Virus record (IMG/VR): IMGVR_UViG_3300034157_000066 | DNA: 64,000 nucleotides | Source of the DNA: a virus | Taxonomy: Duplodnaviria > Heunggongvirae > Uroviricota > Caudoviricetes | Strand: one strand, 5' to 3' | Shown: positions 1-64,000 of the stretch, one piece after another | How positions within the stretch are numbered: the first letter of the stretch is position 1 | How the letters are laid out: each line of letters begins with the position of its first letter | Made by a program: the position numbers and the translations under genes | Notes under the pieces: model-generated | The model's database searches: none | The model's input: the letters and a program-made list of their open reading frames with translations, nothing else | What the model was told of the DNA's origin: nothing

Positions 1-1
1 G

Positions 2-349
2 CCTAACACTACGGGATCTTCTTGGGGAGCGGTGACTACTACTGAAGAATCCCTTTGGTGCCTAGTTACCAATAACTTTCAAGATAGCTCATTACATCCT
101 AATCCTTGCCAAGAGTTTGGTCTTGAGATGGATTACTGGCCTGAACTTTTTTGTGGGTTTTCCAACTTGGATCAATACCGTAACTGGTTGTTTAATCCTT
201 ATTGGAGACGGGCATTTGCAGAACGTGGTGTAAAAATGGTTACTTACAAAGTTCCACGGGAAGAAGTAAAATTTGGTCGTAAACAAATCCTGTTTAATAA
301 AAGCATGGCGACGAAAATCAAAGAAGAATCTTTGTCTAATTACTTTTAA
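2..349 (+). CDS. 3' part of a hypothetical protein ORF entering from upstream of the window
   Basis: Frame open from position 2 with no stop until TAA at 347-349; next promoter (ggtataat ~381) follows. Confidence 0.45.
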   Translation, partial: PNTTGSSWGAVTTTEESLWCLVTNNFQDSSLHPNPCQEFGLEMDYWPELFCGFSNLDQYRNWLFNPYWRRAFAERGVKMVTYKVPREEVKFGRKQILFNKSMATKIKEESLSNYF

Positions 350-412
350 TTAAAAAAACTCATAAATGTATTTTTTGTGGTATAATCATTCAAATTATTG
401 AGGAATGCCAGA

Positions 413-901
413 ATGTCAAATTTTGAAGTCGGTGATGTGGTTATCAATCTGAATCAACTCCACCTTTGGAATAACACCTATTACGCTAACCGTTTTATTT
501 CAGCTATGCGGGAAACTGTGACGGCAGTGAATGGCGATCTATTTACCACTGATCGTAAGCAATCTTTGTCTGAACCGGTTTCTGATAAAAGCATGGACGC
601 TCAACGTATTTTCCGTCAAGAAGATGGCCGTTGCATTGCGGATTCCAGCAGCTTTCGCTATAACCTGACCAAACATCCAGAAAGCATTCTTTACCGTGTG
701 AATGCCTATTTCGACGCAGGTTACGAAAAATTCAAAGCGGACGACAAAGAAGCCATTAATGACATTGAAAATCAAATTGCAGTGCTTCAACAAAAATTGA
801 ATGATATCTATTCTGGTAATCGTCCACTGACATCCAAGCAAACAGTTCGGGAACACCATGACGAGTGTGTAAAGGCTGTTATGGCACAATTGAAAATCTG
901 A
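413..901 (+). CDS. hypothetical protein (162 aa)
   Basis: ATG preceded by RBS GAGGA and extended -10 tgGTATAAT; ORF track 398..901 trimmed to first ATG with RBS. Confidence 0.6.
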   Translation: MSNFEVGDVVINLNQLHLWNNTYYANRFISAMRETVTAVNGDLFTTDRKQSLSEPVSDKSMDAQRIFRQEDGRCIADSSSFRYNLTKHPESILYRVNAYFDAGYEKFKADDKEAINDIENQIAVLQQKLNDIYSGNRPLTSKQTVREHHDECVKAVMAQLKI

Positions 902-932
902 CGTTTGGAAACAAAGATGGTTTAAAAAAGCT

Positions 933-961
933 TTGACATCGATCTCTAATTATCGTATAAT
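933..961 (+). promoter_or_regulatory. consensus sigma70 promoter TTGACA-17bp-TATAAT
   Basis: TTGACA at 933-938, 17-bp spacer, TATAAT at 956-961; no protein-coding gene with RBS follows for ~300 nt. Confidence 0.6.
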
Positions 962-968
962 TGTTGCA

Positions 969-1300
969 TCCGATACGGGATCAATTCTGTTCTCGTATGG
1001 CACATTCTGTTGTCAATTTTTTTGACATTGGGAGCATTGGGAGGTCTAATGTGCAGACACCCATTTCGCTGGGATTGGCCTCGACCAGTGAGGACTGCAA
1101 GGGGGAAACGCTATTAACTTTCTTCGCTAGAAAGGATCGAAAGATTATGGTAAAAGTGTTCTGTTTGCGACAGCACTGCAATCTGACTCGCTCAGATTGT
1201 ATTAGAGAGATCCTTCGATGAAGTTTTCTTTAATACAATTTCAATGAATCAAAATAAACATAAACCCTTTTGGTGTGAGCCATTAGGGTTTTTTATTGTT
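969..1300 (+). ncRNA. candidate structured non-coding RNA (or long untranslated transcript) driven by consensus promoter
   Basis: GC-richer than flanks, several local hairpins (cctcgaccagtgagg, tgtcaatttttttgaca), only an RBS-less 86-aa ORF, ends at hairpin+T-run ~1265-1300. Confidence 0.35.
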
Positions 1301-1428
1301 CTTTTTTCTTTAAATCTTCTAAAAACCTGTTCTGGTGGATTTACAAACTTTGAATTTTCTGCTAAAATAAAGGATCAAATTTCATTTATGTTATTTTTGA
1401 AAAAACTTAGAAATGATTGAAAAAACTG

Positions 1429-1457
1429 TTGTCATGGATTGAGTTCGTTGGTATAAT
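1429..1457 (+). promoter_or_regulatory. sigma70-like promoter TTGTCA-17-TATAAT (extended -10) for paralog 1
   Basis: TTGTCA 1429-1434, tgGTATAAT 1449-1457, followed by conserved leader TACCCCACACAAACAGAGA. Confidence 0.6.
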
Positions 1458-1490
1458 TACCCCACACAAACAGAGACGGAGTTACACAAG

Positions 1491-1844
1491 ATGACCACTT
1501 CCAAAGTAGCAGTTGCGAACGCCGACCGCACTACCGAAGATCTGACCAATGCTCTTGAAAAACTTCGCCAGATGATGGTTGCTGACTACAACAGCGATGG
1601 TTACAACCTTGGCTATAATGTGGAATTTGAATTCCGTCAAAAATATGTTCGCCTTATTCACACCGATGGCAAAAGCAAAAGTGGTAGCTGTGCCGGGTGG
1701 ATTGTTATCGAACGTGACAATAAACAATTTGAGTTCGGTGCTTTGTTGAAATCTGCTGGTCGCCAAGGACCAGCTAAAAACTTCTCACGCGGCAATGTGT
1801 TTGACCTCGAAGGGAAGACCATTCGCTGGACTGGTATCCAGTAA
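1491..1844 (+). CDS. hypothetical protein, member 1 of tandem triplicated 117-121 aa family
   Basis: ORF with own promoter, conserved leader and CUUCGG terminator; paralogous to 1984..2334 and 2553..2918 (MTTS(K/Q)VAVANADRTTE...W(T/A)GIQ). Confidence 0.75.
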   Translation: MTTSKVAVANADRTTEDLTNALEKLRQMMVADYNSDGYNLGYNVEFEFRQKYVRLIHTDGKSKSGSCAGWIVIERDNKQFEFGALLKSAGRQGPAKNFSRGNVFDLEGKTIRWTGIQ

Positions 1845-1856
1845 CACTAACTATAG

Positions 1857-1881
1857 AAAAGGGGCTTCGGCCCTTTTTTTG
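1857..1881 (+). terminator. rho-independent terminator (GGGGCUUCGGCCCC + T-run)
   Basis: aaaaggggcttcggcccttttttt; CUUCGG tetraloop hairpin. Confidence 0.8.
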
Positions 1882-1983
1882 ATCTTTATTTTTATTATTT
1901 TTCATATAGTATCGAAAAATGTTGTTTTTGATGAAAAACGTTGTTATAATTACCCTACACAAACAGAGATGGAGTTACACAAG

Positions 1984-2334
1984 ATGACCACTTCCCAAGT
2001 AGCTGTTGCAAACGCCGACCGCACTACCGAAGAATTGACCGAAGGTCTTGAAAAGCTTCGTAAACTCATGATTGCGGACTATGATCGCACTGGTTTCAAC
2101 ATGGGTTATGACATTGAGTTTGAATTTGGATCGAAATACATCCGGGTTATTCACAACAATGGCCGTGGTAGCCGTAGCTGTTCAGGTTTTGTCTGCTGCG
2201 ACCGTAACCACAAAAAGTTCGAATTTGGTGCCTTGCTGAAAGACGCTGGCTGGAAGGCTCCGGCCATGAACAAGGCTCGCGGTAGTGTGTTTGCACTCGA
2301 AGGCAAAACGATTGCATGGACGGGCATCCAGTAA
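1984..2334 (+). CDS. hypothetical protein, member 2 of tandem triplicated family
   Basis: ORF track 1795..2334 trimmed to ATG that aligns with paralog 1 start and follows identical leader ...acacaagATG; own promoter tgTTATAAT ~1944-1952 and terminator 2347-2371. Confidence 0.75.
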   Translation: MTTSQVAVANADRTTEELTEGLEKLRKLMIADYDRTGFNMGYDIEFEFGSKYIRVIHNNGRGSRSCSGFVCCDRNHKKFEFGALLKDAGWKAPAMNKARGSVFALEGKTIAWTGIQ

Positions 2335-2346
2335 AACTGACCAGAT

Positions 2347-2371
2347 AAAAGGGGCTTCGGCCCTTTTTTTG
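2347..2371 (+). terminator. rho-independent terminator (CUUCGG hairpin)
   Basis: aaaaggggcttcggcccttttttt identical to 1857-1881. Confidence 0.8.
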
Positions 2372-2552
2372 ATCTTTTATTTTCATTAATTGGCTCTGTT
2401 GGCTTGCTTGGATCTCTTTTTTTATGGTAAAATTAAGGATCTTTTTCTAACTACTTATTCATAAAACATTTTAAAAATTTGACTAAAAATGTTGTTTTTG
2501 ATTATTTTCTTTGTTATAATTATCACACACAAACAGAGATGGAGTTACAGCG

Positions 2553-2918
2553 ATGAACACTTCCCAAGCAGTTGCAAAAGTAGTTACTCACGCTGACACC
2601 GAGAACAAAACTGTTGAAGAACTTCTTGAAGCAATGGAAACTCTTCGTCAAATCATGGTTGAAAACTATGGTGACAACTCAGGTCGTAATGAATATGATG
2701 TCTATTTCGAAGCTGGTTCCAAATACACTCGCCTCTACTACAAAACCAGTTGCCAACGCATGTGCCTTGGCTTTATCGTGAACACCAAGAGCCACAAGAA
2801 GTTCCCATTTGGCACGCTCTTGATGTCAGCCGGTTGGAAAGCACCAGCAGTCAATAAAGGGCGTGGCAACATCTTTAATCTTGAAGGTAAAACTGTTCAG
2901 TGGACAGGCATTCAATAA
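2553..2918 (+). CDS. hypothetical protein, member 3 (more diverged) of tandem triplicated family
   Basis: Promoter aaaatgttgtttttgatt...tgTTATAAT, leader cacacaaacagagatggagttacag, terminator aagggcttcggcccttttttg at 2941-2962. Confidence 0.75.
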   Translation: MNTSQAVAKVVTHADTENKTVEELLEAMETLRQIMVENYGDNSGRNEYDVYFEAGSKYTRLYYKTSCQRMCLGFIVNTKSHKKFPFGTLLMSAGWKAPAVNKGRGNIFNLEGKTVQWTGIQ

Positions 2919-2940
2919 TTCGAATGTCGCTAACAAAAGA

Positions 2941-2962
2941 AAGGGCTTCGGCCCTTTTTTGC
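2941..2962 (+). terminator. rho-independent terminator (CUUCGG hairpin)
   Basis: aagggcttcggcccttttttg. Confidence 0.75.
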
Positions 2963-3053
2963 TATCTTCTTTTTCATTATATCTATCATTGTTGAGCGAT
3001 TTATGATATTATAGTCCAAACATTTCGAGGTTTTTTAATTGAAAATTACAACA

Positions 3054-4277
3054 ATGATTGATGACATAGAAAAAATTCTAGAAGAATCATCAGAACGGCT
3101 AAATTTAAAGCAGATTAACACTAAAGAACAACCGTGCAAGGCTGATGCTGATAATCAATTTTCTTTTAGTTCGATGGGACTTAATGATAAAATTAAAATA
3201 TATTTAATTGCCCATAAAGATGTTAGTGTTGTCTATGATTTCTTAAAACTGTCACATAAGACAATTAAAAACATCGAAAAAGCTCGAAATTTCATTGCAA
3301 ATATTATTCCAGAAGAAACATCAGTTCAGCATATTATTAACAAAATACAAATTCATACTGATGACAAAATTGAACTCTCTATCATTGGTTGTGGGTGTAC
3401 AAGTTTTAGAGTGCTTCTTCGTGATGGCTTGGTATCATTTTCTATATCACACGTCAGCAATTCATATAGCAAGGAAACCTATAATTTTGAAAACTATGAT
3501 GATTTTGATGATTTAGTTAATACAGCCGTTAATAAAATCATTCCGTCTTTTATTGAAACCATAGGATTTTCATCAGGAGACAAAAACTCACCAGACGTTG
3601 TAGATTTTATTGAAAAAACAGCCGAACAAATGTTTTTTGAAAAAGAGTTAAACCCACTTTTCAATTATATTAAGCCAAATGAGCTGGTTCATTTAGTTTG
3701 TTCTGATTTAAATTTAAATTTGAATGATGTCATGCAGTCATTAAACTACAAAGAAAATGACTCTATGAAAAGTCTTAATATTCCTAATAATTTAACAACT
3801 ATGATATCTTCTATTGCTCAACATCTGGTTAATATTGATGGCATTAAATATAAATTTGATCAACTCATTAGCCTTATCATTCTTTATAATAATATTACTA
3901 ATAAAAAAGAAAAATTTTCAGTTACTTTTTATCCAGTGCAAAAGAAAGATTTCTTTAAAGGTAATTCTTTTAATCGGTCTTACTATGTACTTAATATCAG
4001 TGAAACATTAACAATTTACATTGGTCATAAACTAGGTGATGGTAAAAAAGATGACATAGCTTATTTAGATGATAGTGATGATTTTAAATTGTTCTCATTT
4101 GTTTATTTAAAAGACTTAATGAATTATGACTACTATGAATACTTAACTAACGATATTGATTATGTTTACAATGCTATTTTAACAGATCTTCGGTCTATTA
4201 TTAAAAAGGTTCTCTGCAAAGAGGATGACACTATTAGTTTCCGAGATCTTGAAGTTTATAAAATGGCTGTATTTTAA
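3054..4277 (+). CDS. hypothetical protein (~407 aa), very AT-rich, paralog of 4388..5611
   Basis: Long ORF; TTG at 3039 or ATG at 3054 possible; shares N-term (IYLIAH(K/E)DV...DFL(K/N)LS) and C-term (ND(I/L)DY(V/I)YN(A/V)ILT...(L/I)EV(Y/F)KMA) motifs with next gene. Confidence 0.6.
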   Translation: MIDDIEKILEESSERLNLKQINTKEQPCKADADNQFSFSSMGLNDKIKIYLIAHKDVSVVYDFLKLSHKTIKNIEKARNFIANIIPEETSVQHIINKIQIHTDDKIELSIIGCGCTSFRVLLRDGLVSFSISHVSNSYSKETYNFENYDDFDDLVNTAVNKIIPSFIETIGFSSGDKNSPDVVDFIEKTAEQMFFEKELNPLFNYIKPNELVHLVCSDLNLNLNDVMQSLNYKENDSMKSLNIPNNLTTMISSIAQHLVNIDGIKYKFDQLISLIILYNNITNKKEKFSVTFYPVQKKDFFKGNSFNRSYYVLNISETLTIYIGHKLGDGKKDDIAYLDDSDDFKLFSFVYLKDLMNYDYYEYLTNDIDYVYNAILTDLRSIIKKVLCKEDDTISFRDLEVYKMAVF

Positions 4278-4387
4278 AAATTAATAACATTTATTCTACC
4301 ATTACATCTAGACACCTTGATGTCTACAAGAGGCTTGTGGTATAATTCTCAATCTATTATTTATCTTAATTTTGACGTGAGGCGATA

Positions 4388-5611
4388 ATGAACATTAGTG
4401 AAAAAATCAATGAATTGGAAATCAATATTAAATCATTTATTGCGGAAAATAATCTTCCTGTTTTAATTCCAAATAATAATTATCGCATTTCTTTGGATGG
4501 CGAAAATCAATGCGTTTTTGCTCAGAGTGGTAATTCACATCTTTATTTGATTGCACATGAAGATGTTCAAATCATGGAAGATTTTCTTAACTTAAGCCCT
4601 AATACAGTTAACAAGATAAATAAAATTCGGGCTTTTATTCGTGATATGTATGATGACACCAATAATTTCAAACATAAACGGTTGAAAGTTAAAATTGATC
4701 CAGATCAAAGTGTTGAGTTTTCGATTATCGGCCTTGGACTTGGTGGTCTTAGAATTGAATTAAAAGCCACTGAGCTTGTTGTTTCTTGGATTTATGGCGA
4801 TAACGTTAGCGTCATTTATTCTCTCGATGATGACATTGAACAGAAAGTAAATGAAGCATTGGATCTTGTTATACCAACAATATTAACTAAGCTTGGATTT
4901 TTGAAATGCTCAGAACACTCAGAAGAAGTTATTGATTTTATGAATAAATCTACTGATGATTTAATTGTTGAACATTTTTCAAAATTTGGATTTGATTATA
5001 TTCATCAAAATGAATTGATTGCAAATGCATGTTCATCGACCAAAATTAGTTTGGATGACCTTAACAACTATAATAAAAAAAATGAAAAACCTAATCTTAT
5101 TAAAATACCCCATATGATGATGTCTATTTTACCAAAAATCATGAGTAATATTTCATCAGATATTTCAGTGCATTCAAAATTTAAACAACTCCTTAGTCTT
5201 ATTTATTTTTACGACTATTTAAAACCAACAAACTCAGAAGCTCTCTTGATTTTTAAAGAATATTCAAAATTTGATTTAGCCCCATCAGCTAGTTTTCAAT
5301 CTGGATATTTTACTCTTTTAATGGGTGGTCTTCTTAGACTTGATGTAGGGCACCAATTAAAACCAGATCCAGATGATGAAGAACATCTGTTTGATAGCCC
5401 AAGTGAAAATGGTTATGCCTATATGTTTGAAATTTATCTTTATGATGTAGAAGCACCTGATGCTTTTTACAAATACTTTTGTAATGACCTTGATTATATT
5501 TACAATGTTATATTGACTAAAGTTAGAAACTTAATTAATTCAGCTATCTTAAATGTCGATGAGCCACTTACAGCCAGACAAATTGAAGTTTTTAAAATGG
5601 CGACTGTTTAA
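4388..5611 (+). CDS. hypothetical protein (407 aa), paralog of 3054..4277
   Basis: Promoter gtggTATAAT ~4337-4346, RBS gtgaggcgataATG; paralogy to upstream gene. Confidence 0.65.
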   Translation: MNISEKINELEINIKSFIAENNLPVLIPNNNYRISLDGENQCVFAQSGNSHLYLIAHEDVQIMEDFLNLSPNTVNKINKIRAFIRDMYDDTNNFKHKRLKVKIDPDQSVEFSIIGLGLGGLRIELKATELVVSWIYGDNVSVIYSLDDDIEQKVNEALDLVIPTILTKLGFLKCSEHSEEVIDFMNKSTDDLIVEHFSKFGFDYIHQNELIANACSSTKISLDDLNNYNKKNEKPNLIKIPHMMMSILPKIMSNISSDISVHSKFKQLLSLIYFYDYLKPTNSEALLIFKEYSKFDLAPSASFQSGYFTLLMGGLLRLDVGHQLKPDPDDEEHLFDSPSENGYAYMFEIYLYDVEAPDAFYKYFCNDLDYIYNVILTKVRNLINSAILNVDEPLTARQIEVFKMATV

Positions 5612-5707
5612 CTGTTAACAAAATAACCAATCACAATTGTATTTTTTTGATTGTGATTGGTTTTCATTGATTGTATAATCATGGTTCAAATCAAAAGGAT
5701 TACAGAA

Positions 5708-6016
5708 ATGGCTGCTATTATTCGTCACTTGTTTGCAAATGAAGAAATGACTTGGCGAGCAAAATCGGTTTTTGGTGACATCGTTGAAGAAGCCTACCTT
5801 TGTTTCAACAAAGAAGATGATGGCGATAATTCTGTTTTTGAAGGCTATAATGATAAGCTGACACTCTCATTAGAAAACACACAACTTCTTCGTAATTGCC
5901 TCGATTCCGAGAAACCCATTGCTATCAAGTTCAAGAATGGTCGTATTGTTGAAATGGCTTCTCATGACATGTTGATGCTTGAACGTATTGACCAAGAGCC
6001 TTTGCTGGTGGTTTGA
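5708..6016 (+). CDS. hypothetical protein (102 aa)
   Basis: tgTATAAT at ~5672-5679, RBS aaaaggattacagaaATG; track ORF 5657 trimmed. Confidence 0.6.
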   Translation: MAAIIRHLFANEEMTWRAKSVFGDIVEEAYLCFNKEDDGDNSVFEGYNDKLTLSLENTQLLRNCLDSEKPIAIKFKNGRIVEMASHDMLMLERIDQEPLLVV

Positions 6017-6052
6017 TCTTTCTCTCAATGATGTATGTAGGCAATTTTTTTG

Positions 6053-6081
6053 TTTACATACGTTGTTTTTTACGCTATACT
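6053..6081 (+). promoter_or_regulatory. T4-early-like promoter gTTTACA-17-TATACT
   Basis: TTTACA 6053-6058, spacer 17, TATACT 6076-6081. Confidence 0.5.
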
Positions 6082-6087
6082 ACCTGT

Positions 6088-6320
6088 GAATTTTAGCACT
6101 TCTGCGAAAACTTATTGAGAAGTAATTTTTCGCAGTGGTGGCGGAATTCCACCTCGTTGGCAGAGGACTAATGTGAAGGGAGTTGGGGGCAGAACCCAAT
6201 GAAATGTCACAAGGACAATACACCTTGTGTAACTCTAATGAGACAAATTGCCTTGGCGACCCGCCAGTTAAACGCACCTGCGGAATCAGGTCGAGGGGTT
6301 GAAAATTATTAACAATCGTT
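6088..6320 (+). ncRNA. candidate structured RNA or long structured 5' leader of the next gene
   Basis: ~230 nt GC-richer non-coding stretch with multiple hairpins (ctgcgaaaa...ttttcgcag; ggtggcggaattccacc; cacaagg...ccttgtg); no RBS-bearing ORF; second promoter TATACT 6342-6347 follows. Confidence 0.35.
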
Positions 6321-6378
6321 GTCCTTGGATAGTGATTGTGTTATACTACATTACATTCAAAAAGTGGAGTATTCAAAC

Positions 6379-6693
6379 ATGTCTCAGTTGACCGAAATTG
6401 CAGAATTAGAAGACAAATCTGCATTGTCTTCATTGTTGTCGCAACCCGGTGTCTTAATTGATATTGATCGGTCAGGCAGTATCACAGCCGAGGAAATGGA
6501 ATCTTTTCTCAATGAACTATCAATGATTACTGCAGCTTCTGAAAAGAAAGATCGTTGGTTGAACTTTAGTCACAAACTCCGTAACAAAGGCAAAGAAATG
6601 AAACCTCGTGTTTGTAGTAAGCGAAACGAGATCCGTTTTAAGCTGACCGAAATTAATCCTAAATATGAGTTTATGTTTACGGATGGAGAATGA
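6379..6693 (+). CDS. hypothetical protein (104 aa)
   Basis: RBS aaaaagtggagtattcaaacATG; track ORF 6319 trimmed to RBS-supported ATG. Confidence 0.6.
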   Translation: MSQLTEIAELEDKSALSSLLSQPGVLIDIDRSGSITAEEMESFLNELSMITAASEKKDRWLNFSHKLRNKGKEMKPRVCSKRNEIRFKLTEINPKYEFMFTDGE

Positions 6694-6744
6694 ACTATAA
6701 GTTATAAAAAAAACCAGCTACTGCTGGTTTTTTATTGTCTTTAC

Positions 6745-7260
6745 TTATTTCAATTCATCATATGTTTTATTAATTAGTAATGTTGACGGCCCATATGAAC
6801 ATGATATTTCATATACTTTATCATAAAATGCAGGTCTTACTACAAGATGCATATCTCTTGTTGCATCTGCTGAAAATGTTCCTATGTTTTCTGCTGTCAA
6901 AAATTGAGTGTAATAAGTTCCATTATTTAGATGGACATCAATTAAAATAACTTGACTATATCTTGAAGACTTGTCTGCAAGCTCAGCAGATGTAGAAAAC
7001 CCGCCATCAGTTTTGTATCCAATGTTGTAATATATAATATCTGGATACTTCGATATCGTTGGATAACCATTCATCAACTCAGGTGTAGAGAAGTTTTCAG
7101 GACACTCTTCCGGTTCAGCAGGTGGAGTAGGTTCTGTACTTCCGCTATCTTTATCAATAAATGAAATGGGTTCAGGCAGTTTGAAATAATAACTATATTC
7201 AGCAAATGAACTTAATGGTAATAATGTTAGTAGTGCAACAGTAAATTTTATTAATCTCAT
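6745..7260 (-). CDS. secreted protein with signal peptide and Pro-rich segment (171 aa); member of AEY-x-I/V N-terminus family
   Basis: N-term MRLIKFTVALLTLLPLSSFA|EYSYYFKLPEP; own promoter on minus strand (TTGACT...TAAAAT in 7261-7320); low GC. Confidence 0.7.
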   Translation of the reverse strand: MRLIKFTVALLTLLPLSSFAEYSYYFKLPEPISFIDKDSGSTEPTPPAEPEECPENFSTPELMNGYPTISKYPDIIYYNIGYKTDGGFSTSAELADKSSRYSQVILIDVHLNNGTYYTQFLTAENIGTFSADATRDMHLVVRPAFYDKVYEISCSYGPSTLLINKTYDELK

Positions 7261-7323
7261 AATATTCTAATTGTTTTATATTATTTTATATATCAAAAAT
7301 ATTAAGTCAATTTCATTAGATAA

Positions 7324-7351
7324 TAAAAAACCAGCATTAGCTGGTTTTTTA
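7324..7351. terminator. bidirectional rho-independent terminator
   Basis: aaaaaaccagcattagctggtttttt with T/A runs on both sides; lies between convergent gene ends. Confidence 0.7.
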
Positions 7352-7361
7352 TCTACTTATT

Positions 7362-8396
7362 TTAGTTTTTTGATTTTACATAAATTTCTTTCAAGCTGCT
7401 CACATCAAAGTGTGGAGCGGTTGCATAAGAGAAGCTTGGACAAATTCTATTTGGTCCAACTATTCCATTACCACCACAAGGACCACCCGCACCATACACA
7501 GGCCACAATCCGAATGTGTCTGTCATATCAGTAGCTCTCTGACCCGGCCAACCAGCCGCTTCTGGATAGAGTGTTTTCGATCCGATAGATGTATTGACTG
7601 AGAAACCACCTGCAATGTTTTGCCCCTTGTTAAAGGTGTTGAATGTTTGCCAAGAACCAAACATACTAGTCCATGTTGCGTTAGCATTCTTCACCATCAT
7701 CGCAGAACTTATATTCACAGAACCACTTGGGATTACTGGATAGGCTGTTGTATCGTTTGAATAACTGAGTATTTTACCCGTTTTCATTGCCACATCTTGG
7801 AAGTTACGCTTAGCAGACCCAGCCGGTAATTGTGTCCAACGACCCACCAATATCCAGTTCCCTCCAGCAGTATTCATATCAACATAAGCTTTAGCTTTGT
7901 TTCCTAAACCATCAGTAATGTCATAAATGCCGCTTTGACCTGCCACTGGGTTCATGATCATTAGATAACTTGTAGATGTTCCTACAGCATTCTTGGTATT
8001 CGTTAAGTTGCTCAATTCTTTACCAGAGGCTTCATCGTTATACGCAACACCTTTATCACGAATTTCACCTGTTACAGCATTTTTTTCTTGCTTGATATAA
8101 CTTTCATATTTCATACCCTTACAGTTTGTTGCTGTTTGAGTGTAGGTTGTATTAATCAACTCATCGGCTGGTAATGGTGCCCAGTTTGTGCATCCGTATC
8201 TATATAATGGATCTTCTTTTGGTAAATCAACTAAACCTAATGACTTTGGAGTGATTTCTAACCACTCAACTTGTTTGAATTTTATTTCAACAGTCCCCAT
8301 TATCACTTCATATTTTGCATAGGATAATCCGCAAAAAAGAGCAATTGACGCCATTGATAATATTTTTATGTTTTTATTAGTTGTCTTCATATTCAT
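7362..8396 (-). CDS. secreted protein (344 aa) with one copy of Cys-containing ~50-aa repeat (GCTNW.P...QTATNCKG)
   Basis: Signal peptide MNMKTTNKNIKILSMASIALFCGLSYA|KYEV; minus-strand promoter TTGAAA-16-TATAAT in 8397-8460; shares repeat with 8515, 16311, 56048 proteins. Confidence 0.75.
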   Translation of the reverse strand: MNMKTTNKNIKILSMASIALFCGLSYAKYEVIMGTVEIKFKQVEWLEITPKSLGLVDLPKEDPLYRYGCTNWAPLPADELINTTYTQTATNCKGMKYESYIKQEKNAVTGEIRDKGVAYNDEASGKELSNLTNTKNAVGTSTSYLMIMNPVAGQSGIYDITDGLGNKAKAYVDMNTAGGNWILVGRWTQLPAGSAKRNFQDVAMKTGKILSYSNDTTAYPVIPSGSVNISSAMMVKNANATWTSMFGSWQTFNTFNKGQNIAGGFSVNTSIGSKTLYPEAAGWPGQRATDMTDTFGLWPVYGAGGPCGGNGIVGPNRICPSFSYATAPHFDVSSLKEIYVKSKN

Positions 8397-8460
8397 ACTT
8401 TGTTCTTATTATTTTAAGTATTATAATATTTTTATTGTATATTTCAAGTCTTATATAAAA

Positions 8461-8492
8461 ATAAAAGACCTTATGGCCTTTTTATTTTTTTA
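8461..8492. terminator. rho-independent terminator for minus-strand gene 8515..9222 (hairpin aaagaccttatggccttt)
   Basis: Hairpin flanked by A/T runs just downstream (minus sense) of stop. Confidence 0.65.
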
Positions 8493-8514
8493 ATGGTAAA
8501 TCCTCTCTTATCTC

Positions 8515-9222
8515 TTAAATAGCTATTCGACAGACTTGATAAGTTGATTGCTCTGCATTAACAAGTGGCCCCATATAATATCTGTATCCACCAGAAACTA
8601 CAGATGTAAGATTTGTATGGACAGGGTTGTCAAAGATTGTTGCACCTTTCCAATAAATTGCTGTACCCCATCCATATCCAAAATAATTGTCATATCCTAA
8701 ATAATAATAAGAATTATTACTATAATCACTATAATTGTGCCATTTATAGTCACATTCTGGTTGGGCTTTTGTTCCTGTATTTGTTCTGCTTGATGATACA
8801 ACAATGATTTGATCTTCTGTGGATTGTATTCCCTTGTATCTAATAGCTTTCGTTGTTGATTCTTGTTCTCGTTCCTGTATTGAACGTGTTTGTGATTGCT
8901 GACAATTTGTAGCTGTTTGATTGAAGGATTCTCCCAAATTTACAGTAGATGGTTCAGGTGACCAATTATTACACCCAGTAATTGCTCCACTATCAATCCA
9001 TTCACTATATTCTGGGCTGATTACCAACCAATTTTCAGAAGGTGTTTCTGGAATTGTTGGTACCTCTGGATCTGTGGGTGCTTCAGTGGTTGGTTTAAAT
9101 TGAATAGATCCTGATTGTATGTGTCCACCATTATTAGATTCAAGTGGGAAATTTAACATATATCCAGCTTGAATTATGTTTATTGATAGTGCTGCAAATG
9201 ACACAAGTATTATTCTTTTCAT
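8515..9222 (-). CDS. secreted protein (235 aa): signal peptide, Pro/Thr/Glu-rich linker, Cys-repeat, Cys-bounded aromatic-rich C-terminal domain ending YQVCRIAI
   Basis: MKRIILVSFAALSINIIQA|GYMLNFPLES; GCNNWSPEPS...QTATNCQQSQTRS.QEREQESTTKAIRYKG; own TATAAT promoter at ~9262. Confidence 0.75.
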   Translation of the reverse strand: MKRIILVSFAALSINIIQAGYMLNFPLESNNGGHIQSGSIQFKPTTEAPTDPEVPTIPETPSENWLVISPEYSEWIDSGAITGCNNWSPEPSTVNLGESFNQTATNCQQSQTRSIQEREQESTTKAIRYKGIQSTEDQIIVVSSSRTNTGTKAQPECDYKWHNYSDYSNNSYYYLGYDNYFGYGWGTAIYWKGATIFDNPVHTNLTSVVSGGYRYYMGPLVNAEQSTYQVCRIAI

Positions 9223-9403
9223 ATGTTATTGTTAGTTTGTTATATATTATAGTATCATGAAGTAACATATTTAAAAGCATTATGTCTTTATTTAATAAAT
9301 TGTATACATTTTAATTATATGTTTTCATAAATGAATTTTTATTGCTTATTTTTCTATTTCCTGTATAATATGCAATTATTAATTCAAATACAGGACACAT
9401 AAA

Positions 9404-9670
9404 ATGCCTCGCACATCAGAAGATGCTTTTCAAAATGGTCAACGTTACAGCATTTGTGATAACACTGGTTTTATTGAGGCTAATGCTAGCTTCATTTACC
9501 GTGGACACTTGATTTCCTTCTCGACTATCGGGTATAATAAACCCATTCAGCAGAACCATGTTTTGGTTATCGGTAGCAATGGTAACAGCGACATTATTAA
9601 AGAATTCGATAGCGTCGAGTCGGCCATCGTCAACATCAATAACTGGTTGAGCAACCATAATCCGAGCTAA
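9404..9670 (+). CDS. hypothetical protein (88 aa)
   Basis: Promoter ctgTATAAT ~9362-9370, ATG with A-rich leader. Confidence 0.55.
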   Translation: MPRTSEDAFQNGQRYSICDNTGFIEANASFIYRGHLISFSTIGYNKPIQQNHVLVIGSNGNSDIIKEFDSVESAIVNINNWLSNHNPS

Positions 9671-9699
9671 TCAGTAATCATTTTCTTAGGAGACTTATC

Positions 9700-10461
9700 A
9701 TGCTTCGTAACGTAACCATTCAGGGCAGATACATTGAAGGCACTTGGCTGCTTTTGGAATCATTCAATGAGTTGACTGAATACATGGAGTTCACTTCGGG
9801 CCGTGTGGTTCAGCAAATCACCCGCCTGTTGAGAAGCAAGGTCAGCCCTGAACGTTGGGATCACATGATTACTCGCACACCAGAAGGCAGTATATTGGCG
9901 GCTTCCATCATCTATTGCCAAGCCCACGGCAAAAGCCCATTGATTGAAATGGATGGAATCATTCAGCAAAAGTTTTTGAACATGGCTAATAATATTTCCC
10001 AAGGCAAAAAGCTTCTGGTTAACCCGTTGGGTGGTTATTGCTACATGACAGACGACATTTCCATTCTGTCGGAAGAAGCCTTTGAAACAGGCTTTCAGTT
10101 GACTTACACCATCAATGAAAACACTCAATACATCAATCTGGAAAATGATCCAGAACTTGAAGAACGCACACGTCAGTATTTGGGTGAACGAGATCCGAAT
10201 TACTCCTACATCTTGAACCTTCACAAGTTCAGTAAAGACGATTTGATCAAGGTGTTCACCGAATTCAAAGAAAATGGCGGTTCGATTGTTCATGTGTACA
10301 CCACAGGCACCAACGTGCCACAGATGTATGAATGCTTTGACGCAGCCAAAGAAGCTGGCTTGAATGACTTTGTTTTTGAATTCAATGCTGGAACTGAAAA
10401 CGGTATTGCAGAGTTCATCAGTCATATCAAACCTTTGTGCAATCTTACTTTGGTAGTGTGA
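9700..10461 (+). CDS. hypothetical protein (253 aa)
   Basis: RBS cttAGGAGActtatcATG; long ORF. Confidence 0.65.
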   Translation: MLRNVTIQGRYIEGTWLLLESFNELTEYMEFTSGRVVQQITRLLRSKVSPERWDHMITRTPEGSILAASIIYCQAHGKSPLIEMDGIIQQKFLNMANNISQGKKLLVNPLGGYCYMTDDISILSEEAFETGFQLTYTINENTQYINLENDPELEERTRQYLGERDPNYSYILNLHKFSKDDLIKVFTEFKENGGSIVHVYTTGTNVPQMYECFDAAKEAGLNDFVFEFNAGTENGIAEFISHIKPLCNLTLVV

Positions 10462-10520
10462 TAACGGAAAAATAACCCCTTCCTTGGGGTTTTATTAAAT
10501 TCAATTAGGAGTGACAGATA

Positions 10521-11108
10521 ATGACTATGACCGCTATTGAACTTCGCAAAGACCTCCTTATTTGGGTGGATCTTGAAACGACTGGCTTGGATATTGCTGA
10601 CAAGTTGTCGGGTGCTCAGTGTCATAAAATCCTTGAAGTCGGTATTCATATTACCGATTCGAAATTCAATATCATTGATGAAGGCTTTGAAGTGGTTATT
10701 CATCATGACGTTGAAGAAGCCAAAGCACTGGCAAATGATTACGTTCGCAATATGCACATCACCAGTGGCTTGTGGGATCGTGTTGACGCATCGCCTGTTT
10801 CGTTGGCCGAAGCAGAAAAAATGATTTTGGCTTATATCGCTCAATTCAACATCGCTCCGGGTTCCAGTCCAATTTGTGGTAACAGTGTTTCGCTGGATCG
10901 CAACTTTATCATGGCCCAAATGTCAACCTTTGCGAGCATCCTGCATTACCGCATCATTGACGTAAGCACTCTTAAAGAAATCGTGTGGCGTGTGAAACCA
11001 GAAGTGGGTATGATGGTTAAAAAGCAAGAAAAACATCGTGGACTTGAAGACATTAAAGAGTCCATTGCGGAATATAAAATTTATGAAGAGTTCTTTTTTG
11101 TAAAATAA
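10521..11108 (+). CDS. orn: oligoribonuclease (Orn, DEDDh 3'-5' exoribonuclease)
   Basis: WVDLETTGLD (Exo I), SPICGNSVSLDRNF (Exo II), HYRIIDVSTLKE...W.VKPE and C-terminal H/D motif closely match bacterial Orn; RBS ttAGGAGtgacagataATG; terminator 11143-11163. Confidence 0.8.
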   Translation: MTMTAIELRKDLLIWVDLETTGLDIADKLSGAQCHKILEVGIHITDSKFNIIDEGFEVVIHHDVEEAKALANDYVRNMHITSGLWDRVDASPVSLAEAEKMILAYIAQFNIAPGSSPICGNSVSLDRNFIMAQMSTFASILHYRIIDVSTLKEIVWRVKPEVGMMVKKQEKHRGLEDIKESIAEYKIYEEFFFVK

Positions 11109-11142
11109 CATAGAATTGTTTAAACTCTACAATACACCTTAA

Positions 11143-11163
11143 AACCTCTTCGGAGGTTTTTTC
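11143..11163 (+). terminator. rho-independent terminator (CUUCGG-type hairpin)
   Basis: aacctcttcggaggttttttc. Confidence 0.75.
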
Positions 11164-11241
11164 TATTCAGATGAATTAAATCCTTTTTTTTTGAAACCAT
11201 TTTGTGTTATACTCATTTCATAATTTAAAGAGGCTTTACCC

Positions 11242-11694
11242 ATGAAAGAACATCAAAACCTGATTACTGCTACCAACGTCTATGCTTGCATTGTAAACGT
11301 CAACAAACTGAAACGAGCATTGGAAGAAAGCCCCGAAGGCTTTATTGAACGCTTGACTTCTTTGCTGCCAGATACGGGTGAAGACTTGATTAAGGCTGAT
11401 CTGGAAGAAGTGTCTGAAGCCTATATCTCTGACCCTTGCAAAGAACATCTGCAAAACCTGATGGAATTCATCATGGAAATTGACCATGTAATCATTTTTG
11501 ATAAAGTGGCTCTTGAAACCACTGAACTCAACAAACTGGCTCAGTATGCTGCAGATACTTTTCTGGATGATGACTATCCACGAGAAACTGAACTGAGCAC
11601 TTCACGGGTTAATCAGCAAATGAAGGGCAATGAAGCTGCAATTAAAGCGGCTACTGCTGCCTTTGAGAAATCCCTTCGTGAAAAGTTCATGTAA
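11242..11694 (+). CDS. hypothetical acidic protein (150 aa)
   Basis: Promoter tgTTATACT ~11205, RBS aaagaggctttacccATG, terminator aaggtcacttcggtggccttttt ~11714. Confidence 0.65.
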   Translation: MKEHQNLITATNVYACIVNVNKLKRALEESPEGFIERLTSLLPDTGEDLIKADLEEVSEAYISDPCKEHLQNLMEFIMEIDHVIIFDKVALETTELNKLAQYAADTFLDDDYPRETELSTSRVNQQMKGNEAAIKAATAAFEKSLREKFM

Positions 11695-11804
11695 ATAAAT
11701 CATCAATGAAAAAAAGGTCACTTCGGTGGCCTTTTTGTTTCTTAAAAATGTTGTTTTTAATGATGGCTTTTGGTATAATAGCTTATCAACTCGATAGGTG
11801 ACTT

Positions 11805-12095
11805 ATGAGCCAAGTATACGAATTTCCACTGTTGACCGAATCTGAATACAACGCAATGTGCATCCTGCGTCAACAACAGTCCATCTCTATCGACAAGATT
11901 GAGGACAAATCGTATGTTGATTGCATGAACACCATCATTCCCGGTCGGAGTATTTTCAACAAACTGATTAAGAAAGATCTTTGTTATGAAACCATTGAAG
12001 ACCCGATGCCAGATGGCACCGAATTTACACCGTCTATTGACTTGACTGATAAAGGTGTGGCAATGTGCCATGAGCTTGAAAAATACATGAAATAG
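11805..12095 (+). CDS. hypothetical protein (96 aa)
   Basis: Promoter aaaatgttgtttttaatg...tgGTATAAT (11740-11778), RBS aggtgacttATG. Confidence 0.65.
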   Translation: MSQVYEFPLLTESEYNAMCILRQQQSISIDKIEDKSYVDCMNTIIPGRSIFNKLIKKDLCYETIEDPMPDGTEFTPSIDLTDKGVAMCHELEKYMK

Positions 12096-12204
12096 TGGAA
12101 TATTTTTCACTTTTAAAAAGTTTTTAAAAAATATCATTTTTGCTATTTACTTAATGTGTTTTTTGTTGTATAATAAAAGTCTAATAAACAAAGGTATTTA
12201 TATT

Positions 12205-12336
12205 ATGCAAGGTTCATTTGGTGACGCAACAGAACGTTTCCGTGGTGGCAAAAAACGTGACACAGAAAAAGCAAAAACTCATGAGCAAGACAAAAACTGG
12301 CGAAAGAAGCGTCGTGATCGTCACGTTAACGAATAA
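12205..12336 (+). CDS. small highly basic protein (43 aa), copy 1 of MQGSFGDA.ERFRGGKK family
   Basis: Promoter ttgTATAAT ~12167-12175; MQGSFGDATERFRGGKKRDTEKAKTHEQDKNWRKKRRDRHVNE; paralogs at 53796 and 60667. Confidence 0.65.
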   Translation: MQGSFGDATERFRGGKKRDTEKAKTHEQDKNWRKKRRDRHVNE

Positions 12337-12352
12337 CGAATTTTACAATTTT

Positions 12353-12425
12353 GGCTGTTTGTAGTTCAGTTGGCAGAACTCCGTCGAAAAACGGTAGTCG
12401 TGGGTTCGAATCCCATCATACAGCC
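12353..12425 (+). tRNA. tRNA-like element with canonical D- and T-arms but non-canonical anticodon arm (pseudo-tRNA or unusual tRNA)
   Basis: 73 nt; D-loop AGTTGGCA, T-arm GTGGG-TTCGAAT-CCCAT, acceptor ~6-7 bp with one T.T; anticodon region CCGT-CGAAAA-ACGG gives 4-bp stem + 6-nt loop (or 3 bp + 8 nt); followed by terminator gaccactttcgagtggttttttt. Confidence 0.5.
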
Positions 12426-12620
12426 TTTATACACTAAGACCACTTTCGAGTGGTTTTTTTATTGATTTTTTATATTATGTAATGATAATCATTCTCATTT
12501 TTTTATTGACTTGACTTATTGCTGTGTTACACTATTGAATACTTTTCTATCATTATGATAAAGAATACTAAACGAATATAGATTGCGTTTTTTGCATCTA
12601 GCTATTAGGAGAATTAAATA

Positions 12621-12932
12621 ATGAAAAAGATAATGTTTGCCTGTTTACTGGTCGTCCCATTAACATCTATTGCGGTGATTGCTAATACCACTGATGTCAT
12701 TAAATCCCGAAATGATCAGTTAGCCGAATTGGTTAAAGACTCATTTTACTCTGATGTGTCTCGTTTGAACTTGACGCCCGATCAATACACCACTATTGTT
12801 AGAAAAATCAGGACTACTAATGATGGGCTGACGACTGAAATTAAAGAAGTCCTTGATGATGACCAAAAAGATACATTTGAAACCATTATGGAAGAGAAAA
12901 AAGCATCTATGGGTGATAAAATAGGCTTTTAA
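12621..12932 (+). CDS. secreted small protein with signal peptide (103 aa)
   Basis: RBS ttAGGAGaattaaataATG; MKKIMFACLLVVPLTSIAVIA|NTTD. Confidence 0.65.
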   Translation: MKKIMFACLLVVPLTSIAVIANTTDVIKSRNDQLAELVKDSFYSDVSRLNLTPDQYTTIVRKIRTTNDGLTTEIKEVLDDDQKDTFETIMEEKKASMGDKIGF

Positions 12933-13119
12933 AATTTCAATAAATTTACTTACCTTAAAAAAGAAGCCTGCAATGGTTTCTTTTTATTTTACTTTTATAT
13001 AATTAATTTTTATAATAATATCTTTTTTTAGATTAATCATATATTTAAGAATCTCTCTTGCCTTTTTACTTTAATACTATTTAATAAGAAATAAACAGTT
13101 CATTAATTCTGAGGTAAAA

Positions 13120-14004
13120 ATGACAAAGAAATATATTTTAGTGCTAATTGCTCTATCCAGTTTAGGCACTATATCGCAAGCTGATTATCAAATTAGAATT
13201 CCAATTCAACAGGCAATCTCTTTCAAGGATGTTACTTCTGGGGGTGGATCAGGCGGTAGTGGCGGCAATGGTAATGGTGGCAGCAACGGTGGTGGTGGAT
13301 TAGTTTTTACTGACCCTACTATATTAGCTGCTTATGAGGAAAAGTGTGGAGCATTTCCTAACAAAATAAATCCGTTGGCTGATCCTATACGAGACTATGA
13401 CATTAGTTGTGGTGATTATTCAAATAGAGATCTTTCTGGTTATGTGCTTGATAAAACAGGTATGCTTTTTACTAATTTTGCAAATTCAATATTAGATGGA
13501 GCTATATTAGGTGATTCTAGCTTGGCTAACAGTAATCTATCAGGAGCATCCTTAATAGGTGCTCAGTTTACCGTAAATGGCGAAAGCACTACATTAACGA
13601 ATGCTGATATTAGTAATGCTAACTTAACAAATGCTTATATGAACAAATCATATTTAGAAAAAACTAATTTTACTGACTCTAATTTAACAGGTGCTGTATT
13701 AACTAACACTAGTTTTGTTGGTGCAAACTTGAAAAATGCTAACTTAACGAATACTAATTTTGACACTTCCTATGTTATTGATACGAATTTTACTAGTTCA
13801 AATTTTACAGGAGCCACATTAACTAATACTGCATTTATTAATACTAATTTTACTAACGCAAATTTGATTGGAGCTGATCTCAGCACCAGTGCGTTCAGCA
13901 ATGTTGATTTCACTAATATCTTGTATGATGCGACCACAAAATGGCCTTCATGGTACACACCACCACAATCTAGTAATGGATATCAGTTCACACCGCAATG
14001 GTAA
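13120..14004 (+). CDS. secreted pentapeptide-repeat protein (294 aa) with Gly-rich linker
   Basis: Signal peptide ...GTISQA|DYQIRIPIQQ (same AxY.I..P mature N-term as secreted family); GGGSGGSGGNGNGGSNGGGG; >20 tandem A(N/D)L(T/S)x pentapeptides (ANLTN, SNLTG, ANLKN, TNFTS, ADLST). Confidence 0.75.
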   Translation: MTKKYILVLIALSSLGTISQADYQIRIPIQQAISFKDVTSGGGSGGSGGNGNGGSNGGGGLVFTDPTILAAYEEKCGAFPNKINPLADPIRDYDISCGDYSNRDLSGYVLDKTGMLFTNFANSILDGAILGDSSLANSNLSGASLIGAQFTVNGESTTLTNADISNANLTNAYMNKSYLEKTNFTDSNLTGAVLTNTSFVGANLKNANLTNTNFDTSYVIDTNFTSSNFTGATLTNTAFINTNFTNANLIGADLSTSAFSNVDFTNILYDATTKWPSWYTPPQSSNGYQFTPQW

Positions 14005-14183
14005 GAAAAAGATTGACAAATTTGAAAAAGTGTTGTCTAAAACAACAACCAAAATGATTGAGATCTTCAATTATCAACCATTTTGAATAAGGCATTTTAA
14101 CCAAATGTCTTATTTTTTTGTCTTAAGTTGCGTTGTTGAACCTTTTGGGCTAAAATATTTTTAAATTAACATGGGACTTTCTA

Positions 14184-14639
14184 ATGATTTTAACTATCGA
14201 ACTTGTACCTAAATCTTGCTGGTTTTCTAACTTGCGAGATCACCTCACGGAAGCACAATGGAAAGAAGTCAAGCTTAGCACATTTAAGGCTGCAGATAAT
14301 CGTTGTGAAATCTGTCATGGTGTTGGGGATAAGTGGCCGGTAGAATGCCATGAGGTTTGGGAATATGACGATATCAATAAGGTACAGCGTCTGGCAAGAA
14401 CTGTTGCTCTTTGCCCATCATGTCATCAAGTTAAGCATATAGGTATGGCGATGGTTACTGGTCGTTACAATCATGCAAAATCACATTTCTCAGCTATCAA
14501 TAAAGTCCCTATGAGACAAGCAGAACGCTATATTGATAAAGCCTTCAACTTGTTTAATGACCGATCAAAGTTTGAATGGACACTAGACATTTCTTGGATT
14601 AACCAAAACTTCGGATTCACTATTAAAGAAAAACGTTAA
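14184..14639 (+). CDS. HNH-like zinc-finger endonuclease family protein (151 aa)
   Basis: CEICHG...ECHEVWEYDD.N...CPSCHQVKH arrangement (CxxC...H...N...CxxC-H) typical of HNH nucleases. Confidence 0.5.
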   Translation: MILTIELVPKSCWFSNLRDHLTEAQWKEVKLSTFKAADNRCEICHGVGDKWPVECHEVWEYDDINKVQRLARTVALCPSCHQVKHIGMAMVTGRYNHAKSHFSAINKVPMRQAERYIDKAFNLFNDRSKFEWTLDISWINQNFGFTIKEKR

Positions 14640-14701
14640 TATATTGACTTTTTAAAGACTTTAAATAAACTATAGTAATAACATTTTGGAGTATTAGTAT
14701 T

Positions 14702-14986
14702 ATGTTTTTTTCTTTATTTTTAATATCTTATTTGATAGCAAGTTTAACATTAAGTATCGTTTATTATGACTATTATGCTGCATTTTATTTGGTTGCTGTT
14801 AATCTTATCATGATGATATTAATTATGAAAGATAGAATCTTTGTTAATTTATACAAAAAATTAGAGAAAAAAGATCCTTCTATTTCAATAGGTCTAGGCA
14901 TTTTTCAGTGTGTCTACATGATTTTAATTTTGCCTATTCTTTTCTTTAAAATCATGACAAGTATTGTTTCATATTTTGTTTCTTGA
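14702..14986 (+). CDS. small hydrophobic membrane protein (94 aa)
   Basis: RBS ttGGAGtattagtattATG; two predicted TM segments; very AT-rich. Confidence 0.5.
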   Translation: MFFSLFLISYLIASLTLSIVYYDYYAAFYLVAVNLIMMILIMKDRIFVNLYKKLEKKDPSISIGLGIFQCVYMILILPILFFKIMTSIVSYFVS

Positions 14987-15067
14987 TTAAAAAAAAATAC
15001 GATATTGCTTGCCCCAAAATCATATTCTTGATAGAATAGTCTCATCAAAACCTAGAAGGTGATTGTT

Positions 15068-15301
15068 ATGACTATCCGTTCCCGTGAAGAAATGGCTCGA
15101 AAAGTTCAAATTGACCTCGGAGGTCAATCAGGAAATTCTTTTGCCCTTATGGCTATTGCCGAAAATATCGGTAAGCAACTGGGTGTTCCGAAAGATGAGC
15201 GTGATTCTATTACCAAGGACATGATGTCAAGTGACTACGAACATCTGGTTGCCACACTGGAAAAGCATTACGGTGATTATATCGACATTTACGAGGTGTA
15301 A
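15068..15301 (+). CDS. hypothetical protein (77 aa)
   Basis: RBS agAAGGTGattgttATG; track ORF 15059 trimmed. Confidence 0.6.
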   Translation: MTIRSREEMARKVQIDLGGQSGNSFALMAIAENIGKQLGVPKDERDSITKDMMSSDYEHLVATLEKHYGDYIDIYEV

Positions 15302-15400
15302 TCTATTTTTTAGTGTGGTTTTCACTTAAAAATGATAGCCACACTCATAAAACTCTGTTATAATACATCTACACAATCAGCAAGAGCAAGGATATAAATC

Positions 15401-15724
15401 ATGTTCCCTCATTCAATCGTCACTGCCGATGTCATCAAGGTTGACTACGACTCAGCTAAGTTCGTGGTTGATGGGAAAAATGGAAAAGAAGAAGTGGCTA
15501 CACGCTTTTTCTGCACCATCCTTGTTCGGGGTGGTTTCATCTTCCGCCATACCAGTCAACTGCTGGATGAGGTAACCGCCTCCAATGTCACCGAAAAGAT
15601 TTACTCCCATGTCTTCAATGACAAGGGCACTGTAAATATGAAATTTTGGCAAGAATACCAATCGACATCCAGCACGCCACTGCTTGAAAAAATGCAGCTT
15701 GAAGCTCATCTCGAAACAGCGTAA
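15401..15724 (+). CDS. hypothetical protein (107 aa)
   Basis: Promoter tgTTATAAT ~15355-15363, RBS caAGGAtataaatcATG. Confidence 0.6.
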   Translation: MFPHSIVTADVIKVDYDSAKFVVDGKNGKEEVATRFFCTILVRGGFIFRHTSQLLDEVTASNVTEKIYSHVFNDKGTVNMKFWQEYQSTSSTPLLEKMQLEAHLETA

Positions 15725-15776
15725 ACTACTACTTCTTTGGGAGTGTTAAACTCCCACATCTCTTTTAAGGATTACC

Positions 15777-16175
15777 ATGACACAAGTTACTCAGCTAGAA
15801 CGCGAAGTTATCTCCAGTATTGCAAAACTGGGCTATCGTTCAGTCAAGACCTCCGAAATTCACACCATTTCTGACATCATTAAAAAAGCACAAGTGAATG
15901 CCGTTCTGTTGAACTTGAAACGGAAAGGCATGGTTACTATTATGGTTGATGGCATTGCTTCTCTTACCGTCCAAGGGCTTAACTCTTTCAACACCAACTA
16001 TGGTGAGCAAGCCATTTCTGATGTTCAAAGTGCTCATAATGCTAAAATGCTCTTTGGTCGCCCGATGAGCCGTAATGAATTGACATTTGTGAACAAGTGC
16101 ATCGACATTCGTAATCAGGGTGTCAAAGTAGGTAAAACCATCAAAGGGATTAAGGTATGGCTCAACCGCCGTTAA
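15777..16175 (+). CDS. hypothetical protein (132 aa)
   Basis: RBS ttAAGGAttaccATG; terminator gagaagcttaggcttctttttttt ~16196-16220. Confidence 0.6.
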   Translation: MTQVTQLEREVISSIAKLGYRSVKTSEIHTISDIIKKAQVNAVLLNLKRKGMVTIMVDGIASLTVQGLNSFNTNYGEQAISDVQSAHNAKMLFGRPMSRNELTFVNKCIDIRNQGVKVGKTIKGIKVWLNRR

Positions 16176-16310
16176 TTTGACGGTTACTGTAAAAAAAGAG
16201 AAGCTTAGGCTTCTTTTTTTTGTACATTTTGTTTATACATTTTGTTAAGTCATATAATTGACACATATGAAATTACTTGTATTATAGTATTAACAATAAT
16301 AATAAAAATC

Positions 16311-17255
16311 ATGTACATTAAAAAATTGCTCTTAGTTCCTGCACTTTCATTGTTAGGAATGAATTCTTTCGCAGAATATCAAATACAATATCCAGATGTT
16401 CCCGTTATCTTTAAAGATCTTGGTAAATGGGTTCCGGCTAATCCTATAATCTCTACTTGGGTTAATGTAGGCACTCCACATGATTGTCAAAGTGCTTCGC
16501 CACTTGAGAACACACAACAACTGGGTTTGTCATATGAAAAAACATTTTCAGGCTGCAAACAAGCACAAGAAAGAACTGTAACTACTTCTGAAAAACAGAC
16601 GTTTACAGGTGCTGTTCGTAATCAAGTGAGCACAAAAGAAACACAAGTGTTAACTAATGCTAGTTATAAAGTTAATTCTATTGGAACTACTGATTTTGGT
16701 CAATGGTTACAAACTGCTCCAGTTTATACAGGTTGGGTAAATCTTGAATCTCCACATGATTGTACAAGTGCTATACCACTTGAAAATACACAAACACTTA
16801 ATTCAACTTATGTAAAAACATTTTCTGGTTGCACACAGTCACAGGAACGCACTGTCACAACTTCTGAAAAGAATACTGTTACAGGTGTTGTTCGTAACGT
16901 AGTTAATACTAAGGAAAATCAAGTTCTCACTAATGTAACTTATACTGCAAATGCAATAGGAACAAAGGTTGTTAAAGAATGTGGTTACTCAGCAGTCAGT
17001 GGACATGCTTACAGATGGTATGATATTGCCACTTATGATGGTTATACAACTACTTATGGAATGGGGTTACAATGGGATGGTTCTACTAAAATTGATACCA
17101 CAAACATTAGTAAGACTTACCCTAAAGCAGCAACTTTTGTGAATGGTGGTTATACTTATACTCGCGGTGCATTTAAAGAAAAAGGTTCACATTATGACGG
17201 TCTACGTTCATACTATTATTACTATGAAGTGTGTAGAGAACCAATTGCACCATAA
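16311..17255 (+). CDS. secreted protein (314 aa) with two tandem copies of Cys-repeat and Cys-bounded aromatic C-terminal domain (...YYYEVCREPIAP)
   Basis: Signal peptide MYIKKLLLVPALSLLGMNSFA|EYQIQYPDVP; two ~95% similar repeats (PHDC.SA.PLENTQ.L...KTFSGC.Q.QERTVTTSEK.T.TG.VRN.V.TKE.QVLTN); start chosen at ATG 16311 (weak RBS); terminator 17262-17290. Confidence 0.7.
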   Translation: MYIKKLLLVPALSLLGMNSFAEYQIQYPDVPVIFKDLGKWVPANPIISTWVNVGTPHDCQSASPLENTQQLGLSYEKTFSGCKQAQERTVTTSEKQTFTGAVRNQVSTKETQVLTNASYKVNSIGTTDFGQWLQTAPVYTGWVNLESPHDCTSAIPLENTQTLNSTYVKTFSGCTQSQERTVTTSEKNTVTGVVRNVVNTKENQVLTNVTYTANAIGTKVVKECGYSAVSGHAYRWYDIATYDGYTTTYGMGLQWDGSTKIDTTNISKTYPKAATFVNGGYTYTRGAFKEKGSHYDGLRSYYYYYEVCREPIAP

Positions 17256-17381
17256 TTGAAAAACAAAAAGAAGCTTCGGCTTCTTTTTTCTTGCTTAAAA
17301 TAAGATTTTTAGGTATAATGACCTTATTGAAATCCACTATAAATATTGCCGAAAGGCATACTTTTAAAACGGAATATTAAC

Positions 17382-17882
17382 ATGACAGAAACTACAGCAG
17401 AATATCAGAAAATCCGCAGTGATGTGCTCAGCCACCTTCGCCGGAAAGGTTACTACACCCAACCCAGTGTTCGGGCGTATCCTGTCACCATTCAAGTCCT
17501 TAAAGATTTGATTGCAGAACGATTGGTTACTGAGAATGAGCAATACACTGGTAGTCAACGGTTGTTTAATTCCACTGATCTGATGCCTTCGACGGTGGTG
17601 GTTCGTAAGCAGTTTGGTCAAAATCTCAAAGCTGGTAATTATTTTGGTCATTCTGGTGAGTTTGTTTCTGCTTTGAATGAACGCTTTGATGAAGTTAATA
17701 ACAAAAGCTTTTTAAAAGTGGGTGTTGTTGCCGCTGTTGAAGTCAAATACATACCTAAGAACTTATGGGAAAAGCTGATTGGTCATAAGACTGAGCAGGC
17801 TGTTTTCATTACTTTGAATGATGGTAAAATCATCAAAACATTTTACAACAACATTTACCAAGTTGTTCGCACTCACCCCTAA
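17382..17882 (+). CDS. hypothetical protein (166 aa)
   Basis: Promoter ggTATAAT ~17313-17320; ATG 17382 (track start 17346 is TTG). Confidence 0.55.
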   Translation: MTETTAEYQKIRSDVLSHLRRKGYYTQPSVRAYPVTIQVLKDLIAERLVTENEQYTGSQRLFNSTDLMPSTVVVRKQFGQNLKAGNYFGHSGEFVSALNERFDEVNNKSFLKVGVVAAVEVKYIPKNLWEKLIGHKTEQAVFITLNDGKIIKTFYNNIYQVVRTHP

Positions 17883-17949
17883 ATAAAAGACTTGCCTGAA
17901 AACAAGATTTTTGCTAATATAGCGTTATCAAAATCAAGGAGTTACAAAC

Positions 17950-18354
17950 ATGCATCCAGTAGACGCCCAACTCATTAAAGACCACGGCAATGTTTCCGAT
18001 GACTATGAGACTTGGGTTTCCAGTAACGGTGTCGATGACTTCGTTAAAACCGAATTTACGTGCGGCAATTGCTTCATGCTTGCTTTGGCACTCCACTACA
18101 AAACTCAGTGGCCTATCAAGGCTAAAATGATTGATGGTGATGTTGTTCACTGCTACGTTGTGAACCCAGACGGTAAAGCGGTTGATATTTACGGTGTCCG
18201 TCCTACTGAACAGGCTCCGACTCGTTATGACGCGGACTTGACAGAAGGCTTCACGGTTATCGACGCTCGCCCAGAAACGCCTTGGCCTTCGAACAAAGAC
18301 TACCAGTGGGCAGAAGAACTGGTAAGCAAGTTCCCGGCTCACTTCGGTCTGTAA
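17950..18354 (+). CDS. hypothetical protein (134 aa)
   Basis: RBS caAGGAGttacaaacATG; terminator gacgcctttcgaggcgttttttt ~18371-18393. Confidence 0.65.
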   Translation: MHPVDAQLIKDHGNVSDDYETWVSSNGVDDFVKTEFTCGNCFMLALALHYKTQWPIKAKMIDGDVVHCYVVNPDGKAVDIYGVRPTEQAPTRYDADLTEGFTVIDARPETPWPSNKDYQWAEELVSKFPAHFGL

Positions 18355-18483
18355 TTCAATTTGTCAAAAGACGCCTTTCGAGGCGTTTTTTTCCTCTAAC
18401 TCATCAAAATATTTAAAATAAGTGTTGTTCATCAGATTGTTATTCGGTATAATTCACACATTAACTAGAACGGAATAAATACT

Positions 18484-18768
18484 ATGCAAACCACTATCAA
18501 GTTCAAAGAAAACGCTGACCAAACCAAACTGAAATCTATCAAGGTTTCCAGCGACCAATTCCATGAAATGTCGGATACTCAGCAAATCATGGTAGACATT
18601 CGCCAGTTGGTATTGAAAACCGTTGATCAGACTGTTCCTGACTATGCTGATAAGTTGGTCATCGAAGACCTTGAAACGGCTGCAAACAAAATTCGTCTGC
18701 ACTTCGTTGATATGCGTCAATACATGCTTAAAGACGAAGATTTGGCTGACAATAGCGATTACCTGTAA
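18484..18768 (+). CDS. hypothetical protein (94 aa)
   Basis: Promoter cggTATAAT ~18444-18452. Confidence 0.55.
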   Translation: MQTTIKFKENADQTKLKSIKVSSDQFHEMSDTQQIMVDIRQLVLKTVDQTVPDYADKLVIEDLETAANKIRLHFVDMRQYMLKDEDLADNSDYL

Positions 18769-18805
18769 TCGCTTTTAACCCTCTCATTTTCTGTATAGGT
18801 GTACT

Positions 18806-19330
18806 ATGAATCAGCCAGATATTCAACTTGTCACATCCAAAATCACCATGCTCTTGAAGGTTGTTGAAAATATCCAAGGCGTTAGTCTGAAAGGGTGTTT
18901 CTTGGACATTGCTAAATTGCGTGGCTTTTTGGCTGACTCTGATTATTCCAGTGCGTTGTCTTATGTTATCCATACACAAGAAACCATCGCAAGTTTCAAA
19001 CCTCATTTGGACATTGTTCAGATTTTTGAAAAAATTGAACGATATCTTTTGATTAACCTGCTTTATTTTGAACGTTATTATCAACAAGATATGGCTTATA
19101 TTGTTATTGATACTTACGAAGCAGTTTCTCGTTACTCTCGAGAGTTCCAACTGGCAATGGAATATGAAGATACAGAGATTAAACGCAAAGCATTGAACGA
19201 AGTGATTGAAGGTCTTCAGGCCGATCCCTTCAAAGGCAGTGACATGATTATCACGTTGATTAATCTTCTTCTGGATTCCAACGAACGAGTAGGTCCACTG
19301 CTGAGCCGTGTTAATAAGGATTTAGCTTAA
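18806..19330 (+). CDS. hypothetical protein (174 aa)
   Basis: RBS tatAGGTGtactATG. Confidence 0.6.
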   Translation: MNQPDIQLVTSKITMLLKVVENIQGVSLKGCFLDIAKLRGFLADSDYSSALSYVIHTQETIASFKPHLDIVQIFEKIERYLLINLLYFERYYQQDMAYIVIDTYEAVSRYSREFQLAMEYEDTEIKRKALNEVIEGLQADPFKGSDMIITLINLLLDSNERVGPLLSRVNKDLA

Positions 19331-19436
19331 TATCATTGTCGAATAGATTGATTTTTTTATTCTAAAAACTTGTTTATGATAGGTGACAGTGTTATAATTG
19401 TCTCTCTTAAACGAAATCAACCAAGGATACAAGACC

Positions 19437-19664
19437 ATGAAAGAATTGACCTCCTTCGAATTCTACAAAGCCCGTCAAGAACTGCCAGTCGGTGCTTATC
19501 GCGTTATTGAAGAAGATGAAACTGTCAGTATTGCAGTGGTTGAATCTCACGATATTAAATGGTTTGACGAAGACGAATATCTTGAAATTGAACGCCGCGA
19601 ATGTGAAGATCGCATGTGGGCTAATGATGGCATGGACTTGATTTACGGCTGCGAAGAAGACTAA
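19437..19664 (+). CDS. hypothetical acidic protein (75 aa)
   Basis: Promoter tgTTATAAT 19391-19399; RBS ccAAGGATACaagaccATG; track ORF 19398 trimmed. Confidence 0.65.
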   Translation: MKELTSFEFYKARQELPVGAYRVIEEDETVSIAVVESHDIKWFDEDEYLEIERRECEDRMWANDGMDLIYGCEED

Positions 19665-19760
19665 TTTAAGAAACAAATTGAAAAAGCTCAGAAATGGGCT
19701 TTTTTTTCGTCTCTAATACTGCTATACTTGCGTTATCAAAACTTATTAAGGAAAACATTC

Positions 19761-20393
19761 ATGTCGCTTACTCAAATCATTGAAGCTGTTCAGGCATCTC
19801 AGAAAACCCAACAAGAAATCCGTTCACAGTTGCTGCCAGTTTCTGATGCTCAAACGGTGTTCTTTGATGATCAAGACACTACCATCTCTTTGCTGGAAAT
19901 AGCCGAATCCCTGAGTTGTTCGGATGATTCTGGTTTGTCTGATAAAGCTGTTGACATGCGTGATGAAATTGTCGCTTTGTTGAAAGCTTATAATGATGAA
20001 GTGGAAGAATGTGTTAAAGAAAATAGCACTTACAATGCCGGTATTCATGGCAAAGAACGTCTTGAAGTGCTGAACATGGAAAAAATTGTAGCGACTGCTC
20101 AAGAAAAAGCATTGACCATGAAAGTGCAAATCAACACCCTCAAATTTACAGATGAACACATGAAGGCGTTCCGCGAAATTTATTTCGAACTCGGTGTTAC
20201 TCACTTCTTGAAAGAAGAACTCCGTGATGTGATCTACTTCGACCCAAAAGTAAGCCCTTATCTGCGAGATCTTATTGCAGAACGCTTCTTGGTGCGGTTT
20301 CCTGACTATGTAAATCCAAAAGGTTATATGAATGTGACTTCCGTTGACTTCATTAACCACCTTGAACGTATTCAGAAGGCTGCTGTTAATTAA
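19761..20393 (+). CDS. hypothetical protein (210 aa); member of 4-gene family with (I/V)(Y/V)Y(F/Y)(D/N)P motif
   Basis: RBS ttAAGGAaaacattcATG; ...LG(V/F)THF....RD(V/I)IYFDP; related to 21320, 44997, 45778 products; terminator 20414-20440. Confidence 0.65.
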   Translation: MSLTQIIEAVQASQKTQQEIRSQLLPVSDAQTVFFDDQDTTISLLEIAESLSCSDDSGLSDKAVDMRDEIVALLKAYNDEVEECVKENSTYNAGIHGKERLEVLNMEKIVATAQEKALTMKVQINTLKFTDEHMKAFREIYFELGVTHFLKEELRDVIYFDPKVSPYLRDLIAERFLVRFPDYVNPKGYMNVTSVDFINHLERIQKAAVN

Positions 20394-20413
20394 AAGAATA
20401 CATGTATCAATTA

Positions 20414-20440
20414 AAGGGCTTCGGCCCTTTTTTTTATTTC
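20414..20440 (+). terminator. rho-independent terminator (CUUCGG hairpin)
   Basis: aagggcttcggcccttttttttat. Confidence 0.75.
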
Positions 20441-20479
20441 TAATTTATGGTATATTACACGTCTTAATGGGAGATTTTT

Positions 20480-20716
20480 ATGTCAAATAATGGTTGGACA
20501 GAGGTTGTTCCACAAGAAGTTGGTTCATATTACTTCTATGGTGATATTTCGTTTAAAAAAGATGATCCAAATTTTAAAGCAGAACTTTCAATTTTACACA
20601 TCCATAAAATTTCGAATGGCATCATGCATGTGATTGCGGGTCAGTTCTTTTTTCCTGATGACAACGGTGGTTATGGTTTGTTTAAAAAAGTTGATTTGGA
20701 TCTTCCAAAGTTGTAA
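20480..20716 (+). CDS. hypothetical protein (78 aa)
   Basis: Promoter tggTATATT ~20447, RBS tGGGAGatttttATG. Confidence 0.6.
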   Translation: MSNNGWTEVVPQEVGSYYFYGDISFKKDDPNFKAELSILHIHKISNGIMHVIAGQFFFPDDNGGYGLFKKVDLDLPKL

Positions 20717-20743
20717 GACGCATTTAACTTAGGAGTTATTGTT

Positions 20744-21238
20744 ATGTTAGAAGTCATTAAAAATTCTATGATTACAAGTTATTCAAGCATGTTAAAAACT
20801 CCTGATATGTCTTTGGTTATTGGCGATTTATCCAATAATGAGTTTGATATTGTTACTCTTGAAGAACTTTCCACGTTATTTGAAGAAGATAATGGTCAAG
20901 ACTTGATGTTAGGGCTATTTGATCACGCAGTTGCAACAGATGTATTTAAGTTGTTTACAAGTGAAACTTATTTGAACGCATTAGAAGGTTCGGGTGATTT
21001 GGTGTTTGTTGGTCGCTATCATTTGGGTGAGCAAGACCTTATTATTTGGTCTGAAACCAATGCTACTGGTCAGGAATTACTTTCAGAACAGTTTGAAGTT
21101 CTTCATGATTTTATCTATATTTCTAGTTTTTTTGTGAATAAAGCTATGTTGGATGATAAAACAAATGAATTCAATGATAATTTCATTGAATGCCCTCAAA
21201 TTAAAGAAGCTTTGTATAAAGTCATTCTTGACGAATAA
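20744..21238 (+). CDS. hypothetical acidic protein (164 aa)
   Basis: RBS ttAGGAGttattgttATG. Confidence 0.6.
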   Translation: MLEVIKNSMITSYSSMLKTPDMSLVIGDLSNNEFDIVTLEELSTLFEEDNGQDLMLGLFDHAVATDVFKLFTSETYLNALEGSGDLVFVGRYHLGEQDLIIWSETNATGQELLSEQFEVLHDFIYISSFFVNKAMLDDKTNEFNDNFIECPQIKEALYKVILDE

Positions 21239-21319
21239 TGGTAATTTGAAAAAAAGCTGTTTAAAAATCAATTTTTTGTGCTATAATAGCTTCACTTAAA
21301 TATAAACAGGATTTTCCAA

Positions 21320-21952
21320 ATGAACGCCCAAAAAGCTCAACAACTCGCCAAAGATACCGCAGTTAAAATTGATAACCTTCAAGACAATCGGCTTCCGGTT
21401 GTTGAAGTTTTGGATATTTATGCCGAAGATGGTTTTGTGATCGGGTCTGCAGAAATCCTTGAAGCTTTCACCAAGTTCAATACTCAAAACCTTCCGAAAC
21501 GAGTTGAAGAACTGAAAAAGTCGATTATTGCTTCCATGAACGAGATGAACAAGCTTGTTGAGGCAGAAAAGGCCAAAGTGACCTTGCATAACCAAAAGAT
21601 TGATTTGGAAGTGGGCAGCCTGACGGCCACTCTGTTGGACAACATCCGTGATGTGCCTGAAAGCCGATTGACTCGAAAACTTCGGATTGGTAAAAAAATC
21701 ATTTCAGAAGCGGATCAGCCACTTTTGAAAGAAGCTTATCGAAACCTTGGATTCAAACATATCTCCATTGAACCAATCAGTGACTATATCTACTTTGATC
21801 CAGAAGCTGATGAAATCCGTCAACCGTTTCTGAGAGAGTTTCATCGTCTGACTGATAACAAATATCCTTCACTCAGTCAGTATGTTCAATATGATAATTC
21901 TCGGATTGAAAATATGGATGTGCTGTTGCATGTGGTTGGACTGAACACCTAA
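21320..21952 (+). CDS. hypothetical protein (210 aa); 4-gene family member
   Basis: Promoter tgcTATAAT ~21281-21289; ...YRNLGFKHISIEPISDYIYFDPE...; terminator aaaggggcttctgctccttttt ~21970. Confidence 0.65.
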   Translation: MNAQKAQQLAKDTAVKIDNLQDNRLPVVEVLDIYAEDGFVIGSAEILEAFTKFNTQNLPKRVEELKKSIIASMNEMNKLVEAEKAKVTLHNQKIDLEVGSLTATLLDNIRDVPESRLTRKLRIGKKIISEADQPLLKEAYRNLGFKHISIEPISDYIYFDPEADEIRQPFLREFHRLTDNKYPSLSQYVQYDNSRIENMDVLLHVVGLNT

Positions 21953-22088
21953 TCAGTCATTATGTAGTAAAAGGGGCTTCTGCTCCTTTTTGCATTTTTC
22001 CGTAATATAATACAGTTTTTGTTGATAGTTTTTTGTGTTTGGTGTATAATCAGGTTTCTTTCTTAAAACATATTTTTTGGAGTTTCAC

Positions 22089-22613
22089 ATGGCTAATAAA
22101 ACAATCAAGGCAACATTGATTATCGAAGACAAAAACATTAGTGTTGACGAACTCAACGATCTGTTTTCCGGTGCGACCAACAAGATCAAAGGATTGAGCT
22201 TCTTGCTCAGGGATCAAGCCCACAAAGCAAATACGCTCTGTAAATATCTGTTGACGGCGATTAAGGATGATAAATCAGCCGCCATCGAAATTGACGAAAT
22301 CGACATGCCAAAGTCGCTGCCTGCCATTGTGAAGCTGGCCGCAAAAGTCGGTAACAAAATTGACCCTGCTGTTTACCGTGAACCCCACGATATTTTCTGC
22401 CGAGAGCTTGAAAAAGCAGATGTTGTTTATGTTTGCACTCATTTCTTGGGCATGAAACTGTTTGTCACTCGTATGGAAGATACGAAAGGCGAGCAAAAAG
22501 GGCGTCACAACAAAGAATGGCTCGAAAACTTTGTTGATATTAACTTCAACAAAGATCGTAAAGGCTTGTGCCTTGATGTAAGTGCGGTTTTCCTGAGTTC
22601 TCAACCCGAGTAA
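22089..22613 (+). CDS. hypothetical protein (174 aa)
   Basis: Promoter gtgTATAAT ~22043-22051, RBS tttGGAGtttcacATG; track ORF 22077 trimmed. Confidence 0.6.
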   Translation: MANKTIKATLIIEDKNISVDELNDLFSGATNKIKGLSFLLRDQAHKANTLCKYLLTAIKDDKSAAIEIDEIDMPKSLPAIVKLAAKVGNKIDPAVYREPHDIFCRELEKADVVYVCTHFLGMKLFVTRMEDTKGEQKGRHNKEWLENFVDINFNKDRKGLCLDVSAVFLSSQPE

Positions 22614-22687
22614 TTGGTTGACGATTTTTTCAAAAAACTGTATAATCAAGGAGATCTTCGGATCTCCTTTTTTTTGAGATTAAAATT

Positions 22688-23152
22688 ATGAACTTACAAC
22701 TTAGACACCGTTGTCTTCAGTTTGAAACGGAAGGGACTATTGTTTACGACCCCGACCGTGGAACCATGAAGAAAAACATTGAACATTGGGCTGTTATCAC
22801 GATAGAACCGGATATCGCGGCCTACTATCGCCATCAGTTTTATCAACGGTATGGTATCGAGTTGGATAAACCTAACTGGGATGTTCATTGCTCAGTGCTG
22901 AAAGGGTATACCAATACAGATACATCTAAGCCGTGGGGCTGGCTTGACCAACAACCTGTTGAACTGCATTACACCCATGAATTGTTCTGGAATGATTCGC
23001 ATGTGTGGATAAACTGTTATTCAGCCGAGTTTTTCAAAATTCGTGAATACTATAACGTGTTGGGCACAGACCAAGGCCATATCACTATTGGGAAGTTTAA
23101 GCATTATCAAAAAGACAGGCTAAAACCCTTCAAAAACTACGTTCCAGATTGA
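22688..23152 (+). CDS. putative 2H phosphoesterase family protein (154 aa), Acb1-like candidate
   Basis: Two H-x-S/T-x motifs (HCSVL at aa 67, HITIG at aa 131) spaced ~64 aa apart as in LigT/2H phosphoesterases; size matches ~150-aa phage 2H enzymes; promoter ctgTATAAT ~22641; terminator hairpin before it. Confidence 0.4.
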   Translation: MNLQLRHRCLQFETEGTIVYDPDRGTMKKNIEHWAVITIEPDIAAYYRHQFYQRYGIELDKPNWDVHCSVLKGYTNTDTSKPWGWLDQQPVELHYTHELFWNDSHVWINCYSAEFFKIREYYNVLGTDQGHITIGKFKHYQKDRLKPFKNYVPD

Positions 23153-23200
23153 TTTATTTCTAAGTTTTTGCTATAATCAAAGCCTACTTGGAGTGTTCCC

Positions 23201-23572
23201 ATGATCAAACAAATTAAAGACAGCGTTCCTAATGAACTCTCGGAAGAATACCTGTCTCCAAAATCTATTTTTCTGGCGGTCGCTTTGTGGCGAACGTTTG
23301 GCGGTGAAATCCAAATTCGCACGGAAGATGATTTGTCGATAAAAAATATCGAACATGCGTGGCTGTCTCTGGATGGTTGCCAAATCGACATTGATGGAGC
23401 TTATCCACCTATCGTAGCACTTGATGAAAGTGATGAAGACCTTGTGTTAGGTTTAGACGAAACCACGGCCCTTGAGTTTGTGAGAACACTCGTTGAAATC
23501 AGTGATAAAGAATGGGAAAAAGAAGTTAAAAAAGCCATTAAAATTGTTAAACGTTGCTATATTGAGGAATAA
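23201..23572 (+). CDS. hypothetical acidic protein (123 aa)
   Basis: Promoter tgcTATAAT ~23170-23178, RBS ttGGAGtgttcccATG. Confidence 0.6.
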   Translation: MIKQIKDSVPNELSEEYLSPKSIFLAVALWRTFGGEIQIRTEDDLSIKNIEHAWLSLDGCQIDIDGAYPPIVALDESDEDLVLGLDETTALEFVRTLVEISDKEWEKEVKKAIKIVKRCYIEE

Positions 23573-23574
23573 AA

Positions 23575-23997
23575 ATGATCATTCTTTTGCAAATTATGCT
23601 GTTGCGATTGTTCATTTTCATGAAGTTGAAAACAGAGGTCGAGTTTTCATACTTGAACACTGATTTTTTCAGGCGAGTAGGTTGTCGGATTAAATTTAAC
23701 AGAACAACCAGCCAACCTGTTATTCATCCTTCATCTGGCAAGGTGTTGTATTATAAATATGATCATAACTCCTTGACGATTACTCTTTTTAAAGGTGGCA
23801 TGGTGGTTGACCACTGGAAAGGTGATAAATTGTATACTTATCACAGTGTTGACTTCCAGTCATTGAACTCATCAAGTGCTTTTGTTAAAATTAGATACAT
23901 GAGTTCGTTTTATGTAAAATTTGTGGAAACGATTTTACACACCATGCAAAAAAAAGATGAAAAAGTGCTTGAACTCGATGTAAAAAATTCTGTATAA
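23575..23997 (+). CDS. hypothetical protein with N-terminal hydrophobic segment (140 aa)
   Basis: RBS GAGGAataaaaATG overlapping upstream stop (coupled). Confidence 0.5.
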   Translation: MIILLQIMLLRLFIFMKLKTEVEFSYLNTDFFRRVGCRIKFNRTTSQPVIHPSSGKVLYYKYDHNSLTITLFKGGMVVDHWKGDKLYTYHSVDFQSLNSSSAFVKIRYMSSFYVKFVETILHTMQKKDEKVLELDVKNSV

Positions 23998-24132
23998 TAA
24001 CCACTCACTTGGGCTGAAAAGCCCTTCGTATAAAGCTTCATCGCAAGTGCTAAGTAGCAGAGAACAATAACAAAACCTGCCTATTGAATACGACAAAACT
24101 GCCGATATTTATTCTCAGACAGGAGATTCACC

Positions 24133-24285
24133 ATGCTTAAAACCAAACGTATGCTTTTATTATTCCTTGCCTTGGGCTTTACTGGGGGTGGGGATCACCA
24201 TCAACACCATGACCGATCACCTTCGCAATCTAAGGTTCGTCGGTGGTCTTCACTGCACTACAAAAACAAACATTCGCAGCATTAA
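24133..24285 (+). CDS. small secreted/His-rich peptide (50 aa), not in ORF track
   Basis: Strong RBS acAGGAGAttcaccATG; MLKTKRMLLLFLALGFTGGGDHHQHHDRSPSQSKVRRWSSLHYKNKHSQH. Confidence 0.45.
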   Translation: MLKTKRMLLLFLALGFTGGGDHHQHHDRSPSQSKVRRWSSLHYKNKHSQH

Positions 24286-24337
24286 ATCTAATTTTTCTGT
24301 TGTATCTAAGCCAAATACTTGGTATAATTAACCCATC

Positions 24338-24379
24338 GAAGCAGCAAGGGGCGAGCAACCCAATAAGCCTTTCCCCTTG
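24338..24379 (+). promoter_or_regulatory. conserved structured 5'-leader motif (copy A) upstream of lipoprotein gene
   Basis: gaagcagcaaggggcgagcaacccaataagcctttccccttg: 7-bp stem caagggg/ccccttg with 22-nt loop; near-identical copy at 53712-53753. Confidence 0.5.
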
Positions 24380-24422
24380 CGATTGCTCATTCGACCTTAA
24401 TTGAAACGAGAAGGATACGACC

Positions 24423-24761
24423 ATGAAAGTAATGAAAATTGTTTTTGCTGCTGTTGCCCTTGTAATGATGACTGGCTGCATGTCAACCTCTCAGTATGGC
24501 TCCTACAAAGAACGTCAAATTGAACGCAAGTGCATCGTGAATGCTGACAAACAAGCTCAAAATGCCTACATTCGCCGTCAAACTGATGTTCGGTTTGCAG
24601 ACTCTCAGAAGGAAGCCATGCGAGCTAACCAAATGTTTCAGAAAAAGATTGCCAGTATTGAAACCAGCAAAGACCGTTGTTTATCCAATGGTCAGCGTCG
24701 GGTCTTTGAAGAACAGCTTCGCCGCACGACTAACCGCATGTATAACCGTAGCTACTACTGA
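24423..24761 (+). CDS. putative lipoprotein (112 aa)
   Basis: MKVMKIVFAAVALVMMTGC lipobox-like; RBS gAAGGATACgaccATG; ~100-nt structured leader from tggTATAAT ~24320. Confidence 0.6.
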   Translation: MKVMKIVFAAVALVMMTGCMSTSQYGSYKERQIERKCIVNADKQAQNAYIRRQTDVRFADSQKEAMRANQMFQKKIASIETSKDRCLSNGQRRVFEEQLRRTTNRMYNRSYY

Positions 24762-24856
24762 CAGTAGACAGCTTAAAAAAAGCCCGCCAAGTGCGGGTTT
24801 TTTGTTTATCTTTTTTAAGTTTTATGGTATAATTTGACAAATTTTGGAGGTTAATC

Positions 24857-25156
24857 ATGCCTTATCATACTGCAGCACCTACCAAAGCCGTTATTCATGA
24901 ATCCTATAAACTGGTTTTTGAAGCTAATGGCTATACCGCTTATGAGTGGAGTGGTCGCCTATTCCTTTATCGTAAAGGTCTTTCGTTGGCTCAACTGGTT
25001 AATGGTTTTGAAAGCTTGAAGAAAAGTTATCGAAATAGCTTTGAAATCTGGATCGACAAAGTGAAAGAAAAGGATCTCGCCAAAATTGAAAGCATTAAGG
25101 CTGATATGGCGTTGATGATTAAAGATTGCGAAACCATTTTGGATGTTCATTCTTAA
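24857..25156 (+). CDS. hypothetical protein (99 aa)
   Basis: Promoter tggTATAAT ~24824, RBS ttGGAGGttaatcATG. Confidence 0.65.
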   Translation: MPYHTAAPTKAVIHESYKLVFEANGYTAYEWSGRLFLYRKGLSLAQLVNGFESLKKSYRNSFEIWIDKVKEKDLAKIESIKADMALMIKDCETILDVHS

Positions 25157-25234
25157 TCATTTTTAAGGTTTTATTGTCTTTTAATCAGATAACGTGTATA
25201 ATTCATTCATTAATTGATTTGAAGGCGATTAGAA

Positions 25235-25645
25235 ATGCTCACAGTTAAAGACATTCGTAGTATTTACCCAGCTAAAATAGCTTACACAGAACATAATATG
25301 ATTCGTGCAAACATTGCATTGGATTTTATGTGGGAAGAACGCTGTGCTGAGCGTGGGGTTAACTACAATGGTGATCGGTCTGGTAGCTGTAAGTTTGCCG
25401 CTTTGCTCTCTCGTAGCCTGTTCGGTGGCCGTTTAGTGGGCAATCAAGAGCATGTTTTCACTGTCAGTGGTTGTGACATTATCGATCTCAACATTGTTCA
25501 AAAAGACGTGATTGACTTAAATCATTTGGCTCATGTTCGACTTGATCAAGAGTTGATCCATAAAGATTATCGAGATGCCTTGACTTCATGCCTGCCCCGT
25601 GTCCATAAATGGGAACAATGGGTGTTGGATGGTTTGAAGAAATAA
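25235..25645 (+). CDS. hypothetical protein (136 aa)
   Basis: Promoter gtgTATAAT ~25194-25202. Confidence 0.55.
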   Translation: MLTVKDIRSIYPAKIAYTEHNMIRANIALDFMWEERCAERGVNYNGDRSGSCKFAALLSRSLFGGRLVGNQEHVFTVSGCDIIDLNIVQKDVIDLNHLAHVRLDQELIHKDYRDALTSCLPRVHKWEQWVLDGLKK

Positions 25646-25709
25646 CTAGACTATAATCCAGTTTTTTGGTAAAATACACCTATCATAACGACATAAAGGA
25701 TACGCCACC

Positions 25710-26264
25710 ATGACTCAGGTTAAAATCAATTTGAACAATGCGAAAGATGCTCAGTCAGCCGTTAATGCTGTGTTGTCTATTCAGTTGAAACTGGAAAAAA
25801 TTGTAGCGGCACTGCAGCATACCAATGCTACTCCTGACTACAAATACCTGATCAATTATATGGTTGGCCCAGTTGGTATGGCTATCTCGGTTAGTTCAAC
25901 CGAGTTGACAGAAGAAGGTTGCCACTTGGGTAATCGTTTGGCGGATGCTGGTGTTTTGGAACTCAAACATGAGAAACCTTACGCTGAAATTTCGACGGCA
26001 ACGCTTGATTACATGATTGATGAACACATGAAAAACAATACGCTGGTTATTAAAGGTTCTGATATTCGTTATTACCCAAAAGAACCTGTCAAAAACCAAC
26101 GTTGGGCCACATTGACTGATGATGTTAAAATCATCGTGACCAAGCTGGAACTGACTAATGAAGATCATCAGGAATTCCGTGAACGTCAAATGAAAGAAGC
26201 TCTTGCTGCTGTTGCAAAGCTTGGTTACACCATTGATGAAACCGGGACACTGGTCGTTGTTTAA
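25710..26264 (+). CDS. hypothetical protein (184 aa); distant paralog of 39301..39876
   Basis: RBS AAGGATACgccaccATG; shared block L.IKGSD(I/V)R(Y/F)..K........W..LTD.V.I(I/V)VT(K/R)L; terminator aaggccgactagttcggtcttttttt ~26285. Confidence 0.65.
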   Translation: MTQVKINLNNAKDAQSAVNAVLSIQLKLEKIVAALQHTNATPDYKYLINYMVGPVGMAISVSSTELTEEGCHLGNRLADAGVLELKHEKPYAEISTATLDYMIDEHMKNNTLVIKGSDIRYYPKEPVKNQRWATLTDDVKIIVTKLELTNEDHQEFRERQMKEALAAVAKLGYTIDETGTLVVV

Positions 26265-26433
26265 AACAGTTGAACGATACAAAAAGGCCGACTAGTTCGG
26301 TCTTTTTTTTGTCTATAAAAAATCTATAATTACAGAATGTTATTTTAAAACGGAATTATGACGACATTAAAAAAATCATGTTGTTTATTTTTTGTATTTG
26401 TTATATAATTTGGAAAATTGGAGACTTTAAAAT

Positions 26434-27000
26434 ATGTGTATATCCATTAGAAAAATTGGGCTTGGTTATGATGTTCAGTCAGTTTACAAAGAAAAGCTAG
26501 CTGACAATTATAATTATAAATCTTTGCCCAAAAACAAGATGTTTCATAATTTTTTTACGCTGGATCGTGAAAATGTTCGATTTGTTATTGGATCTGACAG
26601 CAACAATGGCATTTCTATGATGGCTTATACGGAATCTGTTGACACCAATAAGATTAATGACATTTATGTGCGTTATCTGGAATTATTCTTCAAAAATAAA
26701 TACGACCCAATGCCAGAACATGCTAGAAAATCTATGTCCTCTGATAAGGATATTACTATTTTGAATGGTGCTAGTGATTCATCAGGTGATATGGTAATTC
26801 TAGGCACAATGCTTGATCCTAAAGATCCTGAAAAAACGGTTTGGATGGCTATTTTACTTTCTCCAATAAGATTAGGATATAGAGTTCCTACCAGAACGCA
26901 ATACAGTCGTACATCTTCTGGTGATAAATCTAGCTCGATAGACCTTTGGGATGTAATTGGCACAGCCGGGACAGTGGCAGGGCTTTTTAGTTTGTTCTAA
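26434..27000 (+). CDS. hypothetical protein with C-terminal hydrophobic tail (188 aa)
   Basis: RBS aattGGAGActttaaaatATG; promoter ttaTATAAT ~26402. Confidence 0.55.
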   Translation: MCISIRKIGLGYDVQSVYKEKLADNYNYKSLPKNKMFHNFFTLDRENVRFVIGSDSNNGISMMAYTESVDTNKINDIYVRYLELFFKNKYDPMPEHARKSMSSDKDITILNGASDSSGDMVILGTMLDPKDPEKTVWMAILLSPIRLGYRVPTRTQYSRTSSGDKSSSIDLWDVIGTAGTVAGLFSLF

Positions 27001-27018
27001 TTGTTAAATTTTAAGCAC

Positions 27019-27050
27019 AAAAAAAGGTGTCCTAAGACACCTTTTCTTTT
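27019..27050. terminator. bidirectional terminator (ggtgtcctaagacacc hairpin with A-run 5' and T-run 3')
   Basis: cacaaaaaaaggtgtcctaagacaccttttctttttc sits between convergent 26434..27000 (+) and 27067..27189 (-). Confidence 0.7.
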
Positions 27051-27066
27051 TCAACTTACCGGAGAA

Positions 27067-27189
27067 TTACATCTCCTTGAGGTAAGCACGCTTATCGCGT
27101 TTGTTTTTGTCTTTGCGTTTTTTGTCTACATGAGTAGCCGCCTTATTGACGGTGTTCATGTGTTTCGCTACGAAGTTTTGAATTTGCAT
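27067..27189 (-). CDS. tiny highly basic protein (40 aa) on minus strand, not in ORF track
   Basis: Perfect RBS GAGGTGAtaccATG on minus strand; MQIQNFVAKHMNTVNKAATHVDKKRKDKNKRDKRAYLKEM; ends at bidirectional terminator. Confidence 0.5.
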   Translation of the reverse strand: MQIQNFVAKHMNTVNKAATHVDKKRKDKNKRDKRAYLKEM

Positions 27190-27357
27190 GGTATCACCTC
27201 AATAAGTTTTGTTTGGTTGTTTTGTTTCAGTGGGATTATTATACCAACATTTTAGGATTTTGAAAAGTGTTTTTTGATTTATTTTTTAAAAAAACTCCTT
27301 TTTATCTTGGATGTTCTTTGCTATAATAGCTGAAATCATTAAGTAAAGGGCTTCAAC

Positions 27358-27525
27358 ATGGCAGTTTGCAAATGTGTTAAATGTGGTGGCAAAGATGAAG
27401 CTGTTATTTGCAACAAAATGGTAGCCTTGCGGGGTGCGGTTTACCTGCAAGACAACTTCAATATTGGTGTCTTTGTTGTGGCTATTGTCTTGTGTGTGTG
27501 CGGACTTCTTGGCGTATTTAGCTAA
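27358..27525 (+). CDS. small Cys-rich membrane peptide (55 aa), not in ORF track
   Basis: Promoter tgcTATAAT ~27320-27328, RBS taAAGGGcttcaacATG; MAVCKCVKCGGKDEAVICNKM...hydrophobic C-term. Confidence 0.45.
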   Translation: MAVCKCVKCGGKDEAVICNKMVALRGAVYLQDNFNIGVFVVAIVLCVCGLLGVFS

Positions 27526-27587
27526 TTTTACGTTGACTTAAAAATTAGTTTTCTGTATACTCAACTTTCAACTTTTGGAGTTCTACC

Positions 27588-28094
27588 ATGCTGACTGCCA
27601 TTAAAGAAAAAGTATTCCTGACCTTTCAAACACTGTTTCCTGCTGAAATCTATCAGATGTCGCAAGCTGCAGTGAAAGCCGCTGATCAAGAACGGCGTGA
27701 ACGTGAAAACGCCTTTGAACATGTTGTCTTTCAAGAATTGGTTAACAAACCCGTTATTGCTGTGGGCAATGACTGGTCTAATCCGGTTATCGGCATCGGG
27801 CTTGAAGTTCAAGGCGTTTCCAAGGCTAATCGGCCCCACCTTGTCATCAAAGACTATGTGTCTGGTGAAGAAGTCATGCCATACGGTGCTGTGATGGAAT
27901 ACAATGAAACTCGTTTTGACGCCATCATGAAACTGACCCCGGCTGAAATAACCAGTCTGGTTTATCGTTATTCTACCCCGCAAACTGTGCGTGAGGATCA
28001 GAAAGATAAACGCGATTCGCGGGAAGTCATTCTTCAAAAACTGACTACCAATGGTTTCTTTGACGCTATCGCCGTTGTTAAGGCCGATGAATAA
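27588..28094 (+). CDS. hypothetical protein (168 aa)
   Basis: Promoter ctgTATACT ~27553, RBS ttttGGAGttctaccATG, terminator 28095-28115. Confidence 0.65.
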   Translation: MLTAIKEKVFLTFQTLFPAEIYQMSQAAVKAADQERRERENAFEHVVFQELVNKPVIAVGNDWSNPVIGIGLEVQGVSKANRPHLVIKDYVSGEEVMPYGAVMEYNETRFDAIMKLTPAEITSLVYRYSTPQTVREDQKDKRDSREVILQKLTTNGFFDAIAVVKADE

Positions 28095-28115
28095 GACCGC
28101 TTCGGCGGTTTTTTC
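28095..28115 (+). terminator. rho-independent terminator (CUUCGG hairpin)
   Basis: gaccgcttcggcggttttttc. Confidence 0.75.
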
Positions 28116-28198
28116 ATTTTAATGCAAAATGTTGTTGTCAAAAATGATATTTTCCATTATAATCTGTTCATCAAAACACATCATCAAGGATTAAAAAA

Positions 28199-28516
28199 AT
28201 GCCTTTCAACTTTGAAAAAAAGCCTTTGGTCTACGTCTCTGACACCCTGACCAGCACGAAACGTGTTTGGGTTAATTGCACGACTTCGATGCTTTTCAAG
28301 CAAGGTGAAGCTTCGGCACTGCTGAAATCTCAGTTCTATGCACTGGACTGCATTTCTTGCTGGGGTGGTCGTGATAAGGTGGACGAGCAATGTTCTGATG
28401 GTTCGCTGACTTCTTCGTGGGAAGTCCCCGCCGAGTTTGTTCCTGCCATGCAGCATATGATCATGAAATTCAAATGGGAAGAAGAAAACTTCTTCTTGAA
28501 AGCTGATAAAAGCTGA
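28199..28516 (+). CDS. hypothetical protein (105 aa)
   Basis: Promoter aaaatgttgttgtcaaaaatg...ccatTATAAT, RBS caAGGAttaaaaaaATG; terminator aagccctcttcggaggttttttt ~28530. Confidence 0.65.
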   Translation: MPFNFEKKPLVYVSDTLTSTKRVWVNCTTSMLFKQGEASALLKSQFYALDCISCWGGRDKVDEQCSDGSLTSSWEVPAEFVPAMQHMIMKFKWEEENFFLKADKS

Positions 28517-28576
28517 AAAAATTCAATAAAAGCCCTCTTCGGAGGTTTTTTTGATTATCATACAGGAGAACTTGCT

Positions 28577-28768
28577 ATGAATGTATGGACCGATGAACAC
28601 CCAACAGAACCCGGTTATTACTGGATAAAACGTGCTGTGACTGGTAGTAAAGATATTGTTTACCTGACCAAAGAAAGGCTTGTTCTTGAAGTCGGTAGTC
28701 GTAAACCAATCTCATCTTATTACGACATTAAAGCATGGGGTTCTAAAGTCGATGAACCAGATGAATAA
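28577..28768 (+). CDS. hypothetical protein (63 aa)
   Basis: RBS acAGGAGAacttgctATG. Confidence 0.6.
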   Translation: MNVWTDEHPTEPGYYWIKRAVTGSKDIVYLTKERLVLEVGSRKPISSYYDIKAWGSKVDEPDE

Positions 28769-28887
28769 TCATCCATTTTTTTTAAATAAGAAAGACTACA
28801 GCTATTTTTCATTTAAAAATGAGTTTTTTGTTGTAATTTGCCTCATTCTTTGTTAAAATAAACAAACGAAATTAGGAATTACCGACA

Positions 28888-29286
28888 ATGTTTACTAACG
28901 AATTTTTAAATAGCCCGATGGGACAAGCTGCAATGGATTACGCCGAACAGGTGTATGCGTCCAGCTATAAGGCCGAAGAATTCACCCTCGCCCAAAACCC
29001 AGAAATGCTTGATGAGCTGGTTTCTTATCACATGGAACCAGTTTACAAGCATCAACCGGCTGACCCCTTGTTTTTGGATGATGATGAGTTTTTTGACTCG
29101 CCTGACAGCCCAGACTTGGAAATCATCCATGAAGGAATGAGCCGTGAAGAAGCCGAGGCAATGGCAAAGGTTTCGACCTATGTTTGGCTCGTTAACTACA
29201 AGGGCGAAGGGGAAGGTTTCATTCTCAAAGAACTGGCATCAAAACTGAGCCGTTACAATGGTAAATGGAACTACTCAGAAGATTGA
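28888..29286 (+). CDS. hypothetical acidic protein (132 aa)
   Basis: RBS ttAGGAattaccgacaATG. Confidence 0.55.
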   Translation: MFTNEFLNSPMGQAAMDYAEQVYASSYKAEEFTLAQNPEMLDELVSYHMEPVYKHQPADPLFLDDDEFFDSPDSPDLEIIHEGMSREEAEAMAKVSTYVWLVNYKGEGEGFILKELASKLSRYNGKWNYSED

Positions 29287-29397
29287 AATCAGATTTAAAG
29301 ACAGCAATCTAGTAATAGGTTGCTTTTTTTTGCAAAAAAAATATTCCTAAAAAAGCTTTGTTATGTTATAATCGACAAAATTTAAAGGATATCAACC

Positions 29398-29976
29398 ATG
29401 AATGAACATTCAGTTTTGAATACGAAAGATGAACAGTTGGCTCAAGAAGTCGGTATTGCGGTAGCTCGCACTATGTTCAAAGACCACCAGAACACTAAAT
29501 ATCAGTCATTCTTGTTCTCTTGGAAGACGCATGGCAGTATAGTGGCTGAAATGGCATCGGGCAAACTGTTTATTTATTTCCGCTCTATTCCAGCGAACTA
29601 TGTAGCTTTGCAAGCTATCACGGCAGACGCCGCACTTAATGAATGGAATAAATTGGTCAGTAATTCACCCGACTCGTTGCCTGTTGCTGTTTTCACCGTT
29701 GACGAAATTGTGGAGCAATCAAAACAGTATTTCCATCGTTTCTACGAAACCCTTGAAATTGAATTCGCACGGAAATACACGCAAGAACATACAAAAGCTA
29801 ATGACCTTGACTGGAAGGTTGTTTTCAATCATTTGCACACGCCGCTTTATGTGTATAACAAAGGCATTGAGAAACTGGAAGAGATTGTGCGATATAAAGG
29901 TTTTTCAGTAGAAGAATCTGACACTATTTTCCAAAACGTGCGGCCTTATTTGAAGCGTCTTTACATTGAAGATTAA
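29398..29976 (+). CDS. hypothetical protein (192 aa)
   Basis: Promoter tgTTATAAT ~29360-29368, RBS aAAGGATAtcaaccATG; terminator aagacctagcttcggctaggtttttt 29984-30010. Confidence 0.65.
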   Translation: MNEHSVLNTKDEQLAQEVGIAVARTMFKDHQNTKYQSFLFSWKTHGSIVAEMASGKLFIYFRSIPANYVALQAITADAALNEWNKLVSNSPDSLPVAVFTVDEIVEQSKQYFHRFYETLEIEFARKYTQEHTKANDLDWKVVFNHLHTPLYVYNKGIEKLEEIVRYKGFSVEESDTIFQNVRPYLKRLYIED

Positions 29977-30070
29977 AAAAAGACCTAGCTTCGGCTAGGT
30001 TTTTTGTTTTAATGTTTGCGTATTTTTCAGTTTTTTGATATCATTGCTCTCTACATTACAGAGGATACAC

Positions 30071-30511
30071 ATGATGGGCGTAGGCAAATATTCTCCAACT
30101 GTCAGCACTTCCTACCGTAAAGATCAAGATTGGTATGAAAAAAATGGCGGCGGTTTTAGCAATGGTAAAAACCCTGATTCCGATTACGATGATGATGGAT
30201 ACGATTCGTATGGCTATAATGCCGATGGTCGTGACCGTGCGGGTCATCATGAAAATGATTATTCTTCTAGTTTTGAATGGAATGGTAATTCAGAATGTTA
30301 CCCACTGCATGAGGATGTGCAATCGGAATGGGGTTGTCGTTGTATTCTTGCTATGCGTAAGGCCCGTGAAGAAGCTGCTACTAATCCAGAAATGCAAGAA
30401 GCCTTCCGTCAGCTTGCAGAAGTTCAAGACATTCTCCGAAAAGCTGCTGAGATTGAGCGTGGATTGAAAGCCGATATTACTAAGGCTTATCCTGACCTTC
30501 TGCTCGATTGA
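30071..30511 (+). CDS. hypothetical Asp/Gly/Tyr-rich protein (146 aa), paralog A
   Basis: RBS aGAGGATACacATG; track ORF 30035 trimmed; paralog of 30622..31194. Confidence 0.65.
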   Translation: MMGVGKYSPTVSTSYRKDQDWYEKNGGGFSNGKNPDSDYDDDGYDSYGYNADGRDRAGHHENDYSSSFEWNGNSECYPLHEDVQSEWGCRCILAMRKAREEAATNPEMQEAFRQLAEVQDILRKAAEIERGLKADITKAYPDLLLD

Positions 30512-30621
30512 TTTTGTCAATACGATTAAAGACCTAGCTTCGGCTAGGTTTTTTTGTTTTAATGGTTGCTTATTTTTCAGTTTTTTGATAGTATATAATT
30601 CTAATTAAAGAGGATACACAC

Positions 30622-31194
30622 ATGGGCGTTGGAAAATATTCCCCAACTGTTAGCCGCTCTTACAGTCAAGACCAAGAATGGTTTGAGAAAAACGGCGGTG
30701 GCTTTGGTAATGGTCTGATGCCAGAATCTCAATTTGATAATCAGGGTTATGATTCGTATGGCTATTCCGGTTATACTGAACTTGATCGGGCTGGTTACAG
30801 TGAGAATGATTACCTGAATGATTCTTATGGTGATGACCAACGTGGTATCTATGACCGTGTTCGTGACTTGTGGGATCATTACAATGTGCCCACCATTCTC
30901 GACATGGCGATGATTGTTGCTACAAAAGTTGAAAATGACAAGCTTTTCGCCTTTAACCATGCGAAAATGGTAACGGTTATCAATATCTATGAAGCCGCCA
31001 ACACAGCCAAACACCAGTTGGATCAAACCTTCAAAATGGGAGCTGGTGCCGAAGGTAACGAAATGTATCAAAAAGAGTTCAAAGAATTTTTCAATGAAGT
31101 CGCCAAAAACATTGCCGAACACAGTGTTTTCTTGGAAGAGTTTTATGATAAATTCCTGACAGATTTCATCCAGCTTCAAAAGGCTTTTAAATAG
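30622..31194 (+). CDS. hypothetical protein (190 aa), paralog B
   Basis: RBS aGAGGATACacacATG; shared N-terminal 60 aa with 30071 product. Confidence 0.7.
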   Translation: MGVGKYSPTVSRSYSQDQEWFEKNGGGFGNGLMPESQFDNQGYDSYGYSGYTELDRAGYSENDYLNDSYGDDQRGIYDRVRDLWDHYNVPTILDMAMIVATKVENDKLFAFNHAKMVTVINIYEAANTAKHQLDQTFKMGAGAEGNEMYQKEFKEFFNEVAKNIAEHSVFLEEFYDKFLTDFIQLQKAFK

Positions 31195-31268
31195 CCAAAT
31201 ACGTTAAAAATGTTTGTTATGTCTCACAAAGAATGCTATAATCAATTTTCAATTTAAGAGGTGTTACC

Positions 31269-31502
31269 ATGAAAAGCCAACTTCAAGAAGACCAAGCAGA
31301 ATCGCAATCGACCAACACTGTTGAAGCCAAAGCGGTTGCCATGCTGATGGCTCGCAATGAGCGTCTTACTTCCCTGTTGGGTTGCCTTGTCGAAAGCATT
31401 ACTACCGACACCGAAGGTAAAGAAATCAGTGAACAACTGAAAGCTGACCTTGATCTGGCTAACCAGACGCTTGATGAGTATGAACAAACCCCGCTTTATT
31501 AA
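31269..31502 (+). CDS. hypothetical acidic protein (77 aa)
   Basis: Promoter tgcTATAAT ~31232-31240, RBS aAGAGGTGttaccATG. Confidence 0.65.
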   Translation: MKSQLQEDQAESQSTNTVEAKAVAMLMARNERLTSLLGCLVESITTDTEGKEISEQLKADLDLANQTLDEYEQTPLY

Positions 31503-31580
31503 TAAATAAAGCTTGTTTTAAAAGGTAATATTTGCTACACTTGCTTTTCACTAATCTAAACTAAATAAGGATACACATCA

Positions 31581-32435
31581 ATGCTTAAAAAGATTTTTGC
31601 TTCTCTTGTTCTTCTGGCATCAGTTGCCCTCAGTGGGTGTTCTGAAACCGTAGACGCTGGTTTTGTTGGTGTTGTTGAAAAACATCCCTACGTTGGTCCG
31701 GGTGGTGTAGAGAAAGAATTTTACAAAGGTGGTGATCGCTACTATATCTCGCCAACCTCCATCATGCACCGCTATGACATTAAACCTATTCAGAAAGAAG
31801 AAGCGTTTAATGACTTGGCAACCATTAACTCGACTCCGGTAGACTTTAAAGCGGTGGTTCGTTATGAAATCATTCCTGAAAAAGCTTACATCTACCATGA
31901 AAGCTTTGGTAATGCGATGTATGATAATAACTTGAAAAAAGACTTTCAAAACATGCTTCGTGACTTTGCTCGAAAACACACTGTGAAGCAACTCACTACA
32001 GAACAGACAGTGACTGACGCAGGTGAAGACGATGTTTACAAGAAAATGGTTGACATTGTTGTAGCAAAAGGCATTCCGGTTCGAATTTTGGCTGTAACTA
32101 TCGGTGCAATTATGCCACCCGATGAAGTTCTTGCAGAAACTGCTCGGACAGAAGCTCAAATTCAACGTGCATTAACTGAAATTGAACGAGCATCTGCTGA
32201 AACTCAGCGAAAAGAAGCTGAAACCAACAAAGCTGCTGCTGACAATGAATACATGAGCAAAATGAAAATGACACCTGAGCAATACTTGCGAGGTCGTGAA
32301 ATTGATAACCAGCGTGAAATTGTTGAAACGGTCAAAAAGAAAGATAACGTCAACATGTTGATTGTCTTGGGTGGTGGTGGTTCCCTTCCACAAGGGGTAA
32401 CAGTTCCACAGCCAATCGTTCAACCAAAGCAGTAA
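31581..32435 (+). CDS. SPFH/band-7 (prohibitin/HflK-like) domain lipoprotein (284 aa)
   Basis: Lipobox LSGC; TVDAGFVGVVEK start typical of SPFH domain entry; C-terminal Ala/Glu/Gln-rich coiled-coil; terminator aaaggccaactagtggccttttttg ~32447-32475. Confidence 0.5.
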   Translation: MLKKIFASLVLLASVALSGCSETVDAGFVGVVEKHPYVGPGGVEKEFYKGGDRYYISPTSIMHRYDIKPIQKEEAFNDLATINSTPVDFKAVVRYEIIPEKAYIYHESFGNAMYDNNLKKDFQNMLRDFARKHTVKQLTTEQTVTDAGEDDVYKKMVDIVVAKGIPVRILAVTIGAIMPPDEVLAETARTEAQIQRALTEIERASAETQRKEAETNKAAADNEYMSKMKMTPEQYLRGREIDNQREIVETVKKKDNVNMLIVLGGGGSLPQGVTVPQPIVQPKQ

Positions 32436-32492
32436 ATAAGCAATAAGAAAAAAGGCCAACTAGTGGCCTTTTTTGTTGTCTTTAATTAAGTA

Positions 32493-32960
32493 TTAAAGGT
32501 TAGGGTAGCGGCATATTTTATAGTAGTTATACTTGGTATCAGCTCTATTAAATGCTCCTAATACATAAGTGTATTGACCAGCAATAAATGGGAAATATTT
32601 ATTTTGAGTATATACACTGTCTATAACTATTGTGTTAGTCCATTTAATATATCTAATCATGCCTATTGGATAAGGTGTTGATGTATTAAATGTCATTGCA
32701 TAGTTAGAACTTTCTGAATAGTTTTGGCATGTATACCCTGCCCTATCTTCGTCCTTTGGTGGCACTGGCGGTTCAGGAATTACAGGGACTTCTGGCTCAG
32801 GCGGTATTGGTGGTGTTTCTGGATTTGTAGGCGGTTTGATCTTTGAAAATACGATGTCACCTTCATTTAAGTGAGCTTTTGGATGAATGACCACTTGATA
32901 ACTTGCATTCGCTATTGTTGTTACAGCCAATAAAGAGGCTATCATTATTATTTTTTTCAT
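32493..32960 (-). CDS. secreted protein (155 aa): signal peptide, Pro-rich linker, Cys-bounded aromatic C-terminal domain (...YYKICRYPNL)
   Basis: MKKIIMIASLLAVTTIANA|SYQVVIHPKA; PPTNPETPPIPPEPEVPVIPEPPVPP; own minus-strand promoter tgtatTATAAT ~32975-32990; C-term aligns with 8515/16311/56048 C-termini. Confidence 0.7.
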   Translation of the reverse strand: MKKIIMIASLLAVTTIANASYQVVIHPKAHLNEGDIVFSKIKPPTNPETPPIPPEPEVPVIPEPPVPPKDEDRAGYTCQNYSESSNYAMTFNTSTPYPIGMIRYIKWTNTIVIDSVYTQNKYFPFIAGQYTYVLGAFNRADTKYNYYKICRYPNL

Positions 32961-33110
32961 ATTTTATTTTTATTGTTCTTAATATTATAATACATCTATT
33001 TAATAAAATAACAACATAGCCAGTAATTACGGAAGTTTTTCTAAAAAAATATTGTCATTTTTCAGTTTTTGTTGTATAATTATTCCACACTTATGTTGAG
33101 AGGATTTACC

Positions 33111-33365
33111 ATGACTACCGTTCAAACTCCAAAAGAAAGCGTGATTGAAGAAGCTACTGACATGATCGACCGTGTTCTTGCTGACGCTCGGGCTAAACTG
33201 CTGAAAGCTGTTGAATGTGGTGCCCTGAACATCACCGAAGATACCTCGACACACATTGCCCTTGGTAAAGTTGTTGCCAAAGCTGTTTTGCTGGATGCTA
33301 TCGACAATCAGTTGACTTTGGGTAAACGTGATAAAGAAGTCAAGAACCTTCGCAGCCAGATTTAA
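33111..33365 (+). CDS. hypothetical protein (84 aa)
   Basis: Promoter ttgTATAAT ~33072-33080, RBS ttGAGAGGAtttaccATG; terminator aagcaggctttcggggctgcttttttt. Confidence 0.65.
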   Translation: MTTVQTPKESVIEEATDMIDRVLADARAKLLKAVECGALNITEDTSTHIALGKVVAKAVLLDAIDNQLTLGKRDKEVKNLRSQI

Positions 33366-33492
33366 GCAGTAGCGACGTTCAAAAAAGCAGGCTTTCGGGG
33401 CTGCTTTTTTTTGACTTAAAATAAGATAAATGTTGTTTTTGTTTTTCATCCTTGTTATAATTGCTCCATCAAAACCAAAGGGGTTTACCATC

Positions 33493-33771
33493 ATGTCTAT
33501 CACTACTGTAACCGTCACTTTTAAAGTCGATACTGTTCTTCGTGACGATACCACTGACTTCTTTCATTTGGACGCTGAAATCCATCATAAGAATGTTTAT
33601 GAGTTTCAGGTGCTGAGCTATGACAAAGACCGTAAACTGTGTGTGGCGGAACTCTACTTGCACAGTGCAGTAGACGAAAGCAAACTGCCAACCCTTTTCG
33701 ATGGTTCCCGACTGTCGGTTAGCGTGGATTGCCGCGAAGTTGAATACTCAGGTTTGACGATTGCTGCATAA
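33493..33771 (+). CDS. hypothetical protein (92 aa)
   Basis: Promoter aaatgttgtttttg...tgTTATAAT 33428-33468, RBS aAAGGGGtttaccatcATG. Confidence 0.65.
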   Translation: MSITTVTVTFKVDTVLRDDTTDFFHLDAEIHHKNVYEFQVLSYDKDRKLCVAELYLHSAVDESKLPTLFDGSRLSVSVDCREVEYSGLTIAA

Positions 33772-33836
33772 GGTCAACAAGGTTATTAATCAGCAGTCCT
33801 TCTGGGCTGCTTTTTCTTTTTTTAAGGAGTTCACAG

Positions 33837-34019
33837 ATGTTAAAAGAAGATCTTTATCACTGGCAAGACACCCCAGAAGAAATGCAAAAATGCGACGAAG
33901 TATTCGAAAAATTTAACGCGGCTGGTTTGCTGGATGATTTGAAATACATCATTGATAAACGCATGGCAGACGCCCGTTCAGAAGAAGCGTATAATAATGC
34001 GAATTTTTCCGAAACGTAA
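33837..34019 (+). CDS. hypothetical protein (60 aa)
   Basis: RBS ttAAGGAGttcacagATG. Confidence 0.55.
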   Translation: MLKEDLYHWQDTPEEMQKCDEVFEKFNAAGLLDDLKYIIDKRMADARSEEAYNNANFSET

Positions 34020-34134
34020 CAAGCAATCATCTTCAAGAAATTTGTAGATATTTTTCAATAATCTGTTTTTTGACTTGCCTTCACTGCTGTATTTCGATAT
34101 AATAGCCCAACTCAAACCAGTAGAGATTTGAACC

Positions 34135-35256
34135 ATGTCCAGCATCTTCCCGCGTATTGAAACCCTTGATGATATGCTTCCTCACATCAAAGACCGTGCC
34201 TATATTTCTGTTAATAAACAGGATAACGGTGCCAACATCGTTTGCTATAACATCAGCAACGGCGACTCTTTCAACACTCCGGTTGAAAAGGAAGCTCGCG
34301 GTATTACCTTTGACGACAACGGTAAAATCCTGTCGCGTCCATTGCACAAATTCTTCAACTTGGCAGAGCGTGCAGAAGTCCAACCAGCCGTTTTGGATTG
34401 GAACACGATGGTCGCCGGGTTTGATAAAATGGATGGCTCCATGATTACCACAGGGCTGTTCAACGGCGAATTTTTTGCTAAGTCCAAGAAGTCTTTCAAA
34501 TCGGATGTGGCTGTTTCTGCAGAAAGTTTTGTGTCTCGTAACCAGAAATACTACGAGTTCACCAAATATTGCTCTCAGGCCCAACTGACCCCTATTTTTG
34601 AATTCACTTCGCCAAAACATCGTATCGTTTTGCGTTATGACGAAGACAACATGACACTTCTTCATGTTCGTCACAACATCACAGGCGATTACTTAATGCC
34701 TGCTGACAAAGACCAACTGGCGTTGTTGTTTGATATTCCTGTTAACAAGCCACTGTTTGGTGAAGAATTTGATTTGGCTGCTTTATTGAAGTCGCTGAAC
34801 ACTGTTGAAGGGATTGAAGGCTACGTTATTCAGTTCGTTAACGGTAACATGATCAAAATCAAAACCAAATGGTATATGAACCTCCATCATGCGGTTAGCT
34901 TTGTTCGTGAACGTGATATTGCTCGGTTGGTGGTTGAAGAAAAACTTGATGATTATATCGCTTATTTGTCGCTGAACTCGCCAACGGCTGATTTGAGTGA
35001 GATTTATCGAATCAATGACGCTATCAAAGCTTCGATTGAAGCGTTGTCGAAAGAAGTTGATGATATTGCTGCTGAATTCCAAGGTGTTGATGTGAAAACT
35101 GCAGCAATTCAGCTTAAAGGCCATAAACACTTTGGTTTTGTTATGGGTGCAATTCGTGGTCACAAAAACGACTACCTGTATCACTACTCTAAAAACCATC
35201 TGGTGGATTGGTCGTTGGAACAAATTGAGCTTGGCGACTTGTCAGCTCCGGTTTAA
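34135..35256 (+). CDS. rnlA: RNA ligase 1 family (T4 RnlA-like) paralog A, 373 aa
   Basis: KxDG adenylation motif (FDKMDGSM), RGITFD.NG...RP..KFFNL, EGYV.QF..G...KIKT.WY.NLHH blocks; same length (373-374 aa) as T4 Rnl1; promoter cgaTATAAT ~34096-34104; terminator aagccctgcacttgcggggcttttt ~35270. Confidence 0.8.
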   Translation: MSSIFPRIETLDDMLPHIKDRAYISVNKQDNGANIVCYNISNGDSFNTPVEKEARGITFDDNGKILSRPLHKFFNLAERAEVQPAVLDWNTMVAGFDKMDGSMITTGLFNGEFFAKSKKSFKSDVAVSAESFVSRNQKYYEFTKYCSQAQLTPIFEFTSPKHRIVLRYDEDNMTLLHVRHNITGDYLMPADKDQLALLFDIPVNKPLFGEEFDLAALLKSLNTVEGIEGYVIQFVNGNMIKIKTKWYMNLHHAVSFVRERDIARLVVEEKLDDYIAYLSLNSPTADLSEIYRINDAIKASIEALSKEVDDIAAEFQGVDVKTAAIQLKGHKHFGFVMGAIRGHKNDYLYHYSKNHLVDWSLEQIELGDLSAPV

Positions 35257-35373
35257 ATCAGTATGAAGAAAGAAGCCCTGCACTTGCGGGGCTTTTTAAT
35301 AATAATCTATTTTTTGGTTGTTAATATTTAGTGTTTGATGTATAATCAATCCATCAAAACAGAGGTTTATCTC

Positions 35374-35757
35374 ATGACAACCATCCGCGATAAAGCAGCT
35401 AACGTAGACATCACCAGCAAAGGCTTTCTTGATTTTACTGCCCCATTCCGAAAAGGTCAGCATTCTGTTATTTGCTGGTCTTTGGTCGAAGATGGTTCTT
35501 GTGGCATAGAGGAAACCATTGCTTGTCCACCTAATTTTCAACTGGTGGCTATGATGTTTCCAGACGTTTCGGCGGTTGTTATGATGGAGTTGGCTCAAAA
35601 ACTGCGTAGCTTTTTCAACTCTTGGTGGATAACCGAAGAACCTGAAGCTTATGCAGAGCCGCCACGAAACTATTCGCGTTTTTCTGCAACCATTGAATAC
35701 ACTCGCCTTTACGCTTTCTATCTTGAACAGAAAGAGGCGATGGACGTAAAAGCGTAA
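35374..35757 (+). CDS. hypothetical protein (127 aa) between the two RNA ligases
   Basis: Promoter gatgTATAAT ~35338-35347, RBS acAGAGGtttatctcATG. Confidence 0.6.
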   Translation: MTTIRDKAANVDITSKGFLDFTAPFRKGQHSVICWSLVEDGSCGIEETIACPPNFQLVAMMFPDVSAVVMMELAQKLRSFFNSWWITEEPEAYAEPPRNYSRFSATIEYTRLYAFYLEQKEAMDVKA

Positions 35758-35848
35758 ATATCACAACAAAAGGCAGTCTTTGACTGTCTTTTTCATTGTT
35801 TGAAAACAATATTTCATGTATAATCCACTGATTAACACAGAGGTTTCT

Positions 35849-36166
35849 ATGACTAAATTTCGAATTGCTTATGACCCAGAAAATGGTGTTTCAACCCCAG
35901 ATGGAGTGTGTGTTGCTATTGTTGACGAGCTGATTTCTCTTCGTCAGTTTGGAGATGTGACTTACACCACTGCTACGGCCACTGTTATCACTGCATTCCG
36001 GTTGGCTGCGGCTGAAAAGAAAATCAGCGTTGACGATATTGTCTTTGTTTTTGATGGGTCTGATGTCACAATGGACAACAAATTTGAACTGTCGGCTTGG
36101 CCTAAACAGGGCGACATTCAAGGCAACATGCTTGGAAAAATCATGCAAGCACGAAAAAAAGTTTGA
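35849..36166 (+). CDS. hypothetical protein (105 aa); paralog of 54270..54584
   Basis: Promoter atgTATAAT ~35817-35825, RBS acAGAGGtttctATG; shared YDP..GV.T.DG...and FRLA...K.(L/I)S..DIV blocks. Confidence 0.65.
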   Translation: MTKFRIAYDPENGVSTPDGVCVAIVDELISLRQFGDVTYTTATATVITAFRLAAAEKKISVDDIVFVFDGSDVTMDNKFELSAWPKQGDIQGNMLGKIMQARKKV

Positions 36167-36222
36167 ATTAAAAATCAGTTTTTGATATAATCAATTCAGA
36201 CAATTTAATCGTGGAGATTCAC

Positions 36223-37344
36223 ATGACTTATCAACAAGAACTGTATGCCCAACTGATGAACCTGTTGGTGACGAATCCGGGGTCGTTCAAATACCGTGAT
36301 GAAACCTCGGCAGTAGACGGCGGGACTTACCGTGTCTTCAACTATGACATTCCAAAGCACTCCGAATTCAAACTTCCGGGTGCTAAGGATTGCCGTGGGG
36401 TCATGTTCTACATGGGCGGTGATGATCCAGTGCTGGTTGCATTGCCTATGCAGAAATTTTTCTCGCTCGGTGAAACCCCAGAGACTCAAAAGATCAAGCC
36501 AGAAGAAGCGGATCATGCTTACTTGAAGCCGGACGGTTCCTTGCTGACCAGCTATATCTCGCCGGTTAACAATACGCTTTACTACAAGAGCAAAAAGAAG
36601 CCAACTTTTGCCGATTATGACCTTGTTGAAAAGTCTATCAGCCCTGAATTGCACGCTGACATTGAACGGTTGACCCGCACAGGTGTTTCTGTTGACTTGG
36701 AATTGACCACGCCCAAAAACCGCGTGTTCATTGAATACACTGATTACGCTGTTCATATCCTAAAAGCCCGTGATATGAGCACTGGTGCTTATGTTGATAT
36801 TCGTTCGGCTGAATTCGCTGCCAAATACCCGGTTATTGCGGCCCATTTGGTGAAACGTATCCCTATCAATGAACTCAACGTCAATGACCCTGAGATTGAG
36901 GGTTATGTGGTTGAATTTGGCACTGACATGTATAAGGTGAAGACAATTCCTTACCTGAAAATGTCGGCAGTTGTCAACATTCAGGATCGGTCGAAGGAAC
37001 GTCAGGTTATTTATGAAGCAACACTTCACGAAATTCTGGATGAAATCCGTTCGTTGTATCACTACCGGACGCACAGCGACAACTTCCCACTGGCTGAAAT
37101 TCTGGCTCGCTTGGATGAAGTAGAAGACTATGCACGTAAAAGCTACCATTACCTTGTTCGCACGGTCGATAGCTTCCACAATGAGCATAAAGGTCTGGAA
37201 CGTGGCGATTACGCTCGTAAAGCCAAAGAAGTGGCTCCATTGCTTCTGTCGGTGTTGATGAGCAAGTTTTCGGGTGATGAGATTGATTACAAACAAGCTG
37301 CTATCATGGTATTTGCTCGTAAACAAGTGCCTATTCCCGAGTAA
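36223..37344 (+). CDS. rnlA: RNA ligase 1 family (T4 RnlA-like) paralog B, 373 aa
   Basis: GGTYRVFNYD...CRGVMF, MQKFFSLGETPE, YLKPDGSLLTSY (KxDG), EGYVVEFGTDMYKVKT, EHKGLERGDYARKAK closely parallel T4 Rnl1 blocks; promoter ttgaTATAAT ~36183-36192; terminator aacggccctagtcttctagggcttttttat ~37353. Confidence 0.85.
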   Translation: MTYQQELYAQLMNLLVTNPGSFKYRDETSAVDGGTYRVFNYDIPKHSEFKLPGAKDCRGVMFYMGGDDPVLVALPMQKFFSLGETPETQKIKPEEADHAYLKPDGSLLTSYISPVNNTLYYKSKKKPTFADYDLVEKSISPELHADIERLTRTGVSVDLELTTPKNRVFIEYTDYAVHILKARDMSTGAYVDIRSAEFAAKYPVIAAHLVKRIPINELNVNDPEIEGYVVEFGTDMYKVKTIPYLKMSAVVNIQDRSKERQVIYEATLHEILDEIRSLYHYRTHSDNFPLAEILARLDEVEDYARKSYHYLVRTVDSFHNEHKGLERGDYARKAKEVAPLLLSVLMSKFSGDEIDYKQAAIMVFARKQVPIPE

Positions 37345-37473
37345 GTGACTGTTTAATAAAACGGCCCTAGTCTTCTAGGGCTTTTTTATTTCTATTAAAA
37401 AATAGCTTTACGAAAATTATGTTTTTTGCTATAATTCAACTGTTGAAACATACATACTACTCAGGAGCTGAAA

Positions 37474-37761
37474 ATGCCATTCACTGCAAGCATTGTTAAC
37501 CGTCATGGTTACGCCCATGCTTTCTGCAAATCCAGCCACGGCCATTACTACATGGGTGGCCCGAAAACTGCAGAAGTGGTTTTTCAAACGGTAAAAGAGT
37601 TCAATGATTTTGTTGAACATCTGGAACATTTGACGGTTGAAGACCCGCGTGTTTCTCAGTATGACCTTGATGTGTTTGGTTTTGTTAAAGGTCGTGTTCA
37701 ATTTGATTTGATTACACCGAAAACCGCTAGACCACCAGCACCCATTCATAAACTTAAATAA
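37474..37761 (+). CDS. hypothetical protein (95 aa)
   Basis: Promoter tgcTATAAT ~37422-37430, RBS tcAGGAGctgaaaATG. Confidence 0.65.
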   Translation: MPFTASIVNRHGYAHAFCKSSHGHYYMGGPKTAEVVFQTVKEFNDFVEHLEHLTVEDPRVSQYDLDVFGFVKGRVQFDLITPKTARPPAPIHKLK

Positions 37762-37774
37762 TATTGGAGTTGTC

Positions 37775-38086
37775 ATGAAAAAATTACTGTGCTTTTTGGC
37801 TGTACCCTTTTTGCTAACAGGTTGTTTGGATGAATTAAAAACGTCCGAAGCTTCACAGGTAAGCACTGCGAATACAATCAAGTATCAAAAGGAAATTGAT
37901 ATTGCTCGGGATAACGGCCCGCAAGATATTGTTTGTAGCTCAGGTGGTGTTGTTACCTATAAGCACGAAAATGTTATCTTGTATCGTAGCATTTATTCAG
38001 ATACTAGAAACATTGATGTCTATGAACAAGACACTACTGAGAAAGTTGTTGTTTCTGGGGACTGCACCATTCGCCCACATAAGTAA
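37775..38086 (+). CDS. small lipoprotein (103 aa), paralog 1 (Llp/superinfection-exclusion-like candidate)
   Basis: MKKLLCFLAVPFLLTGC lipobox; RBS ttGGAGttgtcATG; mature part with 2 Cys (DIVCSSGGVVTY...DCTIRPHK). Confidence 0.7.
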   Translation: MKKLLCFLAVPFLLTGCLDELKTSEASQVSTANTIKYQKEIDIARDNGPQDIVCSSGGVVTYKHENVILYRSIYSDTRNIDVYEQDTTEKVVVSGDCTIRPHK

Positions 38087-38127
38087 CACATATTTTCGTT
38101 TATTTAGAACAAATTATTGGAGACTTT

Positions 38128-38421
38128 ATGAAAAAAATATTAGTTGGATTAGCTCTTTCATTGGCACTGTCAGGTTGTGATCGTGTACAACCCGCTGCTG
38201 TAGATCCTCAAAACAGGGTTATCAGTTATGAACGCGAATATGGCCCGAAAGATATCATTTGCCATTCTGGTTCAGTGGTGACTTATGATCACAAAAATGT
38301 CATTATTTATCAAAATATTCAGCATAATTCTACCATTCTCGATGTTTATGAGAATGATACTCATGAAAAGATTGGTTTGCCAGTGGCTCAATGTATTTGG
38401 CGACCTCACAAGCAAAGTTAA
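38128..38421 (+). CDS. small lipoprotein (97 aa), paralog 2
   Basis: MKKILVGLALSLALSGC lipobox; RBS attGGAGActttATG; aligns with 37775 product (DIICHSGSVVTY...QCIWRPHK); terminator aaagccgctttcgagcggtttttt. Confidence 0.7.
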   Translation: MKKILVGLALSLALSGCDRVQPAAVDPQNRVISYEREYGPKDIICHSGSVVTYDHKNVIIYQNIQHNSTILDVYENDTHEKIGLPVAQCIWRPHKQS

Positions 38422-38515
38422 CTGTTGAAAAAGCCGCTTTCGAGCGGTTTTTTGTTGTCTAATTGTTGATAAATCTGTATAATAACGATATAGATAAATC
38501 CATGAGGCTACGCGA

Positions 38516-39193
38516 ATGAAACTGACTCACGCTGAAATCATTGTTAAACGCATCATGTTGACTAGTCCGCTTACGTCAAAAAGTCGTTTGTCCGTATTGT
38601 CTCATATTCTTTTGCGTGAGCCTTTCGCACAGTGGGGTGCTGATGGGTGTGTTCATATTCACAAAGTAAAAGACACCAATCCTCGAAAAGCAGTCATGTC
38701 CATGCCGGATCATTTGGTGAAACCGCTTGACATTGACAAGGAAATTCAGAAAATGATGCCTGATTACTATGAGGCTCGATTGGTAGAGCGTGAACTTGAA
38801 ATCATGCAATATGCCTTCATGGAAAAGAACATTGATATTTATGCCAAAAAGAACCTGTCGCATCAACCCGGATTGAAAGCAGAAGTATTGACTGCCAATG
38901 CCAGCAATGCTCTCATTTTTAGTATCCCTGACAATGTTGAAGCCAGTTGGAAAAAAGCTGCTCTGGAAGTGGTTGACGCTATTATCTTGGCGTTGCGGGA
39001 AGAAAAATTTATTACTCGCAACCTTAAAGGTGAAAAAAATGACCCGTTGAAAGCTGAAAACTGGCGAATGGGGTATTGGGCTAGCATGTATGAAAAATTT
39101 CACAACGTTCGTGAAAAACTTTCTCCACCCGTTTCCAATCGTGCGGTTCTCGATATATCGGCAATGTGGGATTCGGTTGTAAATCCGAAATAA
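38516..39193 (+). CDS. hypothetical protein (225 aa)
   Basis: Promoter ctgTATAAT ~38474-38482; terminator gaccgctttcgagtggttttttt ~39215. Confidence 0.6.
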   Translation: MKLTHAEIIVKRIMLTSPLTSKSRLSVLSHILLREPFAQWGADGCVHIHKVKDTNPRKAVMSMPDHLVKPLDIDKEIQKMMPDYYEARLVERELEIMQYAFMEKNIDIYAKKNLSHQPGLKAEVLTANASNALIFSIPDNVEASWKKAALEVVDAIILALREEKFITRNLKGEKNDPLKAENWRMGYWASMYEKFHNVREKLSPPVSNRAVLDISAMWDSVVNPK

Positions 39194-39300
39194 AAACAGT
39201 TCAAACCATTAAAAGACCGCTTTCGAGTGGTTTTTTTATTGTGAAAAACTCATATTTGTTGTATAATAGCTGCATCTTAACTCGAACAGGTAAATGAAAA

Positions 39301-39876
39301 ATGTCTACTATCAATGTTGGTAAACTCTCTGAAATCAAATCCAGCTCCGAATTGAAACGCAAGCTTGAACAAATCAAGTCTGGCATCAAAATGGCCGTAA
39401 GCCAGTTGGAAAAGACTGCAGTGGTTGTTCCACAAGAATACCTGTTCACGTTCCGCATGGGTCACAAAATTTTCACCGTTGTTCCTAACACGGAAGAACT
39501 TTCCAAAGGCACCTTCGACTTGGGCCAACAGCTTAAAAAACTGGAACTGGCTGACTTCCAAAAAGTCAATCTGCTGGTTGAGCTGGAATCTGTTTCGTTG
39601 AACGACCGCATGAACAGCATGAAATCGGATGTGTTGACCATTAAAGGCAGCGATGTTCGTTTTCGTGCAAAACACATCATCAAGCCAGCACAACCCGGCC
39701 AAGAACACCTGAACGCATGGTCGAATTTGACTGATGTTGTTTCGATTGTTGTTACTCGCCTTCCAGAAAATCCAGAAGTGCGTGTTCAAGCCGAATTGGC
39801 ACACTTGAAAGACGTTATTGAAAATTCGAGCCTTTTCGCAGTAGATAAAGATGAAAATCTTTTGATTAAACTGTAA
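39301..39876 (+). CDS. hypothetical protein (191 aa); distant paralog of 25710..26264
   Basis: Promoter ttgTATAAT ~39258-39266; shared L.IKGSDVRF block. Confidence 0.6.
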   Translation: MSTINVGKLSEIKSSSELKRKLEQIKSGIKMAVSQLEKTAVVVPQEYLFTFRMGHKIFTVVPNTEELSKGTFDLGQQLKKLELADFQKVNLLVELESVSLNDRMNSMKSDVLTIKGSDVRFRAKHIIKPAQPGQEHLNAWSNLTDVVSIVVTRLPENPEVRVQAELAHLKDVIENSSLFAVDKDENLLIKL

Positions 39877-39948
39877 AAAAAGCTTGTCCAAATAAGAGTT
39901 TTTCGGTATACTACACCCATCAAATCAACGAAGTGAAGGAAATCAAAA

Positions 39949-40569
39949 ATGACTAAGACTACTGTTCTCAACCACTCCGCAATGTCCGCTAAGCTGCGTA
40001 GCATCTTCACCGCCAACAAAGATATGAAGGCTGTTTCGAAAATGCTCACCCAAGAATTCACCCTGTCGAAAACCGAAGTGCCAAACGTCATGACACTCAC
40101 CATGAAAAACGGTGAAACTCAATCGGTTACCATCATCGACAACCGTTTTGCAGTCATCAGCTACGCCAAGCCGAAGGGTGCGAAGGCCAGCACGATTTTC
40201 CTGAACAAATCGACGCCTATCACTTCGATGAAAGCCAGCAAAGTGGTTGTGGTTGACCTCGAAGAACGCACTGTCGAAAACGGCGACTCGTTCGTAGGCT
40301 TCTCGCTGAAAAACGGCGGCAACGTGCCAGTTGACTTCCTGTTGGGTAGCTCGCTGGAACTGGTCGCTGTTCGTAACTACATCAACCACACTCAACTCTA
40401 TGTTGCCACACTTGACAACAAAGTGCTGGTAGCCGATAACATCAAAGCAGTTCGTGCCTTCATCAACGCCGAAGTAAAAGTGGTTGTTGACGCTTTCGCA
40501 CCACGCGAAATGGAAGCCTTCGAAGCCGACCTGACCACTGCTCTGGAAGGTTCGGTAGCGACTGCTTAA
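39949..40569 (+). CDS. hypothetical protein (206 aa)
   Basis: Promoter cggTATACT ~39905-39913, RBS gaAGGAaatcaaaaATG; higher GC and biased codon usage suggest high expression; terminator aagcccttgaccagttcaggggcttttttc. Confidence 0.65.
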   Translation: MTKTTVLNHSAMSAKLRSIFTANKDMKAVSKMLTQEFTLSKTEVPNVMTLTMKNGETQSVTIIDNRFAVISYAKPKGAKASTIFLNKSTPITSMKASKVVVVDLEERTVENGDSFVGFSLKNGGNVPVDFLLGSSLELVAVRNYINHTQLYVATLDNKVLVADNIKAVRAFINAEVKVVVDAFAPREMEAFEADLTTALEGSVATA

Positions 40570-40697
40570 CCTTTCGAAGTAATCAAAAGCCCTTGACCAG
40601 TTCAGGGGCTTTTTTCATTCAAAAATAAGTTTTTTGTTGCCTTTAACGGCTATTTTTGATATACTTATCGCAACTTAAAATGAATGAGGATTTTACA

Positions 40698-41570
40698 ATG
40701 TTCCATACCAACGGAAACCGTCGCCCAAACCCTGTTCTGTCCATTGTGATCAATCATCATGGTAAAAGCTTCAATGAAGTGGTTCGTTTTGTAAATGGCT
40801 ATTTCAGTGAGGTTAAAAACAGTCGCGTTTCCATGCTGTTGGATAAAAAGGTTTTTGCACAGGCACTGTATCCGCTGAAAACAGTGAACCGTATTGAGTG
40901 GAAATCGGTTGAAGACACTTACAAAAGTGAAGGTAACTACACTTTGTTCAACATCACCAAAACAGCCACTAAACATGAGGCTCTGTTGAATATCTACATC
41001 ATCCCACAAGAAATGTTGCTGGAAATGCCAAAGCAAAAGGACACTAACTTTGAAGCTACGATGAATCCTGATTTTGTCGTGGAAGAAAAACGTCTTAGCC
41101 AAGGCCCGGTCATTACCGTTTTCACGACCGAAGACATTGATGGTGTTCATTACTTCAAAAGCCAGACAGAAGCCCTGTATTACGTCAAAGGCAATCAGTC
41201 TGCACTGTCTACTGTTGATGTTATTTGTGTCGGTGATGAATACTTTGAAGTGAAGGCTAAATTGCCCGCTTTCAAAGCCGTCAATGTCAATGAGCATAAA
41301 CTGTTTGCTTTCGTGCCACACAAGGCACCAAAAGACCAGACAATGTTTTCGGCCAGTGTTGACCGTGCTGATCGAAATGTCTTCACTCATGACGTGGATA
41401 GCTTCGAAGATGGCCTTTACAAAGTTCAAGGTAGCTTGACTGGGGCGGTTCTGGTTGAAACTTTGACCAGCAAAATCAAATCCAGCACTCGCAAAGCTTA
41501 CTTCTTGAAATATGGTTCGGATGAATACAAAAAAGTAGTGGCTGAAATGCCAATGGTTACGACTGTTTAA
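40698..41570 (+). CDS. hypothetical protein (290 aa)
   Basis: RBS atGAGGAttttacaATG; track ORF 40656 trimmed; terminator aagacctagcgataggtctttttttt. Confidence 0.6.
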   Translation: MFHTNGNRRPNPVLSIVINHHGKSFNEVVRFVNGYFSEVKNSRVSMLLDKKVFAQALYPLKTVNRIEWKSVEDTYKSEGNYTLFNITKTATKHEALLNIYIIPQEMLLEMPKQKDTNFEATMNPDFVVEEKRLSQGPVITVFTTEDIDGVHYFKSQTEALYYVKGNQSALSTVDVICVGDEYFEVKAKLPAFKAVNVNEHKLFAFVPHKAPKDQTMFSASVDRADRNVFTHDVDSFEDGLYKVQGSLTGAVLVETLTSKIKSSTRKAYFLKYGSDEYKKVVAEMPMVTTV

Positions 41571-41685
41571 TCATTCAAAACTATTAGAAAAGACCTAGCG
41601 ATAGGTCTTTTTTTTATTCTATAAAAAATCGACAACTCTTCATTTATTTGTTATAATTACAGTCAATTAAAAGCGAGAAAATATC

Positions 41686-42105
41686 ATGTCAAATCAAGCA
41701 GCAGCGACTATCCTAATGCCAGAAAGTGGACAACAATGGAAATGTGTTGAAGAATTTGATTTTTTGAACACTTCAATTCCGTTCACTGTTCTTGATGTAA
41801 CTGACAATGTGGTCTACTTCACTCCAGACAAAATACACTTTAAAGACGGTGCTTTTTACAATGAAATTACCATTCACAATGCTTATGGCACAACGTGTTT
41901 TTCAATGGAACCTTTTACATACAGAAAGGGCATTCCAAGCAAAATTTTGTACAAGCCTTTAAATTTTCGAAAACTTCGGCTGGATTTGTTCTTAAATGAA
42001 TTTCAGCGTGCTCCAGATGTAGTCAATGTTGTAGATAGTCACAAACCTTCGGGTTTTCTGTCTTCATGGTTTTCTAAACTCAAATCCAAAATATCAGCTA
42101 TTTGA
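41686..42105 (+). CDS. hypothetical protein (139 aa)
   Basis: Promoter tgTTATAAT ~41649-41657. Confidence 0.55.
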   Translation: MSNQAAATILMPESGQQWKCVEEFDFLNTSIPFTVLDVTDNVVYFTPDKIHFKDGAFYNEITIHNAYGTTCFSMEPFTYRKGIPSKILYKPLNFRKLRLDLFLNEFQRAPDVVNVVDSHKPSGFLSSWFSKLKSKISAI

Positions 42106-42198
42106 AAATTAAATAGCAACATCATCCTTCATTTTTATCGACACTTAGACCTTTTTTTGGTATAATTGAGGTTATCCAATAATGTCTAGGTGTTTCCT

Positions 42199-42975
42199 AT
42201 GTCTATCAAACCAAAAGCTCTCTATGACTTGTTTTTTAAAGAACACTACATTCCTTTAAGTGAAACTATTGTTCGCTTGAACATGTTGGCTAACTTTATT
42301 GAAAAGCAGCCGGGAACACTGGCTTTCAATAAAGCCCACATGACCAATGACGACACGACTGATCGTAAAGAAAGCCTTGATAACTGCAGCATTGTTGAGT
42401 GGGCAGCACAAGACCCGTCTTTCAACTCTATTGGCCTTTGGATGACTTCAAAGGAAAGCAAGCATGACCGTGATTTCGTTCTGACACCTTATCCACATTT
42501 TAAAACTTTCTATAAGCTCACCTATGCACCGGGAGCAACTACACAAAAAGAAGCAGACGCTGAGCATGATAAATTTTTCCCTATGGCCGTCTTCTTTGGT
42601 TTGCATCCAGCCGTTTATAAATACCTATTTTCTTCTCTTAACTATGAGTATGATTTTGGTATTTTCAAATACACTATTATTCACTGGTTGAAATCTCTTG
42701 ATATTCCAGAATTTTATTGGTCTACTTTGAATTTGGAGACGACTAACAAATATTTCCGTTTTGGCCCAATGGATATGGTGAAACGTATTCGACATTTTGT
42801 CAGTATTCTGGAACAATCACCATTGACCAGCACTTATGAAGCTACCTATAACATGCTGGATACCTCAGAAGGTCAGCTTGAAACAGAAGCTAATCGAATT
42901 TCTGTGAAAATTCACCACTTTATTAAAAAGATGTCGATTTTTAACTTTTTGGCTAACTTTTCAAAATCTGCTTGA
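42199..42975 (+). CDS. hypothetical protein (258 aa)
   Basis: Promoter tggTATAAT ~42159-42167, RBS ctAGGTGtttcctATG. Confidence 0.6.
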   Translation: MSIKPKALYDLFFKEHYIPLSETIVRLNMLANFIEKQPGTLAFNKAHMTNDDTTDRKESLDNCSIVEWAAQDPSFNSIGLWMTSKESKHDRDFVLTPYPHFKTFYKLTYAPGATTQKEADAEHDKFFPMAVFFGLHPAVYKYLFSSLNYEYDFGIFKYTIIHWLKSLDIPEFYWSTLNLETTNKYFRFGPMDMVKRIRHFVSILEQSPLTSTYEATYNMLDTSEGQLETEANRISVKIHHFIKKMSIFNFLANFSKSA

Positions 42976-43039
42976 TTAAAATCTAATTTTTGAGGTATAA
43001 TTCAGTATCTCATTAATTCATTACAGTTGAGGAATCATC

Positions 43040-43513
43040 ATGTATCTTGAAGAATCGAACGCCGCTCCAGCAAAACGTCCCATGTCGGTAAAAAAGACAA
43101 TGCCTGTTGTTGCAAAACAAGAACCAACACCAGAAGAAATGGCGGTTGCCTTTTTTGACCATTTTGGTTCACTCAATCTGCAAGAGTTTTTTAGTCATAA
43201 TGATTTGTTTAACGTCCGTGAAGTCATTCGTGAAGTCATGAACATTGAATCCTTTCAACTCGATCCAGAAGAGACAGGCTACAACAACCTTCCAAAAAAA
43301 GGTTTTCGCTTTGCTTATTTCCCTAATTATCTGTATGACGAAAAAAATCCACATAGTTTTGACCCCGCAACCACTGAACTGGTTGAAGCATGGGCTAAAC
43401 GCCATGATTATTTCTTCTATGTTGATGATGCGTATGCGTATATCGGCATTCCAGAAGACATGTTCCCTATGCCTTATTTCAGCAAGTTTAAGACGGCTTT
43501 TGAAGACGCTTAA
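43040..43513 (+). CDS. hypothetical protein (157 aa)
   Basis: Promoter gagGTATAAT ~42993-43002, RBS ttGAGGAatcatcATG. Confidence 0.65.
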   Translation: MYLEESNAAPAKRPMSVKKTMPVVAKQEPTPEEMAVAFFDHFGSLNLQEFFSHNDLFNVREVIREVMNIESFQLDPEETGYNNLPKKGFRFAYFPNYLYDEKNPHSFDPATTELVEAWAKRHDYFFYVDDAYAYIGIPEDMFPMPYFSKFKTAFEDA

Positions 43514-43593
43514 AAGGCAGTTTTCTCAAATAAGAAATGACATCCTTGTAAAAATGGGGTATACTTACCCCATTAATCAAATAGGTGATTATC

Positions 43594-43860
43594 ATGGTTG
43601 ATCGACATATTGTACCAAAAGATGCTTTGGAACTGATCACTACACAGAAGACCGTGCCCGCTGGATCTACTATTGTCATTCTCGCCAGTGACGTTCTGGC
43701 ATTGCGTGAAAAACTGGGGTTTTTTGAAATCATTGCAAAAGAACACCGTGACCTGTTGCAACGCCTTCGCTATTCGGATAATGATGAAGGTGATCGTGAT
43801 GCGGATCGTGCCCGCGAAACCATTCGTGTAATAAATGTGAAATTAGCTCAAAAAGTTTAA
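43594..43860 (+). CDS. hypothetical protein (88 aa)
   Basis: RBS atAGGTGAttatcATG; track ORF 43585 trimmed. Confidence 0.6.
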   Translation: MVDRHIVPKDALELITTQKTVPAGSTIVILASDVLALREKLGFFEIIAKEHRDLLQRLRYSDNDEGDRDADRARETIRVINVKLAQKV

Positions 43861-43932
43861 AATCCCCTTGTAAATGTGGTTTTTGATTGATATAATTACC
43901 CCACACAAACAGATACCTAAGAGGTTATCAAC

Positions 43933-44292
43933 ATGGCTACTCTTCAACAGTTGAAGAACAAAGAAATGTCCTACAACGAAACCAACAAAGACCAATTTCA
44001 CCGTGCCGGTAAAAAAGCACTGAAAGAACTGGCTGTGAAGCTGAATCTTCCAGCAGGTGGTTTTGAAGTTCGCAGTAACAAAGGTGGCATTGCCGTTTCG
44101 GGTGAAGTCACCCTGCACAGCGAAAGCCTGTATGTTCAAATCTCCGACTCTTCTTCGGGTCGTGGCCTGCAGGTTCTGTTCCGCACTTGCAAAGGTATGA
44201 AAGACTACTCTGGTGGTCAAAACAACTTTGCTGACATCGACCGCTTCGAATCGGAAGCTTTTGTTGAGCAACTGAAAAAAATGGCCGCATAA
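43933..44292 (+). CDS. hypothetical protein (119 aa) with the same conserved leader as the triplicated family
   Basis: Promoter ttgaTATAAT + leader TACCCCACACAAACAGA (43893-43918), RBS ctAAGAGGttatcaacATG; terminator gacccggacttggttccgggttttttat. Confidence 0.65.
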   Translation: MATLQQLKNKEMSYNETNKDQFHRAGKKALKELAVKLNLPAGGFEVRSNKGGIAVSGEVTLHSESLYVQISDSSSGRGLQVLFRTCKGMKDYSGGQNNFADIDRFESEAFVEQLKKMAA

Positions 44293-44467
44293 CCAAACGG
44301 TCTACCAAAGACCCGGACTTGGTTCCGGGTTTTTTATTTCTTAAATTTGTCTCAATTGTCAAGCCTTAAATCTAGAATAAATGTCATTTTTATTTGATAA
44401 ATTGCTTGTCGATTTATCCATACGCTGTTATAATAATCCCACTTAACCCAATCAAGGAAACAAAAAC

Positions 44468-44872
44468 ATGAAAGCATCTACTCTCTCCATTCTCATCGGT
44501 GCCTTGATCGCAGCCGTTCACCAGCTCGATAAAAACATGGCGTTGTTGGACAGCGTTACCGGCTTCGACACTGTTGACCAAGAAGCCAATGGCCGTTTGG
44601 CTAACAAGCACAAGTCCACAATCACCCGTCTTGACGGCCTCGTTTGCGACATGCGTGCCGCTGACCTTGATGGTGAACGTTCGGTTCGTCTTGACCCAAT
44701 GCAACTGCATAGCGTTAACCGGGCAGTGGCTGAACACATTGCCGAACTGGAAAAAGCAATGTCCTACTTCTGCCAAATGAAAGAAGCTGAATTTACCGTT
44801 CGCTCTTTCCAAGATAAAATCGAAGACCTGCATATGGCTGTGTTCCAAGCCAATAGCTGGGGCATTCGCTAA
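44468..44872 (+). CDS. hypothetical protein with N-terminal hydrophobic segment (134 aa)
   Basis: Promoter ctgTTATAAT ~44427-44436, RBS caAGGAaacaaaaacATG. Confidence 0.6.
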   Translation: MKASTLSILIGALIAAVHQLDKNMALLDSVTGFDTVDQEANGRLANKHKSTITRLDGLVCDMRAADLDGERSVRLDPMQLHSVNRAVAEHIAELEKAMSYFCQMKEAEFTVRSFQDKIEDLHMAVFQANSWGIR

Positions 44873-44996
44873 CCCATAGCGATAAGTCATTGAAAAGGCA
44901 TTCCAGCGATGGGGTGCCTTTTTTGCTTTCAATAAATGTTGTTTTTGTCTTCGGATAATGTTACAATGTCGGCACGATTAAAGAATCTTTCAACTT

Positions 44997-45653
44997 ATGG
45001 TGAACTTGATGAATCTGACTTATGAAGAACTTCAAACTTTGACCACTGCCTACAAATCAGCGAAAGAAGAATTGGGTAAAAAATTGGTGAGCTTGCCTGC
45101 AAGCACAAAAGTCTATAACCCAGCTACTCAGACAGAATCGAGCCTCTTTGACATTCTTCGTGCTATGAATGACGATGTTATGCCAGAAGAAGTAAAACCC
45201 GCTCATGAAGCCGCTCTACAAGCTTTGTTGACCTTTCAAAACCTCATGAATGAAAAGATTTATGAAGCCAAGGCCAACAACTACACGGTAAGCATGGCTA
45301 TTCGAAACTTGCATTCGGAATACCTTAAAGCTACTGCTATTCCAGAACGTTTGCTTTCAGCCGTCTTGTTGGTTAACAAGAAAAATATTGCAGAAGCCGA
45401 CCACTCTATTCTGGTGGATATTTATAAATCCTTGGGACTGACGCATTACTCCACCCATACTGCCCGTGACATCGTATATTACAATCCAGCCCAGCTTGAT
45501 TTGGACGGTTTGAAAAATATGGTTGTCATGAATTCACCTTCACTGTTTCAACACAATTACCCCAACTTTTGGGATAACATGACGGGTGAATACGTTGATG
45601 CGGACCCTTTGACGGCTTGTATGTTGATGGTTTTTAATGCACGAAAAGCTTAA
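44997..45653 (+). CDS. hypothetical protein (~215 aa); 4-gene family member
   Basis: ...LLVNKKNIAEADHSILVDIYKSLGLTHYSTHTARDIVYYNP... parallels 45778 product; start (44997 vs 45013) uncertain. Confidence 0.55.
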   Translation: MVNLMNLTYEELQTLTTAYKSAKEELGKKLVSLPASTKVYNPATQTESSLFDILRAMNDDVMPEEVKPAHEAALQALLTFQNLMNEKIYEAKANNYTVSMAIRNLHSEYLKATAIPERLLSAVLLVNKKNIAEADHSILVDIYKSLGLTHYSTHTARDIVYYNPAQLDLDGLKNMVVMNSPSLFQHNYPNFWDNMTGEYVDADPLTACMLMVFNARKA

Positions 45654-45777
45654 CGTCCACAATATAGGCATTCCAGCATTGGAGTGCCTTTTTCTTTTTT
45701 ATAATGTTGTTTTTGTAGTGGTTCAATGCTATAATAGCTCATTAGTTTAATCATCAAACCTACTTAGGGTGACAAAA

Positions 45778-46425
45778 ATGACATTGACTGTTGAAGACGT
45801 AAAAAAACTGACGGCTGATTTTCAAGCAGCAAAGCAAGAACTGCAAGCAAAAATTCAACGTGCCCCTGACTCTCCTGATATTTGGGATGAAGATCATGAA
45901 GAAAGTTCCTCATTGGCTGATCTGGTTCGTGGTTTGAATACAAGTTCCATGCCGCCTGCTGCATTGGCAATGCAAGAACAGCTTATTGCTGACCTTGAAG
46001 TTTTCGGTAACGCTATCAATAGCAAAATTTCCGAAGTTTCAATTCATAACACCCGTATTCAGCTTGAAATTGAAAAGCTGACCAAAGACTTCTTGGCCGC
46101 TATTCGCGTTCCTGAGAGCGATTTGGGAGCCGCATTGCTCATCAACAAGAAAATCATCGACCCTCTTGATTATGAGGCTCTGGTGTCGGTGTATCGTGAG
46201 CTGGGCTTTACCAACTTTGAAATCAAAGCTCAAAAAGACATTGTGTATTACAACCCAGACATTAAGCATTTCAACACCTTGAAGGACGAAATCTTCGAGG
46301 CTTTCCCGAAAGACTTTCGTAAAAAATATCCAACATTCTTGAACTTTATTCAAAACAGTATTGTCCGCACCAATCCTGTTTATGGGCATGGACTCATTCA
46401 AGTAATGGAAGCACGCCAAGTATAA
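45778..46425 (+). CDS. hypothetical protein (215 aa); 4-gene family member, tandem to 44997
   Basis: Promoter aatgttgtttttgtag...tgcTATAAT, RBS tAGGGTGAcaaaaATG; ...LLINKKIIDPLDYEALVSVYRELGFTNFEIKAQKDIVYYNP... Confidence 0.65.
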   Translation: MTLTVEDVKKLTADFQAAKQELQAKIQRAPDSPDIWDEDHEESSSLADLVRGLNTSSMPPAALAMQEQLIADLEVFGNAINSKISEVSIHNTRIQLEIEKLTKDFLAAIRVPESDLGAALLINKKIIDPLDYEALVSVYRELGFTNFEIKAQKDIVYYNPDIKHFNTLKDEIFEAFPKDFRKKYPTFLNFIQNSIVRTNPVYGHGLIQVMEARQV

Positions 46426-46561
46426 AAAAACCCAGTTGACGAAAGGGCAGTCCAGCGATGGAGTGCCTTTTTTGTTTATACAGCATTTAAAAATCAGCTT
46501 CTATTCTTTATTTACAGGCACAAAAAAACCGGAGTCACCCGGCTTTTCATTTCTGATGTAT

Positions 46562-46819
46562 TTAGCTTTTTACTTCGAAAAATGGTTCACGTTCGACCAG
46601 ATCAGTCATTTGGCGTTTCAGTGTTTTGCCATAATGCTTCCATGCTTCTAGTCCGCGATTAGCTATACGGTAAGCGTTATACGTGTTAACACCATACCAT
46701 TCACCGTTTTCATACCGATACCAGCTTTCACAATATTGAAAGTCTGCACTTTCAGGAGCGTAGTGTGTGGTACCAGAAGGAGCTTCATGCCAAGGAATTT
46801 CTTTTATGGGTGCGTTCAT
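46562..46819 (-). CDS. hypothetical Trp/Tyr-rich protein (85 aa) on minus strand
   Basis: Own minus-strand promoter (tatTATAAT ~46845) and terminator (ccgggtgactccggttttttt, 46520-46555 minus sense). Confidence 0.55.
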   Translation of the reverse strand: MNAPIKEIPWHEAPSGTTHYAPESADFQYCESWYRYENGEWYGVNTYNAYRIANRGLEAWKHYGKTLKRQMTDLVEREPFFEVKS

Positions 46820-46962
46820 TGTTAAGATTCCATTATGTAGTTTTGGATATCTATTATAATACTATTGATACAAAATAACAAGCCTTCATAACCTTGACAA
46901 AATCTTGATTTTGAACATTTTCAATGGTATAATTACGCCATATCTTACAGAGAGCAATCATC

Positions 46963-47394
46963 ATGTCGAACCCAACCATTTCAATGTCCAAAGTTGAAGA
47001 TGATATTTCTAAAATTGTCGCATCAATCCGTGAACGCATCAATGTTCCGGGTTACGCTTACCCAGCGATCACTGAAAAGCTCAATCTCAAAGCTTACTCT
47101 GCTGATTTGGCGTTTCTTTCTGAAATCTTGAAACATTCAGAAGTTTATTTTAACCGCGATTCTGAACTGTTTTACATGGCAGTTGCTCGCCCAAGTTGGG
47201 AAAAAGCCCCTGCATGGGCCAACTTCTTGACGGGTAGTAAAGATGGGTTTTGGTGCTGGCATGAGAAAAAACCGACGTTTCAGGCGTTTGATATGTTCAA
47301 CCCTGTTGCTCGTATGAAGTCAATTGATACTGGATTGAGCAATCCAATGTGGGGACGTGAAATTTTCGAACGACCTGCAAAGGTTGACGCATGA
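46963..47394 (+). CDS. hypothetical protein (143 aa)
   Basis: Promoter tggTATAAT ~46926-46934; stop overlaps next start (ATGA). Confidence 0.6.
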   Translation: MSNPTISMSKVEDDISKIVASIRERINVPGYAYPAITEKLNLKAYSADLAFLSEILKHSEVYFNRDSELFYMAVARPSWEKAPAWANFLTGSKDGFWCWHEKKPTFQAFDMFNPVARMKSIDTGLSNPMWGREIFERPAKVDA

Positions 47395-47816
47395 CTGCTT
47401 TGAATGTAGGTGATATTTTCGAGTATCACCAATTTAGCGATTCTTATATTGCGTTTGTCGCTAAGGATGAACGCATTGTTCTTTTTAAACCGGCTACAAC
47501 TTATAGCAAGTATTACTTGAAGTATTGTGCAGCATTAACAGAAGCTAGCCATGCCGAAGTTATTAAAGATCCTAAGTTTAAAAAATGTCACTTGGACAAT
47601 ATGCCGGATGATTTTAAAGCCTGCTATGCACAAGAGTTCTCGACATTGAAAAAAGGATCGAAAGTTGACTTCAATTATCGTGGAACCATTATTTCTGGTG
47701 TTGTTGTTCAGCGTCATACATTAGTGATGGCGAAATTTTCTCTTAATTCAACCATCATTCATATCACGGCAGAACCTTATCTTTTCACTCAGAAAACTGA
47801 TTTATGTGTAGCATGA
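47391..47816 (+). CDS. hypothetical protein (141 aa), translationally coupled to 46963..47394
   Basis: ATGA start/stop overlap. Confidence 0.55.
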   Translation: MTALNVGDIFEYHQFSDSYIAFVAKDERIVLFKPATTYSKYYLKYCAALTEASHAEVIKDPKFKKCHLDNMPDDFKACYAQEFSTLKKGSKVDFNYRGTIISGVVVQRHTLVMAKFSLNSTIIHITAEPYLFTQKTDLCVA

Positions 47817-47871
47817 AACTTCGGTTTCTGTTACAATAGATTTAACATCAATAGAACAAGGCAACGCCATC

Positions 47872-48366
47872 ATGAAATCATTCAAAAAAGACGAAAAAAT
47901 TCCCGGTTGTGGTTATTTCTTTGTGCGTGAACGTGGTGTTGATGGTATTCATGCTTTCGAAAAGCACCGTCGCCTTCGTGTCTTTTTTCATAAAGGTTTA
48001 TCTTGTGTAACGCCTAATTGCCAGAATGTGGGTAATCGGTTGATTTTTTCCCGTGATAGCCAAGGTGGTGGACATTGGGACTTGTTTACTGACGATATGG
48101 TTTTGATGACTATTGACCATATTACTGCCAAGAAAAATGGCGGTAGCAATGAACTTGAAAACCTTCAGCCTATGTGCTGCCACTGTAACACTACGAAAGG
48201 CCATCAGGTTATCACGTTGGATGAACTGGCTGTCCAAATGCTCGATTTTGAGGCAAGGATGGAAGCTAAAAAGCAAAAAAAACGTGAACGTCGAGATCCT
48301 GTTGTCATTGCAAGAAAAAGAGAAGAACGGAAGAAAAAACGCGAAATGGTTGCCGAAGCAGCTTAA
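47872..48366 (+). CDS. HNH endonuclease (164 aa), likely free-standing homing-type
   Basis: Canonical HNH core DHITAKKNGGSNELENLQPMCCHCNTTKGH plus upstream Cys pair; Lys/Arg/Glu-rich C-tail; terminator aaagccgccttcttggcggtttttt. Confidence 0.8.
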   Translation: MKSFKKDEKIPGCGYFFVRERGVDGIHAFEKHRRLRVFFHKGLSCVTPNCQNVGNRLIFSRDSQGGGHWDLFTDDMVLMTIDHITAKKNGGSNELENLQPMCCHCNTTKGHQVITLDELAVQMLDFEARMEAKKQKKRERRDPVVIARKREERKKKREMVAEAA

Positions 48367-48455
48367 AAAAACACTATTAAAAGCCGCCTTCTTGGCGGTT
48401 TTTTGTTTCATTAAACTTAATTTTGTGCTATAATTACGCCAAATTAGGAGGATTT

Positions 48456-49262
48456 ATGGCTATCAGCAATCCCATTACCGCAACGAAAAAATACTTTTCA
48501 GACAAGATTGATAGTTTCTATATCAATGCTCTCTGTCCTGTCAATAATCGTTTGGCTTGGTTTATGCGGGATATGATGAGAGCCACACCTGACCGAAAAA
48601 CGTGGAATCGTTTCTTTGTCGATAGCGATTATGATTTACTTCGTCATGCTGGTGAGGATATTGGCATTCTGGCCGAAGATTACAATGCTGTAATGGTGTT
48701 TAACGAAAACTATGTTAAATCCCTTAAAATCAGTTATCCTGAGCAATTCTTGGATTTGAGCAATCAAGTGCTGCAAGTCGCTTATATGGCTGCTTATTTC
48801 TATCCCGCCAGTAAAAATGAAGCCGTTATGATGCATAATTCAATCGGCCTTATTCAAAGTAAAAAAGGCACTTTGCAACACGATTACGAATTTCAACATA
48901 ATAGTAACTATAAAAATAATAATTTTGAACAACGCACCCAAATTTTAAAACGAAAAGGCCATGATGATATTTTCATTTGCCGTTTTGAAGTCGGTTCGAT
49001 TTACGAACATGAAAAAGTCAGTGTGTTTGTGGGTTATGATAATGAAAACTTGTATTATAATTATCACCCAAGTGAGTCTGGCTCTGTTTTTACAATAACG
49101 CCTATGAAAACTGATGAATTGATGACTAAATTTAAAGTTGTCAGTCGGGATGAACTTTTTAAAAATCTGACTGTCGATTTGATTGGTTTTATGACTGGCG
49201 TGAAACCTGCGACCATTCCAACTCAGCGTGATAAGCTTCTTTTAGACATGATTGAAATATAA
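48456..49262 (+). CDS. hypothetical protein (268 aa)
   Basis: Promoter gtgcTATAAT ~48424-48433, RBS ttAGGAGGatttATG. Confidence 0.65.
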   Translation: MAISNPITATKKYFSDKIDSFYINALCPVNNRLAWFMRDMMRATPDRKTWNRFFVDSDYDLLRHAGEDIGILAEDYNAVMVFNENYVKSLKISYPEQFLDLSNQVLQVAYMAAYFYPASKNEAVMMHNSIGLIQSKKGTLQHDYEFQHNSNYKNNNFEQRTQILKRKGHDDIFICRFEVGSIYEHEKVSVFVGYDNENLYYNYHPSESGSVFTITPMKTDELMTKFKVVSRDELFKNLTVDLIGFMTGVKPATIPTQRDKLLLDMIEI

Positions 49263-49332
49263 ATCATAGAAAATTATTGCCAAAACATGGTTTTTTGGTG
49301 TATAATAGCTTATCAATCAGGAGTTATATCGT

Positions 49333-49536
49333 ATGACCAACAAAACAGTTAAACGCGAAGGTATTGTCCATATCACCCCAGATGGCAAAATTGCTCCTGT
49401 TAAGTTTTCTGTTTCCAGTGATCTTCATTTTGATTTTCCGCGTGGTGGTTTTGGTGGGCATGTTGATGATGAACCCTTTGTGATTCCCGTTCAACGAGAA
49501 TTTAAAGAAGAACGAAGAGTCTTCCTTCCCCAGTAA
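49333..49536 (+). CDS. hypothetical protein (67 aa)
   Basis: Promoter gtgTATAAT ~49297-49305, RBS cAGGAGttatatcgtATG. Confidence 0.55.
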   Translation: MTNKTVKREGIVHITPDGKIAPVKFSVSSDLHFDFPRGGFGGHVDDEPFVIPVQREFKEERRVFLPQ

Positions 49537-49594
49537 AATTCAGTTATAATACCGCTATTCGCAAGACATTAAATGACCAAGGAGTTCCACCTTT

Positions 49595-50197
49595 ATGACC
49601 ATTCCAGTATTCAATATCAAAGAAATCATTTCTCATGTTAAGCGTTCCTTTATGCAAGTGGAACAGGTGAAAGGCTCCTATGAGAGTATTTTTGGCGGCA
49701 CCAAAGAAATCGATCATTATGTGCTCACTAAACCGTCAGCCATCTGCCTGACCCTGTATGACAAGGCGACTGATGAATTCGTTTTCGTGAAGCAATTCCG
49801 CATGGGTGCCTTCAAACATCCTGACGAAACTGATGCTTGGGTTATCGAGCCTGTGGCCGGTCATATCGACCCGAAAGAAGACCCCCTGCTGGCCGCTCAG
49901 CGTGAAGGTGAAGAAGAAACCAATATGCTGATCAAGTTGGAAGACATTCGTTACCTGTGCAAAGGCTACACCAGTGCTGGTATTTCCAACGAAATGCACC
50001 ACACCTACTTTGCCTATGTGGACTCTTCGAGCTTCGACCTGAACCGTTCGCATGGTATTGATGATGAAGACATTCAAATCATCAAAATCAGTCGTGAAGA
50101 TACCATGAAGATGATTGAAAGTGGCGAAATTCGCACTTGCAGTGCTATCATCGGTGTTTCACTGGCAATTGCAAAAGGTTTGGTGCCAGCACAATAA
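49595..50197 (+). CDS. Nudix hydrolase (ADP-ribose/nucleoside diphosphate pyrophosphatase-like), 200 aa
   Basis: Nudix box GHIDPKEDPLLAAQREGEEETNM (Gx5Ex7REUxEExGU pattern); FVKQFRMGAF resembles NudF/NudE substrate-binding stretch; RBS ccAAGGAGttccacctttATG. Confidence 0.75.
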   Translation: MTIPVFNIKEIISHVKRSFMQVEQVKGSYESIFGGTKEIDHYVLTKPSAICLTLYDKATDEFVFVKQFRMGAFKHPDETDAWVIEPVAGHIDPKEDPLLAAQREGEEETNMLIKLEDIRYLCKGYTSAGISNEMHHTYFAYVDSSSFDLNRSHGIDDEDIQIIKISREDTMKMIESGEIRTCSAIIGVSLAIAKGLVPAQ

Positions 50198-50262
50198 AAG
50201 CTTTCAATATCAAGGTCTTTGTTGTATAATGAAGACCTTCCCACCTTGTAGGAGTTTACACC

Positions 50263-50487
50263 ATGAGCCAGCCTGTTCACGCTAACGTTCCTGACAAAAT
50301 GAGCATCCCACAAATCCTGCGTATGCATCAAGCCGGTGGTGTTTTGCACAGTGAACCTGCTTTTCCAACCAAAGACCTGTTGGTGGATACGCCAGAAGCT
50401 CAACTTCTTGCCAGCTTGTGGGACGACTTCAATAAAGCTAAAAAAGCTCTTGAAGCAAAAATTGCAGAGCTTTCTGCCACCGTTTAA
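50263..50487 (+). CDS. hypothetical protein (74 aa)
   Basis: Promoter ttgTATAAT ~50222-50230, RBS tAGGAGtttacaccATG; terminator ggcctatcgcttgataggctttttttt. Confidence 0.65.
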   Translation: MSQPVHANVPDKMSIPQILRMHQAGGVLHSEPAFPTKDLLVDTPEAQLLASLWDDFNKAKKALEAKIAELSATV

Positions 50488-50587
50488 AACTAACATTTTT
50501 TCATGGCCTATCGCTTGATAGGCTTTTTTTTGTTTTTAATTCGTGTTATAATGATTGCCTAATTTGATAAACCATTTGGAGTTTGAT

Positions 50588-51031
50588 ATGAGTAAGATTC
50601 TTGTTGTAGGTGCTGACGCCGATATCGTTGAACTGCTGAAAGCAAAACTTCCAGAACACGAATTCGTTACCGAAAATTCTGGGTCGATGGCTATGCTTAT
50701 GGTTAATCTCAATGATAAAAAGATTTCAGTTACTGAGGTTGAGCATGTTCTTGTTCACGAAATCCATGAAGCTCACGAACGCATCAAACAAGAAACAGCC
50801 CGTGTTAACAAAATCCTTATTGTTGATGATGGTGTTGTAAACTTTGCTCCACTCATGTTGAGTCTTTGTGAACAACCTATGAATTCGGGAGATGTTGAGC
50901 GAATTCTGATTCATGAAATGCACGAGGCTTTTAACATGCCAATTATCGCTCATGTCAACGATCTATCAGCTCGTTATTACCATGCTTACACCAAACCTTA
51001 TGGAAAGCATCACCGTAACAAACCTTTTTGA
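50588..51031 (+). CDS. hypothetical protein with internal duplication (147 aa)
   Basis: RBS tttGGAGtttgatATG; repeats VEHVLVHEIHEAHERI / VERILIHEMHEAFNMPI; track ORF 50555 trimmed. Confidence 0.6.
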   Translation: MSKILVVGADADIVELLKAKLPEHEFVTENSGSMAMLMVNLNDKKISVTEVEHVLVHEIHEAHERIKQETARVNKILIVDDGVVNFAPLMLSLCEQPMNSGDVERILIHEMHEAFNMPIIAHVNDLSARYYHAYTKPYGKHHRNKPF

Positions 51032-51085
51032 CTTTCAATCAGGTAGCTGTTATACTGCACACCACACAAATACAGGGGACATCCT

Positions 51086-51370
51086 ATGATTATTACGATG
51101 GCAGGCGATGTGAAACATGCAATCAAAGTTACTCGCTTGCATGATTGCTGGGGTGTCCGTTGCTTTACGAATGGCACGTTGAACCAAGAAATTCGTGTCC
51201 ACTGTAAAGAAGACATCGGCGTGGCTGCAGCAGAAATGCTTCGTTTTGAAGACAAGTGCGGTAATATTTCTGAACATGCGGCCTGTGCTCGGGAACGCTT
51301 TTTTAAAGCCGATGGTGCCAACTATCGCACTTACAAGAAGCCTCATCGAGAAATCACGATTACAAAATAA
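51086..51370 (+). CDS. hypothetical Cys-rich protein (94 aa)
   Basis: RBS acAGGGGAcatcctATG; terminator 51388-51410. Confidence 0.6.
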   Translation: MIITMAGDVKHAIKVTRLHDCWGVRCFTNGTLNQEIRVHCKEDIGVAAAEMLRFEDKCGNISEHAACARERFFKADGANYRTYKKPHREITITK

Positions 51371-51387
51371 TAAAACATCTATCAAAA

Positions 51388-51410
51388 GACCCGCTTCGGC
51401 GGGTTTTTTG
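51388..51410 (+). terminator. rho-independent terminator (CUUCGG hairpin)
   Basis: gacccgcttcggcgggttttttg. Confidence 0.75.
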
Positions 51411-51475
51411 TTGTCTATTATTTGACTTATTATGCTTTTGTGCGAGGATATATGAAATTTATTTAGGAGTTTTAT

Positions 51476-52246
51476 ATGTCTGAGCATAAACCTGACCTTA
51501 CGGGGCAAGAAAATGTTGAATCTACACTTGTTCAAAAATTAATTGCAGTGCTAGTGTCCATTGTTTTAGTGCCATTGGCACTCTATTATATAACACTGAC
51601 TGTAATGAACATGATTAATCATAAAATAGCCATTAGTGCTGGTTACACGTATGCTGATTTGTTTCAACCGGGGGATTATTCATTCAACATGATAGCATTA
51701 ATGTTTTTCTTTACTTATTTTACGTTCGTAGTCGCAACTGTTTTATCTTGGATTAAACGTGATAATTTAAAAAAATCAATAATCATGACTATTCTTTCCT
51801 TGATACCTGCACTTTTCTTTGTTTATAATTATCAGAATACAGATGAATACATGTATCAACCTATTAGTGAACTTTATGAAAAATTAGTGTTGGCTAATCC
51901 AACTTTTGCAAAATCAGATATTGGATTACAGTTTTCAAAGGCTTTAACTACTCATGATTATGCATCATTGAAGAAGATCACTAATAATATGGATTCTTTA
52001 AAACCTATGGACTTTAAATTTAACAAAATATCAGAAGTTGTTCATTTACTCCCATTAAATAAATCAGTTGATTCTTTTAATAATATGACAAAAAATACAA
52101 ATGCTTTTATTTCTGTTGCTGATTATAAGAACTTCTATAATGATCTGTTAGTTGAATTTAAAGCCAGTGATATTGCAAGTAAAAAAGAGTTTATTTACTT
52201 GATTGATTCGATTAATCCTGATAGGTTTTATTTTACATTACCATAA
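51476..52246 (+). CDS. polytopic membrane protein (256 aa), very AT-rich
   Basis: RBS ttAGGAGttttatATG; several hydrophobic helices; terminator aaaggccacatatgtggcttttttt ~52250. Confidence 0.6.
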   Translation: MSEHKPDLTGQENVESTLVQKLIAVLVSIVLVPLALYYITLTVMNMINHKIAISAGYTYADLFQPGDYSFNMIALMFFFTYFTFVVATVLSWIKRDNLKKSIIMTILSLIPALFFVYNYQNTDEYMYQPISELYEKLVLANPTFAKSDIGLQFSKALTTHDYASLKKITNNMDSLKPMDFKFNKISEVVHLLPLNKSVDSFNNMTKNTNAFISVADYKNFYNDLLVEFKASDIASKKEFIYLIDSINPDRFYFTLP

Positions 52247-52419
52247 GACAAAAGGCCACATATGTGGCTTTTTTTATGCTTATTAGTTTTTTATAGACGA
52301 AAAAAAAGAGGCATTCAGCCTCTCCCAAAAAGAAGATAGGACTCCTTTTGTGCGGTAAGTGTTCCCTCGTAGCTTACCAGACTACGAAGATCTACCATGT
52401 CGGCAGAGGCTCTGAAAAA

Positions 52420-52629
52420 CTACTTAGCTACTCGGGCGTGCTTCAAAAAGAGCCATTTTGGTTCTTCTTTTACATTGCCCACATGATCAGCAAATACAGC
52501 TTTCCCATCTTTAACCCATATGAAGGTCAGGTTTACAAAAAATCCAAAACGAGCAATCGGATGGCCGATGTTAAAATTGTCTAACATTTCTTCAGTTATC
52601 GAATGTTCGTTTACTTTATTCTTTGCCAT
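52420..52629 (-). CDS. hypothetical protein (69 aa) on minus strand
   Basis: Minus-strand RBS AAGAGGtttttatcATG and promoter taggTATAAT; terminator (minus sense) gaggctgaatgcctcttttttttc at ~52290-52330; track ORF 52686 trimmed. Confidence 0.5.
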   Translation of the reverse strand: MAKNKVNEHSITEEMLDNFNIGHPIARFGFFVNLTFIWVKDGKAVFADHVGNVKEEPKWLFLKHARVAK

Positions 52630-52696
52630 GATAAAAACCTCTTTGGTTTGTGAGGCTATTATACCTAACACTTGAAGCAAAAACAAGATTTTTCTA

Positions 52697-52858
52697 TTAC
52701 TTTTGAAGCTTTTTAGAATCTATCTGGGTGATCGCTTCGCTTTTTATATCACTTGTTTTTGAGCTGTCTTCAGCCATAACACCAGTGCCAAACAATCCCA
52801 TAAACACGCTTAAAACCAATCCAGTCATTTCTTTTTTCACGTTTTCTTTCTTCATCAT
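52697..52858 (-). CDS. small membrane protein (53 aa) on minus strand, not in ORF track
   Basis: MMKKENVKKEMTGLVLSVFMGLFGTGVMAEDSSK...; RBS aaaAGGtaatATG; upstream TATACT promoter-like box. Confidence 0.35.
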   Translation of the reverse strand: MMKKENVKKEMTGLVLSVFMGLFGTGVMAEDSSKTSDIKSEAITQIDSKKLQK

Positions 52859-53007
52859 ATTACCTTTTATATTGTTAGCTTGCTATCTAATTTATAAGTA
52901 TACTCCTGTTATTTTTGATTGCAAGTGATTGATTTGTGAATGTTTTCGTTGAAAAATTGAGAAAAAAGTGCTATAATTGACACTTCAAACAACGGAGAAT
53001 CATCATT

Positions 53008-53199
53008 ATGCCACTCGCCCCGAACCCTAATCCAGTTGAAGAAGTATTTGGTATCTGCCCCGGCTGTAACACTCAGATCGAGGCTCATGAAGTGATTCAT
53101 TGCATTTGCCGTTGTGGTGACCAAGATGCGGATGTTTATGATCGCATGGCCGAAGAGATGGATGCAAAAGAAGCTCTCGACAAACAAAAACCCGAATAA
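53008..53199 (+). CDS. small zinc-ribbon-like protein (63 aa)
   Basis: Promoter gtgcTATAAT ~52970, RBS acGGAGaatcatcattATG; CPGC...CICRC. Confidence 0.6.
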   Translation: MPLAPNPNPVEEVFGICPGCNTQIEAHEVIHCICRCGDQDADVYDRMAEEMDAKEALDKQKPE

Positions 53200-53330
53200 T
53201 AGGAAATTGATATAGCAAGGAATTGAAAGAGCTTGACGTTTTTTCAGTTCTTTGCTAATATCACTCCCGTTAACGTTCTGTAGTCGAATACCTCAAGCTT
53301 TCGTTTAGATTGTCAACTGAGGATACTATT

Positions 53331-53597
53331 ATGACCAAAACAGAACTGATTCACCTGCTGCAAACTGATGTTGATGTACGTTCGGCTGTTACCGAACTGT
53401 TGAAAGAATCCATTGTTGATATGATGGAGGCTGATGTTGAGTTAAGGGCGGCTGTTGTGTCCATTGTCAAAGAAGATGTGTCGTTTGAGCTTAGTTGCTC
53501 GGATTACTATGATTACGATTACTCTGGTTATCGAATCGCACTTTCTCTTGATGGTTCAGAAGTGTCATCAGACTCTTTCACTGTAAAAAGTTCGTAA
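53331..53597 (+). CDS. hypothetical acidic protein (88 aa)
   Basis: RBS ctGAGGATACtattATG; terminator aagccccagcgatggggcttttttg. Confidence 0.6.
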   Translation: MTKTELIHLLQTDVDVRSAVTELLKESIVDMMEADVELRAAVVSIVKEDVSFELSCSDYYDYDYSGYRIALSLDGSEVSSDSFTVKSS

Positions 53598-53711
53598 TAT
53601 TAAGCCCCAGCGATGGGGCTTTTTTGTTTCTAAATTTTATTTTTTTATAGAATTGGTTTTTGATAGAAAAAGCTTGTTTTTGATTTCTGCTTTTGATATA
53701 CTAACCACGTT

Positions 53712-53753
53712 GAAGCAGCAAGAGGCGAGCAAACCAGTAAGTCTTTCCCCTTG
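53712..53753 (+). promoter_or_regulatory. conserved structured 5'-leader motif (copy B) upstream of small basic protein gene
   Basis: gaagcagcaagaggcgagcaaaccagtaagtctttccccttg; ~85% identical to 24338-24379; follows promoter ttgaTATACT. Confidence 0.5.
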
Positions 53754-53795
53754 TTAATGCTTACTCATCATAATCAGTTAAAAAGGATACAAAAC

Positions 53796-53930
53796 ATGCA
53801 AGGTTCTTTCGGTGACGCAGTAGAACGTTTTCGCGGCGGCAAGAAAAAAGACAATGAACAAGCAAAGTTCCACAAAAAAGATAACGAGTTTCGGAATAAA
53901 CGCCGGAATCGTCATCAAGACGCAGAGTAA
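53796..53930 (+). CDS. small highly basic protein (44 aa), copy 2 of MQGSFGDA.ERFRGGKK family
   Basis: RBS aAAGGATACaaaacATG; MQGSFGDAVERFRGGKKKDNEQAKFHKKDNEFRNKRRNRHQDAE; terminator gcaaagcagtagccagtctactgctttcttgc. Confidence 0.65.
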   Translation: MQGSFGDAVERFRGGKKKDNEQAKFHKKDNEFRNKRRNRHQDAE

Positions 53931-53999
53931 TCAACCAGCAAAGCAGTAGCCAGTCTACTGCTTTCTTGCTAAAGTCTTTCTTTAACGAGGTTTGTCATC

Positions 54000-54248
54000 A
54001 TGAAAAATCAATCAGAAAGTGGGCTTGGTAATCAGAAATATCTTAAAATTGCCTTGACCTTTTTGGCAAGTATCTTGATTTTATCCACTGCGGCTGGTGT
54101 TGTTTATCACATTTGGTTGGGCACTCACCTTGTGGCCGTTGCTTTGAGTATTGTTTTGGTGGTAGAAGCTTTGGCCGTGTGCTACTGTAATGCCATTGTT
54201 CAATTGTTTAAGACGTTGGATAACGTTAACGACCTTATCAGCGATTAA
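54000..54248 (+). CDS. small membrane protein (82 aa)
   Basis: Two hydrophobic helices; ATG after terminator region. Confidence 0.5.
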   Translation: MKNQSESGLGNQKYLKIALTFLASILILSTAAGVVYHIWLGTHLVAVALSIVLVVEALAVCYCNAIVQLFKTLDNVNDLISD

Positions 54249-54269
54249 GCCTATTATTTGAGGAAATTT

Positions 54270-54584
54270 ATGTTGAAAATTCCACCCGGAACACGAATCC
54301 TTCTGGTCTATGATCCAGTTCATGGTGTTCCGACATCTGATGGTCTAGCTGCTGAATTTGTGGCGGATATTGTTGAAAGTAATGATGATCAGTTGATTTA
54401 CACATCCAGTTCGCTGGTTATTGATTATTTCCGATTGGCTGTCTTCAAGAAAGAGTTGTCGCCAAACGATATTGTCATTCGTTTTAATGATAAGGAAATT
54501 CTTCTTACGAAGGAAGGCCGATTTTCTGAGTGTCCAGTTGGTTTTTGCGACTATATGGAAAACATTCTTATGCAGTTGATTTAA
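54270..54584 (+). CDS. hypothetical protein (104 aa); paralog of 35849..36166
   Basis: RBS ttGAGGAaatttATG; track ORF 54258 trimmed; YDPVHGVPTSDG / FRLAVFKKELSPNDIV blocks. Confidence 0.6.
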   Translation: MLKIPPGTRILLVYDPVHGVPTSDGLAAEFVADIVESNDDQLIYTSSSLVIDYFRLAVFKKELSPNDIVIRFNDKEILLTKEGRFSECPVGFCDYMENILMQLI

Positions 54585-54667
54585 TTCATCAAAAATGAGT
54601 TTTTACTTTACTCAACAAGGCGATTTTGATATAATACAGACAAATCAGTTAGCCTTGGTATCTCATC

Positions 54668-55057
54668 ATGAAGACCAACAATCAGACAATCCTTAATGCC
54701 ATTGTAGAACGCTGTAAAGAGCGTAAGGCTTCTGCCTATACAGAACGCTTGACTGTGAATGGCGTCGAGTATGCCTACATGTCTGAGGTCGATCCACATT
54801 GTGATGAGCCTATGGGCGATGAGCGTGTTTGGACAATTACGTTTGTTGCAGTGAAACCCGGTTATTTTTTCATTTATCATTTGGATGGCGAGCGGTTTTG
54901 TGTTGAGCCTGAACTCGACAAACCTTACCAATTCAATTTTACTGAGCTTCACGCTTTGTTGAAAAAGAAAAATGTTAAACATTTTGATAATGAAAGTATT
55001 TGGGATAATGAGATTGAACCAGATAAAAAACTGGCTTGCATTTTCACTATTGGTTAA
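54668..55057 (+). CDS. hypothetical protein (129 aa)
   Basis: Promoter ttgaTATAAT ~54635-54644. Confidence 0.55.
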   Translation: MKTNNQTILNAIVERCKERKASAYTERLTVNGVEYAYMSEVDPHCDEPMGDERVWTITFVAVKPGYFFIYHLDGERFCVEPELDKPYQFNFTELHALLKKKNVKHFDNESIWDNEIEPDKKLACIFTIG

Positions 55058-55088
55058 TTATTAAGAAAAATAATCGGAGTTTGAACTA

Positions 55089-55421
55089 ATGAAAACTAAT
55101 GCACCATTTAATTTAACTATTAAATTCATGCAATATGGAGTTAATCCAGAAGCTGATCAATATGTTCATCAATGTTATTTTAATGCTGATGGCTCTATTG
55201 TAAAGCTTTCCCCTGACATGTCTGATCGGCCTGATGAAATCTTCTTTGCAGTCGAAACAAAACATGGTTGGAAAAAGATTGAAAATCGTGATTTGGTTGT
55301 ATTAGAAAATGGTAAACCTTATGTATATCCGCTGGCTCTTTTTTTGTCAAATCCACCTGTGGTATATGAAACACCTAAATCTAAAAGTTACGGCCTTTTT
55401 GGTTTGGTTATCGTGGATTAG
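55089..55421 (+). CDS. hypothetical protein (110 aa), tandem paralog A
   Basis: RBS atcGGAGtttgaactaATG; ...QYGVNPEADQYVHQCYFNADGSIVK...FFAVETKHGWKKIENRDLVVLENGKPYVYP. Confidence 0.6.
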   Translation: MKTNAPFNLTIKFMQYGVNPEADQYVHQCYFNADGSIVKLSPDMSDRPDEIFFAVETKHGWKKIENRDLVVLENGKPYVYPLALFLSNPPVVYETPKSKSYGLFGLVIVD

Positions 55422-55490
55422 TCGATCAATATTTTTACAAAAAATAAAGTTTATGTTATAATCGTTATCACAATTTATATGAGAGACATT

Positions 55491-55772
55491 ATGAAGAATT
55501 ATAAAAGTAAAGAAATTGTTGAATGTCAAGCCTTTCAGTATGGCACTGACCCAGAAGCTGCAGAACATGTTCATCAATGCTATATGGGCTATGAAAACAA
55601 AGTTGTCAAGGTTCCCGGTGATATGATGGGAACACCTAAAAATGCATTTTTCGGTGTGAAAACTAATGATGGCTGGCAACGCATTGAAGACGGTGACTTT
55701 GTTGTCCTGAAAAATGGCGAAAAACTGGTGGTGCCTTACTCGGTATTCAAACTCACTTTCTCGGAAGTTTAA
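55491..55772 (+). CDS. hypothetical protein (93 aa), tandem paralog B
   Basis: Promoter tgTTATAAT 55454-55462, RBS tGAGAGAcattATG; ...QYGTDPEAAEHVHQCYMGYENKVVK...FFGVKTNDGWQRIEDGDFVVLKNGEKLVVP. Confidence 0.6.
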   Translation: MKNYKSKEIVECQAFQYGTDPEAAEHVHQCYMGYENKVVKVPGDMMGTPKNAFFGVKTNDGWQRIEDGDFVVLKNGEKLVVPYSVFKLTFSEV

Positions 55773-55797
55773 AAAATCCTTTTTTGGAGTTGAAATT

Positions 55798-55968
55798 ATG
55801 CAAGGTTATATGGTTTATGCGTGGGATCAGTATTATCCGACAACCGCTGACAAGCAAGTGAAAGGTGTTTTTCTTGACGAAGTAAAGGCAGAAGCCTTGA
55901 AAAAGGAACTTGAGTCATCAGGTCATTACAACTACGTTGAATGCGAGCCTATTCCTATCATTGAATAA
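55798..55968 (+). CDS. hypothetical protein (56 aa)
   Basis: RBS tttGGAGttgaaattATG; track ORF 55714 trimmed; terminator aaaccccattcttggggttttg. Confidence 0.5.
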   Translation: MQGYMVYAWDQYYPTTADKQVKGVFLDEVKAEALKKELESSGHYNYVECEPIPIIE

Positions 55969-56047
55969 GATCTCAGCTAACTTCGATCATATTAGGATAT
56001 GAATAACAAAACCCCATTCTTGGGGTTTTGTTTGTGTGTTATATAGT

Positions 56048-56914
56048 TTAGTTAACTTGGCAAACTTGATATCCGCCTGATTGATATGGCCCACGTCTGT
56101 ATAGTTTACCATCAGTTCCTCTTACATCTGGATAGTTAGTTAAGTAGTCTGGATTGACATAATTTCTATATACAACATTACCTTGCCATAAAACAGTTAA
56201 TTCTGTAATGTAACCTTCATCTTCTTGATAACCCCATTCATAAGAACTCCATGCGAAGTTACATACTGTCGCTGGTTTTGTTCCAATACTTGTTCTGGTT
56301 GATGTGGTTGTAATGGATTGATTTTCAATAGTCGATGATCCTACATTTCTTATCACATTTGTGGTTGTTTCTTGTTCACGATTTTGTTTGCTACGAGTTT
56401 GAGGTTGCTTACAATCCGTTGCAGTTTGTGTGAATGATTGACCAGATGTGACCGTTGATGTGGCTGGACTCCAGTTCGTGCAGCTTGTTACAGCCCCACT
56501 ATTAACCCATGTTGTGACATCAGCAGCAATCGCCACCCATGTTTCTAATGTGCCTACAGCACTCCGTGTTTGAGTTGTGTTAATACTTTGGGATTCATTG
56601 TAAGGATTTCCAATGTTACGAATACTGCCTGAAACATTATCAACTTCTCGATCTTGCACTGTTCTGGTTTGATCTTGCTTACAGTCGTTTGCTGTTTGTG
56701 TAAACGTATTTCCGATGGTTATTGCAGATACTGCAGGACTCCAATTTAAACATGAATGCACACTTCCTGTGTTTTCCCAATCGCCATACAATGGAGAATT
56801 TGCAGTCCAACTGGCAAATCTTACTGGTTCATCTAAGTTAAATTTAACAATATATTCAGCTTGTATTATGCCACCAGCTAATGCCAGCGTTAATGATAGT
56901 AATGTTTTTTTCAT
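56048..56914 (-). CDS. secreted protein (288 aa) with two Cys-repeats and Cys-bounded aromatic C-terminal domain (...GGYQVCQVN)
   Basis: Signal peptide MKKTLLSLTLALAGGIIQA|EYIVKFNLDEP; repeats C.NWSP..S....G..FTQTA.DCKQ.QTR..Q.RE.....IRN.G twice; lone minus-strand gene in AT-rich intergenic context. Confidence 0.75.
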   Translation of the reverse strand: MKKTLLSLTLALAGGIIQAEYIVKFNLDEPVRFASWTANSPLYGDWENTGSVHSCLNWSPAVSAITIGNTFTQTANDCKQDQTRTVQDREVDNVSGSIRNIGNPYNESQSINTTQTRSAVGTLETWVAIAADVTTWVNSGAVTSCTNWSPATSTVTSGQSFTQTATDCKQPQTRSKQNREQETTTNVIRNVGSSTIENQSITTTSTRTSIGTKPATVCNFAWSSYEWGYQEDEGYITELTVLWQGNVVYRNYVNPDYLTNYPDVRGTDGKLYRRGPYQSGGYQVCQVN

Positions 56915-57177
56915 AAATATTTTATTATTTTTTTATATTTTAACATACAATAATATAAATGGAAGATATTAAACTAAAAAAAACTTTTAATTTTGCTTAA
57001 TTAACAATATAATTATGTGTATTTTACATATATTTATTTTGTAATATTGAGTTGAATGTTGTAATTTTATTGTTACCTATTTTAATGGGATGCTGTCAGC
57101 AATATCCTTAGATGATATTTTTGCTTTTGTCAATTTATAATTCATATAACTATTTGAAAAATAAGCTAAAAAAGTTC

Positions 57178-57206
57178 TTGACCTTAACAGTGATTTTCTC
57201 TATAAT
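57178..57206 (+). promoter_or_regulatory. promoter TTGACC-17-TATAAT driving the tRNA cluster, followed by conserved TACCCCA leader
   Basis: TTGACC 57178-57183, TATAAT 57201-57206; no ORF follows; tRNAs downstream. Confidence 0.55.
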
Positions 57207-57368
57207 TACCCCATCAAGACGAAACGGAGAAACAAACATCTTGCCAGAATAAACCAGCACTTCTTATAAGCAGCTTGTTTTGGAATAATAACTTCGGTTA
57301 CCAATATAGCTTGTAAGTATGGAACACTACTCGGTGCAGATATAAATAGAGTAGTCCATATCATATTA

Positions 57369-57454
57369 AGCCCGAGTGGTGAAATGGTAGACACGGGAGA
57401 CTTAAAATCTCCTTCTCGTGAGGGAGTGCCGGTTCGAGTCCGGCCTCGGGCACC
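57369..57454 (+). tRNA. tRNA-Leu (anticodon UAA), type II with long variable arm, CCA encoded
   Basis: Acceptor GCCCGAG/CTCGGGC, D-loop, anticodon stem GGAGA/TCTCC with loop CTTAAAA, long variable arm, T-arm GCCGG-TTCGAGT-CCGGC, discriminator A + CCA. Confidence 0.85.
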
Positions 57455-57721
57455 AAATTAAAAGTTGCACAATGTTCTTGAATGGCTTAAAATAGCCTAA
57501 CTTTAATCAGATGGAGATAAACAGAGATTTTCGTAGGTTGGCATCCTGCGAATTCAAGCAGAACCAAAGACCTTTGGTAGACAAATAAATCCAAAGTAGG
57601 GGCTTCGATAAAGAGATTAGAAGTCGCTTGGAATAGATTGCTAGGTATTTATATTTTAAAATAGAGAATATATAATTGAGGATACTGGGTGGTTTAGACA
57701 TGTTTCTAAGCCACCAACCAC
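57455..57721 (+). ncRNA. inter-tRNA spacer with hairpins; possible small stable RNA or processing signals (cf. small RNAs in the T4 tRNA cluster)
   Basis: 265-nt non-coding spacer; hairpin ggtggtttagacatgtttctaagccacc immediately 5' of tRNA-Met. Confidence 0.25.
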
Positions 57722-57798
57722 GGGACTTTAGCTCAGTTGGTTAGAGCGTCCGACTCATAATCGGCAGGTCGTAGGTTCAAGTCCTACAAGTCCCACCA
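57722..57798 (+). tRNA. tRNA with CAU anticodon (Met, or Ile2 if lysidinylated), CCA encoded
   Basis: Acceptor GGGACTT/AAGTCCC, D-arm GCTC-AGTTGGTTA-GAGC, anticodon loop CTCATAA, T-arm GTAGG-TTCAAGT-CCTAC, ACCA 3' end. Confidence 0.85.
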
Positions 57799-57907
57799 AA
57801 TTGAAAACAACATTAACCACCAGATAATCTAATCGAGTGCCCGAGGTGAACTACCGATGCAGCGATAACCTTAACCTAAATCAGAGAATTTAATTAAGAT
57901 GATAATA

Positions 57908-57934
57908 AAAACCCCGTTTATACGGGGTTTTTTG
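57908..57934 (+). terminator. rho-independent terminator ending tRNA transcription unit
   Basis: aaaaccccgtttatacggggttttttg. Confidence 0.75.
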
Positions 57935-58008
57935 TTTCTACAATATAATATCTTTACATTAATTGCTTTTTTTGTTATCATAACACCATTCAAAAAAGGA
58001 ACATTTCT

Positions 58009-58338
58009 ATGACCAACACTATTGAAGAATCGTCTCGCTATCAAACATTTGTAGACCGTGCAGTAGGCAATTTTTCGGATTATGAGAAGAATCTGAAAGG
58101 TGATGGTTCTTTTCAATATTCTGACCAAGTAATTGAACTTCTTCAACTGTCCAATAAAATGAATGGAAACTTGTTGGTTTATTTGTTTGGTAAACAACTT
58201 GGACATCATTTGGCTGAGAAGTTTGTGATTGAGTGCCGTCGCAACTTGCTTGAATTCTTCAATTGTATTGACAGTCAGTATCGTTTTTTTATCTTGCACG
58301 AACTTAAAAACAACAAACATCTGTTTGCTTATTGCTAG
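58009..58338 (+). CDS. hypothetical protein (109 aa)
   Basis: RBS aaAAGGAacatttctATG. Confidence 0.6.
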   Translation: MTNTIEESSRYQTFVDRAVGNFSDYEKNLKGDGSFQYSDQVIELLQLSNKMNGNLLVYLFGKQLGHHLAEKFVIECRRNLLEFFNCIDSQYRFFILHELKNNKHLFAYC

Positions 58339-58365
58339 TCTATCATTTAAAGAGGCTATATTTCC

Positions 58366-58542
58366 ATGCACGAAGAAATTCGAAAGACCTATTACCGTAA
58401 GCGTGCTGATGGCAGTATGGGTTATGCGGAAATCAGCAGTTATAGCTATCCCGATCAGGATCGTTTCCTTCAAGCCTGTTATTTTTTTGAAGCTGATGGC
58501 TATTATGAATCCTTTGAAGCCGCTCAAGACGCCAATGATTAA
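58366..58542 (+). CDS. hypothetical protein (58 aa), not in ORF track
   Basis: RBS aAAGAGGctatatttccATG; MHEEIRKTYYRKRADGSMGYAEISSYSYPDQDRFLQACYFFEADGYYESFEAAQDAND; terminator aagccgccaatatggcggtttttt follows. Confidence 0.5.
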   Translation: MHEEIRKTYYRKRADGSMGYAEISSYSYPDQDRFLQACYFFEADGYYESFEAAQDAND

Positions 58543-58642
58543 TCTGTTTTTTGTTGTTATTAAGCCGCCAATATGGCGGTTTTTTATTGCCCATTCTTTT
58601 GTTTTTTGCTATAATAAGTCATCAACCAAAGACAGGTTTATC

Positions 58643-59113
58643 ATGATTTCTATCGAACTGTATCCTAATCCAGCCGAAAACCCAGAGATTGTAAAACTGG
58701 TGTTTCAATCCATGCGGAATAAATACACTGCAGATTCAGATCCTGCTGGATTGACATTTAAAGAGGTTCGGTCGATTATCACCACTCACCCTGTTACTGT
58801 CATCAAAGATGGTGATAAAATTGTGGGTATTGTTAACGTCAATGAAGTTCACTTTTCGCTCAAAAATAGATTGGGTTTAGAACATGAGTATTTCAACCTT
58901 GGCATGATTTATATTGCGAAAAAAGAACGTGGTAATGGCTATGCCAGTCAGGTAGTTGAACATTTCCTTAAAATTCACAAAAACCTTATTTACATTGTTC
59001 ATGAAAGCAATAAAGCAAGCAATAAAATTGCCGTAAAATATTTCAAATTCTTTAAACAGCAAGGATCTTTCAGATCATTTGAACCCTATAACGTTTATAA
59101 GATAGAACAATAA
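58643..59113 (+). CDS. GNAT-family N-acetyltransferase-like protein (156 aa)
   Basis: Promoter ttgcTATAAT ~58603-58612, RBS aaAGACAGGtttatcATG; motif-A-like IAKKERGNGYASQVVEHFLK; track ORF 58229..59113 N-terminal 138 codons rejected. Confidence 0.5.
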   Translation: MISIELYPNPAENPEIVKLVFQSMRNKYTADSDPAGLTFKEVRSIITTHPVTVIKDGDKIVGIVNVNEVHFSLKNRLGLEHEYFNLGMIYIAKKERGNGYASQVVEHFLKIHKNLIYIVHESNKASNKIAVKYFKFFKQQGSFRSFEPYNVYKIEQ

Positions 59114-59216
59114 TCTGTAAAAAAATAGTGAACAATAATCCGGCCTAGTTGTCGGATTTTTTGCTTCAGTTTGAATAAATGTGCTATAATCCAAGAATAA
59201 TTTTAGAGGTGTTATC

Positions 59217-59825
59217 ATGACCGATCTCATTATTCCTGACCATGTGTTGGCGTCAGCAAAAGATTTTTTAGAACAAGAAACCTTTTTCTTTCAGAGTCGT
59301 GTGAGTGCTGTTTTTAAGCCGATGAAAATGGTTTATGATGATGTTGGCTGTTATTGTGTCATTGCCATGCCTAATGGTGATGAGCGATTTTTTGATAGTT
59401 ATCCATCCCTGAACCAAGTTGTTCGACATAGAGTTCCTATTTCCATAAAAGAAGGCAAAAAAAGAATTCCTTATGCTATTGATTTGAATGCTATCAATAG
59501 TTCAATCAAACTGAATCATAGAAATCTTTATCGCAATAATTTGTGGTTTGAGTTTACTGGTAATGATTTAAATAAGGTCATACTTAATCAATCTATTACA
59601 CCAGATGGTTCAGAGGATGTTAGGTACTTGTTATATTCTGATGAGTTGAGCAGTCAGTTTAAGTTAAATGAAAGCAACAGTGCTGCTTTTTATGTTTTCA
59701 ATCATTTAATGACGCATACTCAGTTGAAAGAGATTTTGCCAGAAGATAACTACTTTTCACAGTTTAAACATTTTGTAAAAACAGACAGTTCTCATATTGA
59801 ACTTTTAAAGATGTATGCAATTTAA
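59217..59825 (+). CDS. hypothetical protein (202 aa)
   Basis: Promoter gtgcTATAAT ~59181-59190, RBS tAGAGGTGttatcATG. Confidence 0.65.
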   Translation: MTDLIIPDHVLASAKDFLEQETFFFQSRVSAVFKPMKMVYDDVGCYCVIAMPNGDERFFDSYPSLNQVVRHRVPISIKEGKKRIPYAIDLNAINSSIKLNHRNLYRNNLWFEFTGNDLNKVILNQSITPDGSEDVRYLLYSDELSSQFKLNESNSAAFYVFNHLMTHTQLKEILPEDNYFSQFKHFVKTDSSHIELLKMYAI

Positions 59826-59869
59826 CAATAACACGTTACAAAAAATCATAAATTATATAGGAGAACTTT

Positions 59870-60127
59870 ATGAGTAAACCGCTTTATATTTTAGTCACTG
59901 ATGGTGGTGATGGCAGTTATAGCACTTCGTTTACGTTGGATTCTGATCTCATTAAACGGCTTGAAATTGCGGCGGAGAAGGGTTTGATGGAGCATCCACA
60001 TGCTGGTTATGATGGTGATGGCTTCCATTATGACACTATTCAGGTGCCTGATGATGCAACATATGAATCATTAGATATTTCATTTGTTTTGAGTGATGAT
60101 GCCGCAGATAAATTTGACAATCTTTGA
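59870..60127 (+). CDS. hypothetical acidic protein (85 aa)
   Basis: RBS atAGGAGAactttATG; terminator aaccgtcctagtgacggttttt. Confidence 0.6.
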   Translation: MSKPLYILVTDGGDGSYSTSFTLDSDLIKRLEIAAEKGLMEHPHAGYDGDGFHYDTIQVPDDATYESLDISFVLSDDAADKFDNL

Positions 60128-60228
60128 TATTTATAACTTTTCACCAATTAACCGTCCTAGTGACGGTTTTTATTGCTTCTAAATTCAGTTTTATGGTATA
60201 ATCAATTTCCACAATCGGAGGTTTAAAC

Positions 60229-60417
60229 ATGATTTTTACACCACATGCTCAGATTTACGTTAATGGACTTGGTGCATGGTTTCGCATTATTGATCAAACT
60301 GATGATAAGGTGCGGTTGGTTAACTCGGATGGTTACGCAAAGTGGGAAAGTAAAGCTGAAATCGAATCGTTGATGGAAAAGGATGAACCTTCTCTTTGCA
60401 CTGATGGTGATCTATAA
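60229..60417 (+). CDS. hypothetical protein (62 aa)
   Basis: Promoter tggTATAAT ~60195-60203, RBS atcGGAGGtttaaacATG. Confidence 0.6.
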   Translation: MIFTPHAQIYVNGLGAWFRIIDQTDDKVRLVNSDGYAKWESKAEIESLMEKDEPSLCTDGDL

Positions 60418-60554
60418 TGTGCAAGCCTTTTGAGTGGTTCTCAGTGGAAGCTTTTCCATTGTGGTTTGTGGGCACGATGGGCTTTTGTATGCTGCTTTTC
60501 ATGGTAGCTTCGATGGTTGAACATCATGTTAAATATGAACGAGTAGTGGGTTAA
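60417..60554 (+). CDS. possible small hydrophobic peptide (45 aa) coupled to upstream gene
   Basis: TAATG stop/start overlap; MCKPFEWFSVEAFPLWFVGTMGFCMLLFMVASMVEHHVKYERVVG. Confidence 0.3.
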   Translation: MCKPFEWFSVEAFPLWFVGTMGFCMLLFMVASMVEHHVKYERVVG

Positions 60555-60666
60555 GTTGTTTTGAAGGTTTTTGAAAAAAAATGATTGACCGATAAACCGC
60601 TTCTTGATATACTTATCCCATCAAAACGAAACAACACAAACAAACTAATAGGTTAGGAGATACAAA

Positions 60667-60801
60667 ATGCAAGGCTCTTTCGGTGACGCAGTAGAACGTT
60701 TTCGCGGTGGCAAGAAAAAAGACAATGAACAAGCGAAGTATCACAAAAAAGATAACGAGTTTCGGAAGCGTCGCCGTAATCGTCATCAAGACGCAGAGTA
60801 A
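60667..60801 (+). CDS. small highly basic protein (44 aa), copy 3 of MQGSFGDA.ERFRGGKK family
   Basis: Promoter cttgaTATACT ~60603-60613, RBS ttAGGAGAtacaaaATG; MQGSFGDAVERFRGGKKKDNEQAKYHKKDNEFRKRRRNRHQDAE; terminator aaggcatccgaaagggtgccttttttg. Confidence 0.65.
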   Translation: MQGSFGDAVERFRGGKKKDNEQAKYHKKDNEFRKRRRNRHQDAE

Positions 60802-60914
60802 AATCCTGTAAAAAAGGCATCCGAAAGGGTGCCTTTTTTGTTTCCGTTATAAAAATAGATTGCTTTAAAATCTGTTTTTTGTTATACTGTCACATCAATC
60901 AAAAAAGGTGACTT

Positions 60915-61295
60915 ATGAAAAATGTTATTGTTTTTCAACCAAGCTTTGGAAAAGAAGAACGTAAAATTTACGAACTGAACGCCGAAGGCAAGTTTTATGG
61001 TTCACTTCTTGATCCGGGAACTGGTTTTTCGTGGCAGAAAGTCGCTGATAATATCAATGGTTTTCATTTTTTTGATTCGGTTGATGAAGCTCAACTGTAT
61101 ATCAAAGAAAAACACGCGGGGGTTGTTGAAAAGTCAGAAGCTGATGTGTTTTGCCCTAAATGTAATCGCGGTTATATGGCGTGTGACCATTCAGATTTAG
61201 AAGTTTTTTGGTCGTATAAAAAAACATGTGCCTGTGACCATACATTCAAAATTGAAGGTCGCCAAATCATCTTGTATAACGTAGTGTCAGATTAG
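60915..61295 (+). CDS. hypothetical protein with C-terminal Cys4 zinc-ribbon-like motif (126 aa)
   Basis: Promoter tgTTATACT ~60879, RBS aaAAGGTGActtATG; CPKC...C.CDH. Confidence 0.6.
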   Translation: MKNVIVFQPSFGKEERKIYELNAEGKFYGSLLDPGTGFSWQKVADNINGFHFFDSVDEAQLYIKEKHAGVVEKSEADVFCPKCNRGYMACDHSDLEVFWSYKKTCACDHTFKIEGRQIILYNVVSD

Positions 61296-61320
61296 TTTCA
61301 TTAAAATAGGAGAAAAGATC

Positions 61321-61674
61321 ATGACGAAGAAAAAAGTAAAAGAACCCGACATTGACCAAAAATCACCAGATTTTATTGCCTTTGTGAAGCAGTTTAACTA
61401 CCGCATGAGCAAGGATAAGAAATCTTTCTACATGGAAGCCACCAGTTCTTGCATTGCTGATGAGGCTGTTGCGAAACCTCCACATTATGAAATCACGTTG
61501 GTGTTGTTTCCTGATAGTTCGTTGACAACTTTTTTGGCAATTGCGGAAGAAATTTACAACAAGGGCCAGTCTTGCATGGATGAAATTCACGACTACTACG
61601 ACACTCACTATCCAGAATATTCTTTCCAAATCACCTTTGTTGATTTGTATCGAATTTATTTAAAACATCAATAA
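61321..61674 (+). CDS. hypothetical protein (117 aa)
   Basis: RBS atAGGAGAaaagatcATG. Confidence 0.6.
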   Translation: MTKKKVKEPDIDQKSPDFIAFVKQFNYRMSKDKKSFYMEATSSCIADEAVAKPPHYEITLVLFPDSSLTTFLAIAEEIYNKGQSCMDEIHDYYDTHYPEYSFQITFVDLYRIYLKHQ

Positions 61675-61756
61675 AAACAAGTTTTTCCATAAATCATTGG
61701 TAAGTGGCTCAGTATTTTGCTATACTGCAGTCACTTAACCAAATCGAGTGATCATC

Positions 61757-62014
61757 ATGAATAACGTTCAGCAGCCAGCCTTTGAAACGACTGTAACCAA
61801 CAAAGAACAGTTGGTCAATCTTCTTGAACGAAACCGTGTTACATGCGTTGACCAGATGGGTGCTCTGTTCGATTTTATCGAATCAAGCAAATGGTCTACC
61901 TCTTTTCATATAAAAGCCTTCTGGGTTTATTCGACTATTCATGTCCATATGACCAATGCTGATGGCTTGATTATAGGTTTTGTAGAACGTAAACCTGCCC
62001 AACAAAATCTTTAA
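61757..62014 (+). CDS. hypothetical protein (85 aa)
   Basis: Promoter ttgcTATACT ~61716-61725; track ORF 61748 trimmed. Confidence 0.5.
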   Translation: MNNVQQPAFETTVTNKEQLVNLLERNRVTCVDQMGALFDFIESSKWSTSFHIKAFWVYSTIHVHMTNADGLIIGFVERKPAQQNL

Positions 62015-62180
62015 TTGATTACTTATTGACTTATTTAATTTACTTGTTATATTGTTAATAACTGTTCCTCGACAGGTAATTGGGTAAAACAAAAAGAGAT
62101 CTTCTGATCTCTTTTTTGTTGCCTAAAATTCTTATTTTTGATATAATGAACGCCTATTCTAATGAAATGATTGGTGATTT

Positions 62181-62387
62181 ATGAAAATTATTCAAACAAT
62201 CAAAAATTTCTTCATTGAACTTAATCGTGTTTCCACCCACAACATCGCTTACGAAGCTTTGGAGCATATCAGAAAGCACAAAGAAATCATGGCTAACGGC
62301 ACACCAGAAGAAAAGAAAGCAGCTCGCTTGAAAAAGCGAGTTGAAACCAAGGCACGACTCAAATGTTATCGCAATATGAGTGCTTAA
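62181..62387 (+). CDS. hypothetical basic protein (68 aa)
   Basis: Promoter ttgaTATAAT ~62139-62148, RBS ttGGTGAtttATG; preceded by terminator aaagagatcttctgatctctttttt. Confidence 0.55.
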   Translation: MKIIQTIKNFFIELNRVSTHNIAYEALEHIRKHKEIMANGTPEEKKAARLKKRVETKARLKCYRNMSA

Positions 62388-62462
62388 ATTTAAAAAACAT
62401 TGATAATGTGTTCATTTTTTGATATAATGGACACCTTCCCAAACAGAATAAGGTAACAGAAA

Positions 62463-62630
62463 ATGAAAGAAGTATGCAAAGAAGATGGTGTAATGTCCCC
62501 AGACTTCATGGCGGCAGTGGCGGCTGGTGCAGAAGTTCAAATCAATACTGAAACAGTTGTGGGTTGGATTACTGTTTCCGGTTCTGATCTGGAATTCCGT
62601 AATAGCCTCGAATATCGCATTAAACCATAA
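62463..62630 (+). CDS. hypothetical protein (55 aa), not in ORF track
   Basis: Promoter ttgaTATAAT ~62420-62429, RBS aAAGGTaacagaaaATG. Confidence 0.45.
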   Translation: MKEVCKEDGVMSPDFMAAVAAGAEVQINTETVVGWITVSGSDLEFRNSLEYRIKP

Positions 62631-62655
62631 TCAATAACGGTTGAGGCAAAAAAAA

Positions 62656-62865
62656 ATGATCTCAGTAAATGACAAAGTGGCAATAGGAAAAAATTCATCT
62701 TGCCTTGTTATTGGTCAAATTTGTAAAATCATTCGTGTAACGGATATCCATAGTGGATCTTTGCTTTATACCGTTGAAGGTATATGTGTTGATGATGACA
62801 ATCCACCACATTACACCCGCACCTATGTATCTAGGTGCGAAATAACCAAAATAATTGGTGACTAG
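62656..62865 (+). CDS. hypothetical protein (69 aa)
   Basis: RBS ttGAGGcaaaaaaaaATG; terminator-like hairpin ~62920-62945. Confidence 0.5.
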   Translation: MISVNDKVAIGKNSSCLVIGQICKIIRVTDIHSGSLLYTVEGICVDDDNPPHYTRTYVSRCEITKIIGD

Positions 62866-63013
62866 TTATTTAGTCCGCAATTTGTGATTGCATGTTTTCA
62901 TTCATGCAATCCAACACCAAACCTGCAGAGATGCGGGTTTTTTATTGTCAAAACATAGCTTTTCGATCACCGATGTGGTATAATCAACTTTCAAAACCAA
63001 TCGAGACATTCTC

Positions 63014-63457
63014 ATGAAAAAAGTACCAGCATCTACCCTCCTGACAGCTCTCAACAATACGAGTGAATATTCTTACCCGGATATCATTCCCATTATTCAA
63101 GAAATTAAGAATGCACGGAGTCAAATTGGTGAGAAGCAACTGATTATTGAGATTAATACTGATGACGATTTTTTTGTCAATGGTGAATACTCTTACAGAG
63201 GCGTTTTTCCTATTGGCAATAGTTTTGTTTGTCAGGTTTACCTTAACGCCATCAATGGACTTACTTTCAGCCCGTTGAAAGGTAAAGAATATAAGTTGGA
63301 GCGTTTTCTTGAATTTATCCGTCAACTTTCGGTTATTTCAGACCTTGAGCAATCAGGCCGTGCTGAAACGGGTGGTAATCAAACACTTGAAGCCTACGTT
63401 CATACTCCTTCCAAAGTAATCCACTTTGGTTCTGTTGTCATTGACTTGGAAGCATAA
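63014..63457 (+). CDS. hypothetical protein (147 aa)
   Basis: Promoter gtggTATAAT ~62975-62984. Confidence 0.55.
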   Translation: MKKVPASTLLTALNNTSEYSYPDIIPIIQEIKNARSQIGEKQLIIEINTDDDFFVNGEYSYRGVFPIGNSFVCQVYLNAINGLTFSPLKGKEYKLERFLEFIRQLSVISDLEQSGRAETGGNQTLEAYVHTPSKVIHFGSVVIDLEA

Positions 63458-63482
63458 CGTCAATAATTAATAGGTGATTTTA

Positions 63483-63695
63483 ATGACTATTCCACTTTTT
63501 TCATACTTTCATGCCGAAACGGGTATTCTAACCACTCAGCAAGCCCCTTACATTGAGGATGGCTGGTATATTGAATCGCATCCTGACGGTCAGTTCAAGG
63601 TGTTTGAAATTCCACAGTATGGCGGTGGAAGCTGCGAACAAGGGGAATTCACTTCGTTTCAACTGGCTTATGAATTTGCCTTGGCGTTGACTTAA
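63483..63695 (+). CDS. hypothetical protein (70 aa)
   Basis: RBS tAGGTGAttttaATG; track ORF 63474 trimmed. Confidence 0.55.
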   Translation: MTIPLFSYFHAETGILTTQQAPYIEDGWYIESHPDGQFKVFEIPQYGGGSCEQGEFTSFQLAYEFALALT

Positions 63696-63940
63696 ATTTA
63701 ATTGAAAGGTCTTGCTTTTTTCATGACCTTTTGTTATAGTTATTAAGTCGGCCTTTGAGCCATGTTCCACGGTGTAGGCGTTCTCCTATGACTCAACATT
63801 GACGAGTGTTGTTTAGTTTCCCTTTGAGGCAGTTAGAAGACGGTTTTGACTACACAGAAAGAGATCTTCGGATCTCTTTTTTTGTTGGTCATTTTTAATT
63901 TTTATGGTATAATCATGACCTATCTTAAAGGATTAGAACC

Positions 63941-64000
63941 ATGTCCAGTATTGCTAATTTTGTCGATTTCGGTTGTGACAAACTGAATGCACTGGCGTTG
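63941..64000 (+). CDS. 5' end of a gene running off the window (partial)
   Basis: Promoter tggTATAAT ~63906-63914, RBS aaAGGAttagaaccATG; preceded by terminator aaagagatcttcggatctcttttttt. Confidence 0.45.
   Translation, partial: MSSIANFVDFGCDKLNALAL

Follow-up and report, generated by a model that had tools for sequence, protein, structure and literature searches.

A putative 2H phosphoesterase of a novel jumbo phage, divergent from the 2H-SAK model and distinct in sequence from Acb1, with a possible role in RNA repair

The window analysed here, i.e., a stretch of 64,000 nucleotides of phage DNA, encodes a 154-aa protein that is very probably an active 2H enzyme, as predicted from its catalytic residues and its modelled fold, and that profile searches assign with good confidence to the 2H-SAK family, as a divergent member lying beyond the reach of the Pfam model. 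Regarding its function, the reading that we prefer, at a probability of roughly one half, is that of a cyclic-phosphate phosphodiesterase acting in RNA repair, possibly also in the processing of ADP-ribose (Appr>p).

Open Reading Frame and Catalytic Motifs

The open reading frame extends on the + strand from an ATG at 22688 to a stop codon at 23150–23152, with no in-frame start upstream, and the invariance of the first two residues (M1/N2) among close homologs supports this start codon. The first-pass annotation had pointed to two motifs in the translation, HCSVL (residues 67–71) and HITIG (residues 131–135), with their histidines 64 residues apart; both the position of the frame and the motifs are confirmed by the sequence:

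22688..23152, + strand: coding sequence of the putative 2H phosphoesterase (154 aa, standalone, probable divergent member of the 2H-SAK family)
22886..22900, + strand: motif 1, H67-C-S69-V-L, at the start of predicted strand 67–72, with the predicted catalytic His and Ser
23078..23092, + strand: motif 2, H131-I-T133-I-G, at the start of predicted strand 131–136, with the predicted catalytic His and Thr

A bare pair of HxS/T motifs is weak evidence for a 2H identity, being uncommon rather than unique: two of the 97 ORFs of the window carry an HxS/T-x-hydrophobic pair with a spacing of 40–110 residues. What raises the present pair above chance is its conservation across 138 relatives. The other ORF with such a pair (14184–14639) was considered as another 2H gene and rejected, as it has neither family nor profile support. 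A third HxT (H94-Y-T96), absent from the first-pass annotation, occurs in the 154-aa protein and is not conserved in its relatives. The protein is small and soluble-looking.

Residue Conservation and Predicted Fold

Conservation was counted over 138 diverse relatives, with a mean column identity of 16%. In this alignment, H67 is present in every sequence (138/138), residue 69 is a serine or a threonine in 137/138 (S in 101, T in 36), H131 and T133 are found in 137/137 and 136/137, respectively, and G135 in 128/137; the HxS/T tetrad is invariant in the close-homolog set as well. P22, Y47, W83 and Y95 are near-invariant, as is R119 (listed below), and residue 72, after motif 1 (H-I-S-x-x-R-G), is an arginine in 98/138 relatives and a lysine in 17/138. 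Counts specific to the window's own clade were obtained from an alignment of 73 sequences and concern one element at each end of the protein:

23042..23044, + strand: codon of R119 (R in 132/138 relatives), in helix 113–121, a candidate phosphate-binding residue
22700..22714, + strand: N-terminal element of the clade, L5-R-H7-R8-C9 (H7 in 54/66, R8 in 56/66, C9 in 52/66), mostly gapped in the wider family
23126..23140, + strand: C-terminal tail of the clade, P147-F148-K-N-Y151 (F148 in 52/58, Y151 in 48/57), a possible analogue of a lid

Across the clade, the second residue of the N-terminal element may be a lysine as well as an arginine (L-R/K-H7-R8-C9). The clade also has an F-W-N motif (residues 100–102) that is mostly missing in the wider family. 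At the position of the tail, where the AlphaFold2 pLDDT is about 74, 113–115 of the 138 wider-family members have no residue; most of them stop 5–10 residues past motif 2, and the stretch from H131 to the end of the protein has a median of 25 aa in the clade vs. 13 aa in the wider family.

The AlphaFold2 model computed from the 73-sequence alignment (pLDDT 91.7, pTM 0.85) features strands at 12–20, 34–38, 67–72 (HxS), 90–101, 105–111 and 131–136 (HxT), and helices at 41–55 and 113–121. In this model, the fold is a duplicated strand–helix–strand unit, with an HxS/T motif opening each final strand. The internal duplication is recovered by aligning the profiles of the two halves (hhalign, residues 28–78 vs. 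99–140), in which HISV pairs with HITI at 66% probability (E 5.5e-5). A Foldseek search of the model against the PDB returned nothing significant, with 2H proteins at the top of the list; we judged the protein structurally similar to solved 2H enzymes. Against BFVD, Foldseek gave one strong match, to an uncharacterised protein of a marine phage, followed by weak matches to entries bearing the names Acb1, 2'-5' RNA ligase, CPDase and 2H-SAK.

Placement in the 2H-SAK Family

Scans of the 154-aa protein against Pfam, NCBIfam and PADLOC produced no model match, and sequence searches of the PDB, either with the single sequence or with the 73-sequence profile, produced chance matches only. The sole direct match is to PHROG 12204 (E 2.5e-20; residues 12–137 of the protein vs. 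positions 2–135 of the 138 of the profile), a phage family without annotation, through which a membership is gained but not a function. The region has no megablast match in the phage collection, hence we regard the phage as novel. Nine close relatives (45–91% identity) were found with a word-indexed search, the profile built on them led to 85 relatives, and HMMER, run exhaustively over 1.84 billion representatives, yielded 687 clusters at E ≤ 1e-3, of which 174 reached E ≤ 1e-10. These relatives are nearly all standalone proteins of 120–180 aa, many of them on contigs of 200–950 kb, and two of the contigs that carry them look bacterial. The annotated phage collection has the family in 66 records, each annotated “hypothetical protein”; among the family records listed, all are jumbo phages (337–635 kb), and the phages that harbour it are Rak2-like ones such as CBB, GAP32, fHe-Yen9-04, K64-1 and Serratia BF, along with Agrobacterium Atu_ph07 and an uncultured phage.

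The family link was established by transitive profile searches, from the profile of the window clade to the relatives and from these to PF22547 (2H-SAK). This Pfam model is matched at E ≤ 0.01 by 97 of the 138 diverse relatives, and LigT_PEase is matched weakly by three (best E 1.3e-4). The window protein itself does not match PF22547, even at E ≤ 10, and remains below its gathering threshold (27 bits); it is the combination of matching relatives and a non-matching protein that designates the latter as a divergent member missed by the Pfam model. Among the relatives, P0075 (40.5 bits) and P0066 (33.3 bits) pass the threshold and many others score just under it. The profile of the 138 relatives recovers the window clade at E ~1e-43, the family HMM gives the window protein 165.7 bits, and the homolog of fHe-Yen9-04 (P0251, i.e., g178, 140 aa) is named [quoted passage not shown] in UniRef. 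With the conserved tetrad, the duplicated fold of the AlphaFold2 model and this profile link, the 2H-phosphoesterase identity initially proposed for the protein is well borne out.

The likeness to PF22547 includes the HxS...HxT tetrad, common to both, and extends from before motif 1 to just past motif 2, to which the window clade adds the N-terminal L-R-H-R-C, the FWN motif and, at the C-terminus, a tail of 18 residues that includes the conserved F148/Y151. The window gene is standalone, with no SAK-type HAD or other repair gene nearby. SAK is said to have been defined in a paper by Burroughs and Aravind in 2016; PF22547 2H-SAK is defined computationally. Our search of the literature turned up no 2H-SAK protein that had been characterised experimentally.

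Comparison with Acb1 and Other 2H Enzymes

Belonging to the Acb1 family and functioning like Acb1 are separate questions. On the former, the Acb1-like identity, which the first-pass annotation had raised as one of two candidates, does not hold as a family membership: neither the protein nor any of its 138 relatives matches PF23474, and a profile–profile comparison with T4 Acb1 (hhalign, using the profile of the 138 relatives) reached a probability of only 0.9%. As a control, T4 gp57B was recognised by PF23474 at 2.7e-60 and retrieved the FBB1 Acb1 in the PDB at 4e-62, while PDB 7T26 (Acb1) was matched by neither the single sequence nor the profile of the window protein. The hhalign alignment paired motif 1 with motif 2 of Acb1, because of the internal duplication; a circular permutation with respect to Acb1 was considered and rejected, given the 0.9% probability. 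By its sequence, the window protein is thus outside the Acb1 family.

The tetrads themselves, HxT/HxT in the anti-CBASS 2H nuclease Acb1 (PF23474; T4 gp57B; PDB 7T26/7T27) vs. HxS/HxT in the window protein, are common to all 2H enzymes and do not discriminate. In contrast, the layouts differ: T4 Acb1 has its tetrad at H44/T46/H113/T115, with 37 residues after T115, whereas motif 1 of the window protein lies at residue 67, after an extra conserved strand (G16, Y20, D21, P22), and only 21 residues follow T133. Acb1 has base-stacking aromatics (Y12, W74, F107) and a C-terminal lid, found at 145–152 in T4 Acb1 (PMC9117128). The window clade has the conserved F148/Y151 tail, absent from the wider family, and many conserved aromatics. 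Finally, when the Klebsiella Rak2-like phage OU509535.1 was scanned with a three-sequence Acb1 profile and for ORFs with two HxS/T motifs, the family member was the only 2H-like protein (E 4e-42).

LigT typically has an arginine after motif 2, whereas the present family has an Arg/Lys after motif 1. Compared with the RNA 2',3'-cyclic phosphodiesterases LigT/ThpR (PF02834/PF13563; PDB 4QAK, 1VGJ, 5H7F, 2D4G), the window protein is also ~20–30 residues shorter and has no Pfam match. As for the viral 2',5'-phosphodiesterases (coronavirus ns2 and the C-terminal domain of rotavirus VP3; PDB 4Z5V, 4RPT), they have no sequence similarity to the window protein and, unlike this phage protein, they come from eukaryotic RNA viruses; to our knowledge, there is no 2-5A pathway in bacteria.

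Genomic Context in the Window and in Relatives

Short + strand ORFs without Pfam matches are densely packed around the gene. The features of the window that bear on its expression and on its possible partners are the following:

22618..22646, + strand: sigma-70-like promoter TTGACG-17-TATAAT (11/12 consensus matches; a consensus match only), directly upstream of the 2H gene
22648..22677, + strand: terminator-like hairpin AAGGAGATC-TTCG-GATCTCCTT followed by a T-run (9 pairs, 4-nt loop), just ahead of the ATG
34135..35256, + strand: Rnl1-type RNA ligase, paralog 1 (PF09511, E 1.5e-27), 11 kb off, a possible downstream partner
36223..37344, + strand: Rnl1-type RNA ligase, paralog 2 (PF09511, E 2.2e-8; weak T4_Rnl1_C), 13 kb off, a possible partner

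In appearance, the hairpin is a terminator for the upstream gene (end at 22613); the start site predicted for the 2H transcript overlaps with it. Between 14 and 33 kb, terminator-like hairpins are enriched (36 found vs. 14.2 ± 4.4 expected) and the strongest promoter matches fall between genes, on the + strand, which suggests many independent transcription units for the host polymerase, as is typical of early accessory genes. The two Rnl1 ligases that had been mentioned as potential partners are indeed present, according to PF09511; they share 26% identity and are located 11–13 kb from the 2H gene, not adjacent to it. The other recognisable functions of the window are Band_7/SPFH, pentapeptide-repeat, RNase T-like, HNH, Nudix and GNAT proteins, as well as tRNA genes, the Nudix gene being 26 kb from the 2H gene. 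The 64 kb contain no polynucleotide kinase, HAD phosphatase, KptA, Macro, YqeY, CCA-adding enzyme or Acb1, nor any NADAR or PARP, and local phmmer searches of the window for homologs of Macro, YqeY, CCA-adding, HAD_SAK and Rnl2-type proteins were all negative.

The close relatives share the gene order of the window, with neighbours that are equally uninformative, and several further loci have no informative neighbours either. The informative contexts belong to two independent lineages of jumbo phages (Rak2-like and Atu_ph07-like). Among the Rak2-like phages, CBB and fHe-Yen9-04 have an Rnl2-type RNA ligase (PF09414 + OB domain) 2.5 kb upstream of the 2H gene, a DUF2828/DUF7788/vWA protein 0.25–0.46 kb upstream, a translationally coupled ORF directly downstream and YqeY at +4.3 to +4.7 kb; these two phages and Klebsiella OU509535 share a CCA-adding enzyme at +1.6 to +2.8 kb, then Nudix and glutaredoxin genes (within +4.4 kb), and a weak Macro-like ORF at +4 to +5.8 kb. 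In the Atu_ph07-like group (loci L008, L013 and L020), the 2H gene is followed by one small ORF and then by YqeY, at +400 nt; Atu_ph07 has a Macro domain (E 2.4e-10) 4.9 kb upstream, and L013 and L020 have NADAR, an NMN transporter and a NadR-like kinase upstream. A single protein (P0189, 335 aa) is a fusion of the 2H domain to YqeY. Elsewhere, a 437-kb phage (L017) has two HAD_SAK_2 genes (5 kb off), TyrRS, Nudix and the MYG1 exonuclease within 6 kb, PARP lies ~6–8 kb from the 2H gene at two loci, and RF-1 adjoins it at one. More generally, PARP, NADAR and NAD-salvage genes occur near the relatives in L013, L015, L020 and L023, and neighbours of the SAK-type HAD or RNA-repair kind occur at L017 and in the Rak2-like phages, but neither in the window nor at many other loci.

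Jointly, these neighbours point to tRNA/RNA-end and NAD/ADP-ribose chemistry over cyclic-oligonucleotide signalling. The links are loose and, owing to inherited synteny, each phage group counts as one observation; moreover, genes up to 5 kb apart can co-occur by chance, because jumbo phages pack many auxiliary genes.

Proposed Function and Alternatives

We infer that the protein would be a catalytically intact, metal-independent 2H phosphoesterase from a divergent 2H-SAK clade of a novel jumbo phage, expressed as a separate short transcription unit from a host-type promoter. Both HxS/T motifs would line a common cleft, H67/S69 coming from one half and H131/T133 from the other. In this cleft, general acid–base catalysis on a cyclic phosphodiester would fall to H67 and H131 and the orientation of the phosphate to S69 and T133, and the substrate nucleotide would be held by R119 and several conserved aromatics. 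Its likeliest substrate would be the 2',3'-cyclic phosphate ends that host metal-independent anticodon nucleases make on tRNA or other RNA; these would be opened to 2'-phosphate/3'-OH ends, which ATP-dependent RNA ligases, e.g., the two Rnl1 enzymes of the phage, might then seal. A related possible substrate would be ADP-ribose 1'',2''-cyclic phosphate, which arises from the NAD-dependent removal of the 2'-phosphate. Such a scheme is in line with published predictions: 2H domains occur in 33–35% of medium and jumbo phages, where their predicted task is to prepare the way for phage tRNA ligases by removing 2',3'-cyclic ends, the remaining 2'-phosphate being then removed by KptA as ADPr>P (PMC9503650, PMC7824862).

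A role in RNA repair is supported by the YqeY, RNA ligase, CCA-adding, Macro, Nudix and HAD_SAK neighbours of the relatives and, in the window, by the two Rnl1 ligases, the tRNA genes and the sigma-70-like promoter. On the other side, the window gene is surrounded by orphan ORFs, with the Rnl1 genes 11–13 kb off, the neighbour links are loose, the YqeY fusion is a single case and the protein scores below the Pfam 2H-SAK model. Moreover, the normal substrate of T4-type Rnl1 is a 2'-OH/3'-OH end, so that a 2'-phosphate product would need both a tolerant ligase and a 2'-phosphotransferase, and no 2'-phosphotransferase was seen in the 64-kb window.

The protein might instead be a functional analogue of Acb1, that is, a compact early phage 2H nuclease that destroys the nucleotide signals of host immunity, whether the cyclic di- or trinucleotides of CBASS, the cyclic oligoadenylates of type III CRISPR or 2'-5'-linked signals, which we deem rather unlikely. 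It does share with Acb1 the superfamily, the minimal size and the kind of tetrad, and several BFVD matches bear the name Acb1, at weak E-values, but no sequence relation to the Acb1 family emerges when T4 Acb1 serves as control. Similarly, the residues H7-R8, F148 and Y151, conserved in the clade and missing from the wider family, might recall the aromatic stacking and the C-terminal lid used by Acb1 (PMC9117128), and the F..Y tail of the clade would shut over the ligand like that lid, yet most of the wider family, which ends so soon after motif 2, is devoid of a lid segment. Standing alone behind a sigma-70-like promoter of its own, among orphan early genes, the gene has the arrangement typical of counter-defence genes, and one homolog (L023) has an “Acb2_Tad1_hairpin (weak)” gene 7 kb away; nevertheless, the fusion to and adjacency with YqeY and the proximity of RNA ligase, CCA-adding, HAD_SAK and Macro genes lead towards RNA and ADP-ribose chemistry, and some family members are on bacterial-looking contigs. 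As regards phage ranges, they are largely complementary in the phage collection (66 records for the family, in Rak2-like phages and Atu_ph07, vs. 1542 for T4-type Acb1, mainly in T4-like phages), although fHe-Yen9-04 apparently has both a protein named Acb1 (148 aa) and g178 (140 aa), going by database names only, which argues against redundancy.

Two other functions were weighed. Plant and yeast 2H CPDases offer a precedent for the hydrolysis of Appr>p, which favours an enzyme dedicated to soluble ADP-ribose derivatives, e.g., ADP-ribose 1'',2''-cyclic phosphate or some other cyclic signal or toxin derived from NAD. This activity of the plant and yeast enzymes is discussed in PMC9503650. In such a case, the protein would assist a phage Macro, NADAR or Nudix protein in detoxifying or silencing a NAD-based host defence, in agreement with the Macro genes near relatives (in Atu_ph07 and, weakly, in Rak2-like phages), with the recurrence of NADAR (along with the NMN transporter and the NadR-like kinase), PARP, Nudix and NAD kinase, and with the Nudix gene of the window. 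We nonetheless find it distinctly unlikely: these NAD/ADP-ribose neighbours are kilobases off and vary by lineage, the window has no Macro, NADAR, PARP or KptA and its Nudix gene is 26 kb away, while the only fusion partner and tightest neighbour, YqeY, is related to tRNA and translation, not to NAD. The tRNA genes of the window and the tRNA-related neighbours of the relatives would also suit an RNA-processing role other than repair, for instance as a Usb1-like exoribonuclease (3'-trimming or 2',3'-cyclic-phosphate-forming) or as a reversible 2'-5' ligase/nuclease, with small RNAs or tRNAs of the phage or the host as targets, but this is very unlikely, for the window protein has no specific sequence link to Usb1 or LigT, LigT_PEase being touched weakly by only 3/138 relatives. 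We know of no phage precedent for a non-repair 2H role in RNA processing.

Cyclic-phosphate processing in RNA repair remains our preferred reading. More tentatively, and with considerable doubt, the clade marked by L-R-H-R-C and F..Y could represent either a second 2H counter-defence nuclease of phages, of an origin separate from that of Acb1 and directed at a nucleotide signal of host immunity, maybe one outside the range of Acb1, or the end-healing enzyme missing from a Trl1-like (2'-phosphate) tRNA repair that would operate with duplicated Rnl1 in jumbo phages lacking a T4-type Pnkp.

Implications for Jumbo Phages

That large phages possess 2H phosphoesterases, predicted to act in RNA repair or in the degradation of signals, was already known, as were the Pfam entry and the UniProt names. 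The novelty lies in a sub-threshold clade of ~70 members with terminal elements of its own, placed in 2H-SAK with the help of a confident structural model, and this placement would give a fold-level annotation to hundreds of “hypothetical” proteins of jumbo phages. For the 2H-SAK family as a whole (687 representative clusters), the choice of substrate would lie between RNA ends, ADP-ribose cyclic phosphate and immune signals, and the identity of that substrate bears on how jumbo phages may survive defences that cleave tRNAs or rely on nucleotide signalling.

2H-SAK Family Members and Their Genomic Settings

A link between the 2H-SAK family and YqeY emerges among the relatives of the 2H gene. 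The metagenomic relative P0189 (335 aa) combines a 2H-SAK-family domain and a YqeY (GatB-tail-like) domain in a single protein. In Atu_ph07-like jumbo phages, one small ORF separates the 2H-SAK-family gene from a YqeY gene. No description of this link was found in the literature searched. The 2H-SAK-family genes with this arrangement in the Atu_ph07-like phages are:

6845-7303, locus L008 (Atu_ph07)
10932-11387, locus L013
10938-11414, locus L020

Family members also occur on two bacterial-looking contigs, L022 (953 kb) and L024 (235 kb), which carry PBP5, SLT and LipA/LipB genes and MutL, Tex and cytochrome b genes, respectively, and on which no phage genes were found near the family member; therefore, the family is not exclusive to phages. 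On the 693-kb megaphage contig L023, the stretch 7-10 kb upstream of the family member holds a 170-aa gene (2852-3364) with a weak match to the Pfam family Acb2_Tad1_hairpin, together with a gene for a PARP-domain protein, and may be a counter-defence island.

Predicted Transcription Signals around the 2H Gene

Terminator-like hairpins are strongly enriched between 14000 and 33000 (36 observed vs. 14.2 ± 4.4 expected); many of them have CTTCGG (UUCG) loops and are sited in intergenic gaps. The top sigma-70-like promoter matches of this region are likewise intergenic, and on the + strand. Immediately upstream of the 2H gene (22618-22677), the predicted -10 box abuts the terminator-like hairpin of the preceding gene, so that new transcripts would begin within the hairpin.

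A Candidate RNA-Repair Module

Two diverged, paralogous RNA ligase genes, 26% identical to each other, begin 1.7 kb downstream of a Band_7/SPFH gene, with small ORFs in between:

31581-32435, Band_7/SPFH protein (PF01145, E 1e-15)
34135-35256, Rnl1-type RNA ligase
36223-37344, Rnl1-type RNA ligase

SPFH/Band-7 modules have reportedly been proposed as scaffolds of RNA-repair systems, and the three genes (31581-37344) could be the real RNA-repair module of the window.

Other Genes of the Window

Further genes outside these regions are:

12355-12425, tRNA-like gene, 71 nt
13120-14004, pentapeptide-repeat protein, 294 aa (PF00805, E 8e-28)
49595-50197, Nudix gene, 200 aa
57370-57455, ordinary tRNA-Leu(taa)
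57722-57798, ordinary tRNA-Met(cat)

ARAGORN returned the tRNA-like gene as "tRNA-???", with an undetermined anticodon given as "aa"; its T-arm is good (GGTTCGAATCC), and the gene may encode a tRNA-like RNA that is degenerate or of an unusual kind. Because pentapeptide-repeat proteins can act as DNA mimics, the gene at 13120-14004 is a possible candidate for counter-defence or gyrase protection. The Nudix gene is preceded by a 67-aa ORF (49333-49536) that also bears a Nudix-box-like motif and could be a second, tiny Nudix, a remnant or a frameshifted duplicate.

Paralog families are numerous within the window; examples are:

3054-4277 and 4388-5611, tandem pair of 407-aa ORFs, 31% identical, no Pfam match
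19761, 21320, 44997 and 45778, four-member family (~210 aa), one of which is the second gene upstream from the 2H gene
7362, 8515, 16311, 56048 and 32493, five-member family, mostly on the minus strand
1795/2553, 30071/30622, 37775/38128 and 55089/55479, tandem pairs of small ORFs

Phage Lineage

The whole window has no near-identical match in a collection of 50,697 phage records, and close relatives are found on metagenomic contigs of up to 209 kb. Its G+C content is 38%, and the best identity of its Rnl1 is 42%, to the Rnl1 of the Ralstonia jumbo phage RsoM2USA. The window appears to belong to a so far undescribed lineage of jumbo phages.

Follow-up and report, generated by a model that had tools for sequence, protein, structure and literature searches.

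The locus studied here occupies the plus strand of a 64-kb stretch of viral DNA (hereinafter the window) and comprises two genes that code for proteins of the T4 RNA ligase 1 (Rnl1) family, ligase A and ligase B, with two small genes, s1 and s2, lodged between them as the first-pass annotation had described (Table 1). The start of ligase B is placed at the ATG at 36223; an alternative upstream GTG at 36211 would yield a protein of 377 aa.

Table 1. Genes and predicted regulatory elements of the two-ligase locus (window coordinates)
Feature	Coordinates	Strand	Remarks
Sigma-70-like promoter of ligase A	34075..34103	+	TTGCCT, 17-nt spacer, TATAAT; scan and sequence reading
Rnl1-family RNA ligase A	34135..35256	+	373 aa; KMDGS type; RsoM2USA/BcepSauron/bacterial clade
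Intrinsic-terminator-like hairpin after A	35275..35297	+	GCCCTGC, loop ACTT, GCGGGGC, TTTTT; read by eye, absent from the automatic scan's list
Sigma-70-like promoter of s1	35318..35346	+	TTGTTA, 17-nt spacer, TATAAT; scan and sequence reading
Small gene s1	35374..35757	+	127 aa; confined to the phage clade of the window
Intrinsic-terminator-like hairpin after s1	35768..35792	+	scan
TATAAT (-10-like) hexamer upstream of s2	35819..35824	+	without a good -35 element; read from sequence, failed scan
Small gene s2	35849..36166	+	105 aa; phrog_12026 family; fast-evolving
Sigma-70-like promoter of ligase B	36163..36191	+	TTGAAT, 17-nt spacer, TG-extended TATAAT; scan and sequence reading
Rnl1-family RNA ligase B	36223..37344	+	373 aa; KPDGSL type; rare clade near T4-like Rnl1s, listed as their sister
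Intrinsic-terminator-like hairpin after B	37363..37382	+	scan and sequence reading

The first-pass recognition of a pair of Rnl1-family ligases of equal length was borne out by profile searches. Both proteins exceed the gathering score of 28.3 bits for the Pfam family RNA_lig_T4_1 (PF09511; ligase A: 97.4 bits, e-value 1.5e-27; ligase B: 34.7 bits, 2.2e-8), match the PHROG family phrog_562 (6e-73 and 1.5e-46 for A and B, respectively), and recover the solved T4 Rnl1 structures in the PDB (2c5u, 5tt6, and 9do4; 2e-27 for A and 3e-34 for B, the match of B covering residues 3–351). RNA ligase families are defined by the domain appended to the nucleotidyltransferase core, which in Rnl1 is an all-helical C-terminal domain. 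While the Pfam model T4_Rnl1_C (PF20819) gave an e-value of only 0.0019 for B and no match for A, profile-profile alignments of both clades with the T4-like proteins using hhalign extend through the C domain (residues 26–347 of A to 24–350 of T4, probability 100, e-value 5.5e-46; residues 5–363 of B to 1–357 of T4, probability 100, e-value 1.5e-58). These profile matches identify both proteins as full-length homologues of T4 RNA ligase 1 with the family-defining C-terminal domain. By the NCBI criterion they rank as homologues of T4 RnlA but not as its equivalogs: their scores against NCBIfam TIGR02308 (A: 152.4 bits, 1.7e-44; B: 146.6 bits, 1e-42) fall under the equivalog cutoff of 242.25 bits, the passing of which implies T4 RnlA function, and functional equivalence with T4 RnlA is therefore not simply transferable.

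In an alignment with the authentic T4 rnlA product, all 12 of 12 inspected residues are invariant in both ligases (R54, K75, F77, K99, D101, G102, K119, E159, E227, G228, K240, and K242; T4 numbering). Motifs I (KxDG, with the adenylylated lysine), III (Glu), IV (EGYV), and V (KxK) are intact in A, B, and T4 (K99, D101, G102, E159, E227, G228, K240, and K242), and the Rnl1-specific N-subdomain residues R54, K75, F76, and F77, whose role has been described and of which R54 and K75 are reported to be essential (PMC6379707), are likewise unchanged. Both proteins are nucleotidyltransferase ligases of the Rnl1 family, and neither has lost the catalytic lysine K99. Each motif block listed in the first-pass annotation is found in ligase B (GGTYRVFNY, CRGVMF, MQKFFSLGETP, KPDGSL, IEGYV, and HNEHKGLERGDYARKA), and ligase A displays variants of them (ARGITF, HKFFNLAE, KMDGSM, and IEGYV). 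With these active sites, A and B are both predicted to be catalytically competent ATP-dependent RNA ligases.

The two ligases are strongly diverged from each other, being 26% identical by BLASTP (e-value 5e-16) and 22% identical in the family alignment (23% in the N domain and 19% in the C domain). A neighbour-joining tree of phage Rnl1 proteins places them on opposite sides of its deepest split, with ligase A neighbouring RsoM2USA (42% identity in the family alignment), BcepSauron, Moby, Cr30, and phiM12 and ligase B positioned with the T4-like proteins, the bootstrap support of the deep nodes being only 62–68%. Ligase A also groups with bacterial homologues. The earlier reading of B as the closer of the two to T4 holds by e-value, alignment extent, and tree position. 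Both genes are under strong purifying selection (dN/dS of 0.07–0.14 for A and 0.06 for B). The four-gene block A-s1-s2-B is conserved across at least six related lineages (ligase B 88–100% identical), and both ligases are retained in every member of the clade seen; in the closest relative with A only (L005), a GNAT-like ORF lies at the position of s1-s2-B. The identities (22–26%), the tree, and the comparison with L005 rule out a recent tandem duplication. What the first-pass annotation took for a duplicated ligase is instead a pair from deeply separated Rnl1 clades, in which s1-s2-B has been inserted, or has replaced other sequence, by comparison with the nearest relative that has A only, and the wording 'tandem paralogs' is not to be taken as tandem duplication.

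Ligase A, s1, and ligase B each possess their own sigma-70-like promoter and terminator and hence do not form an operon; this monocistronic arrangement recurs across the window, in which 40 of the 90 genes on the plus strand are preceded within 80 nt by a perfect TATAAT. On these grounds, the four genes were rejected as an operon or a functional module. From the sequence elements, the ligases are predicted to be independently transcribed. They are separated by about 1 kb and belong to an accessory-gene region of a very large phage-like genome, and no structural genes were found near them.

Both small genes have paralogues elsewhere in the window, a distant one at 61321–61674 for s1 and one at 54270–54584 for s2. 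For s1 there was no match in Pfam, PHROG, or NCBIfam; its homologues retrieved from a word index are all at least 70% identical, and an exhaustive HMMER search gave no family. An AF2 model of s1 is all-alpha and of low confidence (pLDDT 67), and a search of BFVD, the sole library used for it, gave no matching fold. An RNA-repair function was not detectable for either s1 or s2, and we rejected them as the missing healing enzymes given the lack of a family or BFVD fold match for s1 and the paralogues of both. The element 'MYNxxIxTEV', common to the longer s1 and s2 frames at their 5′ ends, is not protein; it results from translation of the promoter and ribosome-binding region (TGTATAAT...ACAGAGGTTT).

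We found no homologue of T4 Pnkp, the bifunctional 5′-kinase/3′-phosphatase that accompanies the ligase in T4-type tRNA repair systems countering PrrC, in the 64-kb window (tblastn with T4 PseT; nothing below an e-value of 3), and the only Walker-A pattern match among its ORFs is non-canonical (AWKHYGKT in an 85-aa ORF, 46562–46819), in agreement with the first-pass statement that no Pnk is recognizable nearby. Neither a HAD nor a Pnk family is among the 14 Pfam families of the window, which lacks Pnkp, HAD phosphatase, RtcB, Rnl2, and RlaP genes; tRNA genes are present. Only a single, weak candidate for a kinase was found: a stand-alone polynucleotide-kinase-like P-loop gene (148-aa product) that lies on a 99.4%-identical contig about 1 kb beyond the left edge of the window and some 35 kb from the ligases. 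As for the 2H-phosphoesterase proposed earlier at 22688, the protein (22688–23152) displays HxS (HCS) at residue 67 and HxT (HIT) at residue 131, but the proposal gained no support from Pfam, NCBIfam (no match in either), or the PDB (no match at e-values up to 10), its sole profile match being phrog_12204, a family of unknown function.

More distant B-type genes adjoin genes for NUDIX, TyrRS, Glu/GlnRS, and a Swiss-army-knife-type HAD protein, a setting that, like the tRNA genes of the window, is in keeping with a role in tRNA or RNA repair, while a Pfam scan of 149 ORFs adjacent to bacterial A-type homologues in 20 genomes recovered no conserved RNA-repair neighbours, only housekeeping genes. 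The locus had no megablast match in INPHARED, and a pair of Rnl1 genes was not detected in its 1565–1687 Rnl1-bearing records, each of which gave exactly one match. In IMG/VR, the 80 best of the 123 A-type loci all lay on different contigs, and no such pair was seen among them; for B, a single-protein query of IMG/VR returned no close relatives and a profile search one locus only (48% identity). The B-type gene was absent from the GTDB genomes searched. In the JGI metagenome collection, an exact 29-mer scan found nothing, and a protein-based scan found matches on contigs of 1.86 Mb and 678 kb. B-type ligases form a rare clade that is restricted to very large contigs, and their juxtaposition with an A-type ligase is lineage-specific. 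The window itself maps to a JGI contig of 1.92 Mb (1,917,244 bp), which has relatives of 1.84–1.86 Mb.

Phage RNA ligases are a classic counter to host anticodon nucleases, and the known tRNA-cutting defence systems, which include PrrC, RloC, PARIS, OLD, and others, are growing fast in number. As in T4 Rnl1, the motif-I lysine of each ligase would be adenylylated, the AMP would then be transferred to the 5′-PO4 end of an RNA, and attack by the 3′-OH would reseal the break, the likeliest substrate being a tRNA nicked in its anticodon loop by a host nuclease. We favour, with a probability of roughly 0.6, a reading in which the locus encodes two independently transcribed, competent Rnl1 ligases from anciently separated clades, which carry out T4-Rnl1-like RNA resealing, probably on different RNAs or lesions, and of which B was added later together with s1 and s2. 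The ancestor of the phage clade would already have possessed A, next to which the addition took place, with the small genes as unrelated cargo. That A and B probably differ in their RNAs or lesions, and are not redundant, is suggested by the C domain, which sets tRNA specificity in T4 Rnl1 and is only about 19% identical between the two; specificity for the anticodon loop is ascribed to this domain in a statement of PMC6379707 that cites PMC1924901. The first-pass suggestion of two substrate specificities directed against two nucleases is accordingly plausible. The ~1.9-Mb source replicon could be a virus, a plasmid-like element, or a cell, so that casting the putative role as phage counter-defence is an assumption.

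Alternatively, B might be a horizontally acquired second copy that does the same job as A with no difference in RNA substrate, and as such might raise dosage, act at another time of infection, or evade inhibition or sensing by a host factor directed at one type of ligase. Such a back-up would fit the identical catalytic residues of A and B, the similar early-type sigma-70 promoters of both genes, and the divergent paralogue pairs that are common throughout this genome region; however, pure redundancy is seldom stable over such divergence, and the strong purifying selection on both copies across lineages with dS >1, their joint retention in every clade member seen, and the low identity of the specificity-determining C domains render it unlikely.

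The ligases could also differ in the end chemistry that they serve, one sealing clean 3′-OH/5′-PO4 nicks and the other taking part in heal-and-seal repair alongside a kinase and a cyclic phosphodiesterase, a route that could be Trl1-like and 2′-PO4-dependent and use the 2H-like 22688 protein. The nicks of Toprim tRNases such as OLD are sealed by T4 Rnl1 without a healing step (PMC12445682), fungal Trl1 unites an Rnl1-like ligase domain, a kinase, and a 2H cyclic phosphodiesterase (PMC6379707), and the kinase-like P-loop gene just left of the window and the HxS and HxT motifs of the 22688 protein would supply candidate healing activities. A wider version of this scenario, in which the two Rnl1 clades were joined to deal with chemically different lesions (healing-free nicks of metal-dependent Toprim/OLD/PARIS-type tRNases versus heal-and-seal with the unlinked kinase and phosphoesterase) as part of an unusually self-sufficient translation-maintenance toolkit of a ~1.9-Mb phage-like replicon, appears quite unlikely. 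The division by end chemistry as such we regard as decidedly improbable, for assignment of the 22688 protein to the 2H enzymes is backed by neither Pfam nor NCBIfam nor the PDB, the putative kinase gene is both a weak candidate and unlinked to the ligases, and both C domains are homologous to that of T4 and not to that of Trl1. Least probable of all is a split of the two jobs of T4 Rnl1 (gene 63), which combines ligation with a non-covalent and separable tail-fibre attachment activity, such that one paralogue is the RNA ligase and the other mainly attaches tail fibres: the PHROG and RefSeq label of the family, 'RNA ligase and tail fiber protein attachment catalyst', would accommodate it, but both copies maintain the full ligase catalytic set under purifying selection, both have early-type promoters and lie in an accessory region away from structural genes, and A-type homologues also occur in bacterial chromosomes that lack tail fibres.

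Among characterized systems, T4 RNA ligase 1 (gp63, RnlA; 2c5u, 5tt6) resembles A and B in length (374 versus 373 aa), in the adenylyltransferase motifs I, III, IV, and V along with R54, K75, and F77, and in its homologous C domain, but is only 27–31% identical to them and has an N-terminal helix that is missing from ligase A. Moreover, T4 has a single Rnl1 gene, separated by about 1.4 kb from pseT (Pnkp) within a series of genes on the same strand, whereas the window has two copies with their own promoters and terminators, and its 64 kb contain no Pnkp gene. Among cultured phages, the nearest relatives of ligase A are gp480 of Ralstonia phage RsoM2USA, annotated as a hypothetical protein (42% identity, full length), and the Rnl1 gp373 of Burkholderia phage BcepSauron (29–32%, full length); unlike the window, both phages have a single Rnl1 copy, no B-type partner being detected (one match per INPHARED record). 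Fungal and plant Trl1 shares the Rnl1-like adenylyltransferase domain (Rnl6 ligase) and relies on a polynucleotide kinase and a 2H enzyme for heal-and-seal repair (PMC6379707), but has a different C domain and a 2′-PO4 requirement, whereas A and B have T4 Rnl1-type C domains and the candidate healing genes are unlinked to them. Jumbo phages with multiple RNA ligases are already known, and these have been interpreted as non-redundant and specialized for different RNase effectors (Iyer et al., 2021; PMC7824862): BcepSauron and BcepSaruman combine RtcB, Rnl1, and Rnl2, XacN1 has three Rnl2 paralogues, and tRNA genes, NUDIX, and 2H-like proteins co-occur in such genomes (PMC7824862). The present locus is like them in having more than one ATP-dependent RNA ligase in a large phage genome, but differs in that both ligases of its pair belong to the Rnl1 family, one to each of the two deepest clades of that family.

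Conceptually, the gain is modest, given that both multi-ligase jumbo phages and the specialization hypothesis are in the literature (Iyer et al., 2021); what is unusual is the side-by-side pair of divergent T4-type ligases. Because both of these deeply divergent Rnl1 enzymes are maintained by strong purifying selection, they offer a natural experiment on the substrate choice encoded by the Rnl1 C-terminal domain, whose boundary lies near T4 residue 254, and their equal length would allow direct comparison or a domain swap. The B clade, being rare, uncharacterized, and seen only in very large contigs, might also furnish RNA work with ligases of new specificities.

Ligases A and B of the window both belong to the T4 Rnl1 family. 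Each is recognized by the Pfam model RNA_lig_T4_1 (PF09511; A 97.4 bits, B 34.7 bits, against a gathering cutoff of 28.3 bits), by phrog_562, annotated as "RNA ligase and tail fiber protein attachment catalyst" (A 6e-73, B 1.5e-46), and by matches to the T4 Rnl1 structures 2c5u, 5tt6 and 9do4 (A 2e-27 over residues 33-277; B 3e-34 over residues 3-351); the C-terminal model T4_Rnl1_C (PF20819) gave a sub-threshold match to B (E 0.0019). Both score below the 242-bit equivalog cutoff of the NCBIfam T4 RnlA model TIGR02308 (A 1.7e-44, 152 bits; B 1e-42, 147 bits) and are thus family members without certified functional equivalence to T4 RnlA. The ORF list together with the Pfam, PHROG and PDB matches confirms the first-pass annotation of two 373-aa Rnl1-type ORFs flanking two small genes, s1 and s2, and all the motifs that it cited were found in the ORFs and the T4 alignment. 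B has an alternative upstream GTG at 36211, which would yield 377 aa.

An alignment of A and B with authentic T4 rnlA (NC_000866) revealed R54, K75, F76/F77, K99, D101, G102, K119, E159, E227, G228, K240 and K242 to be invariant in all three, spanning motifs I, III, IV and V as well as the Rnl1-specific ATP-contacting residues of the N-subdomain; neither copy lacks the catalytic lysine of motif I (K99). R54 and K75 are described as essential (PMC6379707). What defines an RNA ligase family is the domain attached to its nucleotidyltransferase core, and the C domain of T4 Rnl1 confers anticodon-loop specificity (as related in PMC6379707, citing PMC1924901); we therefore compared this region by profile-profile methods. 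The A clade (alignment A4) matched the T4-like proteins (A8) with probability 100 and E 5.5e-46 (A 26-347 against T4 24-350), and the B clade (A2) matched them with E 1.5e-58 (B 5-363 against T4 1-357); as these alignments reach into the C domain, both A and B have a homologous Rnl1-type C domain. In pairwise comparisons with relatives, dN/dS is low (A 0.07-0.14, B about 0.06), indicating that both are maintained by selection.

Coordinates of the ligase block and of other features of the window
Feature	Position	Strand	Details
Promoter of A, sigma-70-like	34075-34103	+	perfect TATAAT, 17-nt spacer, 31-32 nt upstream of A
Ligase A	34135-35256	+	373 aa
Terminator after A	35275-35297	+	hairpin and T-run, read by eye
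Promoter of s1, sigma-70-like	35318-35346	+	perfect TATAAT, 17-nt spacer, 28 nt upstream
s1	starts 35374	+	127 aa
Terminator after s1	35768-35792	+	hairpin and T-run
-10-like element of s2	35819-35824		TATAAT
s2	starts 35849	+	105 aa
Promoter of B, sigma-70-like	36163-36191	+	TG-extended perfect TATAAT, 17-nt spacer, 31-32 nt upstream
Ligase B	36223-37344	+	ATG start, 373 aa
Terminator after B	37363-37382	+	hairpin and T-run
Paralogue of s1	61321-61674
Paralogue of s2	54270-54584
HCS/HIT protein	22688-23152	+	154 aa
ORF with Walker-A-like AWKHYGKT	46562-46819		85 aa
tRNA-like gene	12355-12425	+	Rfam tRNA, 44 bits; abnormal anticodon arm
tRNA-Leu(UAA)	57370-57455	+	ARAGORN and Rfam agree
tRNA-Met(CAU)	57722-57798	+	ARAGORN and Rfam agree
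Adjacent paralogue pairs	3054-4277 / 4388-5611; 44997-45653 / 45778-46425; 37775-38086 / 38128-38421; 1795-2334 / 2553-2918
Four-member paralogue family	7362-8396, 8515-9222, 16311-17255, 56048-56914		signal-peptide-like N-termini, by eye
Other recognizable genes	14184-14639, 10521-11108, 49595-50197, 31581-32435	+

The two ligases are only distantly related to each other, with 26% identity by BLASTP (5e-16) and 22% in a 28-sequence family alignment (N domain 23%, C domain 19%). In the same alignment A and B are 28% and 27% identical to T4, respectively, A is 42% identical to the ligase of Ralstonia phage RsoM2USA, and B 31% to that of Salmonella phage S16. In a neighbour-joining tree of sampled Rnl1s (100 bootstraps), T4, S16 and EJP2 fall on the side of the B clade, and RsoM2USA, BcepSauron, Moby, Cr30 and phiM12 on that of the A clade; bootstrap support is 100% for the immediate A and B clades and 62-68% for the deep nodes. 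The closest A-only relative (L005, a 290-kb IMG/VR contig with A 74% identical) keeps the downstream neighbours and has a GNAT-like 122-aa ORF in place of s1-s2-B, and in contigs L006-L011, which carry more distantly related A genes, no B was present within 10 kb. Taken with the divergence of the two proteins, this layout argues against a recent tandem duplication, a sense in which the tandem paralogs of the first-pass annotation should not be read: members of two old clades have come to lie side by side in this one lineage.

A-type relatives are numerous, with 123 in IMG/VR, many on contigs above 200 kb, and others in about 93 bacterial genomes of GTDB (28-42% identity), mostly Alphaproteobacteria. 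The GTDB carriers include Bradyrhizobium, Mesorhizobium, Ruegeria, Methylobacterium and Asticcacaulis, where the chromosomal genes stand among housekeeping genes; a search for conserved neighbours or an RNA-repair partner of these bacterial genes found none. B-type genes are rare (46 clusters in a large protein collection), with a single IMG/VR locus on a 341-kb contig (48% identity) and none found in GTDB. The A-s1-s2-B block is kept in every clade member visible to the analysis. Its proteins are nearly identical to those of the window in L003/L004 (A 100%, s1 97%, s2 87%, B 99.7-100%), followed by L026 and L029 (97%, 85%, 90% and 96%, in the same order), L197 (85%, 79%, 56%, 92%), L198 (80%, 70%, 39%, 89%) and L020-L022 (79%, 75-77%, 35-36%, 88%); L027 and L028 have an identical gene layout. 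In tblastn searches of 50,697 INPHARED phage records, A matched 1687 and B 1565, with exactly one match per record; of the 123 A-type loci in IMG/VR, the 80 best listed each lie on a contig of their own, the sole B-type contig not being among them. A genome with two Rnl1s was thus unseen outside this clade, within the limits of detection at about 25% identity.

The four genes are not an operon, given their individual promoters and terminators (for s2, only a -10-like element) and a layout that is largely monocistronic throughout the window, with dense sigma-70-like promoters and hairpin terminators behind many genes. A perfect TATAAT lies at most 80 nt upstream of 40 of the 90 plus-strand genes (about 11 expected), and the window has 94 TATAAT hexamers, 59 of them in the intergenic 19% of the sequence. 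As this organization is general, A, s1, s2 and B read as separate early-type cassettes. The protein s1 had no Pfam, PHROG or NCBIfam match, and its homologues, all at least 70% identical, are confined to this clade. Run exhaustively against 1.8 billion representatives, HMMER contributed nothing beyond weak similarity of residues 5-63 to repeats in two giant proteins. The AlphaFold model of s1 is all-alpha (pLDDT 67), and a fold search, made in BFVD alone, gave no match. An apparent shared N-terminus, MYNxxIxTEV, of longer s1 and s2 frames proved to be translated promoter and ribosome-binding region. We found nothing connecting s1 or s2 with RNA repair.

As the first-pass annotation had noted for the neighbourhood of the ligases, T4 Pnkp has no homologue in the 64-kb window, where the sole Walker-A pattern match is the non-canonical AWKHYGKT. 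The 113 window ORFs match only 14 Pfam families (RNA_lig_T4_1 twice, DUF7717, three Pentapeptide models, RNase_T, Band_7, HNH, HNH_5, NUDIX, three GNAT models and a marginal CfAFP), with no phosphatase, RtcB, Rnl2 or RlaP among them, against 53 PHROG families, a ratio consistent with a phage accessory region. The 2H-phosphoesterase candidate proposed earlier as a healing enzyme does show the expected motifs (HCS at residue 67, HIT at residue 131), but Pfam, NCBIfam and PDB gave no support for the fold and its sole match is phrog_12204 (function not annotated); the 2H assignment is a guess, and the protein's size and motif spacing would suit an Acb1-like cyclic-nucleotide phosphodiesterase as well. 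This protein is kept across the clade (34-member cluster). Beyond the window, contig L201, retrieved with the second ORF, matches window 1-10900 at 99.4% identity (L201:9589-20489) and reaches 9.6 kb further left. In the stretch about 0.5-1 kb to the left of the window's first base it encodes a 148-aa P-loop protein (8608-9054; PF13671 AAA_33, 2.8e-9; phrog_505 "polynucleotide kinase", 3.7e-7; phrog_2071 "ATPase", 1.7e-22) whose best PDB match is the mammalian PNKP kinase domain (E 0.002), making it a weak candidate for a 5'-kinase about 35 kb from the ligases. Inspection by eye found in it no counterparts of the two lid-region arginines of T4 Pnk kinase. A CinA-domain gene adjoins it. Toprim tRNases, P2-OLD among them, produce 5'-PO4/3'-OH ends, and T4 Rnl1 closes a single nick of this kind with no healing step (PMC12445682), so a ligase without a linked Pnkp can still be useful. 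Distant B-type genes (L016/L017/L018/L019, L023/L024; 63-72% identity) lie elsewhere, on very large contigs of up to 1.04 Mb, next to genes for NUDIX, TyrRS, a Glu/GlnRS fragment, nucleoside deoxyribosyltransferase and a Swiss-army-knife-type HAD (PF18143); this neighbourhood supports placing the B clade in a tRNA or RNA-repair setting.

In the tRNA-like gene at 12355-12425, the "anticodon" called by ARAGORN has two bases, and folding yields a 6-nt loop, CGAAAA, on a 4-bp stem. The gene could be a degenerate tRNA, or else a variant that resists nucleases or serves as a decoy. Many divergent paralogue families are present, with adjacent pairs 31-51% identical, and paralogue expansion is general in this region. 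The other recognizable genes encode an HNH endonuclease (phrog_5200, 1.5e-48), an exonuclease of the DEDDh RNase_T type (9.4e-18), an SPFH/Band_7 protein and a 200-aa product with a NUDIX-box motif, which is probably the window's only Pfam NUDIX match. Of ten window proteins, nine (from 3054 to 63457) have exact counterparts on a JGI contig of 1,917,244 bp. Related blocks lie on contigs of 1,859,102 bp (0.79-0.81 Mb, with a single B locus in a metagenome scan), 1,851,360 bp (1.79-1.81 Mb) and 1,843,594 bp, all three from other assemblies, and on contigs of 1,071,457, 834,842, 773,483 and 677,834 bp. A replicon of about 1.9 Mb far exceeds the genome sizes given in the phage literature searched; it may be a giant phage, a plasmid-like element, a cell or a misassembly, and the window's own gene content, with its PHROG-rich matches, looks phage-like.

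A and B are most likely both active ATP-dependent 3'-OH/5'-PO4 RNA ligases, which would be expressed independently from early-type promoters and would reseal host-inflicted RNA breaks, probably in tRNA. Because their C domains are very divergent, the best single reading is that their substrate preferences differ; multiple RNA ligases of jumbo phages have been regarded as non-redundant and specialized for different RNase effectors (Iyer et al., PMC7824862). Three rivals to differing substrate preferences remain: that the two do an equivalent job; that one ligates while the other serves in tail-fibre attachment, both activities being named in the phrog_562 annotation; and that they act on different end chemistries. 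A and B are divergent new members of the well-characterized Rnl1 family, and their combination extends a multi-ligase theme already published.

Follow-up and report, generated by a model that had tools for sequence, protein, structure and literature searches.

A previously undescribed family of small predicted lipoproteins, apparently exchanged as cassettes in jumbo-phage-like genomes

Introduction

To our knowledge, receptor-jamming phage lipoproteins have been described from a handful of coliphages only, and all of them belong to one family of superinfection-exclusion proteins, Llp/Cor (phrog_1119 and NCBIfam NF047972, with structures in PDB entries 7QJF and 8A60). In Llp, a disulfide joins the N- and C-termini and is needed for the protein to bind FhuA from the periplasm (PMC9586334; bioRxiv 10.64898/2026.03.26.714494); T5 produces its Llp soon after infecting the cell (bioRxiv 10.64898/2026.03.26.714494). 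Known exclusion lipoproteins are usually encoded next to a receptor-binding gene (PMC9586334), and in both T5 and T1 the exclusion gene either adjoins the gene for the receptor-binding or tail-tip protein or is no more than a few kb from it. The roles of two further proteins of this general interest, T4 Imm and Sp, are described in bioRxiv 10.64898/2026.03.26.714494.

Small lipoproteins also occur in three other settings that bear on the present locus. T4 PseT.2, an o-spanin, is a 99-aa lipoprotein with the lipobox LLVG/C, and its gene stands in the order rnlA, alc, pseT.3 (i-spanin), pseT.2 (o-spanin), pseT, cd. The YgdI/YgdR (DUF903) proteins (e.g. PDB 3BDU) are SH3-like lipoproteins. TraT and EexN are plasmid entry-exclusion lipoproteins that exclude relatives of the element encoding them, and come in allelic “exclusion groups”.

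Here, we describe two adjacent genes, Lpp1 and Lpp2, in a 64,000-nt stretch of DNA from an uncultivated virus (Caudoviricetes), the whole of which we call the window. We compare them with these systems, report the family to which they belong and the arrangement of its members in related genomes, and weigh what the proteins may do.

Results

The initial annotation had noticed, at 37775-38421, two adjacent ORFs of ~100 aa with textbook lipoboxes and with alignable mature domains sharing two conserved Cys, and all of this stands. The ORFs follow one another on the + strand (Table 1); in both, the N-terminus consists of MKK, a hydrophobic stretch and a lipobox with Cys at position 17. A PROSITE PS51257-type rule calls for K/R among the N-terminal 7 residues, a hydrophobic stretch free of charge and the pattern [LVI..][ASTG..][GAS]C, whose Cys must fall at position 15-35; Lpp1 (LTG/C) and Lpp2 (LSG/C) pass it, and of 185 ORFs in the window as a whole only 4 plausible ones do. 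Pfam LPAM_1 scores 16.1 bits on Lpp2, under its cut-off of 20. Of the 22 members of the family, 21 carry a lipobox, its Cys falling at position 17-20; the exception, P0016, has a plain hydrophobic signal or anchor in its place. Lpp1 has Leu at the +2 position, whereas Lpp2 carries Asp there, a residue that in E. coli leads to retention of lipoproteins in the inner membrane.

Table 1. Predicted features of the Lpp operon; positions are those of the window
Feature	Position	Strand	Description
Terminator of preceding gene	37363-37382		
Promoter	37407..37435	+	sigma70-like: TTTACG, 17 nt, TATAAT, with TG before the -10; scanner score 10/12, extended -10
up95	37474..37761	+	cistron 1; 95 aa; His/Cys-rich N-terminus
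Lpp1	37775..38086	+	type 1 cassette; 103 aa; signal peptide with lipobox LLTG/C, Cys17 codon 37823-37825; ~30-residue linker, then beta core with Cys54 (37934-37936) and Cys97 (38063-38065)
Lpp1-Lpp2 junction	38087..38127	+	41 nt, with a second ATTATTGGAGA ribosome-binding-site block (GGAG)
Lpp2	38128..38421	+	type 2 cassette; 97 aa; lipobox ALSG/C, Cys17 codon 38176-38178, +2 residue Asp; ~20-residue linker, then beta core with Cys45 (38260-38262) and Cys89 (38392-38394)
Intrinsic terminator	38430..38455	+	AAAGCCGCTTTCGAGCGGTTTTTTG, hairpin and T-run, read from sequence; scanner hairpin 38434-38447

The paralogy is equally clear: Lpp1 and Lpp2 are 41% identical by BLASTP (E=9e-26), and the consensus given in the initial annotation matches our alignment, whose conserved pattern runs GP.D..C..G...Y.H....Y, then DVYE.DT.EK, then C..RPHK. 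The two mature Cys are invariant in all 18 aligned relatives, at a spacing of 43-44 residues. Lpp1 and Lpp2 are real genes, each with a GGAG ribosome-binding site 7-8 nt 5' of its ATG, and are conserved, at dN/dS of 0.14-0.40, across over 10 independent contigs from metagenomes. The window also holds at least 10 other paralogue families, so that paralogy in itself is ordinary here, and many of its paralogues are secreted proteins or lipoproteins.

As read from the DNA, Lpp1 and Lpp2 form the second and third cistrons of an operon headed by up95. The sigma70-like promoter lies 38 nt 5' of the up95 start, just 3' of the terminator of the preceding gene. From the up95 stop to the Lpp1 ATG there are 13 nt, between which the promoter scan finds nothing, and the scan of the Lpp1-Lpp2 junction is empty for promoters and terminators alike. 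A type 2 gene that follows up95 by itself (locus L028) has the same ribosome-binding site and ATGAAAAAA start block ahead of it. The up95 product has no signal peptide and no family was found for it in profile scans; its gene is directly 5' of the lipoprotein position in every related contig that reaches far enough, at 61-97% identity. Nearly all other genes hereabouts have their own promoter, 35-45 nt upstream, and their own terminator, and since most are thus monocistronic the three-gene operon stands out. A host-type promoter in a virulent phage usually signals early expression, and from this promoter we infer early timing for the Lpp operon.

Database searches returned few relatives. In a word-indexed search of 5.8 billion proteins, Lpp2 retrieved 8 clusters (P0001-P0008, 61-91% identity) and Lpp1 retrieved 6 (P0009-P0014, 52-100%), all metagenomic and without informative names; the JGI label “LpoB” carried by one relative is unsupported by family scans. 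A family-profile HMM, run exhaustively against 1.84 billion representatives, gave 13 matches, and true relatives number ~20 overall. This search added more small lipoproteins, namely a third type (P0015), P0016, and the more distant P0021-P0024, among which P0021-P0023 lack the RPHK tail. It also returned repetitive giant proteins (P0017-P0020, including a eukaryotic BTB protein with PPQNVAICHASENRTY repeats) that match only profile positions ~25-72, and these we discarded as spurious. Pfam, PHROGs, NCBIfam and PADLOC, against both full-length and mature Lpp, yielded only signal-peptide-level or sub-threshold matches, and a PDB sequence profile search with Lpp yielded nothing. Among deposited phage genomes, no nucleotide match was found to window positions 37000-39500, and tblastn with Lpp2 gave nothing below E=7. 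No relatives were found in IMG/VR or among the 185,579 species-representative genomes of GTDB; a JGI metagenome scan for relatives gave a single locus. An MliC-type lysozyme inhibitor, considered for its xSGxxxxY motif, was dropped as there was no Pfam match, and the family scans showed no similarity of Lpp to known lysozyme inhibitors, protease inhibitors or immunity proteins. On these searches, Lpp is a tiny, unannotated and previously undescribed family of small lipoproteins.

The family invites comparison with Llp/Cor, with which it has an architecture in common: a small phage lipoprotein with a lipobox, then Cys, ~45 beta-rich residues, Cys and a short tail, the two Cys bracketing a beta-rich mature domain of ~55-60 residues at comparable spacings (47 residues in Llp and 48 in T1 Cor, 43-44 in Lpp). 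Early expression, documented for T5 Llp, may be a further point in common, to judge from the host-type promoter of Lpp. Homology is another matter. With phrog_1119, none of eight mature Lpp-family domains matched at E<=10, as against 2.2e-10 for the mature T5 Llp control (sequence recovered from AY543070), and NF047972 reached E=0.1 on Lpp over residues 1-20 only. The Lpp-core HMM gave T5 Llp 3.5 bits, which ranks 45 of 5001 composition-matched shuffles (p~0.01), and hhalign of Lpp against Llp gave a probability of 3% (P=0.015) over 10 columns. A motif, GP(K/Q)D(I/V)xC, is common to the Lpp family and T5 Llp (FGPKDIKC in Llp, YGPKDIIC in Lpp2); nothing else aligns, and GP(K/Q)DIxC is absent from T1 Cor. 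Membership of Lpp in Llp/Cor is thus not supported by profile comparison, and no homology was detectable to T5 Llp, which the initial annotation had named as a protein of this kind. Its other example, analogues of a T4 Imm/Sp class, does not hold, since Imm and Sp are not lipoproteins.

Further differences separate the two families. The linker is of 20-35 residues in Lpp but 3-9 in Llp/Cor, and the RPHK tail conserved in Lpp is absent from Llp and Cor. Unlike Llp/Cor, Lpp genes come singly or as a pair in a slot whose cassettes are exchangeable, described below, and their genome is jumbo-phage-like. As to gene neighbours, no tail or receptor-binding family was matched by the proteins scanned one by one across 34135-40569, most of them of obscure function, nor was any among the best 25 families matched across the window.

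AlphaFold2 models, built on a 15-sequence alignment, give Lpp2 a disordered signal peptide and linker followed by a five-stranded core (strands 41-47, 50-62, 70-75, 80-85 and 89-93; pLDDT 80-89). The Lpp1 model has its strands in the same order (50-56, 59-67, 79-83, 90-94 and 96-101) at lower confidence. Structure searches with the Lpp models returned SH3, Sm or Tudor-type barrels only, and the core is accordingly predicted to be an SH3-like beta-barrel. The invariant Cys pair sits in the first and last predicted strands, and because these pair in such barrels, a disulfide staple is plausible. The SH3-like YgdI/YgdR lipoproteins score below significance against Lpp and lack the two-Cys and RPHK signature; the NCBIfam YgdI/YgdR model matches the signal peptide of one distant relative only. 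By neither profile nor fold does Lpp match that family. The resemblance of TraT and EexN to the role that we propose for Lpp is conceptual: Lpp gives signal-peptide-level matches only, far below cut-offs (Eex_IncN E=0.014-0.17).

Comparison of related loci places the lipoprotein genes in a slot that extends from up95 to the conserved terminator. Types 1 and 2 occupy it in tandem in the window, L004-L009, L027 and L030/31; type 1 is alone in L010-14 and L015-18, type 2 is alone in L028 and L001-3, type 3 is alone in L022, and the non-lipobox type (P0016) is found in L023/24. There are thus at least four cassette types in one slot, single or stacked as 1+2. The replacement is gene-precise. Over 9.2 kb, loci L001 and L022 share 95.7% identity, and their neighbouring proteins are 84-100% identical, whereas their lipoproteins are 41% identical; in a 30-nt sliding comparison of the two, the flanks are 97-100% identical up to ~10 nt past the ATG, identity is ~50-70% within the ORF, and it is 100% again right after the stop. 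All types have the same left border, ATTGGAG…ATGAA(A/G)AAA, and the same right border, AGCCGCTTTCGAGCGGTTTTTTGTTG followed by the next gene's CTGTATAAT. In 9 loci, covering 4 cassette types, the terminator hairpin stands 3' of the last cassette as the right border of the slot, and where two cassettes stand in tandem, a further copy of the left border lies between them.

In most pairwise comparisons, the Lpp genes have diverged more than any other gene nearby, and against the window their orthologues rank with the most divergent. Between L030 and the window, for example, Lpp1 is 81% and Lpp2 68% identical, as against 96-98% for RnlA1, up95, dn191 and dn206. The dN/dS range of Lpp exceeds the 0.05-0.15 of slower neighbours (RnlA1, RnlA2, dn206), and dS is raised as well in several pairs, a pattern that points to exchange of old alleles and not to rapid mutation in place. 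The aligned loci show genomes holding one or two cassettes that have, by all appearances, been exchanged by recombination at the conserved slot borders, and on this comparative evidence the slot is a swap slot of the conflict type. The “duplicated, diverged pair” of the initial annotation is therefore right as to paralogy, but Lpp1 and Lpp2 are better viewed as a stack of two old alleles of a single, exchangeable cassette, because each type is also found alone in the slot. For the same reason, each Lpp presumably works by itself. We also considered a local toxin-immunity pair, and rejected it as the neighbours do not co-vary with the lipoprotein: at a lipoprotein identity of 41%, dn227 is still 96% and up84 90% identical.

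We count 119 ORFs in the window; they average ~150 aa, and 83% share one strand. The GC content is 34-41%, and there are three tRNAs. Only 14 Pfam families occur among 91 window proteins, ~88% of proteins being without a Pfam domain; these families include two T4-type RNA ligases, HNH endonuclease, RNase T, NUDIX, Band_7 and pentapeptide repeats, and PF26820 (Phage_T4_Y00F) is encoded just upstream of the window. The closest homologue of RnlA1 (42%) is that of the Ralstonia jumbo phage RsoM2USA. When 19 concatenated window proteins were compared with deposited phage genomes, all phages among the matches listed were of 337-595 kb (e.g. SCTP-2, Atu_ph07, CBB, GAP32 and LR756511). Gene content and these matches support a T4-related, jumbo-phage-like element as the replicon. 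A type 1 relative, P0013, sits mid-contig, among genes in the same order, on two records from two assemblies, Ga0308158_10000001 of 1,859,102 bp and ERZ27247443 k141_1011963 of 1,281,823 bp; the other contigs with relatives are of 34-320 kb, those with P0027 and P0033 being of 208-320 kb. Because of these 1.28-1.86 Mb contigs, the term “phage” is not fully secure.

Discussion

We favour, tentatively and at a little under an even chance, a reading of Lpp1 and Lpp2 as lipoproteins that act early and in the periplasm, to exclude other phages or to modify the envelope, and whose alleles are exchanged in an arms race. Swapping of cassettes among close relatives suggests, without proving it, a role in an envelope change that shuts out rival phages, and exclusion or receptor masking, as proposed in the initial annotation, remains the most plausible reading, with circumstantial support from the early-looking promoter and the gene-precise swapping of alleles. 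Under such a mechanism, host RNA polymerase would transcribe Lpp1 and Lpp2 early, along with the cytoplasmic up95, from the sigma70-like promoter; the two proteins would be exported and lipidated on Cys17, as the lipobox rule predicts; and a flexible linker of 20-35 residues would tether in the periplasm an SH3-like barrel of ~55 residues, probably stapled by a disulfide from first to last strand, as the AlphaFold models and the two invariant Cys suggest. The barrel might then bind the periplasmic side of an envelope component on which phages of the lineage depend when they adsorb or deliver their DNA. Binding would exclude superinfecting relatives and may spare progeny from debris, whether by an action resembling that of T5 Llp on FhuA or by blocking a later entry step, and the cassette types would match different targets or target variants. 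An Llp-type site of action at the outer membrane is not assured, because of the +2 Asp of Lpp2 and the missing lipobox of P0016. Other points weigh against exclusion altogether: Lpp has no sequence or fold match to any exclusion protein, its dN/dS is below 1, and the genome abounds in paralogues, tandem and dispersed alike.

Much the same facts (predicted export and lipidation, a stapled barrel, an early-type promoter and swapping) would fit a periplasmic host-takeover factor instead, that is, a protein that, tethered there, inhibits or binds an enzyme of the host periplasm or a machine of the host envelope; we judge this unlikely, though with a real chance of being right. Its target could be a peptidoglycan hydrolase, a protease, Tol-Pal, Lpt, an envelope-stress sensor or an envelope-based defence, and allele diversity would then track host variants. 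Anchoring that looks flexible, given the variable +2 residue and the non-lipobox N-terminus of P0016, means that a soluble or inner-membrane-proximal periplasmic target fits at least as well as an outer-membrane receptor, and the lack of a recognisable receptor-binding gene near Lpp agrees with takeover too. Set against it are the absence, in the family scans, of any similarity to lysozyme or protease inhibitors or to immunity proteins, and the gene-precise replacement in genomes 96-100% identical, which is more typical of phage-phage or phage-receptor conflict than of housekeeping takeover. That the genes are instead variable lipoproteins of a 1.3-1.9 Mb replicon other than an ordinary phage (cell-like or integrated), serving as variable envelope antigens or accessory surface proteins with no part in the element's own infection, we consider improbable. 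The megabase records carrying P0013 in the same gene order speak for it, as do the strong one-strand gene bias, the sigma70 promoters and terminators of individual genes, and the window's abundance of secreted and lipoprotein paralogues. Yet most window proteins are short and Pfam-less, and the recognisable genes are of phage type (two T4 RnlA homologues, HNH endonucleases, Phage_T4_Y00F, PHROG families); the deposited-phage matches listed are jumbo phages, the species-representative genomes hold no relative, and the other relative-bearing contigs are far from megabase size.

The positional parallel with T4 raises the further question of whether Lpp is an o-spanin of the T4 PseT.2 or lambda Rz1 kind, fusing the membranes at lysis together with an inner-membrane partner. 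Related loci have RnlA, a ~100-aa lipoprotein and then, ~5-8 kb further on, dCMP deaminase, so that Lpp resembles PseT.2 in its map position between rnlA and cd as well as in size (~100 aa), lipobox and periplasmic Cys. This reading is nevertheless highly improbable. No i-spanin-like ORF (N-terminal transmembrane helix plus coiled coil) is adjacent to Lpp or among the window's selected ORFs of >=60 aa, and neither up95 nor dn225 has a transmembrane segment. Similarity does not go past the signal peptide, which alone aligns in hhalign of Lpp with T4 PseT.2 (probability 3%); the best of the spanin profiles on Lpp, spanin2_1, reaches E=0.17 over residues 3-24. The Lpp promoter is of host type and not of late type, and the mature domain is predicted to fold into a barrel instead of forming an extended, proline-rich chain. 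The copy number of Lpp varies between one and two, and a 41%-identical replacement beside unchanged neighbours is something that a co-evolving spanin pair should not tolerate. A single-chain spanin was likewise considered and rejected, as the Lpp sequences have no C-terminal transmembrane helix.

Returning to exclusion, a more specific and speculative version of it, which we think doubtful, would make the cassettes “exclusion-group” determinants of very large, perhaps megabase, phage-like replicons, with alleles that jam different receptors or entry conduits from the periplasm. It is just as doubtful whether the alleles are stacked and swapped to redefine which relatives are excluded, as a phage counterpart of plasmid exclusion groups that is independent of Llp/Cor.

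Swapping that is precise to the gene, between conserved borders and among at least four allele types, marks a conflict gene and provides a natural experiment. Should Lpp turn out to act by ordinary host takeover, it would still be a well-delimited new periplasmic domain family. Receptor jamming by Lpp, if true, would mean that an unrelated family does an Llp/Cor-like job in uncultivated jumbo-phage-like genomes; and if cassette type tracks the allele of a tail-fibre or ejection protein, both the target and the logic of exclusion would be readable from sequence alone.

Genes around the lipoprotein slot

The 225-aa gene directly downstream of the slot (the cassette site that holds the lipoprotein genes) drew no family match in family searches, and in several pairs it has diverged faster than its neighbours. 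At L030, a related metagenomic locus with type 1 and type 2 lipoproteins in tandem, it is 76% identical, as against 96–98% for the flanking genes; between L001 (type 2 alone) and L022 (type 3 alone) it is 96% identical and the lipoprotein 41%. The two window RnlA paralogues share only 26% identity with each other. The second is kept in some related contigs and missing from others (L001), and its presence does not strictly track lipoprotein type among them.

Nearly every plus-strand gene, in window 30000–50000 and in the window generally, forms its own transcription unit: a sigma70-like promoter, in many cases TGnTATAAT preceded by a T-run, sits 35–45 nt upstream of the start, and 3′ of the stop comes a GC hairpin with T-run. 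Spacers between genes have a median length of 100 nt. Coordinates of the 225-aa gene, the RnlA paralogues and other features, tRNA genes included, are tabulated below.

A type 1 relative on megabase contigs

A type 1 relative of the lipoprotein at window 37775–38086 occurs on four contigs longer than 1 Mb; in the two tabulated, both mid-contig, gene order matches the window (RnlA, RnlA2, 95-aa gene, lipoprotein). The surroundings on the megabase contigs consist of small phage-like ORFs throughout the visible 20 kb, with Pfam matches nearly absent. This placement could be explained by a phage-like replicon of megabase size, by chimeric assembly or by a jumbo element that has integrated. Other lipoprotein relatives lie on contigs of 34–320 kb.

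Lipobox proteins, signal-peptide proteins and gene duplication

Beyond the tandem pair, the window holds two more lipobox proteins, the longer of which matches phrog_200 “lipoprotein” (1e-22). Seven other proteins, several of them encoded on the minority strand, combine a cleavable-looking signal peptide with an alike mature N-terminus (A/S-E/D/K-Y-x-I/V…P…F); four are paralogues at 26–40% identity, and three are placed in the group by the N-terminal pattern alone. One of these three, 13120–14004, is matched by eight PHROG families; judged by this pattern of matches, it is apparently the only pentapeptide-repeat protein in the window.

Features of the window and of related contigs
Feature	Position	Strand	Remark
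225-aa gene	38516-39193
RnlA paralogues	34135-35256; 36223-37344		T4-type RNA ligase 1, “tail fibre attachment catalyst”
112-aa orphan lipobox protein	24423-24761		MMTG|C
284-aa Band_7/SPFH lipoprotein	31581-32435		LSG|C
Signal-peptide group	6745-7260	-	N-terminal pattern
Signal-peptide group	7362-8396	-	paralogue
Signal-peptide group	8515-9222	-	paralogue
Signal-peptide group	13120-14004	+	N-terminal pattern
Signal-peptide group	16311-17255	+	paralogue
Signal-peptide group	32493-32960	-	N-terminal pattern
Signal-peptide group	56048-56914	-	paralogue
tRNA-like gene	12355-12425		no anticodon call; ARAGORN and Rfam (44 bits)
tRNA-Leu(TAA)	57370-57455
tRNA-Met(CAT)	57722-57798
Paralogue families	1491-2918; 3054-5611; 30071-31194; 55089-55772
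Paralogue family	44997-46425 with 19761-21952
Paralogue family	35816-36166 with 54270-54584
Paralogue family	39301-39876 with 25710-26264
Type 1 relative locus	JGI 3300031134 Ga0308158_10000001, 790,625-810,933		L015 or L016; 1.86 Mb contig
Type 1 relative locus	ENA ERZ27247443 k141_1011963, 1,047,378-1,067,686		L015 or L016; 1.28 Mb contig

At least 10 paralogue families are present in the window; many are tandem pairs, with identities of 23–63%. Duplicated genes thus pervade this genome, and the lipoprotein pair is just one of many instances.
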